Assembly (NCBI GenBank): GCA_038889235.1 | Contig: JAWAHN010000003.1 | Coordinates: 233,703-265,702, forward strand | DNA from: Candidatus Jordarchaeales archaeon | GTDB taxonomy: Archaea; Asgardarchaeota; Jordiarchaeia; Jordiarchaeales; Freyrarchaeaceae | DNA length: 32,000 nucleotides | Direction of reading: 5' to 3' | In this document: one piece after another, positions 1 to 32,000 of the stretch | Position numbering within the stretch: position 1 is the stretch's first letter | Layout: every line of letters begins with the position of its first letter | Translations under genes and position numbers: made by a program | Notes under the pieces: model-generated | The model's input: the letters and a program-made list of their open reading frames with translations, nothing else | What the model was told of the DNA's origin: nothing | Databases searched by the model: none

Positions 1-944
1 CCTATTTCGACCTTGGGGTTACTCAGTATTCTGATGAGGATAGAGTAGTACTTGTCGCCGAGGCGGGAGAGCTGGCTTATGAGCTTGAGCAGCAACCCAC
101 CTTCGAGCGAAGCGACCTTGGAAGCTGAAAGCACCTCTTTAAGCCTGTGCATGACCAAGTTGAAGGTCTCATTGCTCATGTCTCTTATCTCCGCTATTAT
201 CCAAGCAAGGTTGTTTCCACCTATCTCGGTCACGTGGTTTGACGAGAAAACTTCTAGAAGTCTCTTGTACCTGTCCTCCCCCAACAGTTTTAGCCCCCTT
301 ATTAGCGAGGGAATGCTGTTCCCCTCGACTTTGTTGACGCTGTCTAGCAATAGCAGTTCGCTCAACCTCTTCTCCAGGACTTTGATCTCGCTGTCATCGA
401 GCTGCGCGACTTCCGACACTAGGAGGGGGATACAATAACTGCTGATCTGGGTGAACTTACTCCTCGAGAGGAGGAACTTCAGGAAATCTTTGTGTTGCTC
501 TGAGAGCTTGCCGCACTCCCTGAAAGTGCTAGGGAGGTCGCGTCCATCTATTGAGCTAACGGCAAGCTCGCCCAGCATCTGTCTTAGGAAGAACTCCACT
601 GAGACGCTTTTCTCGCCGAGCCTCTCCACCTCGTAGAGCAACCTTATAATGTTTCGTTCACCAACGCTGCCTACCTTGGGGTTCTCAATTATTCTAGCGA
701 TAATGTTTCGTTGAACCCTGGTGAGGTTCTTAAGCTTGTGGGCGAACTCCACAAGCACCTCTAACGAGGTGAACTTGACTTTCCCGCCTTCAATTATTCT
801 CCTTACATCTTCCACTATTTCCGACCCAAAGGACTGAAGTAAAATATCCAGAGCTCTATCTATGTCAAATCCGGAAGAAGTGTTCTCAAACTCTCTTCTC
901 AAGCTCCTAAACCTCTCAAACGTGGCATAAACCTCCTTCAACAC
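1..944 (-). CDS. Alpha-solenoid tandem-repeat protein, 3' end beyond the window; possible CbbO/NorD-like partner of the adjacent ATPase
   Basis: Manual translation: stop-free frame from GTG 944 (TTG 941), directly after an in-frame TAA at 947-945, to position 1 (about 314 codons: VLKEVYATFERFRSL...ILSNPKVEI). Contains six complete helical repeats of 35-39 aa. Absent from the ORF track, presumably because its stop lies outside the window. Start codon uncertain. Confidence 0.85.
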   Translation of the reverse strand, partial: MLKEVYATFERFRSLRREFENTSSGFDIDRALDILLQSFGSEIVEDVRRIIEGGKVKFTSLEVLVEFAHKLKNLTRVQRNIIARIIENPKVGSVGERNIIRLLYEVERLGEKSVSVEFFLRQMLGELAVSSIDGRDLPSTFRECGKLSEQHKDFLKFLLSRSKFTQISSYCIPLLVSEVAQLDDSEIKVLEKRLSELLLLDSVNKVEGNSIPSLIRGLKLLGEDRYKRLLEVFSSNHVTEIGGNNLAWIIAEIRDMSNETFNLVMHRLKEVLSASKVASLEGGLLLKLISQLSRLGDKYYSILIRILSNPKVEI

Positions 945-1148
945 TTAAATGTAGTAGAGGGCGTTGCGAGGAGAAGTAGAACACAGTCGCCGGTAGAGTA
1001 TTAAAGCCAAGAGAATGGTGGTTCAGGGGTAAGGCTTGTTTCCGGGCGGCCTTCGATGGGCGCCCCACAGTTCCACGTCCCATAAACCAGAGGAGGGTGC
1101 TCGGTATAAATACATTTTGGTAAGAATGCCTCATGTGCCCGCGGCGAC

Positions 1149-2321
1149 TTATATCCCTTCAAGGGTTTCTAGGGGGATCTTCCTAAGGCCGACGTAGTAC
1201 GCCACAGCTTCAACTATCTTTCTAACCTCGGTCGCCTGTGAGGGTTTAAGGTTCGCGCTGAGGTTGTCGGCAACGCGCTCAACGCTCTCGTTCAAGGCGT
1301 CTCTTTCACCGAACAACTTGTAGGTTTCAAGGTACGCGTCGATCGCCTTGTGGAGTATTCTCTGCGTTGGACACCTTATCTGCCCAGGGGCTAGCTTCTG
1401 GTGTAGGAACGAGGAAATGAGGTCTGCAAGCTCCACGTTTTGAAGCTGTATGGTTCCATACTCGTATACTTGTCTGAGCTTGTCGACGAGGTCGGCTATC
1501 TTCCTCATGTTGGAGATGTGCTCCTCGAGCCCAGCTTCCTCCATGAGCTTGTCACTGTACTCCTTAGGCACATTCTGAACAGCGACGTACGAAAAGCTCG
1601 GCTCTTCGTCAACCTTCTTCTCCTTGAAGTCGCGCCAGCACCCTGAGTCCCACACCATTGGGATAAACTCTTTCTCACCCAGCCATATTCCACGGTACTG
1701 CACTGGGCCGTTCAGTTTCGACGCCTCCATCGCCATCTCCTCAAACTTCTCCTGTTTCACCTTCCTCGTCTCGACGAGGGAGATCAAAAGTTGAACTTCA
1801 ACCTCGTGGTACTTGAACTTGAGAGTGTTAAACCTGTCGAGCGCTGGCTCAGGCATCTGCGAGCCTACTCTCCCGATCTCCGTCGGGTTATAAGATACGA
1901 TTATCATGTAGTCAGTTCCACCGATTTCCTCGCCGTTTGGAAGCAAGCCACGCCTCCTAGTGTCAAGCCAGGGGAAAAGCGTTGGCCATATTTCAGCCCT
2001 TAAGGCTATAGCCTCGTCGATGTAGAATATTCCCCCCTCTTCTATGACCTTCATATGCCTACTTTTCTCGAAAACCGTTTCCGAGCCGCCATCCTTACTT
2101 CTCAGCTCTCTTCTTCCGAGAATGTCGGCCTCCAGCGTGTCACCACTAGCCATGAGTATGGACAGGGGCTTGTTAAGTTTCTCTGCTAAGAACTCCACAA
2201 ACCTGGTCTTACCAGTCCCGGGAAGCCCTTCAAGCGCAAGGTGACCCCTAGCGTAGTAAGTTTGGAGCGCACGTATAACCTCGTCCATCTTGCCATCTAA
2301 GCTTGAAACGTAAAATACCAT
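1149..2321 (-). CDS. MoxR-family AAA+ ATPase, CbbQ/NirQ/NorQ-like
   Basis: Walker A GLPGTGKT followed by RFVE, Walker B FYIDE, D-x-RR, SYNP (sensor I), LDRF (Arg finger) and PTQRIL (sensor II-like). GGTGG RBS before the ATG. Confidence 0.85.
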   Translation of the reverse strand: MVFYVSSLDGKMDEVIRALQTYYARGHLALEGLPGTGKTRFVEFLAEKLNKPLSILMASGDTLEADILGRRELRSKDGGSETVFEKSRHMKVIEEGGIFYIDEAIALRAEIWPTLFPWLDTRRRGLLPNGEEIGGTDYMIIVSYNPTEIGRVGSQMPEPALDRFNTLKFKYHEVEVQLLISLVETRKVKQEKFEEMAMEASKLNGPVQYRGIWLGEKEFIPMVWDSGCWRDFKEKKVDEEPSFSYVAVQNVPKEYSDKLMEEAGLEEHISNMRKIADLVDKLRQVYEYGTIQLQNVELADLISSFLHQKLAPGQIRCPTQRILHKAIDAYLETYKLFGERDALNESVERVADNLSANLKPSQATEVRKIVEAVAYYVGLRKIPLETLEGI

Positions 2322-2499
2322 TCAACCACCTGCCGTGAGCGCCCAGGAGAAGAAACCACAGGCAGCATTCTTATTCTACCAACCAGCCGGTACTTGAAAG
2401 AACATTTATCATCAAACAGTTTTAAATCTTCTTACAAAACCCAAGATAAAAAAGTGTAGACCCCCTTAAAAAACGTAATGGAAGATAGTTTTTGAAGTT

Positions 2500-3057
2500 T
2501 TACGGTGCCGGGAGGGAGCGCTTCAGCACGAACTCACAGTACTCGTCGCCCTTAGCTTTGCACTTAACTTCCTCCGATGTGAAGAGCGGCTTCCCGTCTT
2601 TTTCAGCGAAGTAGTTTAGAATCCCCTCAGCTACGTACCCCGAGCTGCACGTGGCTGATGGTTGCACCCCCCTCATCTTAAAATATGCCCCCGTTTCCTC
2701 TCCGTAAAGCGAGCTGTAAACCCTGAAAACCACTTGTGATTCGCCGAACTCGATAAGCTCGTTTCTCCCAAACCCCATGAGGTACTCTAAGGATAAGTAG
2801 TACTCTAGAACGCCCTTTGCTCCGAGGGCCTCCATCTTCTCAGCAAGTTTCCTACCATAGTTGACTAGCGCACGCCTCCTCACTGGCTCCAGCATCTTGC
2901 TATAGCGCTCTACGAGGGCGCCCATGAGAGAGACGGAGAAGAGCACCCCGGGGGCAAACACAAACCTACGCCCTTTAAACGACAAAGCCCCACTTTCGTC
3001 TATTTCGATGCCGTCAATGAAGCTTTTTATATCCTTAGGCAGCTCCTCAGCCATCAC
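2500..3057 (-). CDS. Stand-alone V4R-domain protein (XylR_N/V4R-like)
   Basis: GFG turn, then C...EEVKCKAKGDEYCEF (C/E/C/C Zn-site pattern of V4R). GTGA start/stop overlap with the upstream paralogue. Confidence 0.85.
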   Translation of the reverse strand: MMAEELPKDIKSFIDGIEIDESGALSFKGRRFVFAPGVLFSVSLMGALVERYSKMLEPVRRRALVNYGRKLAEKMEALGAKGVLEYYLSLEYLMGFGRNELIEFGESQVVFRVYSSLYGEETGAYFKMRGVQPSATCSSGYVAEGILNYFAEKDGKPLFTSEEVKCKAKGDEYCEFVLKRSLPAP

Positions 3058-3653
3058 TCCTCACCCTCCACCACGAACTCACAGTAATCGTCTCCTCTGG
3101 CAAGACACTTAGGCTCTTTAAAGGTAAGTTTAATGGACCCGCGGCCCTGCTTCTCTAGGACAGCCTTCACAACCCCAACCCAGTTCGCACCCCAGCCGCA
3201 CTCGTAGAAGGGGAAGCGTGCAGTGAGATCCTTCACGTTCCTCCTAAGCCACTCCGCAATAAGTTGATTGTACATTCGAACAACCACCTCCGGCTTACTA
3301 AAATCCTTTCTCACCACCTCTGAAACCCCCCACCCTCTCACAGCGCTGTACTCCGCATACGCCTCCAAAACTTTCTCCGGAGGAATGCCTTGAGACATAA
3401 GTTGGTTTGCCACAGTATAGCCCGTAATTTCCAGGGAAGGGTACATTAGCATTTTCATCGAGGAGCCTAAGACGTCCATTATTCCCTCGAAAGACAACAT
3501 GAAAAGTTCCTGATCCATGAATACGTAGCGAACGCCACCATACTTTATTCGCCCCTCACTGTCAAACTCTATCTTGCTCTTAAGAGATCTCAGAGCATTC
3601 CTCAGGGATTCTAAGGAAACCTTTTCACCAACATTTCTCTCCAAACAAACCAC
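3054..3653 (-). CDS. Stand-alone V4R-domain protein (XylR_N/V4R-like)
   Basis: GWG turn, then YEC...KEPKCLARGDDYCEF V4R motif. The start may be a few codons downstream. Confidence 0.85.
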   Translation of the reverse strand: MVCLERNVGEKVSLESLRNALRSLKSKIEFDSEGRIKYGGVRYVFMDQELFMLSFEGIMDVLGSSMKMLMYPSLEITGYTVANQLMSQGIPPEKVLEAYAEYSAVRGWGVSEVVRKDFSKPEVVVRMYNQLIAEWLRRNVKDLTARFPFYECGWGANWVGVVKAVLEKQGRGSIKLTFKEPKCLARGDDYCEFVVEGEE

Positions 3654-3778
3654 CCATTAAAATATTCTCACATTTTATTTAAAATACAAGACAGTTTACT
3701 TAATATATTTTGTGATCTTCTTTATATCTTGCAGGCTTGGTTACGCCATTCTCAAAGTGGTTGCTCCGCGGTGGGAGC

Positions 3779-4402
3779 ATGTTTCTCGATAGGAGGCATG
3801 CTGGCAGGCTGCTGGGGGAGGCGGTTGCCGAAAAGGTTGGAAGAGTAGACTACGTCCTAGCGATACCTAATGGTGGAGTTGCGGTGGGCTACGAGGTTGC
3901 CAAGAGGCTGGGTGCGAGGCTAGGAGTGGTTGTCGTCAGGAAGATTCCGATCCCGTGGAACACTGAGGCTGGTTTCGGGGCCGTCGACCCCGACGGGGAG
4001 GTCGTGTTGAACGCGCCCTTACTTAGCAGGCTGGGGTTGAGGAGAGAGGAAGTTGAGGAGCTTGTGAAGTGGGTTAAAAAAGGAATCGATGAGAGGGTGC
4101 GCAAGTACGGTGGCATTCCGAACGTTGAAGGGAAGAGTGTTGTGGTCGTGGACGATGGGATAGCGTCGGGGGTCACAATGATAGCTGCATGTCTCTATGT
4201 TAGGAGGAGGAGAGCTGGCAGCGTTGTGGCGGCTGCGCCTGTAGCTCCACTACACTCGTTTGAGCTTGTTAAGAGCTACGCGGACCAGATAGTGGTTCTC
4301 GAGGTCGTCGACACCCTAACCTTCGCTGTGGCGGACTACTATGAGAACTGGTATGATGTTCCAGACGAGGAGGTTGTCCAGTACTTAGAGGGGGGGTGTT
4401 AG
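3779..4402 (+). CDS. Type I phosphoribosyltransferase-like protein (COG1926 type)
   Basis: N-terminal MFLDRRHAGRLL, AIPNGG, RKIPIPWNTEAGFGAV and PRPP loop VVVVDDGIASGVT. ATG 3779 preferred over TTG 3737. Confidence 0.85.
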   Translation: MFLDRRHAGRLLGEAVAEKVGRVDYVLAIPNGGVAVGYEVAKRLGARLGVVVVRKIPIPWNTEAGFGAVDPDGEVVLNAPLLSRLGLRREEVEELVKWVKKGIDERVRKYGGIPNVEGKSVVVVDDGIASGVTMIAACLYVRRRRAGSVVAAAPVAPLHSFELVKSYADQIVVLEVVDTLTFAVADYYENWYDVPDEEVVQYLEGGC

Positions 4403-4487
4403 GGTTCAATGGGTGTTCGTTTTCGCGCTAAGGGTTATAGCTTAGCTTTAAAAGTTTCGTGAAGGCAGTTATGTTTGAGGCGTCTTC

Positions 4488-4870
4488 ATGGTTAAGAAAG
4501 GCGAGGTTGAAAGGCTTAAGGAAAGGGCTATGGAAGTGCTGGAAGTCGCCGAGAAGGCTCTGGAAGCTGGAAAGCACGGTATCGCCGTTTTTTGGCAAAT
4601 ATCTCCTTGCAGCTCTACTTGAAAGCCACACTGTTAGAAAAAGTGGGAAGCTACCCGGGGACGCATAGTCTCAGAGAGCTTTTAGGGTATTTAGCCGCTC
4701 ATACTGGCAAGGACGAGTTAAAGGAGTTTGTGAGAGTTAACAGAGCGAGGCTGTCAGCAGTCGAAGGCGTATACATGACTTCAGGGTATGGTTCAAAGGT
4801 TTTCTACGCCGAGGACGCCGTTAAGCTTGTCGAAGAAGCGATAGAGGTTGTTGATGCATGTTTGAAGTAG
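4488..4870 (+). pseudogene. Frameshifted HEPN-domain gene
   Basis: MVKKGEVERLKERAMEVLEVAEKALEAGKHGIAVF from ATG 4488 continues as LANISLQLYLKATL...PGTHSLRELL only in another frame. The break is at a T6 run (4588-4593); a seventh T would restore the frame. Confidence 0.8.
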
Positions 4871-5200
4871 CCCGAAGAAGAGCCCAGATGGTTAAAGAGT
4901 GGAGGAAGTGGGCTGAGGGAATATGCAGAACTGTGAAGGAAATACTCCCCGAGGCTGAGGCTTACGTTATAGGTAGCGTCGCTAGAGGAGACGCTGTGGC
5001 CGCAAGCGATGTCGACCTTCTTATTGTTCTACTAGAAGTGCCTGAAAGAGCGCCTGGAAAGAGCCGAGATAGTGGTCGAGATAGAAGACAGATTCGGCCT
5101 CCCATGGGATGGACATCCATTCGAGTTCCATCTAGCCACAAAGGAGAAGGCAAAAGTCTGGCTTGAAAGAAGCAGGAAAAGCATAAAACTGACAGCGTAA
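4858..5200 (+). pseudogene. Frameshifted minimal nucleotidyltransferase (MNT)
   Basis: GSVARGDAVAASDVDLLIV motif. After about 5050 the family-like C-terminus (LERAEIVVEIEDRFGLPWDGHPFEFHLAT...KLTA, TAA 5198-5200) lies in the +1 frame. Confidence 0.8.
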
Positions 5201-5892
5201 GAGGAGGAAACGCGTTAACATGGAAACTTGAATACATCAGCATGCTTCAAAACCCGTTCTATGCAAGTTGAATAAACAATGACGTGAAAACTCCTTTAAA
5301 TAAAAGTCATTACGCTGAGCTGGAAATTCCTCTCTACACTTACGCATCCCTTGCACGCTAATTGATGAAGTGACGCACCCTCCTCCCGGAGTTGGCGGAG
5401 CTTGCTCTTTAAATGGTAGCGTTAGCGTCTTCTGGCTGGATATTTGTAGTCGACGAACTCACAGTGAACGGTTGAGGCAAAAACTGTTGTGGCGCCAGTG
5501 ACGGGGTCGCCATCTACGTCCCTTTAAGCTTGCAATTAACTTTTGACGCACCATAGGTGGCGCTTACAGCTACTGGGAGACAACATTCTCTCCAAGACCC
5601 TTCAGAAAATCGTTTGGTGCGAGGAGTACGCTAAAGCTGAAGCCAAAGCCGGATAAGACCCGGTAGAGAATCCATGAAATAAAGGAGAACACAATGTAAA
5701 CCATTCCGGGAAACCTTCCTAACCATGCTCAACCTCAAATCCCACCAATAAAACTTCCTTATTTGTAAAAATTTTAGTTGTGTTAATGGTGGAACTATCG
5801 CTGCCACCAGCAGGGCGCTTAAATTAAATTGTGTTGTTCCAGACGTTGACCCTTGATGATGTTAGTGGTTTTGTGTCGCTTTAGTTTTTCAT

Positions 5893-6249
5893 TTAGTTAG
5901 GTGGGTTTTGCTGGTCTACTGGGAGATATTTTTTGATGAATTTTTTGTAGTGCTCCCATTGTTCTGGTTTTAGCATGTGGATTTCGAAGACGTCTCCTAT
6001 ACTTTTTCTCACCTCAACCTTGAACCTTAGATCTTTTTCTTTTTCAAGGTTTTCTGTTACGACCGCTATGTCTATGTCTGAAAGGGTTGGGTGGTAGTTT
6101 CCTTCGACAGCTGACCCAAAAACGTATACTTCCGCCTGGCCGAAAAATTTGAGGGCGGCTTCCTTTATTTTTCTGGCATACTCTAAATAGTTCTCGAAGT
6201 ACTTTCTTTTCTCTTCTTTTTCTTTTACAAGGTATTTTACGATATCCAT
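5893..6249 (-). CDS. Minimal nucleotidyltransferase (MNT), antitoxin-like partner of HEPN
   Basis: YVFGSAVEGNYHPTLSDIDIAVV (GS...DxD) and FEIHML. 13-nt overlap with the upstream HEPN gene. Confidence 0.85.
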   Translation of the reverse strand: MDIVKYLVKEKEEKRKYFENYLEYARKIKEAALKFFGQAEVYVFGSAVEGNYHPTLSDIDIAVVTENLEKEKDLRFKVEVRKSIGDVFEIHMLKPEQWEHYKKFIKKYLPVDQQNPPN

Positions 6250-6617
6250 TCTCTGAACTTCTCCTTGAACTTTTTCAGAGTGTTAAGCATTGCTTCGACT
6301 TCTCTTTTCGAGTAGTCTCTTGGAAAGTATCTAGAGAGGATGTATGCGTCTTCTATATCTCTAAGAATTATCTCGTTGTCTTCGAAGAATGCTTGAAAGT
6401 CGTTGTTTAAATTTGCCAGCTCTGAGAATAGCTTGGAGAGCTTATTTGTCCTCGGGAAGTACCCAAGTTCCTTCGCTAAAATGTACTTCAAGTAGAGTTG
6501 AAGGGACTGCTCAATATGAAAGGCGGACAGGTCGTACACGCCCTTATTGAAGAGCTCCACTGCTTCCTCTTCGAACTTCCTTGCCCTCTCGAGGAAAACC
6601 AAGATCTCTTCTCTCAT
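6237..6617 (-). CDS. HEPN-domain protein
   Basis: AFHIEQSLQLYLK...GYFPRTNKL...EDAYILSRYFP pattern. ATG 6617 with a GGAGG RBS preferred over 6683. Confidence 0.85.
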   Translation of the reverse strand: MREEILVFLERARKFEEEAVELFNKGVYDLSAFHIEQSLQLYLKYILAKELGYFPRTNKLSKLFSELANLNNDFQAFFEDNEIILRDIEDAYILSRYFPRDYSKREVEAMLNTLKKFKEKFREWIS

Positions 6618-7229
6618 GAAGAAGAATTCCCTCCAAAAAAGGTAAGAAGCCCAGAATATCCCATGAAAGTAGGGATTTTTCATTTATACTCGTTTTGTAG
6701 TACGAGGTACTGGGAAACAGGTGGTAGACGGACCGCGATGCGCAACCCACCTTTAGCCGAGATCTCAGGACCCACCTCGCAGGGAAGGCAGTTGGGAGGA
6801 ATGAGGCAGCTTAATGACAGACGGCAAGTTATACGCATCACTCTGTACTAGTAAGGGGCCGTTAGCAGAAATTTATTTTTTGTCAAATGTTTAGCTTGCA
6901 AGGTTGTTCGTTGCACTCTTAACGCATACCCCCACGCTTAAGCGTCTTGAATGATCACAGGTTGCCCTTCTCACAGAGGACATTCATTAACGTACCGTCG
7001 AAACAACTTATGTCTAGACCCCTCCACACCCCCTTTAACTCAGTTTCTCGACACTTGCTGAGGCACCCTTTGGGCTTTAAGTTTCATCTCTTTGCCTGCT
7101 ATTCTTATTGGTGGTTTTTCTTTTTTCGGGTTGTCCTTTGAAGATTATTATGTCGCTTATTGTTGGTAGTTTTCTGGCTATTGTGTCTAGTGTGTTTAGT
7201 ATGGTGTCTGCGGCCTTCTTCGGCATCTT

Positions 7230-7520
7230 GCCGAGCAGCTTCCCCCAATGTGGAAAGCTCCAGAAGAGGGATAACAAGTCGTAGTGGCCTGCTTTTCAAA
7301 GAAGTTCGTTTTTGCCAGCTACTGTTCAGTCCTTATAAATGTGGCGGCGACACATGTAGCGACGTCTTCGCCCTCGTTTCCATAAGTTTTCGCCCACGTG
7401 ACCCCGGAGAGTTTTTCTGTCTTTGAACTACTAGTTGTGGAGGCGTAATTATTATTGCTGTACCACTACCATGGGTAGCATAAACGCTAGCACAACCGTT
7501 ACGGTAGAAACCGTCGCCGA
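7230..7520 (-). pseudogene. Remnant of a secreted beta-propeller-repeat protein
   Basis: Fragments in different frames: hydrophobic TVVLAFMLPMVVV, Ser/Thr linker, WAKTYGNEGEDVA (7396-7358) and AGHYDLL. These resemble W-x-KTYGG-x3-D propeller repeats and are broken by stops and frameshifts. Boundaries approximate. Confidence 0.4.
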
Positions 7521-7658
7521 GTATTCTTCTATGTTTAACCTTAAGGTTTCATCCCTTATTGAATTATTGTGCTACTGGACGGTTGTGCAGTGGTCGTTGC
7601 ATTTTGACGCAAGTTTTATTTTTAACCATGGCTGGGAGTAAGTGGTGTGGTGGTTGTA

Positions 7659-8324
7659 ATGAGTGAGGCTGTGGAGAAACGCTGGCTTCTTATTTGCGGT
7701 GGCAGCATAGTTGCTTCGGCGCTCACCGGACTTCTGACGCTAGTCCTCGCAGTGGCCCTCTACACTTCTTCTCCCATAATGCCTGTATATCCGAAGTTCC
7801 TCCCTGTGGGTCTGACTTTTCCATGCATCAACGTCGGCTATAGTCCAACCTGGCAGTACATCAGCGAACTTGGAATGGGGCCTACAGCGCCCATATTCAA
7901 CACCGGGATGATCGCCGCGGGCTTGCTGGCTTTGCCAGCGTTCGTCGTCGCCCGTAAGGTGATAGGAAGCTCGCTCACGGCCACCCTAGGAATCCTGTTC
8001 GGGCTAGTGGGGTCCCTTTGCCTTGTCGGGGTTGGGGTTTTCCCCATGTCTCCAGCGTTCTTCATCGAGAACCCGCACCCACTCGTGTCCATAGGTTTCT
8101 TTTCAGGGATGTGCCTGTCCGCGGCTTTCATAGGCTACGCGATGACGAAGAACCCCATGTTCTCGAAGATTCACGGCTGGCTTGGAATGGTCGTTCTAGC
8201 CGTGGGCGTGATTCTAGGCTTTACGGGTGACCCATTGCCAGAATGGGCTGCAGCAGTAGCAATAATAACGTGGTTCTCAACGCTGGGGTTCTGGCTTCTA
8301 GTTAAGGCACCAGGAAAAACTTAG
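7659..8324 (+). CDS. DUF998-family membrane protein
   Basis: Several transmembrane segments, ISELG...APIFNTGMI, GVGVFP and conserved H (HPLVSIGFF). Confidence 0.75.
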   Translation: MSEAVEKRWLLICGGSIVASALTGLLTLVLAVALYTSSPIMPVYPKFLPVGLTFPCINVGYSPTWQYISELGMGPTAPIFNTGMIAAGLLALPAFVVARKVIGSSLTATLGILFGLVGSLCLVGVGVFPMSPAFFIENPHPLVSIGFFSGMCLSAAFIGYAMTKNPMFSKIHGWLGMVVLAVGVILGFTGDPLPEWAAAVAIITWFSTLGFWLLVKAPGKT

Positions 8325-8364
8325 AGTCCGCACTTCCCTTTTTCTTTTAAAGAGAGGGGGTCTT

Positions 8365-9333
8365 ATGGGCGAAGTGGAGCGCTTCGCGGCACTCGTACGC
8401 GTGTGTGTTGAGGACGCTGTGGAGCGCAATGCGGCTAAGGGAGTTTTACTGTCTGGCGGACTTGACACGTCCATACTTGTTGCACTGGTTTCGAGGACAC
8501 GTAAGTTGACTGCTTTCACAGTAGCCCTTGAGGGGGCGCCCTCCCCCGACGTCCACTATGCCAGACTGGTGGCGGAGAAGTTCGGCGTCAGACACGTTGT
8601 ACGCTTCTTCAGTTTCGAAGAGGCTTTGAAAGCTGCCTACGAAGTGGTGCGTGTGCTCGGAGTCTTCGACCCCATGGAGGTGCGCAACAGCATACCGATC
8701 TATATTGCTCTGATAGAGGCGTCAAAACACGTTGAATGCGTAATGACGGGCGACGGGGCGGACGAGCTGTTCGCAGGCTACAGCTTCCTTTTCGAGCTAG
8801 GCGAAGAGGAGCTTGAGCGTAAGCTTAGGTCCATGTGGAGTGTAATGAGCTTCTCGTCGAAGCCCTTGGGAGCCTGTCTCGGCGTCGGCGTCTCACTACC
8901 ATACCTAGACCCGGTAGTCGTAGACTGCGCCTCAAAGGTTCCGGCAAGGCTCAAGGTTAGACAAGACGGGGAAACCGTCTGGGGAAAGTGGATTCTAAGG
9001 AAAGCCTTCGAAGACGTCTTGCCACACGAGGTAGCTTGGAGAACCAAGACACCCATAGAAGTGGGCTGTGGAACGTGCACCTTGCCAAAAATACTCGGAG
9101 AAAAGGTTGGGGACGAAGAGTTCAGCGAAAAAAGGAAGTATTACCTCGAAAAAGACGGCGTGGAGCTTCGCGACAAGGAACACTTGACATACTACGAGGT
9201 ATACAGGGATATATTCGGCCCCCCAAGGGAAGCGGTGAAATCGCCGGAGGGGAAAACATGCCCGCACTGCAAAGCGTCAATCCCAGTAAACGCTACCTAT
9301 TGCAAGATTTGCGGCGGCTACCCCATCCCCTAG
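8365..9333 (+). CDS. Asparagine synthase-like ATP pyrophosphatase (synthetase domain only) with C-terminal zinc ribbon
   Basis: LLSGGLDTS PP-loop, TGDGADELFAGY, KWILRKAF and C-terminal CPHC-x10-CKIC. No N-terminal Ntn glutaminase domain. Confidence 0.8.
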   Translation: MGEVERFAALVRVCVEDAVERNAAKGVLLSGGLDTSILVALVSRTRKLTAFTVALEGAPSPDVHYARLVAEKFGVRHVVRFFSFEEALKAAYEVVRVLGVFDPMEVRNSIPIYIALIEASKHVECVMTGDGADELFAGYSFLFELGEEELERKLRSMWSVMSFSSKPLGACLGVGVSLPYLDPVVVDCASKVPARLKVRQDGETVWGKWILRKAFEDVLPHEVAWRTKTPIEVGCGTCTLPKILGEKVGDEEFSEKRKYYLEKDGVELRDKEHLTYYEVYRDIFGPPREAVKSPEGKTCPHCKASIPVNATYCKICGGYPIP

Positions 9334-9573
9334 AAGGAAAGGCCTCGAGAACAAAGATTTACGCCTGCCTCTGGAGCCACTACTTTCTCCGAATCTTCCT
9401 TTTCCTTCCCCCTTGACTCCATGCGACTGTTATGGTTTGAGATTGCTTGGCACAAACCGAGGAAGCTTTACTCACTATACTATTGTAAAGCGATAAGTCT
9501 CTCATTGCTCCTAAGTAAAATTTTTAAGTTTGATGAAAGAAAGAATTTGAAAGCCTAGGAGGGGGCTAAGAGG

Positions 9574-9993
9574 ATGGCTTCTAAAAAACTGCTAGATATG
9601 CTTAACGAAGCCATAGCAAGGGAAATCCAGGTCTCAATCCAGTACATGTGGCAGCACGTCCAGTGGAGCGGGGTTAAAGGGTTCGCTGTTAAAGATGAGC
9701 TGAAGAAGATAGCCATAACCGAAATGAAGCATGCTGAAGCGATCGCGGAGAGGCTAGTCTACCTGGGGGGAACACCAACAACGAAGCCCACAGAAATATT
9801 TGTCGGAAAAACACTTAAAGAGATGCTGCAACGCGACGTAAAAGACGAGGAGAACGCGATTAACCTGTACAAAGAAATAATAGCGCAGGCGCGTGCAGAA
9901 AAAGATGAAACAACAGCGGTCCTATTCGAAGGAATACTGAAGGATGAAGAAGAACACCATGACACGTTCACCACTCTGCTGGAAGACCTATGA
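9574..9993 (+). CDS. Ferritin-like (bacterioferritin-type) di-iron protein
   Basis: E...QY...EMKH and E...EEEHH ferroxidase pattern, ERLVYLGGTP; strong RBS. Confidence 0.85.
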   Translation: MASKKLLDMLNEAIAREIQVSIQYMWQHVQWSGVKGFAVKDELKKIAITEMKHAEAIAERLVYLGGTPTTKPTEIFVGKTLKEMLQRDVKDEENAINLYKEIIAQARAEKDETTAVLFEGILKDEEEHHDTFTTLLEDL

Positions 9994-10108
9994 ACACTCG
10001 CTGGGAGTGACAGTTAACGCTACCAGTTAAGTCCGCCACTATACTTCAAACTTCATTTATTTTTGTTTGTCCTCCATGTGGGTTAAGCGGTGGACGCAGT
10101 GCGCTACT

Positions 10109-11059
10109 CTATAGGCCCAGTAGCTTGCTCGCGTTTTCTTTTAAGAGTTTACGTACTTCCTCATCGGTGAATTCTACCCCGTACTCCTTCCCCTTTTGGG
10201 GCAGGGACTTTATGAAATTGACCCAGGCATCGTCACCCATCACCGAGACCAGGTAAGGCCAGTCGGTGCCGAACATTATCCTGTCTTTTAATGGTCGCCC
10301 TAATATGGCTGGTGTGTTGAGCACATCCCGGATGAGGCTGAGCCAGTAGCGCGTCATTCCCCTAGCACCCAGCTGGTGCCCCGAGATTTCAGCGTAAACG
10401 TTTGGCCGGACAGCCATTATCTCCACACACTTAAGTAGCCACGTCAACCCGCCGAAATGGACGAGAACTATTTTCAGGTCAGGGAACTTCGCTGCGACAC
10501 TGTCTATGTATATCGGGTCGGCATACTTTGACTCCATGGGAGCTGATATCAATGCTGCCGTGTGGGAGTGCAGAGGCACTCCCAGCTCGACGCACTTCTC
10601 GTAGAGGGGATAGAAGGCAGGATCGTCTGGATAATACCCCGCTGTTGGGTGAAACTTTACCCCCTTCGCCCCCCATTCCTCCACAGCCTTCTCGACGAGC
10701 TTGACAGCTCTTTCACCCCTCCTAGGGTCAACTGCACATAGAGGAACTAGCTTGTCCGGATACTCATTAGCTTGGTCGGCAACCCATTTATTCATCTCCT
10801 CAACAGACCACTTGGCCTCGCCTGTCTCAGGCATAAGCCCAAAGTCAACTCCTGTGACTATTGCCTTATCGATCCCCGCTGCATCCATAACCCTGACGAG
10901 AACATCTGCATTAGAAGCCCAGAACTGTGGAAGTAACTGTTCCATCACAATCTCTCTAGGCAGTCCGAGTGTCTTAGCATACCCATCTGCAGTGAACCTC
11001 CAAAAAGCATCAGACCACATATCTTTGTGCGCTAAATGTGCATGTACGTTAATAACCAT
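10109..11059 (-). CDS. Metal-dependent amidohydrolase (Amidohydro_2 / COG2159-like)
   Basis: N-terminal HAH, GVKFHP, LHSH, VLVHFG and MFGTDWPY. Confidence 0.85.
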   Translation of the reverse strand: MVINVHAHLAHKDMWSDAFWRFTADGYAKTLGLPREIVMEQLLPQFWASNADVLVRVMDAAGIDKAIVTGVDFGLMPETGEAKWSVEEMNKWVADQANEYPDKLVPLCAVDPRRGERAVKLVEKAVEEWGAKGVKFHPTAGYYPDDPAFYPLYEKCVELGVPLHSHTAALISAPMESKYADPIYIDSVAAKFPDLKIVLVHFGGLTWLLKCVEIMAVRPNVYAEISGHQLGARGMTRYWLSLIRDVLNTPAILGRPLKDRIMFGTDWPYLVSVMGDDAWVNFIKSLPQKGKEYGVEFTDEEVRKLLKENASKLLGL

Positions 11060-11349
11060 CGAACCTCCCCCCTCAACTCTTACAAGTCATTCAGTTGTTT
11101 TTAAATAAAAAGATTCTGGTAAAGAGACTGAAAAATGTTAGACGACAAATGGAGAAATGTGTTTTAGGTATGCAAAACAGACGTTAACTTCAGCCTTCAA
11201 AGTCACCTAGCAAGTCTCCTAGCAACCCCAGATGCATGCTAAAGTCCACATTTAAGCCGCTGTCTTTCAGTTTTAGGCTGGAGTTCTTTGATCTCAATAG
11301 GCTGCACAGTGAAGTTGCTGAGTGAAGTTCTGGTGGTTGGGCCTTCATT

Positions 11350-11844
11350 TTACCGGCTGGAAGTTTTGGAGAGTTTTAGGGTTAGTTCGGCGAAGCTGCG
11401 CCCGAACTCCCTGCACAACTCCTTGTCTTCCTCGCTCTCCGGCGCTTCTACGACAGCCAGCCCGTAGTGCTTGTCCCTCGGGTTACCCTTAACTATCATA
11501 CCGTGGATTAACATGGCTTGAATTATTGATAGCAGCGTTGTTTCAGCACCTGTCGCCGTGCCACCAGACGTGGTGAAAGCCCCTCCAACCTTACCCTCAA
11601 GCCTGCCGTGGATGGCGATACTCCTGTCAATCAGGTCCTTCACCTTGGCGCTCACCCCACCATAGTACGTCGGCGACCCTATCAATATTCCGTCAGCGCT
11701 CAGTAAATCCTCCAGCTTAACATCGTCAACCCTTTTAACCACACAGTTCACACCTTTAACGCTCTTCACACCCTCAGCTATGAGAAAAGCCGCTTTTTCA
11801 GTGTTCCCCGTCCTCGAATCATAAACCACTAACACGCTCACCAA
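11350..11844 (-). CDS. WrbA-like flavodoxin-fold NAD(P)H oxidoreductase
   Basis: YDSRTGNTEK FMN loop, GSPTYYG and GGAFTTSG. TTG 11844 or GTG 11841 follows a GGAGG RBS. Confidence 0.85.
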   Translation of the reverse strand: MVSVLVVYDSRTGNTEKAAFLIAEGVKSVKGVNCVVKRVDDVKLEDLLSADGILIGSPTYYGGVSAKVKDLIDRSIAIHGRLEGKVGGAFTTSGGTATGAETTLLSIIQAMLIHGMIVKGNPRDKHYGLAVVEAPESEEDKELCREFGRSFAELTLKLSKTSSR

Positions 11845-11943
11845 GATTAAAACCTCCACGAACACTTAAACCTCCAATAGTAAAAAACCCTAATATAAGC
11901 TTCCACCAGACGATTTAAATTCCCGCACCAAACCCTCTGCAAA

Positions 11944-11956
11944 CGATAACTTATCG
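11944..11956. promoter_or_regulatory. Perfect 6-1-6 palindrome CGATAA-C-TTATCG, candidate transcription-factor site
   Basis: Lies in the divergent intergenic region between the wrbA-like gene and six-Cys paralogue A. Its core matches the sites at 22036-22067. Confidence 0.45.
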
Positions 11957-12167
11957 GAAAAGTAAATAAAATATTTAAAAAACAGCCATCTTTATTGAAT
12001 TTTTCGCAATATTATGGCTCTTATATTGTAAATAATTCAATATTTTTTTACCATTAATCAGGTTTTTATAACATCTAATAAGAAAATTTTATTAAAATAG
12101 AAGGCAGTAAAACATTGTGGGGAAAATATTCTGAATTAACAATTAGTAGGAGAATGGAGGTGAAAAG

Positions 12168-12884
12168 TTGACTGGTTTTAACCGGTCTGAGTTTAAAATG
12201 TTTGAGAAAGCCCCCTACGAGACAATTGATGAAAGGACTGAAATGGAGTTAATTACTAGTAGCACTAAGGAATTAGAAAAAATTTATGGTAAAGTTTTTA
12301 CAGTTAAAATTATAGAGTATGCGTTGCGCACAGTAGAGAGGTTTACTGGTGAGAGGCCGAGCGTGGAGATTAACAGTTTGGACGAGCTTAAGGACTACCT
12401 TCTCTTAATTTCAAACAAGCTACCTGTGCCGAGTTACTACGTGATGTTCTGGGCGCAATATGTGACGGAAAAGAAGTTTGAGGGAGGTCTTGGAGTAGGG
12501 TACCAGATCAGCCACAGTGAACTTGCGAAGAAGGCAATTAGCTCGGATGGCATAAAGCCCGAGCAGGCAGCTAACATTGAGGAGGCACTTGCACTACTCC
12601 GCAAGCTGGCTGTTAACATGAAGATAGCGCCCATAGAGTTTGGCTACAAGATAGATGAAGACGGAAACTTATACCTTTACCACGGGGGGTGCGCATTCCT
12701 TAAGGGGTGTAAGATGTCCATGGAGAAAGGAGTGCTGCACAGGCCGGACGGGAGAGTTTCGTGCGGCGTCACGATTTTCGTGTGCCAGTTCCTTAAGTCG
12801 GCTACTAAGCAAGAGTGGGATCACACACTTCTAGAGTTCAACGAGAAGGAAAAGTACTGTATAGTGAAGTGCACCCCGATTTAG
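12168..12884 (+). CDS. Hypothetical six-cysteine protein (paralogue A), possibly V4R/MetOD1-like C-terminal domain
   Basis: 238-aa ORF with a GGAGGTG RBS. Aligns end to end with 24499..25203, including C-x5-C-x17-C-x6-C-x24-C-x3-C. Confidence 0.8.
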   Translation: MTGFNRSEFKMFEKAPYETIDERTEMELITSSTKELEKIYGKVFTVKIIEYALRTVERFTGERPSVEINSLDELKDYLLLISNKLPVPSYYVMFWAQYVTEKKFEGGLGVGYQISHSELAKKAISSDGIKPEQAANIEEALALLRKLAVNMKIAPIEFGYKIDEDGNLYLYHGGCAFLKGCKMSMEKGVLHRPDGRVSCGVTIFVCQFLKSATKQEWDHTLLEFNEKEKYCIVKCTPI

Positions 12885-13091
12885 AGGGCGAAGTGTGGGG
12901 GAATTTAGGGCGCTTAAACATGAGTAATTGAAGGTGGTGATAAAGACATTAATGCCGCTCTTTTGTCTGTCTTTTGTTGCTTTTGAGATCTAGGGCGAAC
13001 GTTTTTAAAGTAAGTATTGACTCCTAGTTTTAAAGGCACTTCTAGATAGGTATGCATAGAGTTCGTTGAGTGGGAAAAGAGGCTGGTTGCT

Positions 13092-14282
13092 TTGAAGTAC
13101 GTCGTTATAGTAGGGGATGGTATGGCTGACTATCCCCTCGACGAACTGGGCGGTAAGACTCCTTTGCAGATTGCCCGTAAGCCAAACATGGACATGGTCG
13201 CCTGTAGGGGTAAATGCGGCTTGCTGAAGGCTATTCCTGAAGGGTTGCCAGCTGGATCCGACGTGGCCATCTTGTCCATTCTGGGTTATGACCCGGAGAA
13301 GTATTACACTGGGCGTGGGCCGATAGAGGCCGCCGCCTTGGGTGTGGAGCTCCGGGATGGAGACGTTGCCTTCCGCTGCAACCTGGTGACTTTGGAGGGA
13401 GGTGTGATGGCGGATTACAGTGCGGGGCACATTAGTAGCGGCGAGGCGAGGGAGCTCATCAACGCTCTCAACGAGGAGATTGGAAGCGGCTCCGTGAGGT
13501 TTTACAGCGGTGTGAGTTACAGGAATATCCTAGTCATTTCTGGTGGGAGGTTTGAGGGGTTAGAGTGCACCCCTCCTCACGACATAACGGGTATGAGAGT
13601 GGAGGAATACCTTCCGAGGGGGGAGGGGAGCGAGCTGCTACTGGAGCTAATGAGGGCTGCGCAGAGGGTGCTTGAAGAGCACCCGGTTAACGTTAGGAGG
13701 GTTAGAGAGGGGAAGAGGCCGGCGAACTCTATATGGCCGTGGGGTTACGGGGTGAAGCCTAGGCTGCAGCGCTTCGAGGAGAGATTTGGGGTTCGCGGGG
13801 CCATAATTTCGGCTGTAGACTTGGTTAGGGGGCTTGGAGTGCTCACTGGACTGAGGGTTGTTAACGTCCCCGGTGCCACAGGGTACTACGACACGAACTA
13901 CGCTGGGAAGGGCGAGTACGCGTTAAAAGCTCTAGAAGACGTGGATTTCGTGCTCGTTCACGTTGAGGCGCCGGATGAGGCGGGGCACGCTGGAGACATA
14001 GAGAACAAGGTGAAAGCCATAGAGAGAATAGATAGCGAAATTCTTGGGAGGGTGTTGAGGGAAATAGACACCATTAGCAGCGACTACAGGGTGGCGGTGT
14101 TAGCCGACCACCCGACCCCCATAGTCAAGAGGACGCACACGCGTGACCCGTCGCCCGTGGCTGTTCTTTCAAGCAACGAAGATGGGGACGAGGTTGAAGG
14201 CTTCGACGAGTTCTCCGTCAGGAGGGGGAGTCTAGGGTTGATAAGGGGACATGATTTCATGAGCCGCTTCATAGGACGCTGA
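13092..14282 (+). CDS. apgM: ApgM-family cofactor-independent phosphoglycerate mutase-like enzyme (alkaline phosphatase superfamily; TIGR02535-like)
   Basis: GDGMAD, GKTPLQ, GSDVA (phospho-Ser), HVEAPDEAGH and DHPTP metal ligands. The exact substrate is not established. Confidence 0.8.
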   Translation: MKYVVIVGDGMADYPLDELGGKTPLQIARKPNMDMVACRGKCGLLKAIPEGLPAGSDVAILSILGYDPEKYYTGRGPIEAAALGVELRDGDVAFRCNLVTLEGGVMADYSAGHISSGEARELINALNEEIGSGSVRFYSGVSYRNILVISGGRFEGLECTPPHDITGMRVEEYLPRGEGSELLLELMRAAQRVLEEHPVNVRRVREGKRPANSIWPWGYGVKPRLQRFEERFGVRGAIISAVDLVRGLGVLTGLRVVNVPGATGYYDTNYAGKGEYALKALEDVDFVLVHVEAPDEAGHAGDIENKVKAIERIDSEILGRVLREIDTISSDYRVAVLADHPTPIVKRTHTRDPSPVAVLSSNEDGDEVEGFDEFSVRRGSLGLIRGHDFMSRFIGR

Positions 14283-14907
14283 GCGACACCTGTGTTTCGA
14301 GGAGCTTCTCGGCAACCTCTAACTCCTCCCTGGTATTCACGTTTACCGCAAACTCCTTGAAGCTTGACTTGAAATAGCACTCTTCAAGCACCCCCCCAGA
14401 CGCCAACTTTACGCCGTCGACCACGTTAACCCCGGATGGAACGAAGTCCTCTCCGTCTATTTTCATGACCAAGGTGGGCTTCAATCCTAAGCTAACTACG
14501 AGCTGTAGGGGGACGACCGCTACAAGCGACGACTTACCACATGTAAAGAAGTAGTCGACTACAGCGTCGAGCAGCGCCTCTCTGAGCAGGGGCATGTCTG
14601 CCGGGCACACTAGTATAACCTGAGACTTTATCTGAGCGGCAGCATACCTGAGGTCTTCAACGTATCCAGCCCCCGGGGTTTGCACAAGCTGGACAGACCC
14701 CCTCCAAGCTTCCTCCAAGTGGCGTTTGGTGTTCGGAGTGTGGGGGCTCACCGCAACGTAAACTCTTTTCACCGAGACCGCTTGCCTCACGGCTGTCACC
14801 ACGTAGTCTATCATGGGTCGCCCCTTAAGCCGAGCCATGGGCTTCTCCGCCACGCCAAACCTCGACCCAATTCCTCCAGCCATTATTAACCCGTCGACTT
14901 TACGCAA
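14269..14907 (-). CDS. cobY: GTP:adenosylcobinamide-phosphate guanylyltransferase
   Basis: MAGGIGSRF...EKPM NTP-transferase motif, PADMP and NVNT; directly downstream of cobS. Confidence 0.85.
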   Translation of the reverse strand: MRKVDGLIMAGGIGSRFGVAEKPMARLKGRPMIDYVVTAVRQAVSVKRVYVAVSPHTPNTKRHLEEAWRGSVQLVQTPGAGYVEDLRYAAAQIKSQVILVCPADMPLLREALLDAVVDYFFTCGKSSLVAVVPLQLVVSLGLKPTLVMKIDGEDFVPSGVNVVDGVKLASGGVLEECYFKSSFKEFAVNVNTREELEVAEKLLETQVSLSVL

Positions 14908-15685
14908 GTGTAACCACCAACACCGTTATGAGTAGGGGGATTCTCGAAAGCTCACGGCAAGCCCCCAGAGCGTCTCCGGTCACGCAGCCGAAAACCCTGT
15001 TCGACAGATATGCCACAGCCAGCCCCACCGCAACGCTCACCGCAAGCGAGAGGGGTATGAGGGGGGCGAGCTCGTATGATGTGGAAAGGCTCAAAAGGTG
15101 CGCCGACGCGGCGAAGAGAAGGGATGCTAGTGCTACTGAGATGGCTAGGGAGGCTAACAGATCCTTCCAGCTGACGTTTTCAGCGAAAAAGCTTCCAAGA
15201 CCCGATCCACTGGGCTTCCCCGCGCATGCGCAAGCGAGCATCGAGTTCGTGCAAGCCAGCTCGACAATGAACGCTGAAAGCAAAGCGTAAACCCACGGTA
15301 TACTACTATAGAGTGCAAGGGAGGACACGGTGACCAGTAGGGCTACAGCTACTCCGCCCGCACCCACATGCACGTCCTTCATCGCTCTCAGCTTCTCCTC
15401 CCTGCCTCCGACAGCCGTTAACCCGTCTCCGAAGTCGACAAGACCATCCATGTGCAAGAACCCGTTGAAGACATTTACAACCAGGAGTGTCAGGGCGGCT
15501 GAGGGCAGAGGGGGGAGCAGAAGACCGGTAACTGTTAATGTTGCGCCGGCTAGGAGACCGTAAAAGGCTCCAACCACAGAGGTTAAGGCGAGGTAGCCGG
15601 CCGCCTTATCAAGCGAGCCCGTGTGCTTCAGAGGGATTACGGTGAAGAAGGAGAAGAGTAGTTTTAGGGAGTTCCAGGCGCCCAT
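14900..15685 (-). CDS. cobS: Adenosylcobinamide-GDP ribazoletransferase (cobalamin synthase)
   Basis: Membrane protein with GFLHMDGLVDFGDG, MKDVHVGAGG and GCVTGDALGA. Confidence 0.92.
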   Translation of the reverse strand: MGAWNSLKLLFSFFTVIPLKHTGSLDKAAGYLALTSVVGAFYGLLAGATLTVTGLLLPPLPSAALTLLVVNVFNGFLHMDGLVDFGDGLTAVGGREEKLRAMKDVHVGAGGVAVALLVTVSSLALYSSIPWVYALLSAFIVELACTNSMLACACAGKPSGSGLGSFFAENVSWKDLLASLAISVALASLLFAASAHLLSLSTSYELAPLIPLSLAVSVAVGLAVAYLSNRVFGCVTGDALGACRELSRIPLLITVLVVTLA

Positions 15686-15695
15686 GCGATGCACC

Positions 15696-16778
15696 TTACC
15701 TCTCAGAGTATATTTTCGACATCACACCGCCGACGAGAGACGCCACCACGTCGTCTAGGAACGGGCCTAGCAACGAGATAATGCCGGGCTTCTTTCTGTC
15801 ATACCTAACGTAGTTGAAAACCCCCCTAGCCCCTGCGATGTAGTCTGCTATGGCCATTCCTATCATCTCGTCCGCTAAAAGGTGCACGGCGTCCCTTCTA
15901 AACTCTTCAGCGCTCAATCCGTGTATCAGCCCACTACCTCCCAAGTCTTCTAAGTGGACAGCCGAGGCGACCAGAGCGTTAATGTTCACGTCTCCGGCCA
16001 GCTTGCCCAGCTCTTCCACGAACCGCTTCCTCACCTCTTCAGTGCTCATCTCGGAGTGGGGGACGTGGAGGGCGAGCGCGGCTTCAGCCATGTCCTCCAC
16101 TGTCACCCCACGCTCCCTCAACTTTTCTATGAAACTCCTACTTCTCACCTCTCCAGCCTTAAGAAGAGACTCTGTTAAGGCGTCCCTGACAGCACGGGAT
16201 ATCAAGGCGCCGGCGGTGGTCGCGGTTCCAGTGTACCTTAACCCGTTGCTTCTGTCGGGGCACGCGACTACAACAGCGTCCGTCGAGGTTCCCCCTGCGT
16301 CGAAGCCGAGGCTCCTTAGGGCGAGGCATTTGGCTTCCGTCACCGTGATAACTGCGTTGACGAGGCCCTCGTCGGTAAGCGCACTGTTAATGAAGACGAC
16401 GATGTTAATCGTTCCAGCCGCTTGAGCACTACTTCTAGCGGGGGGGCTGCCGGCTACCAGGGCGTTTGAGGTTCCAGCGGTCACAACAGCGGTCACGCTC
16501 AAACCGTTAGCGGAGTAGTTTTTAACAGTGAGTACCTCTTTCACTTTCGCCGCGGTCATTAAGCCGGCAAGCCTACCCTTCAAGTTCAACTTTCTGATTG
16601 CGGCGCGCAAGTCTTCCTCCGGCGTTTCGGAGGAGTAGTCAATGGGAACCTGAACTATTAGTGCTCCATTGATCCTCGTTATTCCAGGTTCGAGGACCGC
16701 GGAGCTTATAGCCCTACTCTCCTCCGGGAAAACTATCAAGGCGCACTTTTCGTCCGGGAAGCTCACACTCAAATCCAC
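15696..16778 (-). CDS. cbiS: Bifunctional adenosylcobinamide amidohydrolase / alpha-ribazole-phosphate phosphatase (CbiZ-CobZ fusion, CbiS-like)
   Basis: N-domain GLMTAA, TAGTSNA, GTINI and GTSTD (CbiZ). C-domain ADEMIGMAIADYIAG...RYDRKKPGI...GPFLDD (archaeal CobZ). Confidence 0.85.
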   Translation of the reverse strand: MDLSVSFPDEKCALIVFPEESRAISSAVLEPGITRINGALIVQVPIDYSSETPEEDLRAAIRKLNLKGRLAGLMTAAKVKEVLTVKNYSANGLSVTAVVTAGTSNALVAGSPPARSSAQAAGTINIVVFINSALTDEGLVNAVITVTEAKCLALRSLGFDAGGTSTDAVVVACPDRSNGLRYTGTATTAGALISRAVRDALTESLLKAGEVRSRSFIEKLRERGVTVEDMAEAALALHVPHSEMSTEEVRKRFVEELGKLAGDVNINALVASAVHLEDLGGSGLIHGLSAEEFRRDAVHLLADEMIGMAIADYIAGARGVFNYVRYDRKKPGIISLLGPFLDDVVASLVGGVMSKIYSER

Positions 16779-16782
16779 TCTC

Positions 16783-17784
16783 TCACCTCAGCAAGCTTAT
16801 GAGCATAACCACGAGGCTCTCCAAATAGCCCTGCACGGCGAAACCAGCGGCCAGCGATATGGGGGATAAGGTGAAGTAGAAGAGGATGCATGCGAGACGC
16901 ATTATCTTCACTGATGTCAACGCTTCCTTTACCCCAGGGTACTGGTACTCCGCTCCTAGGACGTGTTTCCCCCTCTTCTCCAATCGGACTCTAAGCGCTC
17001 CGGCTACCGCGGACATAGGCCACCCACCGTTGGGGCTCTCGGTCTTACCGTGATCTCTCAGAGCGATTCTAACACAGTTCCTCCAATCGGCTTTGAGGAG
17101 CATGGATGCAAGGACTATGAAGGGCAGGGAGATCCTCGCTGGCACAAAGTTTAGCGCGTCGTCAAGCCTAGCAGAAGCCCACCCGACGTTTATGTGAAAG
17201 TCGTCTTTGTACCCGACCGTGGAGTCGAGGGTGTTTACCACCCTGTAGAACACCGCTCCTGGGACACCTGCCAAAACAAAGAAGAAGACCGGGGCGCAGA
17301 ACCCGTCAACTATGCTTTCAGAAGTACTTTCGACCGCGGCTGAAAGGATGAGGGGGCCGTCAAGGTTGCTCACGTCGCGTCCAACTATTCGCGAAACGTA
17401 AAACCTTGCTCCCGGGATGTCGCCCTCCGCCACCTTCAATATCACCGGTTTAGCGTGTTGCTCCATGTCCCTTATCGCGAACGAGAGTTTTAGAATATAG
17501 GCCGAGGCTAGAACCCAGGCAGCCTTACCTAGAAGTGACTTCACAAGTGAGAGGAGTAGCACGGTGAGAGATGAGAAGAGGAGTGGCAGGAGAAGCGCTA
17601 GGGCGGCGCCTGCAAGCCTTTCGACGGAACGGTTTCCCCTAGGTATTCTGGCGTCAATCCACGAAGCTAGGACGCCTGCCCAGTGCGTTGGGTGTATGGC
17701 CCTGGGTGGCTCGCCGAAAAACAAGTCGATCACCAAGGCTAAAGCTACTATGGATGCGAGGTAGAAGCATTCTGGCGGCTCCAC
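16783..17784 (-). CDS. cbiB: Adenosylcobinamide-phosphate synthase
   Basis: GEPP...HPTHWAG, ESIVDG, YRVVNTLDSTVGY, ARLDDALNFVPAR and SPNGGWPM. Confidence 0.93.
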   Translation of the reverse strand: MEPPECFYLASIVALALVIDLFFGEPPRAIHPTHWAGVLASWIDARIPRGNRSVERLAGAALALLLPLLFSSLTVLLLSLVKSLLGKAAWVLASAYILKLSFAIRDMEQHAKPVILKVAEGDIPGARFYVSRIVGRDVSNLDGPLILSAAVESTSESIVDGFCAPVFFFVLAGVPGAVFYRVVNTLDSTVGYKDDFHINVGWASARLDDALNFVPARISLPFIVLASMLLKADWRNCVRIALRDHGKTESPNGGWPMSAVAGALRVRLEKRGKHVLGAEYQYPGVKEALTSVKIMRLACILFYFTLSPISLAAGFAVQGYLESLVVMLISLLR

Positions 17785-17801
17785 GCCTAGAACGCCTCCA
17801 G

Positions 17802-18947
17802 CTAAGCTGTCTCCACCTTAAACGCAGCCGCCTGCCTCCGTATACCGTCAGACAGGTTTTTTAAGGCTTCTATGAGAGCGTCGTTCGCCTCTCTCTCCTT
17901 GACGCCAACCCTGATGAACCAAGAGTACTCCTCGCCGAAGGAGCTGCAGTCCCTGACCAGTATCTTGTTTTTAAGCAGCATCGCTTTAACTGTCGTCGCA
18001 TTGACACCCAACTCCTTCACCTTGACAAACAGGAAGTTTGCATCGGGCCTGAAAACAGTGTAGCCGGGAATCTTTGAAACACACTGGTAGAGTCTGTTCT
18101 TCTCACACTCGACGACGCTCACAGTTCTCTCCAGGTACGAGTCACAGTTCCTAAGGAGTTCGACTGCCACAAGCTGCTCGATCACCCCAACCCCCCACGA
18201 GATGCGGAACCTGTCTATGTAGTCTATGAGGCTGCGCCCGCCCACCCCATAACCCACCCTGAGCCCAGGTATGCTAAAGATCTTCGTCAAAGAGCGGGCG
18301 ACGAAAAGGTTTTCGTGTCCTTCCACTTCGTGGAGGCAGGTTGAACGCCTCCCCTCTCTTAGAAAGTCCATGAACGCCTCATCAATGAACACAAGGATTC
18401 CCTTCGCCTCGCACTCCTCCACTACTTCGAGGACCTTCTTTTTCGGCTCAAGCCTGCTCGTCGGGTTATTAGGGTTGCAGAGGAAAACCGCCCTAACATC
18501 TGAGCCGAGCCGCTCGAAAAGAGCGTCAGTGTCAAGAGCGAACTCGTGCTCCTCGCTGAGCGGAACTTCTTCGACGACGCCTCCAGCGAGACGGCAGTAA
18601 TATGCGTACTCGCTGTACGTCGGTTGCTCAACCAACACGCGGTCACCCGGCTCCAAGAACGCTTCTGCGAAAGCTTTTATGAGCTCAGTTGAGCCGCAGC
18701 CGACCGCGATAAGGTCCTCGGCGACACCAATGAAGAGTGAAAGCTCAGATTTTAGGAGACTGCACGAGTCGTCGGGGTAACAGGAAATCTTGTCCAAGCT
18801 GTTCATAACAGCCTTCACGACGTCCACAGGGGGACCCAGAGGGTTAAGGCTGCAGCTGAAATCGAGCACGTCGCCACCATACCTCCAAGCGTCTCCTCCG
18901 TGGCGCGGCCTCTCTATGCCAGCCAGCCACTTTTTGGCGTAAGTCAG
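17802..18947 (-). CDS. cobD: L-threonine-O-3-phosphate decarboxylase (class I PLP enzyme)
   Basis: HGG...LDFSCSLNP, NPNNPT, DEAF and SLTKIFSIPGLRVGY (PLP Lys). The frame extends 26 codons upstream of the track's GTG to a CTG overlapping the btuD stop. Confidence 0.88.
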   Translation of the reverse strand: MTYAKKWLAGIERPRHGGDAWRYGGDVLDFSCSLNPLGPPVDVVKAVMNSLDKISCYPDDSCSLLKSELSLFIGVAEDLIAVGCGSTELIKAFAEAFLEPGDRVLVEQPTYSEYAYYCRLAGGVVEEVPLSEEHEFALDTDALFERLGSDVRAVFLCNPNNPTSRLEPKKKVLEVVEECEAKGILVFIDEAFMDFLREGRRSTCLHEVEGHENLFVARSLTKIFSIPGLRVGYGVGGRSLIDYIDRFRISWGVGVIEQLVAVELLRNCDSYLERTVSVVECEKNRLYQCVSKIPGYTVFRPDANFLFVKVKELGVNATTVKAMLLKNKILVRDCSSFGEEYSWFIRVGVKEREANDALIEALKNLSDGIRRQAAAFKVETA

Positions 18948-19765
18948 CCGTCCTCACCCCTGTCAACGGTGGCCACGGGGATGACGACCAACCCAACGCC
19001 GGGAACCTTTTGGACGAAAGCCCTCACACCGTAGACGTCCTCTATGAGCTCCTCGCTGATAACCTCTTCGGGGCTGCCGCAAGCCACAATTCTCCCCTTC
19101 TTTAACACGACGAGTTTGTCGCAGTACCTCGCCGCTAAGCTGAGCTGGTGCATGGCGGCTATTATAGTCACCCCTTCGTCGGCCAGCTTTCTAAGCATCT
19201 CCATTATTTCGAGCTGGAACCCTATGTCGAGGTATGCTACGGGCTCGTCCACCAGCAGTATTCTAGCCTCCTGGGCAAGCGCTCTGGCGAGCATTACGCG
19301 CTGTTTCTCGCCACTGCTCAGCTCCTCAAGCTTTCTGTTAGCGAAGCGCGAGACTTTCATGCGCTCCATCGCCTTCACTGCGACCTCCTCGTCGCGCTCG
19401 TCCTCCCACCAAACCCCACTAACGTGGGGGTGTCTCCCGAGCAGTACGACGTCCACAACGGGGAGACTTACGTTCGCCGGAAACTCGGATGGGACGAAAG
19501 CACAGACGCGTGCAACATCCAAGGGGGACATTTTGCGCATTTCGCGCCCCTCAAGCATTATGACGCCGCCATGCGGGGTGAGAACCCGGCTGAGGCACTT
19601 TAGCAGGGTGGTTTTACCGGATCCGTTCGGGCCGACGAGCCCGACGAACTCTCCCCTTCTAACCTCGAATGTCAACCCGTCAAGCGCGCTCACAGAATTA
19701 TACCTGTACGAGAGGCCCTCAACGCTTATGACGACTTTTGGTTCACAATTTACCTCACATTCCAT
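18944..19765 (-). CDS. btuD: Cobalamin/corrinoid ABC transporter ATP-binding subunit
   Basis: Walker A GPNGSGKT, signature LSSGEKQR, Walker B LLVDEP and H-loop; FecE/BtuD type in a cob cluster. Confidence 0.88.
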   Translation of the reverse strand: MECEVNCEPKVVISVEGLSYRYNSVSALDGLTFEVRRGEFVGLVGPNGSGKTTLLKCLSRVLTPHGGVIMLEGREMRKMSPLDVARVCAFVPSEFPANVSLPVVDVVLLGRHPHVSGVWWEDERDEEVAVKAMERMKVSRFANRKLEELSSGEKQRVMLARALAQEARILLVDEPVAYLDIGFQLEIMEMLRKLADEGVTIIAAMHQLSLAARYCDKLVVLKKGRIVACGSPEEVISEELIEDVYGVRAFVQKVPGVGLVVIPVATVDRGEDG

Positions 19766-20819
19766 ATTTTCTCCCCTTCTTTATTAAGAGATAAGCGAAA
19801 AAAGGTATTCCGACGAAGGAGGTTATCACGCCTATAGGCAGCTCAACGGGCTTCATGGCAACCCTCGCAAGTATATCTGCGGCCAAGAGGAGGTTTGCCC
19901 CAGAAATGGAAGATAGGGGGAGGAGGAGTCTGTGGTCGTTTCCCAAGGACAGCCTTATCATGTGGGGGATGACGAGGCCCACGAAGCCTATTATCCCGGT
20001 GAAGGCTACGCACACGCTCGCCAGTAGGGCTGCGACGACCATCATCCCCCTTCTGAAGAGCTTAACGTTGACGCCCATCTGCGCCGCTTGCTCGTCCCCA
20101 AGCATGAAGACATTGAAGGTCCTCGCCAGCAGTAAGCAGACGAGTATGAGGGAAACTACTGTGGGGGCGAGAACATATACTTCATCCCACTTCGTGTACG
20201 CGACGCTCCCATAAATCCAGAAGAGAACACCGTGAAGCTCCTTATCACTTGTAACTATTATCAGCGTGGTCATCGATGAGAATGCAACCCCAACTATAAC
20301 TCCGCCAAGGACGAAGCTCAGCGGCGTCTCGCCTGAAGCCCTATAGATGAGGAAGGTGATCGTGAAAGCTGTCAGGCCGCCGGCGAAAGCGGCAACAGAG
20401 AGGGAGACAGACTGGGCGACACCCGTAAGCCACGAGGTCAGCAGGAAGAGAACGGCGCCGAAGGCAGCGCCAGACGAAACCCCACTAATGTAGGGGTCGA
20501 CGAGCGGGTTCCTCACAAGAGCCTGCATTATCGTTCCAGAAACAGCCAAGCCGGAGCCGACGAGAATAGCCGTGATAGTCCTCGGGATCCTAGAATAGTA
20601 TAGTATGGAGTCAAGGGATAGGTCTACGCCGGGCGGCAACAAGCTGCCACTAATAGGTCCACCGAAAATAATAAGCCGGTGGAGAGAGGCGAGAACATCC
20701 CACAGGCTGGCCTCCTTCAACCCAAAAACAAGGGACGAAAGAGAGAGAACGAAAAGGACGACCAAGGAGATAACAGACAACACGATGAGAAGGAGAATCT
20801 TACGCCTAACAACACTCAA
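19755..20819 (-). CDS. btuC: Cobalamin/corrinoid ABC transporter permease (FecCD/BtuC family)
   Basis: RIPR, QALVRNPLVDPYISGVSSGA, GDEQAAQMGVNV, GIIGFVGLVIPH and ELPIGVIT. Confidence 0.9.
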   Translation of the reverse strand: MSVVRRKILLLIVLSVISLVVLFVLSLSSLVFGLKEASLWDVLASLHRLIIFGGPISGSLLPPGVDLSLDSILYYSRIPRTITAILVGSGLAVSGTIMQALVRNPLVDPYISGVSSGAAFGAVLFLLTSWLTGVAQSVSLSVAAFAGGLTAFTITFLIYRASGETPLSFVLGGVIVGVAFSSMTTLIIVTSDKELHGVLFWIYGSVAYTKWDEVYVLAPTVVSLILVCLLLARTFNVFMLGDEQAAQMGVNVKLFRRGMMVVAALLASVCVAFTGIIGFVGLVIPHMIRLSLGNDHRLLLPLSSISGANLLLAADILARVAMKPVELPIGVITSFVGIPFFAYLLIKKGRKYGM

Positions 20820-20831
20820 ATAGCAACCCTC

Positions 20832-22007
20832 CTATACGAAAAAAGAAAAAAAGAGGGGATGGCGGGCGAGACTCATAGCAGGAACAAAGCTCGGTAAACA
20901 AACGTTCTGCGAAACACAACTCGGGCAAGAAGCAGACGACGACTCCAGTATTAGCGAGGAAATGTAGTTTCTGTAGTTGCCGTCATCTATAACATGTGGA
21001 TCTGGGAATGACGCGTTGAAGATTTCTGGGAACAGTATGTGGGCTAGGAGCTCAACGGCTTCAGCAACCCTAGGCCCGGGCCTAGCGAACAGGTTGTCGG
21101 CTTGACCACGGAGGAAGAATATCTTGTTATTCTGGTAGGCTGGAGTGTTGGCGAGAGGAGTGTTAGCCATCTTATTTAGAACCTCACGGGGGTTTAGCAA
21201 CCCGTGGTGGTCCAGTATCACTATTACTTCTGGGTCACTGTAGGCTGCCTTTTCCAGATTCAGATTGTCGCTAATCCACGCTTGATTAATATTGTTGTAT
21301 ATGTTGATGCCGCCTGCCCGCGTTATGATCTCGTTAAGGAAAGTCGGGCTGCCAGTCGTCCAAAGATATCCTCCGTCGATGTCGAGCCAGACGCAGACGA
21401 GCACTTTAACTTGTTGTTGCCCTGAAATTTTTTCATTAACATAGTTTATTTTTTCTCTCATGGCGTTCACGAGTCTCTGGGCTGCTTCCACGCTTCTAGA
21501 GTTTGTGGCGGAGGCGAAGAACGAGCCGAGCTGGTGTATTGTTGACTCTATTTGCTCAAATGACTCGCCGCGGCTGAGTAGGAGGAAGGGTATCCCCTGT
21601 TCTAGGAGTTTCTCCGCTATCTTGAGTTGTGCAGACACGCCTGCGTCCAATAAGACCAAGGTTGGTTTGAGAACTATTATTGATTCTAGGCTGGGGTTCC
21701 ACCAACTTATGTTATTATAGACTTTTCCTGAGGCGATCATTGACTGAAGTTTTGGCGGGTAGTCGCAGTACTTCGTGCAGCCTACTAGGTAGTCTTCGAG
21801 CCCTAAGCCGAAGACTATCTCGGTTATAGAGGGGGCCATGGAGACGACTCTCAGTCCCGTTGGGAAGCCGGTGAACATCAGGTAGGTTGCGGTTATGGTG
21901 TTCAACTGGTTGGCTCTTTGGATGTTCAGCAACATGTATGTTGAGGTAGCGGTCATGCCGACTATGATCACTGCAATCAACAGCGCTGCTACCGAGCGGG
22001 TGTTCAC
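20832..22007 (-). CDS. btuF: Corrinoid ABC transporter substrate-binding protein with N-terminal membrane anchor
   Basis: N-terminal hydrophobic helix, RVVSMAPSITEIVFGLG, GCTKYCDYP, SLESIIVLKPTLV and RPGPR. Confidence 0.85.
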   Translation of the reverse strand: MNTRSVAALLIAVIIVGMTATSTYMLLNIQRANQLNTITATYLMFTGFPTGLRVVSMAPSITEIVFGLGLEDYLVGCTKYCDYPPKLQSMIASGKVYNNISWWNPSLESIIVLKPTLVLLDAGVSAQLKIAEKLLEQGIPFLLLSRGESFEQIESTIHQLGSFFASATNSRSVEAAQRLVNAMREKINYVNEKISGQQQVKVLVCVWLDIDGGYLWTTGSPTFLNEIITRAGGINIYNNINQAWISDNLNLEKAAYSDPEVIVILDHHGLLNPREVLNKMANTPLANTPAYQNNKIFFLRGQADNLFARPGPRVAEAVELLAHILFPEIFNASFPDPHVIDDGNYRNYISSLILESSSASCPSCVSQNVCLPSFVPAMSLARHPLFFSFFV

Positions 22008-22032
22008 TTTAATCCTCCTCCAATAGGTTTAT

Positions 22033-22070
22033 ATAGGATAAACTATCACTTGTGGGATAAATTATCCTAT
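22033..22070. promoter_or_regulatory. Operator-like palindrome in the divergent btuF/cobT promoter
   Basis: ATAGGATAA (22033-22041) and TTATCCTAT (22062-22070) form a 9-bp inverted repeat. It contains tandem 13-mers GGATAAACTATCA (22036-22048) and GGATAAATTATCC (22055-22067). Confidence 0.6.
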
Positions 22071-22134
22071 TAAGGCTCGAAGACTACTTGTATTTAAATG
22101 TTGCGCGTCGAAGTGGAAGCTCCGGGTGATAAAG

Positions 22135-23241
22135 ATGGCTTGGGAAAAGGAGGTTTTGCTGGTTCATAATGAGACGGGTGCGAGGAAGTTTCTCCGAGAG
22201 CTGGAAGGTGAAGAGCCTGTTTTCGTTTGCGTTATAGGGAACACTGAGACGGCGAAGATTCCCGGGATCTCTGCCGCTGGAAGGAATCCGGAGTTGACTG
22301 ATTACACGCCCGCCGCTGACGTCGAACTTCTTTTCTATGGAGAGTGTAAGTGCATTGACGGGGTTCCGGTAACGCCTGAAGGGATTCCGACCCCAGCGCT
22401 CATCACTAGGGCGGCTTTAACTCTTTCCCAGGTGCCGGTCTTCGTCGTTAACGGTGGGGTTAGGGTTAAGCCGCTCGTCCCCTTCATTGAGCTTGGGGGT
22501 AGCCCGGGTGAGGACATAAGGACTGGGCGGGCTGTTAGAGACGCGGGGAGGGTTATTGAGAGGGCTGAGATAGCTGGGCGGAGTTTTTCGAAGGTCGCGG
22601 ACTACATTGTTGTTGGTGAAAGCGTTCCTGGAGGGACTACGACCGCTCTCGGAGTGCTGCTCGCGATGGGTGTCGACGCTAGGGGTATGGTCAGCAGCAG
22701 CATGTCTGAGAACCCCCATGGGTTGAAGGAGCGAGTCGTCGAGGAGGGGTTAAGGGCTGCCGGGGTTAAGCCGGGCGACTTGAAGGATGACCCTGTAGCG
22801 GCTGTCTCGGCTGTGGGTGACCCTATGATGGCTGCTTTTGCCGGCTTCGTAGTTGGAGCGGCGTTGAACAGGCCTGTGCTTATGGCTGGTGGTACGCAGA
22901 TGGCTGCCGTGCTCTCGGTTGTTAGGGGGCTGAAGCCCGAGGTTTTGGACAATGTAGCTATAGGAACCACTAGGTGGATAGCTCAGGATAGGACCTCGAA
23001 CATAAGGAGATTGGTGTCCCAGATATGGGATGTGCCGGTGGTTGCCGCCAACCTAGACTTCTCGGCCTCGGAGATAGAGGGGCTGAGGGCTTACGAGAAG
23101 GGAGTGGTTAAGGAGGGCGTAGGTGCAGGGGGCGCGACTATAAGCGCAGTACTCAAGACGGAGGGGAAAGTCACGTGTGACGAAGTCAGGAAGATGGTTG
23201 AAAAAGAGTACAGAAGACTGGTCGGAGGACGCGTAAAATAG
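22135..23241 (+). CDS. cobT: Nicotinate-nucleotide--dimethylbenzimidazole phosphoribosyltransferase, archaeal type
   Basis: IPGISAAG...TPAADVELL, GESVPGGTTTALGVL, GDPMM, LMAGGTQM and KEGVGAGG. Confidence 0.9.
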   Translation: MAWEKEVLLVHNETGARKFLRELEGEEPVFVCVIGNTETAKIPGISAAGRNPELTDYTPAADVELLFYGECKCIDGVPVTPEGIPTPALITRAALTLSQVPVFVVNGGVRVKPLVPFIELGGSPGEDIRTGRAVRDAGRVIERAEIAGRSFSKVADYIVVGESVPGGTTTALGVLLAMGVDARGMVSSSMSENPHGLKERVVEEGLRAAGVKPGDLKDDPVAAVSAVGDPMMAAFAGFVVGAALNRPVLMAGGTQMAAVLSVVRGLKPEVLDNVAIGTTRWIAQDRTSNIRRLVSQIWDVPVVAANLDFSASEIEGLRAYEKGVVKEGVGAGGATISAVLKTEGKVTCDEVRKMVEKEYRRLVGGRVK

Positions 23242-23291
23242 GTGGGGTGCGAGAGGGGCTTAGAAGTCGCCGGCCTGCATGGTAAAAGGTG

Positions 23292-24122
23292 TTAGAGGTG
23301 TTTTTCGAGCCATTCTTCGAGGTCGCTTAGGGGTTTTTCTTTCCCAATTTCGTTGTATACTTCGTGGCGGTATCCTTCGTAGACTTTGAGCGTCTTATCC
23401 TTGGATGGGATAATCTCGTAGAGGTCTTTAGCGCTTCCAGGTTCGAACGCGATGTCGGCGCTTCCAACCTGTATGAGGCATGGTACGTTTATTTTCGTTG
23501 CTTCCTTCGCTGCTCTAAAAGTGCTGTAGTAGACTTCTGCTAGCAGGCGCGCGCTCGCCTTCTTCGAAACCAGCGGGTCGTTCACGTACGCTTCAACAAC
23601 TTTCTCATCCCTGCTTATGAACGATGGATCCCATGGAAGAGCGAACTTAGCTTTTGGCGCGGCTCTCGCTATTAAGGCTAAGAGCGCTTTCACCAGGGGT
23701 GAAACTTTCCCGGGACGTGCCCCCGTTCCTGAAAGTATCAGGCCAGCTATCCCCTCTGGGTATTTTGCCATGTAGAGCATAGCTATTAGGCTCCCCATGG
23801 AGTGTCCAAGCATGAAGATCTTTTTCCTCCTCTCTTTCTCCCGGACGAGGCTGACGAACAGCTTTAGGTCTTCGACGAACTCTTCGAAGCGCTTCACGTG
23901 CGCCCTCTCACCTTCGGATTTCCCGTGCCCTCTATGGTCTAGAGCGTAGACCGCGTAGCCCTTAGGTACAAGCTGGTTGACGACGTTCATGTACCTTCCA
24001 GAGTGCTCGACGAGGCCATGGACAACGACGACCACAGCCTTGCTCGCCCCATCGGGCTTCCAAACCTGGTAATAAAGCTTGGTTTTATCATACCCCTCGA
24101 AAAATCCCTCTTCATGCTTCAC
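23292..24122 (-). CDS. Alpha/beta-hydrolase, lysophospholipase / monoacylglycerol lipase family
   Basis: VHGLVEHSGRY, DHRGHG, nucleophile GHSMG, GSAD and YRHEVYNE. GTG 24122 follows a GGAGGAGG RBS. Confidence 0.88.
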   Translation of the reverse strand: MKHEEGFFEGYDKTKLYYQVWKPDGASKAVVVVVHGLVEHSGRYMNVVNQLVPKGYAVYALDHRGHGKSEGERAHVKRFEEFVEDLKLFVSLVREKERRKKIFMLGHSMGSLIAMLYMAKYPEGIAGLILSGTGARPGKVSPLVKALLALIARAAPKAKFALPWDPSFISRDEKVVEAYVNDPLVSKKASARLLAEVYYSTFRAAKEATKINVPCLIQVGSADIAFEPGSAKDLYEIIPSKDKTLKVYEGYRHEVYNEIGKEKPLSDLEEWLEKHL

Positions 24123-24498
24123 GAAAAACCCTCCTCCGGGTATCCTAAAAGGCAGACTTCTCATAATTAAGAGGGAGCGTCAATTTAAGATTTTTGTTCA
24201 AAAACACTTAACCCTTGAAGCCTCCTTTCCCGAAAAAGGGAGAAGGGGCTGCTGGCTTTGCAGTCCCTTAAAACGCCGAGGGCGAATGGTGGAACTGAGG
24301 GCGCAAAATTTCAGCCGAACACTTTTCCTAAAACAGGCTAAGCACTTCTCTTAGTTAACGAGAAATTTGCCGGGTAGGCGTTCGCCGTCTCAGATTTAAG
24401 ACGGTTTTGTAAGTAGTTCTGGTGAACACCTGTTTTCCTTAATTGTTAGCTGAGGGAACTTATATAGCCTTTTTAGTTGGATGGCCCAAGAAAGTAGT

Positions 24499-25203
24499 TT
24501 AGACTTTGAAGCACCGGACTATGCACAAAGGCTTTTCGAAAAATGTGACTGTGTAATCCCACTTTTCTCCCGACGCTTTCTCGAAAAGCTTGCAGATGCA
24601 CGCCGAGAAACCGCACACCATTCTTCCGTCAGCCCTTTTTGAAAGACCCTTTTCTAGGGACATTCGGCATCCGTCTTGAAGGTAACAGTTCCTGTATGCG
24701 AGGTCAACGCTTCCGTCATCGTTTTTCCGATAACCCATTTCAATTGGGGCAATTTTTATTTTAAGCATTATTTCGCGAGCAGCCGAGATGACGGAGTCAA
24801 CGTCGAGTCCCACAAGCTGGTTCCCCATTTTATCGATTACGTACTTAGAGATGCCCATGTCCAACATGTGTTCTCCAACGCCTAGAGCTCCTTCCAACTT
24901 GTTTACCGTCACGAAGTGGGCCCATATGATTATGTAGTCTGGGCGTATCCTGCCGGACTTCGAAAGCAGGTAGGCTGCCGCATCATCCAACGTTCTAATC
25001 TCCTCAACGGGAGATTCGCCCGTCAGCTTCGTAACAGCCCTTTGAACATACTTAATAACCATGCGAGTTAAAACATCCCCGTAGATTTTCTCCTCCTCTT
25101 TTAAACCACTAACGAACACGTCGAGGAAGGATTTCATATCAGGTAGCTCACTTTCCCCCTTCTCAAGCATTATAAAGCCTGATTCCAACACCGGCACCTC
25201 CAA
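24499..25203 (-). CDS. Hypothetical six-cysteine protein (paralogue B)
   Basis: Colinear with 12168..12884; C-x5-C-x17-C-x6-C-x22-C-x3-C. The true start is probably GTG 25191 or TTG 25188, after GGAGGTG. Confidence 0.8.
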   Translation of the reverse strand: MEVPVLESGFIMLEKGESELPDMKSFLDVFVSGLKEEEKIYGDVLTRMVIKYVQRAVTKLTGESPVEEIRTLDDAAAYLLSKSGRIRPDYIIIWAHFVTVNKLEGALGVGEHMLDMGISKYVIDKMGNQLVGLDVDSVISAAREIMLKIKIAPIEMGYRKNDDGSVDLAYRNCYLQDGCRMSLEKGLSKRADGRMVCGFSACICKLFEKASGEKWDYTVTFFEKPLCIVRCFKV

Positions 25204-25238
25204 AAACTATTTTCAGAAAAAAAGAGATATAGTTTTTG
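25201..25238. promoter_or_regulatory. 10-bp inverted repeat CAAAAACTAT-N18-ATAGTTTTTG just upstream of paralogue B
   Basis: Arms at 25201-25210 and 25229-25238 are exact reverse complements and abut the RBS. Confidence 0.45.
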
Positions 25239-25565
25239 CAACGACAAGTTAAACCAATTGTCTAAAAACGAACATGCTTCACAATAATCACAATTTGAAA
25301 ATTCCTTTTAAAGAAAAATTCATACATTACGTTATTTTATTCAACAAAACGATAAGTGTAAAGTTTCTTTTATGAGAAAACGAGTGAGCTTGGCTCTTTA
25401 CACAAACGGTACACTCTTATTTCCGCATGTTTTTTCATCTGCACAATTTTTCCCATCTATTAGCCTGCTGAGTCTCTTTGAGAACTAGTAACTGAAATAA
25501 GAAACAGTGACTTTAACACACTCAGCATTATGACATTTACAGCATTATAAAAAAGGAGGAGGGGG

Positions 25566-26147
25566 TTAGTTAGCCCATGCTATGAGGTATGTGTCGGCGT
25601 CATCGAATATTTCTTGTGGAGCGACCCCGTAAGCGTATGTCCATGACCATCCGGGGTTGGCGTCTATGTCAGGTCCGCCAACAGCTAAGTAAGATGCCCA
25701 TGCTAGTTCGCTGCAGTAATAGCTGCTTCCGTAGACTTGTTTTGTCACCCATACGACGTCGTATGGTTTACCCAGTTGGGCGAGCGCGAAGTTCACGGCG
25801 GCTTGCTTGATCGCATTAGACGTTGCGACTCTCAAAATGCATGCTTCATCGTTGTTGTGTATCTCTGTAGCTGGAGTGAGCTTCACTTCCCACGAGGTTG
25901 CCTCAATAGTCCAGCCGTTTCCTATGTATATCATTGTGTGCGTCCAGTAGCCAGGAATAATGTAGTCGAATTTGCTTCCTCTAGTCAGTATTATGTCTCC
26001 AACCTCTAAAAGGCTTAAGTTCAAGTTGTTCTGTCCATCACCCTTTGTGAGAGCTGCAACATTGGCGGTCATCCCAGCCACGGCCAATGCGAAAAACATC
26101 GATAGAATCACTAGAAATAGCAAGACTGCAGAACATCTCCTCCTCAG
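25566..26147 (-). CDS. Secreted permuted NlpC/P60 (YiiX/YebB-like papain-fold) protein
   Basis: GDIIL...WTHTMIYIG (His) precedes LGKPYD...YYCSEL (Cys), the permuted order; N-terminal signal peptide. Start is CTG 26147 or TTG 26123. Confidence 0.8.
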   Translation of the reverse strand: MRRRCSAVLLFLVILSMFFALAVAGMTANVAALTKGDGQNNLNLSLLEVGDIILTRGSKFDYIIPGYWTHTMIYIGNGWTIEATSWEVKLTPATEIHNNDEACILRVATSNAIKQAAVNFALAQLGKPYDVVWVTKQVYGSSYYCSELAWASYLAVGGPDIDANPGWSWTYAYGVAPQEIFDDADTYLIAWAN

Positions 26148-26669
26148 GCCACACTCCTCCCAGGTATTTCTCCGAAACGGTTTATAGTTAACTGCGATGA
26201 AACAATTATTTAAATTCTAACATTTATTTTGACTTATATGTCAATTATATGTTTGTAATATTTTATGATCCATAGTATTAATGTGTATTAATAGTTTGTT
26301 TCTTGATGAAGGGTATTTAACGTTGTTGCCTATTTTGATTAGAGGTTGTAATTAGAAGGTTGGTTTGTTTCAAACAGATGGCGCGTGTTGCAGGTTTCGG
26401 CTTTTTGTGTTGTAGAAAGCCGGCTTTGTTAAACTGTTTTTTATGGGGCTGTCTTTAGAACCCTCTTTGAGCTACTTAGTCACAGCCTAAGAAGTTGTCA
26501 AGCTAGTCGTTTAGCTTAATACGATGCAAACTGAAATTTTAAAACAGGCGTGAGTTCAAAAGTAGGCGGCGTAGTCCTCTCCTAAACTATGCGGTTTTGT
26601 TTTTCCAAAAACTTAGGAACATAGGATGGCGTCGGGTTAGGCGAAAAAGGGTGATGGGTTTTGGTGGAG

Positions 26670-27570
26670 GCCACCACTTTTCTCTTTCTTGTGCTTTATG
26701 TCTTATGTATATGTGGCTGTTATGGTGAATATTAGGACGAAGAGTAGTAGGGTTAAGGGCTATCCCGTGTCGTATGCTGAGTGTTTCAGAGGAATAGGGG
26801 GTGTGGATTGTCATGTAGTATATGCGTCATGGCTGAGTCAAATACTGTTTTAGGGTAGAAGCCAGTTTGAATCGCCGCGGCGGCTGTAAATAGAATCGCT
26901 ACGGTTTCACCTATTATTCTGCCTATTCCGAGTATAATTCCTGTCGCGATTCCGGGCGAAGCTACGGGTATGGTTACTATGGATTGCCATTTAGTGGCGC
27001 CCAGTGATAGGCTTGCCTCCCTGAAGGACTTTGGTACGCTAAGTAGAGCTACATTGGTGCTTTTGACTATTATTGGAAGAGCCATGAAGCCGAGAACCGA
27101 CCAGCCGACGACCAGGCTTGGCCCGGCACCCGAGATTGGGTCTGCTCCTATCCTGAGTTCTTTGATGAAGAGTGAGAGGCCGAAAAGCCCGAAATATTAT
27201 TGATGGAACCCCAGCTAGATTGTTTATGACTTGGTTGAGAAACTACTTCACTTCTCCTTTGGTAAGGTACTCGGTGAAGTATATTTGAGGCCATGACTCC
27301 CGGTGGGACGGCTATCGCCATTGCCCCGGTGATCAATGCAAATGTTCCGAAGATCATTGGGGCTATTTCTCTGGCTCGCATGTTGAGGTACGGGTCGGAC
27401 AGCAGGAAAGACGGGAAATTGGAGGCGAAAGCATCCCAGCCGTAGTACACTACGACGGCCAGGATTAATGTGAAGACTGCTAATGCTAGGAGAGTTGGTA
27501 TCGCTATGAGAACGTTTCCGAGTGAGCTCAGCAGGCTTCCATGGTTTGTGGTTGACGCCTTTTCACCCAA
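26670..27570 (-). pseudogene. pstA: Decayed phosphate ABC transporter permease PstA
   Basis: Pieces in different frames: IAPMIFGT, IYFTEY..K*FLNQVINNLAGVPSIIF, GLFG, LPIIVK...VPKSFREASLSLGATKWQ, GIILGIGRIIGET and a C-terminal transmembrane segment. Several frameshifts and an in-frame TAG. Left boundary approximate. Confidence 0.85.
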
Positions 27571-27573
27571 TGT

Positions 27574-27774
27574 TTAGGACCTCCTAACCTCCAATTTTGA
27601 GAAGCGAAAAATGATGTACTCCGCCGTCGAGTTGATCAGATAAGTCATCACGAAGAGGACGAAGCCTATTCCGAGCAGAGACTGGTAGTGCATGCTGTTC
27701 CATGAGGACTCTCCAACCTCTAGGGCTATGAGGGCCATCATCAAGTAGACGGAACCCAGAAATACCTCTTTCAA
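27574..27774 (-). pseudogene. pstC: 3' remnant of phosphate ABC transporter permease PstC
   Basis: LIALEVGE...HYQSLLGIGFVLFVMTYLIN matches the PstC C-terminus and sits directly upstream of pstA. No recognisable N-terminal part. Confidence 0.7.
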
Positions 27775-28715
27775 ATAGTGGAAAGCTTTCTCCGGGCCGC
27801 CGTAAAGCGCGAATTCTAGTGAAATGTCAAGCAGGAGTGAGAGTGTTGCCGTAGTTAGTGGTTTTGGGGCATATGGGTTTAAGTGTGGGTTGACTGCTTT
27901 GTTCTTGGTGGGCGTCTAGTAGCCCGGCTAAGTCAATCTAAAACCCAGTCTGCTCTGGGGCTTCATATCCCGGTCAGGATGATGAAGCACGGAGAGTGCG
28001 GACTAGCAATGGTAGGAAGGTTGCAGCTGTTTTGAGCCTTCAGACGCGGGGAGTTGGCCCCCCCAAAGGAGCCCTCAAAGGGTTAATCGAGAGGGAAAGG
28101 TTATAGGAACGAAAACAACCCACTAAACATACCCACTTAACTTAGAACCCACAAAGATAGCTTTCAAGTTAAAGGATGCTGGGAGCATAGGGACGACGTT
28201 AATAACCCACTTTATGAAACATCCGCTGAGAACAAATGCTCCTCCTCACAATGGACGAAGAATTTAATTTTGTTGAAAACAACTTCAAAGCAGACAACTT
28301 AATTGATCACAGGAGACTTCTGAAGAGACTAAGATGAGTAACAGTACTGAAGTAGTGGAGATTGTGAAACGCTTGGTTCGGGAATCGAGTTTAAAGTATA
28401 AATAGCGATGGTGTCTTCCCCTCATTAAAGATCCAGCAAATATAGCAGAAGTTTCCTATCGAACACGTACATCATGAGCTTGGATATGGGAAGCATAAGT
28501 GGTCTCATGCTTTCGGGATCTTAATTGAAAGTTTCGATTACCATTAACTAGCTTTCTCAATAGTTCCAACGACACCACTTATCCTGGTCTTGATCTTTAT
28601 CTCACATGCTCCTGAAATAGAAGTGAAACGTCTGTAAGACACCACATAACACGTGGCCTCAACGATTGCTATAAAAAAGAGGGGAGAAGTTACTTTCTTA
28701 GAAAGGTGGTCAATG

Positions 28716-30002
28716 CTATTCTGGTAAGATATGTTTGCTTAAATGTTCCCATAAAAGATCGGTTGCATCAATAACGTATGTTTGACGACCTACAGTCCCG
28801 ATGGTAACGTACTGGTCTCCGCCAGGCCAAACGTGTCCCCCCTCCCATATAACGTAAGCTATCACTTCAACACCATTGACTCCTCCACTCCACCGCCATC
28901 TGGTAACGCTTGTGGGGTAATGCGTTGCAATAGTGAGGGCGTCTTCACGGGAGACCCTGTAAGGAAGGCAATCTAAGTCTAAGTGAGTTGAGGGCCACTT
29001 GGTCACTTCAGGCTCTGGATTACATTTATAGTGTTGTGCGAGAAGCTTAGCAGACTCAAGCATCTCTGAGGCAAAGTCCCACCATGGTGGACCTAAGATT
29101 GACTCTTTGGTCCCAGCGAACATGACTATAGTTCTCGGTTTAGGTGGGAACTCGCCACGTTTCAATCGGAGGTTTAAGAAATCTACGCCTCCGATTAACG
29201 GTAGCAATTGCTTAATTCGTTCGTAGGGTGGGGTGGCGCTTACTATTCCGACACCAGCTATCCTGTCTGGAATGTTGTAAAGCAAGTATGTCGCTAGTAC
29301 ACCACCTCCCGAAACGCCCCACGCGTAAATTCGTCTGGTATCTATGTTAAACTGCAACTTCATTCTATCTATGATAGCATTGATGAAGGCAACATCATCC
29401 TCAAACCGCATGGTCTCGAAAAGGTTTGGAGCTACAGAGATGAAGCCCTTTCTTTCAGCATATCGGTCAGAGCGAGTACCAACCCATTGAGCTAAACCGC
29501 TACACCATCCTCCGTGTAGGTCGAAAACCAATGGCATGGGTTTGCTACCATCGTACGTGCTAGGGACATAGTAGTAGTACGTCCGCTCCGCACCATTAAC
29601 GACTATAGTCTCCTCCTTGTAAGTACCAGGCTGATTGAAGCCTTCCCAGTTTATGCTTATAGGATTGCCGAACCAACCGGGTCCTGGTTCTACTCTAATG
29701 ATCGTGTTTACTCGTTGAGGTATTGGAGGATCAAGTTGACGTACATTCTCAGGTAACTCAAAAGTGCCCACAGCTACGTAATTTCCAAAGGCGTAGGGGA
29801 AATAGTGGTAGGTGGTTTCCCAATGCAGAGTGACAGGTAGTGTTGAACCATCGCTAAGAAGAATTGTAGTGGTCTTCGGCAAAATCTTTAATACTTCTTC
29901 CCAAGGAGTCATGAACGGTACTGTGAATAGTGGCTGAACTGGTGTTACTCCAACGATGTGGATGGGGGAAGGATAAGCATAGGCAGACTTTCTTTTTTCC
30001 AT
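28716..30002 (-). CDS. Esterase of the PHB-depolymerase/LpqC-like family with N-terminal Ig-like domain
   Basis: RTYYYYVP...PLVFDLHGG, G-V-S-G-G nucleophile elbow and GGHVWPGG. N-terminus LPKTTTILLSDG...VTLHW...GTFELP resembles bacterial Ig-like repeats. ATG 30002 follows GGGGTG. Confidence 0.75.
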   Translation of the reverse strand: MEKRKSAYAYPSPIHIVGVTPVQPLFTVPFMTPWEEVLKILPKTTTILLSDGSTLPVTLHWETTYHYFPYAFGNYVAVGTFELPENVRQLDPPIPQRVNTIIRVEPGPGWFGNPISINWEGFNQPGTYKEETIVVNGAERTYYYYVPSTYDGSKPMPLVFDLHGGWCSGLAQWVGTRSDRYAERKGFISVAPNLFETMRFEDDVAFINAIIDRMKLQFNIDTRRIYAWGVSGGGVLATYLLYNIPDRIAGVGIVSATPPYERIKQLLPLIGGVDFLNLRLKRGEFPPKPRTIVMFAGTKESILGPPWWDFASEMLESAKLLAQHYKCNPEPEVTKWPSTHLDLDCLPYRVSREDALTIATHYPTSVTRWRWSGGVNGVEVIAYVIWEGGHVWPGGDQYVTIGTVGRQTYVIDATDLLWEHLSKHILPE

Positions 30003-30468
30003 CAATTCACCCCTCCCAATCAACTCCTCCCCAAAATTAAAGAGGGAGGTCACTCACTTTTAAAAATATAGGTGAGAAAAAGGGTGTTTCATGCGAATTT
30101 GTCATTCACCACTATTTAAAATAAGATTTAAGAGGGAAGCGGTAAGTGAGACGTTGTGGAGGTATTTTGTGTGATTGTTTATGCTTCTTTTGAATTAATC
30201 TCCTAGTCAACGCGTGCAAAAATTTAAAATTTGTAAATGAAAGATGACTTAAAAAGCTCGGATGAAAGATATGCTAGCTGGTGTTAAAAACCTTGAAAGT
30301 TCATTACATGACGTCGTAGACGAGATGATATAAGAAGCCATAATACAGAAAGCCGAGGGTGCTTTTTTTAAGTAGTTTACAGCTTTCTTTCCCAAGATTG
30401 TTTAACTCGTTACGTGTAAGGCGCGTTTGGAAATGTTTCCAGTTTTTCGACATAGTAAAAAGAAAAGA

Positions 30469-32000
30469 TTATAGGAGGTATCCTGCTCCTTCCGATGTCG
30501 GCTTAACCATTTTCGAGTACACGCTTAGGACCCCCCTCTTGAATTTTGGTTCGGGTGGCTTCCACTTTTTCAGCCTGCTTTCAAGCTCTTCCCTTGAAAT
30601 CTTTACGTCCAACCTGCGCTCGGGTATGTCTATTGATATTACGTCCCCGTCCTTAACTACAGCTATCGGGCCGCCGCTCATGGCTTCTGGGTCTACGTGT
30701 CCTATGCAGGGGCCTCTCGTTGCCCCCGAGAATCTTCCATCTGTGACTAGTGCTACTTTGTCTCCGAGCCCTGTGCCTATGAGGGCTGCTGTCGGCTTAA
30801 GCATCTCGCGCATCCCTGGACCACCGCGCGGCCCCTCATACCTTATGACGACCACCTCTCCGGGGTTGATCTCTTTTCCCGTGATCGCTTTCAACGCGTC
30901 CTCCTCTGAGTCGAAGACCCTCGCCTCACCCTCGAACCTAAGCATTTTCGGGTCGACCGCGGACTGCTTGACCACCGCACCGTTTGGGGCTAGATTCCCC
31001 TTTAGTATGGCTATTCCTCCCTCCTTGTGCACCGGGTTGTCCCGCGGCCTTATGACGCTCCTATCGAGCACCGCGGCGTCCTTTATGTTCTCTCCAAGAG
31101 TTTTCCCTGTGACGGTCAGCACGTCCTTGTGGATGAGCTCGCCAAGCTCTTTCAACACCGCCGGTATACCCCCCGCATCGTCCAGATCCTGAACAGTGTA
31201 AGGACCGCTGGGATCCAGGTCGCACAGGTGCGGTGTCTCCCTGCTAAGCGTGTCAAACAAGTCCAACGTGAGCTTGATGCCCAGCTGCGACGCTATCGCA
31301 GGGAGGTGTAGAACAGTGTTCGTCGAGCCTCCGAGGGCCATGTCAACCCTAATAGCGTTCTCGAACGATTCATATGTCATGACGTCGCTCGGCTTGATCC
31401 CTTCTTCTACGAGCTTCACCGCCCGCATACCGGACTCCTTGGCAGCCCTCAGCCTCCTCGCGTCGACAGCCGGTATTGTTGCCAAGCCTGGGAGGGCCAT
31501 TCCAAGTGCTTCAGCCAGGCAGCACATGGTGTTAGCAGTATACATCCCCTGGCATGAGCCACAGCCGGGGAGAACGCGCTCCGAAAGTGCTCGCGCCCCC
31601 CTCTCTAGCTCCTCCGAGGGGAACATCATGCGGAGAAACTGCATTTCTAGGGCCCTCCTCCCCGTCACCTTCTCCCCCATGAATCTGCCTGGAAGCATGG
31701 GTCCGCCGTTAACGAAAATTGCCGGTATGTCTAGGAGAGCCGCAGCCATGAGCATGCCTGGGACTATTTTGTCGCAGGAGCCTATGAGCACCATGCCGTC
31801 GAGCTGGTGAGCGTTAACCATCATCTCTATGGATGCAGCTATGAGGTCCCTGCTTGGGAGGGAGTAGTGCATGCCTTCATGCCCCATCGCTATCCCGTCG
31901 CATATCGCTATTGTATGGAATTGGAGGGGGGTGCCCCCCGCCATTCTTATTCCGGCCTCCACGGCTTCGGCGATGAGGTTTAGGTGGACGTGTCCCGGCA
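30469..32000 (-). CDS. ilvD: Dihydroxy-acid dehydratase, 5' end beyond the window
   Basis: [57 protein letters not shown] and TDGRFSG. Confidence 0.95.

Follow-up and report, generated by a model that had tools for sequence, protein, structure and literature searches.

The window analyzed here, a stretch of 32,000 nucleotides from a Candidatus Jordarchaeales archaeon (contig JAWAHN010000003.1, positions 233,703 to 265,702), opens with the 5' part of a gene that encodes a series of short helical units and stands next to the gene of a CbbQ-type ATPase. The locus raises the question of what kind of protein carries these units and what it might do beside such an ATPase. MoxR ATPases and their VWA adaptors (NorQD, CbbQO, CobST, and RavA-ViaA) insert metals into specific enzymes or remodel them, and the choice of the client by the adaptor is poorly understood. 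A preliminary description, made from the sequence of the window, had proposed a solenoid-bearing adaptor or scaffold for the ATPase, with a VWA domain possibly located beyond the window edge. The analysis presented below indicated that the locus is a variant of a known chaperone pair, in which a NorD/CbbO-type VWA adaptor carries a lineage-specific helical repeat array.

Location and domain layout of the adaptor gene

Within the window, the adaptor is represented by a minus-strand open reading frame (3..944) that is open at the left edge. The ORF list, the translation, and the placement on the genome showed that this 5' part of the gene (window 1..944, minus strand) encodes residues 1–314, whereas the complete gene (G000:C3:231173-234646) extends 2529 bases past the left edge of the window and encodes a protein of 1157 aa. 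The protein consists of four parts, arranged in the following order: the repeat array (residues ~46–488), a NorD-type N-terminal domain (about 585–745), an acidic linker (about 746–880) with a net charge of −10 over residues 820–860, and a finger (about 930–976) followed by the C-terminal VWA domain. The NCBIfam search of the adaptor returned no significant family. An alignment of five sequences gave a poor AF2 model of residues 500–1157 (pLDDT 46.6), which was left out of the fold searches.

The repeat array and its periodicity

The part of the array lying in the window (3..809, minus strand), characterized with a repeat HMM, shuffle controls, and AF2, includes a probable cap unit at residues 46–83, which appears to be degenerate, six full units at residues 84–304, and the start of the seventh unit. 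In total, the array comprises 11–12 two-helix units of 35–39 aa each, which start at residues 84, 122, 157, 196, 231, 270, 305, 340, 379, 414, and 453, and it ends at about residue 488. The first six of these starts, with lengths of 38/35/39/35/39/35, reproduce exactly the units quoted in the preliminary description. The internal repeat was statistically significant: the HMM built on the six units scored the unused residues 305–560 at 34.4 bits, a value reached by 0 of 500 shuffles (mean −2.4, maximum 8.6). When the six units were left out one at a time, five scored above all 300 shuffles, and the unit at 157–195 failed. Ungapped comparison of the units with BLOSUM62 gave a mean score of +24, compared with −29 ± 13 for shuffled units. 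No off-diagonal matches were obtained when the whole adaptor was compared with itself by BLASTP, since the repeats are too divergent, and profile methods were thus required.

Positions 8, 11, 16, and 26 of the unit, reported as hydrophobic in the six complete units, proved to be hydrophobic in 11, 10, 11, and 10 of the 11 units, respectively. The conserved positions of the repeat correspond to the hydrophobic core and to helix-capping residues, and the hairpin loop, which is of the NPK type, is also conserved. The spacing of the units (38, 35, 39, 35, 39, 35, 35, 39, 35, 39) demonstrated that the alternation of long and short units noticed in the window continues through the array and slips out of phase once, at unit 305. 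The array is free of indels across five relatives, with identity down to 63% over the N-terminal 540 residues. The similarity between units was higher at lag 2 (31.4) than at lag 1 (22.5); however, the sequence did not separate long units from short ones (permutation p = 0.20), and the double unit of ~74 aa is therefore supported mainly by length, despite the excess at lag 2. Identity to the family-level relative climbs along the adaptor, from 49–60% in units 1–6 to 77–85% in units 7–10 and 90% in the VWA domain. The inner units 7–10 are constrained, and the outer units 1–6 are fast-evolving.

The NorD-type core and the partner ATPase

The VWA domain anticipated past the window edge was found at residues 981–1132 (PF00092, E 4e-7, above the curated cut-off). 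It contains a complete MIDAS motif DxSxS-T-D, formed by D985, S987, S989, T1056, and D1084, all of which are invariant in five relatives. A profile of residues 500–1157 matched the solved NorD structures 9qhd_G (E 3.1e-19) and 9qh6_G (E 3.9e-16), and both the finger and the VWA domain were covered. The alignment spans residues 403–448 of P. denitrificans NorD, which constitute the finger; the finger and the MIDAS motif are understood here as defined for NorD (PMC13036017). The exhaustive profile search collected 3072 proteins, which matched in two blocks only, namely ~560–720 (the NorD-type N-terminal domain) and ~840–1125 (the finger and VWA domain), and the repeat region of the profile was matched by none of them. 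The N-terminal block (positions ~600–630, DGKHIYLP ... HAVSH ... LEDARCEDH) was also matched by about 120 of the 148 nearest core-matching representatives, and the named relatives of the core carry the source name NorD. The similarity of this block was significant to family relatives only and was not significant in comparison with solved NorD itself (i-E 2.7e3).

The gene directly upstream (1149..2321, minus strand) encodes the partner ATPase P0002 of 390 aa, which, according to Pfam and PDB matches, has a CbbQ/NorQ-like AAA_5 core. Its earlier assignment to the CbbQ type was upheld by the AAA_5 match (E 3.5e-20) and by the best solved relatives, which were CbbQ (5c3c, E 2.4e-16) and NorQ (9qh4, E 2.9e-15). 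The protein contains the Walker A motif GLPGTGKT, the Walker B motif IDEA, an H2-insert-like segment GRRELRSKDGGSET, and the motifs SYNP and ALDRF. The core is followed by a C-terminal extension of ~185 aa (residues ~206–390) without a match in any solved CbbQ or NorQ, and the Pfam search revealed no CbbQ_C domain (PF08406) in the ATPase. Full-length relatives of the ATPase were found in Jordarchaeales only. The identification of the pair as CobS/CobT was ruled out, as the CobS model scored E 0.1. The VWA domain with its MIDAS, the homology with NorD, and the linkage to the ATPase together bear out the reading of the repeat protein as a VWA adaptor.

Two conserved elements were detected between the two genes by aligning the spacers of four loci. 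The first one is a BRE/TATA-like element, CCAAAA..TATTTATA (1103..1124, minus strand), which is conserved in relatives and, judging by the archaeal promoter consensus, suggests that the adaptor gene may have its own promoter. The second one is a 25-nt block, TGGGACGTGGAAnTGTGGG[GC]GCCC (1058..1082, minus strand), with 21 of 25 columns identical. This block follows the TATA-like box at a distance of about 22 nt and opens a poorly conserved upstream ORF of ~55–61 codons. A genome-wide pattern search found a single copy of it; thus, considering the block as a regulon operator yields no lead to the client. The search of the whole window against Rfam at gathering thresholds gave no match.

Distribution and gene neighborhood

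The ATPase and the adaptor were jointly present in three of the 11 genomes of the class and jointly absent in the other eight. The expected synteny was confirmed: an AAA_5 ATPase gene adjoins the adaptor gene in the window, in the relatives L003, L005, and L006, and in the outgroup L012 (P0014). Of 400 genomes of the phylum, 3 were found to contain the repeat array itself, which was detected in one 50%-identity cluster among 1.84 billion. Six further weak matches of the phylum scan (E ~5e-5, one genus) came from an adenylate-forming CoA-ligase-like ORF that matched one unit; judging from the sequence, they were considered spurious. A split solenoid at the outgroup, consisting of a 322-aa ORF overlapping the start of P0014 and of the P0014 N-terminus, was likewise rejected, as no repeat match was obtained. 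With the query used, the pair was not found in another genome of this genus, which is 92% complete; therefore, it represents an accessory system and not a core one.

Such a patchy distribution would also be expected if the pair were a MoxR-vWA-type module with an accessory role in conflict or defence, whose fast-evolving outer repeats sense an invader. MoxR-vWA conflict systems do exist (PMC7159879), HEPN-MNT modules are located near the pair in two genomes, and the outer units are the fastest-evolving ones. However, the adaptor had no PADLOC match, and the ATPase matched at the P-loop level only. In the described ternary MoxR-vWA systems (PMC7159879), the vWA domain is N-terminal, effectors lie at the C-terminus, and a further component (VMAP, iSTAND, FtsH, or a beta-propeller) is conserved as the third, whereas the adaptor studied here carries its VWA domain at the C-terminal end of a NorD core and has no effector domain, and no third gene is kept beside the pair across the three genomes. 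A defence function is therefore regarded as improbable.

Upstream of the ATPase gene, two tandem genes encode V4R-domain proteins of 185 and 199 aa (2500..3653, minus strand; Pfam V4R). Since all four genes are adjacent and located on the same strand both here and in a 79%-identical relative, they could be viewed as one ligand-responsive module, with the V4R proteins acting as the client or the regulator of the solenoid. Against this possibility, orthologous or paralogous V4R pairs occur in class genomes from which the ATPase and the adaptor are absent. In G004, moreover, the V4R pair is located on a different contig, and a HEPN-MNT pair stands upstream of the ATPase instead. A single module is also disfavored by the spacers that separate the genes, which measure 178 nt and about 200 nt and one of which contains the promoter-like element. 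The predicted complex of the solenoid (residues 30–500) with the two V4R proteins, run without controls, had a score of 0.00, which is neutral with respect to binding. The V4R pair is context uncoupled from the ATPase–adaptor pair, and a four-gene unit seems quite improbable.

Fold of the array and known repeat families

The array was modeled by AF2 as a succession of helix hairpins. Of the five models, the best reached a pLDDT of 85 and was the only one with a high-confidence solenoid; an independent predictor gave a pLDDT of 81 for this part of the protein. The first reading had not recognized the units as TPR, ankyrin, HEAT, or PPR, which agrees with the results of both sequence and structure comparisons: a Pfam search of the adaptor at E <= 1 yielded no repeat family, and no convincing structural match was obtained. 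Among natural proteins in the PDB, the best Foldseek matches were TAL effectors (for dHax3, the probability reached 0.97) and MTERF1, with TM-scores of 0.16–0.25. VIA-align identified PUF domains (Z 6.1–6.2) and MTERF4 (Z 6.0); all of its Z values were below 8, and the tool cautions that values of about 13 can arise by chance with helical repeats. With both tools, designed repeat proteins matched the array as well as or better than natural ones. The matches in AFDB and Atlas had TM <= 0.39 and belonged to unnamed proteins, and the ESM Atlas feature search with residues 30–500 gave nothing usable.

The structural neighbors raise the possibility that the array is a nucleic-acid-binding solenoid of the TALE/mTERF/PUF kind, tethering the ATPase–VWA machine to DNA or RNA. 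The proteins of this kind are the top natural neighbors of the array and also form a solenoid of tandem helical units of ~33–39 aa; with 33–35 aa in TALE and 36 aa in PUF, their unit lengths are close to the 35–39 aa found here. However, the superposition was poor (TM <= 0.25, Z <= 6.2) and under the chance level for helical repeats, no sequence similarity or Pfam match to these families was found, and the designed proteins fitted equally well or better. The Jordarchaeales units differ in being two-helix hairpins with the conserved NPK-type loop. In addition, the array is neutral (net charge −2, pI 6.4) and lacks a conserved basic stripe, and its conserved positions belong to the core and the helix caps. 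Binding of nucleic acids is accordingly considered highly improbable.

Finally, a split midasin-like machine of ribosome biogenesis, relevant to the origin of eukaryotic Rea1/Mdn1, might be suspected in an Asgard host from the match of the ATPase to midasin AAA modules (E 1.8e-9) and from the succession of a helical region, a D/E-rich linker, and a MIDAS domain with a pore finger, which parallels the midasin tail (PMC13036017), but this is extremely improbable, because the ATPase resembles CbbQ and NorQ far more closely than midasin, the VWA-half profile matches NorD and no midasin chain at E <= 1, and the gene was found in only 3 of 400 phylum genomes and is missing from close relatives. Such a scattered occurrence speaks against a trait of the Asgard ancestor, and the locus by itself thus has no bearing on the origin of eukaryotes.

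Proposed remodelling machine

We consider it likely, with a probability of roughly 0.7, that the two genes encode a MoxR-type remodelling machine composed of a CbbQ/NorQ-like AAA+ ATPase and a NorD/CbbO-class adaptor that has gained an N-terminal alpha-solenoid. This estimate covers the class assigned to the pair and the mechanism in general terms. Homology with NorQD and CbbQO leads us to expect that the two proteins form a complex and act as follows. The ATPase would assemble as a hexamer, and the adaptor's VWA domain would dock in its ring, with the pre-VWA finger (about 930–976) entering the pore. The MIDAS may then capture an acidic residue of the client protein. ATP-driven rotation would stretch the acidic linker (about 746–880) that joins the NorD-type N-terminal domain to the VWA domain, and this stretching could remodel the client, for example, by insertion of a metal or cofactor or by release of an inhibitor. 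The solenoid could serve as an extra platform that holds the client or provides scaffolding, and thereby as a second leverage point; for this specific role as a client platform, we see an even chance. If such arrays bind clients, the pair would provide a clean test case for the "twist and stretch" model with two leverage points that was proposed for NorQD.

Comparison with known systems

The closest characterized counterpart of the adaptor is NorD, the VWA partner of NorQ, which is needed for FeB insertion into cNOR (9qhd/9qh6; PMC13036017, PMC9976466). As in the Jordarchaeales adaptor, NorD has a C-terminal VWA domain with the DxSxS-T-D MIDAS. The two proteins also share an alignable pre-VWA finger (E 3e-19), the order of N-terminal domain, flexible linker, and VWA domain, and a gene that adjoins one for a CbbQ/NorQ-type AAA_5 ATPase. 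In contrast to NorD, which has about 640 aa, the adaptor described here has 1157 aa and an extra N-terminal solenoid of ~490 aa without a NorD counterpart. Its linker is strongly acidic, unlike that of NorD, and the 390-aa partner ATPase has a unique C-terminal extension. NorB/COX1 (PF00115) was not found in the 95%-complete genome, in searches whose controls gave matches; therefore, the client must differ from that of NorQD.

The CbbQ Rubisco activase with its VWA adaptor CbbO (PMC4660213; CbbQ 5c3c, 6l1q) follows the same two-gene logic of a MoxR ATPase and a VWA protein, and, among solved structures, CbbQ matches the ATPase best. The Jordarchaeales ATPase differs in having no detected CbbQ_C domain. 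To our knowledge, no repeat array has been described for CbbO. All 11 genomes of the class encode a homologue of the Rubisco large subunit, compared with three that encode the pair; the homologue is unlinked to the pair and, in the genome studied here, located on another contig.

Internal repeats at offsets of 74–78 or 111–119 residues were revealed in 21 of the 67 NorD-like relatives that have long N-terminal extensions, and two of these 21 adjoin canonical CbbQ genes. Like the Jordarchaeales protein, these long adaptors (P0023, P0026, P0024, P0098, P0151, and others) present a helical array followed by a NorD core and a VWA domain and are encoded downstream of an AAA_5 ATPase. The arrays of the P0023 type have units of ~37–41 aa with alternating lengths 4 residues apart and a double unit of 74–78 aa. 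They differ from the array described here in belonging to other lineages, and their ATPases are short and canonical (275–276 aa), with AAA_5 and CbbQ_C. When the Jordarchaeales units or double units were compared with the P0023-type repeats by hhalign, the probability was 0.08–3.9%, and homology was not demonstrable. It is conceivable, although rather doubtful, that the arrays of long NorD-like adaptors, with their hairpins of ~35–41 aa and double units of 74–78 aa, constitute one ancient, fast-diverging, and undescribed repeat class acting in MoxR-VWA machines as the interchangeable module for client recognition; in that case, the array of Jordarchaeales would represent a strongly diverged member of it, with a client new to this class of chaperones. 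The new feature of the locus is the combination of a NorD-type core with a long solenoid of no known family, confined to one small Asgard lineage. Other NorD-like adaptors carry arrays that look unrelated to it and share its periodicity, and, if such arrays are client-binding modules, they offer a handle for finding new clients of this class of chaperones.

The adaptor gene and its repeat array

Within the window, the adaptor gene is represented by an ORF at positions 3..944 (minus strand), which is open at the left edge. Retrieval of the flank gave the complete ORF of 1157 codons (L002:9471..12944, minus strand, L002 being the locus with its left flank; C3:231173-234646). On the same contig, the window covers C3:233703-265702. 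The preliminary description had inferred a solenoid-bearing VWA adaptor, and the full-length protein indeed combines a solenoid, a NorD core, and a VWA domain and is encoded next to the ATPase gene. The adaptor belongs to the NorD/CbbO class, and its N-terminal solenoid is new and lineage-specific.

The six units quoted earlier were found at residues 84, 122, 157, 196, 231, and 270, with exactly the lengths claimed. Self-BLASTP of the adaptor detected no repeat, and phmmer with one 74-residue piece retrieved five more copies. On residues 305–560, which were not used in its building, a six-unit HMM scored 34.4 bits, whereas 500 shuffles gave a mean of −2.4 and a best value of 8.6, with none at the real score; the internal repeat is therefore significant. 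In the leave-one-out analysis, five of six units outscored all shuffles. Iteration with five relatives yielded 11 units (starts at 84, 122, 157, 196, 231, 270, 305, 340, 379, 414, and 453), the last of which ends at ~488, and residues 46–83 are probably a degenerate cap unit. The unit spacing is 38, 35, 39, 35, 39, 35, 35, 39, 35, and 39, so that the proposed long/short alternation extends across the 11 units but is broken by one phase slip. It is preserved because no indel occurs anywhere in the array among the relatives. In the long units, the additional residues lie where the second helix ends; long and short units do not form separate sequence classes (p = 0.20), and similarity between units is higher at lag 2 than at lag 1. 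The hydrophobic core comprises unit positions 2, 3, 8, 11, 16, 19, 20, 23, 26, and 34, and the conserved polar features are an N-P-K type loop (positions 5–7) and an S/G-D/E turn (27–28).

Conservation with synonymous codon differences (GAGAGG versus GAACGC) shows that the N-terminal ~25 residues of the adaptor (window 850-944, minus strand; ..TFERFRSL[RK]R..) are coding. The starts annotated in relatives lie farther downstream; at L003:7960-8020, in a relative's locus, the stretch from the preceding in-frame TAA to this peptide contains neither ATG nor GTG nor TTG.

Domain organization and relationship to NorD

A Pfam search of the adaptor returned a single significant domain, VWA (residues 981–1132). 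The DxSxS MIDAS motif predicted for a C-terminal VWA domain is present in the full-length protein, and the site is complete (D985-A-S987-G-S989, T1056, and D1084) and invariant in five relatives. The profile of residues 500–1157 matched solved NorD structures (9qhd_G, E 3.1e-19; 9qh6_G, E 3.9e-16), with alignments that begin ahead of the VWA fold, within the stretch corresponding to the pore-penetrating finger of NorD; in P. denitrificans NorD this finger spans residues 403–448 and enters the pore (PMC13036017). When 1.84 billion representatives were searched exhaustively with the profile, 3072 hits were obtained, and the best 150 of them, apart from the adaptor's own cluster and one 179-aa fragment, all matched two blocks only: profile ~560–720, the NorD-type N-terminal domain with DGKHIYLP ... 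HAVSH ... LEDARCEDH, and ~840–1125, the finger plus VWA domain. All source-named relatives in this search were called NorD. The adaptor is accordingly divided into the solenoid (residues ~46–488), a helical connector (489–584), the NorD-type N-terminal domain (~585–745), an acidic linker with a net charge of −15 (~746–880), the finger (~930–976), and the VWA domain (976–1157).

At residues ~655–700 of the N-terminal domain, encoded outside the window, the pattern H-x3-H ... E-D-x-R-x-E-D-H (LHAVSHIRYGSF ... ALEDARCEDH) is invariant. In the nearest outgroup, P0014, the H-x3-H position is occupied by HEIAH, which resembles an HExxH motif. This pattern may be a putative metal site, either relic or working.

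Predicted structure and conservation of the solenoid

AlphaFold2, run on a five-sequence alignment, predicted helix hairpins chained by short bridged loops (pLDDT 85.1, a confidence reached by one of five models; pTM 0.74), and a different predictor gave pLDDT 81. In Foldseek searches of the PDB, designed repeat proteins ranked first, followed by TAL effectors and MTERF1 (probability ≤0.97, TM 0.16–0.25). VIA-align against 48,161 chains gave no Z of 8 or more; its best natural matches, PUF domains (Z 6.1–6.2) and MTERF4 (Z 6.0), lie in a range that the tool calls common for helical repeats. The AFDB clusters and ESM Atlas contributed unnamed proteins only (TM ≤ 0.39). The modelled solenoid thus has no convincing structural neighbour in any library searched. 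A nucleic-acid-binding role is not favoured by the charge of the array, which is neutral overall (net charge −2, pI 6.4).

Identity with the family-level relative is 49–60% in units 1–6, 77–85% in units 7–10, 84% in the NorD-type N-terminal domain, and 90% in the VWA domain. We infer that the inner units may pack on a conserved partner, the adaptor core or the ATPase, and that the outer units may form a freer surface, possibly facing the client.

The partner ATPase and the intergenic spacer

The gene directly upstream of the adaptor (window 1149..2321, minus strand; AAA_5, E 3.5e-20) encodes a divergent CbbQ/NorQ-like ATPase. Among solved structures, CbbQ (5c3c, E 2.4e-16) and NorQ (9qh4, E 2.9e-15) are its closest relatives, with midasin modules lower (1.8e-9); the aligned motifs are Walker A, Walker B, an H2-insert-like GRRELRSKDGGSET, SYNP, and ALDRF. 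Beyond residue ~206, neither a solved relative nor a CbbQ_C match was found. This ~185-aa C-terminal extension (residues ~206–390; window 1149-1700, minus strand) is retained in Jordarchaeales orthologues, which are 84–89% identical overall, and full-length tailed orthologues were found there only; the next database proteins are 27–31% identical over the AAA core only. Since the extension is lineage-specific like the solenoid, a contact between them is conceivable, and the two might touch each other.

The spacer between the two genes (window 945-1148, minus strand) contains a conserved BRE/TATA-like box, with the TATA-like box at 1105-1112, and ~22 nt downstream of it a near-invariant 25-nt block (1058-1082). 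The block is single-copy in the genome, and even the close relative that has diverged most retains it (72% identity across the full-length protein and 63% across its first 540 residues). Each of the three distinct sequences has a 55–61-codon ORF that begins at the block (M/L-G-R-G-x-V-G-A/R-P) and stops at the adaptor start or close to it; the remainder of this ORF is unconserved. The region may serve as an operator, as an upstream ORF, or as a promoter followed by a leader.

Distribution and genomic context

The adaptor relatives form six clusters (72–100% identity) from MAGs of Candidatus Jordarchaeum sp. and one mislabelled "Thermoproteota archaeon." The expected linkage to the ATPase was recovered at every locus, where an AAA_5 gene precedes the adaptor gene. 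An AAA_5 gene also neighbours the gene for P0014, whose identity to the adaptor is 22% in the connector and N-terminal domain and 36% in the VWA domain. Adaptor and ATPase orthologues occur together in the same three of 11 species genomes of the class (G000, the window's own, G002, and G004) and in none of the others; with the query used, neither a congeneric genome of 92% completeness nor a closed sister-family genome yielded the pair. A survey of 400 phylum genomes likewise placed the repeat region in these three only. Six weak repeat-region matches in another genus were rejected, being located in an unrelated ligase-like ORF.

Two tandem V4R-domain genes with the C-terminal motif GD[DE]YCEF lie upstream of the ATPase gene (window 2500-3653, minus strand). 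They are not part of the ATPase-adaptor unit, because V4R pairs occur throughout the whole class, also where ATPase and adaptor are absent, and because in G004 the V4R pair lies on another contig, an HEPN-MNT pair standing upstream of the ATPase instead. The V4R family is large and paralogous (10 matches in the window's genome).

Small phosphoribosyltransferase-domain genes, on the strand opposite to the pair, are located nearby in all three genomes (L002:6751-7281; window 3737-4402; L003:12363-12908; L005:5463-5906), a pattern that conserved gene order may explain without any functional link. About 7 kb to the left of the window lies a gene for reverse gyrase (L002:2020-5307, plus strand; 1095 aa, with helicase and topoisomerase IA parts), as would fit a hyperthermophilic host.

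Repeat arrays on other NorD-like adaptors

We examined the 148 nearest core-matching NorD-like representatives for N-terminal extensions. At least 300 residues precede the first core match in 67, and 21 of these 67 contain internal repeats, with offsets of 74–78 and 111–119 residues. In three long adaptors of other lineages (P0023, P0024, and P0026), units alternate between 37 and 41 residues; P0023 and P0026 are encoded directly downstream of canonical CbbQ genes (AAA_5 plus CbbQ_C, 275–276 aa). These arrays resemble that of Jordarchaeales in period, alternation, and position, with no detectable sequence similarity (hhalign probability ≤ 3.9%); they may represent one fast-diverging repeat class or have arisen by convergence.

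Genes for 3-hydroxyacyl-CoA dehydrogenase, enoyl-CoA hydratase, and a metallo-beta-lactamase-fold protein lie just downstream of a NorD-like adaptor with repeats both in the family-level Jordarchaeales relative (L003:12363-16116) and on the unrelated metagenomic contig carrying P0023 (L048:9302-12237). They are absent at the corresponding position in the window's genome, and this co-location may be a coincidence.

Comparison with known ATPase-adaptor systems

Neither of the two canonical clients of such machines fits: NorB/COX1 was not found in the window's genome (95% complete), and Rubisco large-subunit homologues are present in 11 of 11 genomes of the class, unlinked to the pair. There is a small probability that the pair is an accessory conflict or defence module of the MoxR-vWA type, as its accessory distribution and nearby toxin-antitoxin genes would suggest; however, no defence-system model matched, and the described MoxR-vWA conflict systems (PMC7159879) have the opposite architecture. 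A midasin-like machine is not supported, as the VWA half has its matches in NorD rather than in midasin, and the patchy distribution speaks against an ancestral Asgard trait.

From their homology to NorQD and CbbQO, the two proteins are expected to operate in the same way. The working model of NorQD comprises ring docking, MIDAS capture, and an ATP-driven stretching of the linker (PMC13036017). In the Jordarchaeales pair, the ATPase would form a hexameric ring, in which the VWA domain would dock through its finger and C-terminus; the MIDAS would capture an acidic residue of the client, and ATP-driven rotation would stretch the linker between the VWA and N-terminal domains.

Follow-up and report, generated by a model that had tools for sequence, protein, structure and literature searches.

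H-NOX domains (HNOB, PF07700) are heme NO/O2 sensor domains. Together with V4R (PF02830), MetOD1 (PF18546) and ATC_hydrolase (PF14196)/DUF6125, they form a superfamily that is defined by an HNOB-like secondary structure and a Cys cluster, the latter being common to MetOD1, HNOB, V4R and ATC hydrolase (Galperin et al., 2018; PMC5847659). V4R proteins include MJ1460 (2oso), the sensor domains of PoxR, MopR and DmpR, and stand-alone forms, which are common in archaea. In the methanogen-specific regulator MsvR, an N-terminal HTH is combined with three V4R cysteines, and the V4R cysteines modulate redox-dependent DNA binding (PMC3729527). The Asgard TRAPPC3/Bet3-like protein of Thorarchaeota (Thor-TRAPPC3, 7yh2/7yh3) binds zinc by four cysteines, as PoxR does, and this site tethers the sheet to a helix and creates a cavity; inside the superfamily the positions of the zinc ligands drift (PMC10933270). 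Here, we describe a probable further branch of the H-NOX/V4R superfamily, itself without an earlier name, starting from two genes that flank cobamide genes in an Asgard archaeon.

Results

Two paralogous genes at a cobamide uptake and salvage locus

The window, that is the whole stretch of 32,000 nucleotides from a Candidatus Jordarchaeales archaeon that was analysed, contains the following features:

11350..11865, minus strand: flavodoxin/WrbA-like gene, divergent from P0001
11866..12167, no strand: divergent promoter region of the flavodoxin/WrbA-like gene (minus) and P0001 (plus), 302 bp, 28% GC
11945..11955, no strand: palindrome GATAACTTATC, exact GATAA-N-TTATC, in the P0001/flavodoxin divergent region
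12168..12884, plus strand: P0001, left paralogue, 238 aa (ORF and translation), stand-alone protein of predicted H-NOX/V4R fold
13092..14282, plus strand: ApgM-like metalloenzyme (Pfam), downstream of P0001 and convergent with cobY
14269..22007, minus strand: cobamide uptake and salvage operon (Pfam) with btuF, btuC, btuD, cobD, cbiB, cbiZ (plus PgpA/CobZ-like), cobS and cobY-like
22037..22066, no strand: palindrome twice (one exact, one with 1 mismatch), btuF/cobT-like divergent promoter
22126..23241, plus strand: CobT-like gene (DBI_PRT; Pfam, E 1.3e-8), divergent from btuF
23292..24164, minus strand: alpha/beta hydrolase (Hydrolase_4), downstream of P0002
24499..25203, minus strand: P0002, right paralogue, 234 aa as listed (ORF), same predicted fold family
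25204..25565, no strand: intergenic region upstream of P0002, 362 bp, 32% GC

A first-pass annotation made from the sequence alone had placed both ORFs as listed here, pointing inward toward the cluster, and had called them paralogous. All of this was borne out, and BLASTP gave 37% identity over 229 residues (E 2e-53). Every motif it had named is present in P0001 and in P0002 (KE-x-EKIYG, TGE-x-P, WA-x2-VT-x2-K-x-EG-x-LGVG, KIAPIE-x-GY, MS-x-EKG, R-x-DGR and WD). The two proteins also have the Cys spacing C-x5-C-x17-C-x6-C-x24/22-C-x3-C in common, and P0002 carries a seventh Cys within the x6 stretch. The TTG start that had been assigned to P0001 is correct since GGAGGTG precedes it by 5 nt and the N-terminal SEFKMFEKAPY is kept in homologues. 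For P0002, the more likely start is GTG/TTG at 25191/25188, which follows a GGAGGTG a few codons inside the listed ORF. Downstream of the P0001 stop, there is a T-rich stretch (12958-12987) followed by a TATA-like box and therefore P0001 is probably transcribed as a monocistronic gene. As the first-pass annotation had noted, no HTH is evident; Pfam and NCBIfam searches found neither an HTH nor any other domain in the two proteins.

P0001 and P0002 are true paralogues of a multi-copy family without a name that is specific for Asgard archaea. They fall in different old clades of this family, and the closest homologue of P0002 (65% identity) comes from another genus, where it lies beside a tandem V4R gene.

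The operon at 14269..22007 is syntenic in the sister species Candidatus Jordarchaeum sp. LHC_1308, in which the CobT-like orthologue is 76% identical and the pairing of the flavodoxin/WrbA-like gene with P0001 is conserved. The ApgM-like protein scored above the cut-off of two NCBIfam models, PRK04200 and TIGR02535 ('proposed homoserine kinase'). Alpha/beta hydrolases recur beside family members in Freyarchaeia.

Fold and remote homology

According to the AlphaFold (AF2) model (pLDDT 88, pTM 0.84), P0001 has the two-lobed H-NOX/V4R/TRAPPC3 fold. When the model was compared with known structures by VIA-align, the best whole-chain match was H-NOX 4u99_A (Z 10.6, rmsd 4.4, 168 residues, model 14-228 vs chain 1-179), and both lobes of the H-NOX fold were covered. 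Thor-TRAPPC3 7yh2 (Z 8.7), V4R 2oso (Z 7.9) and PoxR (Z 6.9) followed, the two V4R structures matching over the C-terminal lobe with its two-layer alpha/beta fold and four-stranded sheet. Foldseek agreed with VIA-align (probability of 0.99 to 2oso). The Atlas fold matches included RdxA_C, V4R, ATC_hydrolase and MetOD1 clusters, the MetOD1-containing cluster at a TM of only 0.45, and ATC_hydrolase and DUF6125 clusters were among the feature and shape neighbours.

At the sequence level the relationship is remote. No Pfam model passes the cut-off for the family. PF02830 did not match P0001 or P0002 at E<=1, nor any of 44 members at E<=0.1, while the two genuine stand-alone V4R genes in the same window do match it. 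The sole Pfam family touched by any of the 44 members is PF14196, with weak matches (5/44 at E<=0.1, best E 5.7e-4) that do not include P0001 and P0002, and MetOD1 (PF18546) matched neither these two proteins nor the 44 members. Profile–profile comparison by hhalign with 11 canonical Asgard V4R proteins gave a probability of 82.5% over 145 columns, with an E of 1e-5 that refers to a single comparison with a small, home-made V4R profile. In this alignment, the first V4R Zn ligand is matched by the Cys of the family's 'SCG', the final ligand by the family's last Cys and the V4R Glu by the Glu of 'LEF', whereas the middle V4R Cys has no counterpart. Thus, the canonical V4R pattern C ... E-x2-C-x7-C is not present, and two other invariant cysteines (C-x5-C) lie upstream in its place.

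Most probably, the family is a member of the HNOB (H-NOX)/V4R/ATC-hydrolase/MetOD1 superfamily, and the earlier guess of a V4R/MetOD1-like fold is supported by structure prediction, fold searches and the V4R profile match. It differs from V4R by its longer N-terminal helical lobe, which makes the whole H-NOX-like, and from the V4R sensor proteins PoxR, MopR and DmpR by the lack of a fused HTH or AAA+ output domain. With H-NOX it shares size class and stand-alone occurrence, but there is no sequence match, and the proximal His and the YxSxR heme (propionate) residues of PF07700 were not found among 94 family sequences. The four-Cys site described below, in turn, is missing from H-NOX. The TRAPPC3/Bet3-like proteins are similar in fold, Asgard origin and the presence of four cysteines; in contrast to them, the family occurs in other lineages, is larger, has an extra N-terminal lobe and reaches tens of copies, without detectable sequence similarity. 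MetOD1 differs by its receiver-domain fusion and its occurrence in methanogens rather than Asgard archaea, MsvR by its DNA-binding domain, and similarity of P0001 and P0002 to ATC hydrolase is below any cut-off. Longer, fused forms of the family carrying REC, PAS or another output domain were not found, which is weak evidence.

Four cysteines are invariant in the family

The six cysteines that had been called invariant are indeed shared by P0001 and P0002, but across the family this holds for four only. C175, C181, C199 and C231 (P0001 numbering; C-x5-C-x17-C-x31-C) are conserved in 94/94 sequences, whereas Cys 206 and 235 are confined to a subfamily, these other two positions being Cys in 47% and 22% of the sequences. 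The only non-Cys columns conserved to >=80% are G41, Y77, G106, G195 and D218, and no column contains >30% His. The suggestion that there are more cysteines than a single Zn site needs therefore fails; judged from the alignment, four is the number required by one tetrahedral metal site. A structural Zn(Cys)4 site is probable for the family.

Distribution and gene neighborhood

Family members were found only in Jord-, Frey- and Atabeyarchaeia (14/121 sampled Asgard genomes; 3/26 sampled families). Genomes carry 3 to about 42 copies, often in tandem arrays of separately spaced genes with spacers of 300-500 bp: there are four in this genome, 42 matches in a complete Freyarchaeial genome and seven in Atabeyarchaeia.

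The bracket around the cob cluster is real in this genome and its left half persists in the sister species, where the P0001 orthologue still lies beside the cob genes; its right half does not, as P0002 is missing at the syntenic position. No cob genes were found near family homologues in 11 other loci, so that linkage to cob/btu genes across genomes comes down to the P0001 orthologue in one sister species. The complete Freyarchaeial genome with 42 family matches has no match for CbiZ. The B12-salvage connection proposed for these proteins thus does not hold as a family trait, and we largely observed what the first-pass annotation had named as counting against it, a scatter of many paralogues that are not linked to cob genes. 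Judging from gene order, the bracketing of B12 genes is a species-level accident.

Another neighborhood recurs. The third copy in this genome adjoins MtrH, with MttB, a corrinoid protein and RACo, and the fourth adjoins an MtaA-like gene, so that all four copies lie beside corrinoid-related genes (cob cluster twice, MtrH, MtaA-like). For the two copies outside the window, the probability of such placement by chance is 3e-4 to 1e-3, and in the complete Freyarchaeial genome 4/6 MtaA-like loci have a family copy within 5 kb (p about 3e-4; both subfamilies), the gene sets for these statistics having been chosen after inspection of the data. The same methyltransferase adjacency was seen in two further genomes. 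At about three quarters of the Freyarchaeial family loci, the surrounding 5 kb contain neither a URO-D nor a B12-binding nor an MtrH gene; taken by themselves, B12-binding genes show no enrichment (p 0.2), and in Atabeyarchaeia there is no association. Catabolic enzymes (SDR, alpha/beta hydrolase, CoA ligases) are frequent among the Freyarchaeial neighbors. Linkage to cob/btu genes, for which the first-pass annotation had proposed a test of neighborhood enrichment, is not conserved across genomes, whereas MtaA/MtrH-type neighbors are more frequent than by chance: the family tends to adjoin genes of B12-dependent methyltransferases, a weaker and broader tie than one to B12 salvage.

Upstream regions

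AT-rich leaders of about 300 bp or more with inverted repeats had been described for both genes, and this description was confirmed: the leaders of P0001 and P0002 measure 302 and 362 bp, and their GC contents of 28% and 32% compare with 48% for the genome. Upstream of P0001, a 20-nt inverted repeat (11993-12042, 85% complementary) has the arms TTATTGAATTT and TTATATTGTAAAT, which are kept in the sister species, whereas the remainder of 11866..12167 has diverged; weaker repeats precede P0002. Folding of the leaders revealed no excess stability over shuffled sequences (z −0.9 for P0001, +1.4 for P0002). No Rfam family reached its gathering score anywhere in the window, so there is no match to a cobalamin riboswitch in the leaders.

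The palindrome GATAA-N-TTATC occurs in exact form only four times in the genome, and three of these sites are at corrinoid-related promoters if the P0001/flavodoxin region is counted among them. There, its distance is 80 bp to the start of the flavodoxin gene and 213 bp to that of P0001, and in the sister species the region ahead of the P0001 orthologue has not kept it. The exact copy in the btuF/cobT-like promoter is found at the same place in that species. The region upstream of P0002 contains neither this palindrome nor a structured RNA that we could detect. What remains, in weaker form, is a putative link of the P0001 promoter region with two corrinoid promoters through a rare palindrome.

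Discussion

We tentatively interpret these proteins as stand-alone, non-catalytic ligand-binding sensor or carrier modules of the H-NOX/V4R superfamily that probably contain a structural Zn(Cys)4 site, and give this reading a probability of roughly 0.45. P0001 and P0002 would be independent, separately transcribed members of a family of stand-alone proteins of ~235 aa, each with an N-terminal helical lobe and a C-terminal alpha/beta lobe. The helix that follows strand 2 is predicted to have one of the four invariant cysteines immediately ahead of it and another within it; the remaining two are placed where the next helix begins and in the last strand. Most likely all four bind one structural metal ion (Zn), which would fasten sheet and helices together and prevent a ligand cavity from closing, in the manner of Thor-TRAPPC3 and PoxR/MopR. 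As non-catalytic binders of small molecules, the proteins would rely on protein partners for their action, with ligands that differ from paralogue to paralogue. Their position around the cob cluster is species-specific, and the genes that recur beside the family encode corrinoid-dependent methyltransferases (MtaA-type and MtrH) and catabolic enzymes.

Several observations speak against this reading. The top structural match is a tetrapyrrole binder, and a generic binder does not predict that all four copies in this genome lie by corrinoid-related genes. It is conceivable, though unlikely, that an H-NOX-like pocket accommodates cobinamide, cobalamin or a methyl-corrinoid, and that the proteins have a chaperone or sensor role in cobamide salvage and in MtaA/MtrH-type methyltransferase systems. 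The H-NOX match over both lobes, the methyltransferase adjacency in this, the Freyarchaeial and two further genomes, and the three palindromes at corrinoid-related promoters are consistent with this idea. However, the family has no conserved His, no other obvious axial ligand and no YxSxR motif, most Freyarchaeial loci do not follow the trend, Atabeyarchaeia show no association, and the enrichment was calculated for gene sets defined post hoc. Moreover, P0002 is missing from the cob flank of the sister species, and the palindrome is closer to the flavodoxin start and not conserved upstream of the P0001 orthologue. Rather improbable is the related proposal of a corrinoid-handling accessory class, in which H-NOX-like tetrapyrrole binders, massively diversified in Jord- and Freyarchaeia, would deliver, sense or protect cobamides for MtaA/MtrH-type systems and salvage, with P0001 in a riboswitch-independent GATAA-N-TTATC corrinoid regulon.

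In strict anaerobes, the four cysteines could equally bind an Fe-S cluster. The proteins might report the redox state to partner proteins via a [4Fe-4S] or [2Fe-2S] cluster, or via disulfides that form reversibly, a mechanism proposed for the MsvR V4R domain, but we consider such a function quite unlikely. The conserved divergent flavodoxin gene beside P0001, a FixX ferredoxin-like NCBIfam match in P0002 (weak, E 7e-4, far below cut-off) and the MsvR precedent would fit. Against it, we know of no Fe-S motif of the form C-x5-C-x17-C-x31-C, two Cys and the Glu align with V4R Zn ligands, an output domain, DNA-binding or other, is lacking, and forty redox sensors in one genome are hard to rationalise. 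Zinc is also the metal in solved relatives (PMC10933270). The related ATC hydrolase is an enzyme, and the paralogues might also be enzymes that act on small heterocyclic or thio-compounds, each specialised for the substrates of neighboring catabolic genes. PF14196 as the only Pfam family touched, the ATC_hydrolase and DUF6125 clusters in the Atlas and the catabolic neighbors in Freyarchaeia point in this direction, but few members match and only weakly, G41, Y77, G106, G195 and D218 form no evident catalytic set, and a fully Cys-coordinated metal would leave no open catalytic site. We regard catalysis as very unlikely.

Asgard V4R/TRAPPC3-like proteins have been discussed as forerunners of eukaryotic vesicle-tethering subunits. 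Our data indicate that, in three Asgard lineages, a sister branch of the V4R/TRAPPC3-like superfamily has multiplied to tens of copies per genome, and they advise caution with functional assignment by position, as a flanking arrangement seen in one genome did not hold up against a sister species. If the preferred reading of sensor or carrier modules is true, the members of this family mark small molecules that are handled by uncultured wetland and hot-spring archaea, and such molecules may include substrates of non-methanogenic methyltransferase systems.

The two flanking proteins and their upstream regions

ORF calling on the window recovered the two flanking genes, one on either side of a set of cobamide genes.

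12168-12884, + strand, P0001 (left paralogue, 238 aa)
24499-25203, - strand, P0002 (right paralogue)

The two proteins share 37% identity over 229 residues (E 2e-53) and all motifs listed for them in the first-pass annotation, Cys spacing included, were found in both, so that ORFs, identity and motifs alike substantiate its observation of two paralogues. P0001 starts with a TTG codon preceded by GGAGGTG and its N-terminal 'SEFKMFEKAPY' is kept among the homologues. The true start of P0002 is probably located a few codons within its ORF.

The intergenic DNA 5' of P0001 comprises 302 bp (28% GC) and that of P0002 362 bp (32% GC), with a genome value of 48%. It can be seen that inverted repeats are indeed present in both regions, as had been claimed. 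The idea of a riboswitch or a leader RNA was abandoned because an Rfam scan of the window yielded zero matches and because folding of the two leaders gave stabilities no greater than those of shuffled sequences. The P0001 leader is a divergent promoter region, which is common to a flavodoxin/WrbA-like gene. When the upstream regions of the family were compared by all-against-all BLAST, likeness was confined to recent tandem copies and a family-wide motif was not found. Past the P0001 stop codon there are T-runs and a TATA-like box, and these elements suggest that P0001 is transcribed alone.

Fold, superfamily and probable metal site

Neither P0001 nor P0002 matched any Pfam or NCBIfam entry. 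An AlphaFold model calculated from 18 homologues was confident (pLDDT 88, pTM 0.84) and consists of two lobes, one helical at the N-terminus and one alpha/beta at the C-terminus. In an exhaustive structural comparison of this model, H-NOX domains ranked first, followed by other superfamily members.

Structural comparison of the AlphaFold model
H-NOX 4u99_A: Z 10.6 (168 residues, model spanned)
Thor-TRAPPC3 7yh2: Z 8.7
BcsD: Z 8.2
V4R protein MJ1460 (2oso): Z 7.9
PoxR and DmpR sensor domains: Z 6.9 and 6.8

Foldseek was consistent with these data and the ESM Atlas added RdxA_C, V4R, ATC_hydrolase and MetOD1 clusters. When its profile was aligned with that of 11 canonical Asgard V4R proteins, the family reached a probability of 82.5%, and in the same alignment the invariant Cys 3 and 4 of the family and one Glu fall on V4R Zn ligands. 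Weak matches to PF14196 were obtained for 5 of 44 members. The family belongs to the HNOB/V4R/ATC-hydrolase/MetOD1 superfamily, throughout which a Cys cluster is conserved according to Galperin and colleagues (PMC5847659). The V4R/MetOD1-like fold guessed from the sequence was right according to the model and the structural matches, and the profile comparison points the same way.

Sequence searches of the PDB yielded nothing useful with the family profile (best E 0.31) and likewise nothing with a V4R protein of the window. Longer fused forms of the family were not found in our search, which is weak evidence, and homodimer prediction with two copies of the P0001 alignment scored 0.03 against a mark of 0.42, a result that counts neither for nor against dimers. 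No paper connecting ATC hydrolase with methyltransferase turned up in the literature search, and the Freyarchaeia/Atabeyarchaeia genome paper mentions neither V4R nor this family. In the stretch 1149-3653(-) the window also carries two overlapping stand-alone canonical V4R genes, upstream of a MoxR/AAA_5 ATPase gene. Each of them shows the C/E/C/C Zn pattern, and the pair recurs in another Jordarchaeales genome.

Exactly four Cys are shared by all of the 94 family sequences compared (C175, C181, C199 and C231 in P0001 numbering). Of the six invariant Cys proposed originally these four held up, and the other two are present in 47% and 22% of the sequences. A conserved His was not found in this alignment. 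Since four ligands are available, one tetrahedral metal site fits. In solved relatives Zn is held at such a site, by four Cys in Thor-TRAPPC3 and similarly in PoxR; the ligand positions drift among relatives and the site always ties sheet to helix and shapes the ligand cavity (PMC10933270). By analogy, we infer that the family carries a structural Zn(Cys)4 site. The same four Cys might instead hold an Fe-S cluster.

Distribution and copy number

The family comprises only 96 clusters among the 1.84 billion representative proteins searched. Carriers were 14 of the 121 Asgard genomes sampled, exclusively from the Jordarchaeia/Freyarchaeia order and Atabeyarchaeia. All of them belong to 3 of 26 Asgard families, and none was found in the remainder. 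These data indicate that the family occupies little sequence space and is restricted to a few Asgard lineages. One MAG (G004/G011), which NCBI titles 'Thermoproteota archaeon isolate S9B3_HD70', carries the family and was placed in the family of the window's genome, and thus its NCBI phylum label looks wrong.

Copy numbers were 4 in the window's genome, 42 matches at 21 loci in a complete Freyarchaeial genome, 7 in Atabeyarchaeia-1 and 3 to 22 in others. Family genes often stand in tandem, three to six in a row, with spacers of 300-500 bp between them. Arrays of five to six genes occur on a Freyarchaeota contig (L019, 2226-8603) and in another genome compared (G001:C1:3170404-3175852 and G001:C1:686650-694480); there, each gene has its own 300-500 bp AT-rich spacer, in which short AT palindromes come after TATA-like boxes. 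Related genomes also contain several pseudogenes of the family that are interrupted by internal stops.

The family tree involves two subfamilies. P0001 and P0002 fall into separate, well-supported clades that both include sequences of other genomes; they are therefore old paralogues, and a recent local duplication was rejected. Horizontal acquisition as 'orphan' genes was not supported, with gene GC contents of 45.7% and 47.2% vs. 48.2% for the genome and with homologues in every genome searched from the two families of the order.

The cobamide cluster and its bracket

Between P0001 and P0002 we found genes for an ApgM-like metalloenzyme, cobY-like, cobS, cbiZ, cbiB, cobD, btuD, btuC, btuF, a divergent cobT-like gene and an alpha/beta hydrolase, and this gene content confirms a cluster for cobamide uptake and salvage.

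15696-16778, - strand, CbiZ with C-terminal PgpA-type phosphatase domain (CbiZ-CobZ-like fusion)

The 'ApgM' gene (13092-14282, + strand) abuts cobY, and its synteny with the cluster holds in the sister species Candidatus Jordarchaeum sp. LHC_1308. Its product matched NCBIfam TIGR02535 'proposed homoserine kinase' and cofactor-independent phosphoglycerate mutase above cut-off, and could provide CobD with the phospho-amino acid to be decarboxylated in making the cobamide linker.

LHC_1308 carries a P0001 orthologue (77% identity) at the identical site beside the same cluster. On its right flank btuF, a cobT-like gene, a hydrolase, a C92 peptidase and ilvD are present and P0002 is absent. The closest relative of P0002 (65% identity) comes from another genus and adjoins a tandem V4R gene. 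Cob genes were found near homologues at 0 of 11 loci from other genomes, and the window's CbiZ had no match in the 42-match Freyarchaeial genome. Because of these observations, the bracket is not a conserved arrangement, and the family as such lacks the specific tie to B12 salvage suggested in the first-pass annotation. The sister species has no counterpart of window positions 24499-25203 and about 26100-30100 in its syntenic region, and hydrolase, C92 peptidase and ilvD directly follow one another there; the P0002 side of the cluster is a variable region.

A palindrome at corrinoid-related promoters

The 2.14-Mb genome contains only four exact matches to GATAA-N-TTATC and none to the reversed control pattern.

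11945-11955, exact site in the flavodoxin/P0001 intergenic region
22037-22066, exact site (kept in the sister species) and one-mismatch twin in the btuF/cobT-like promoter

The two exact sites outside the window are located at 168802-168812 (contig C1) and 288134-288144 (contig C2) of its genome (G000). One palindrome has an RHH_1 gene on one side and, on the other, an operon that encodes a corrinoid protein, an MtaA-like protein, an MFS transporter and MtrH. Three sites are in corrinoid-related promoters and the fourth is in an unrelated one. This pattern suggests that the palindrome marks a candidate riboswitch-independent corrinoid regulon, of which the RHH protein, encoded at C1:168828-169436, is a possible regulator. 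Control of P0001 by the site at 11945-11955 is doubtful, since the flavodoxin start is nearer to it and the sister species has not kept it in front of its P0001 orthologue.

Methyltransferase neighbourhood and possible ligand

Outside the window, its genome has two more copies, and their distances to an MtrH gene and to an MtaA-like gene are 0.3-1.2 kb (chance for this placement 3e-4 to 1e-3), and in the Freyarchaeial genome a family copy is found within 5 kb at 4 of 6 MtaA/CmuA-family loci, involving both subfamilies (permutation p about 3e-4); these values are indicative only because the neighbour gene sets were picked after the data had been seen. The adjacency seen at the MtaA/CmuA-family loci recurs in two further genomes. 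The MtrH gene is followed by MttB, corrinoid protein and RACo, and the trio of Lrp, paralogue and MtrH is kept in three related genomes. In the Freyarchaeial genome neither B12-binding genes alone nor MtrH genes alone were enriched near family copies, and Atabeyarchaeia showed no neighbourhood association. Further recurrent neighbours were short-chain dehydrogenases, alpha/beta hydrolases and CoA ligases. One locus of the window's genome (contig C3, about 140-152 kb) holds a complete non-methanogenic methyltransferase set with Lrp-type HTH, the third family paralogue, MtrH, thermosome, corrinoid protein, MttB-family methyltransferase and RACo-type activator.

A corrinoid-related ligand is a live minority option. 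Most likely, this lineage-specific, heavily duplicated family consists of stand-alone modules that bind ligands and in which four Cys form a structural metal site.
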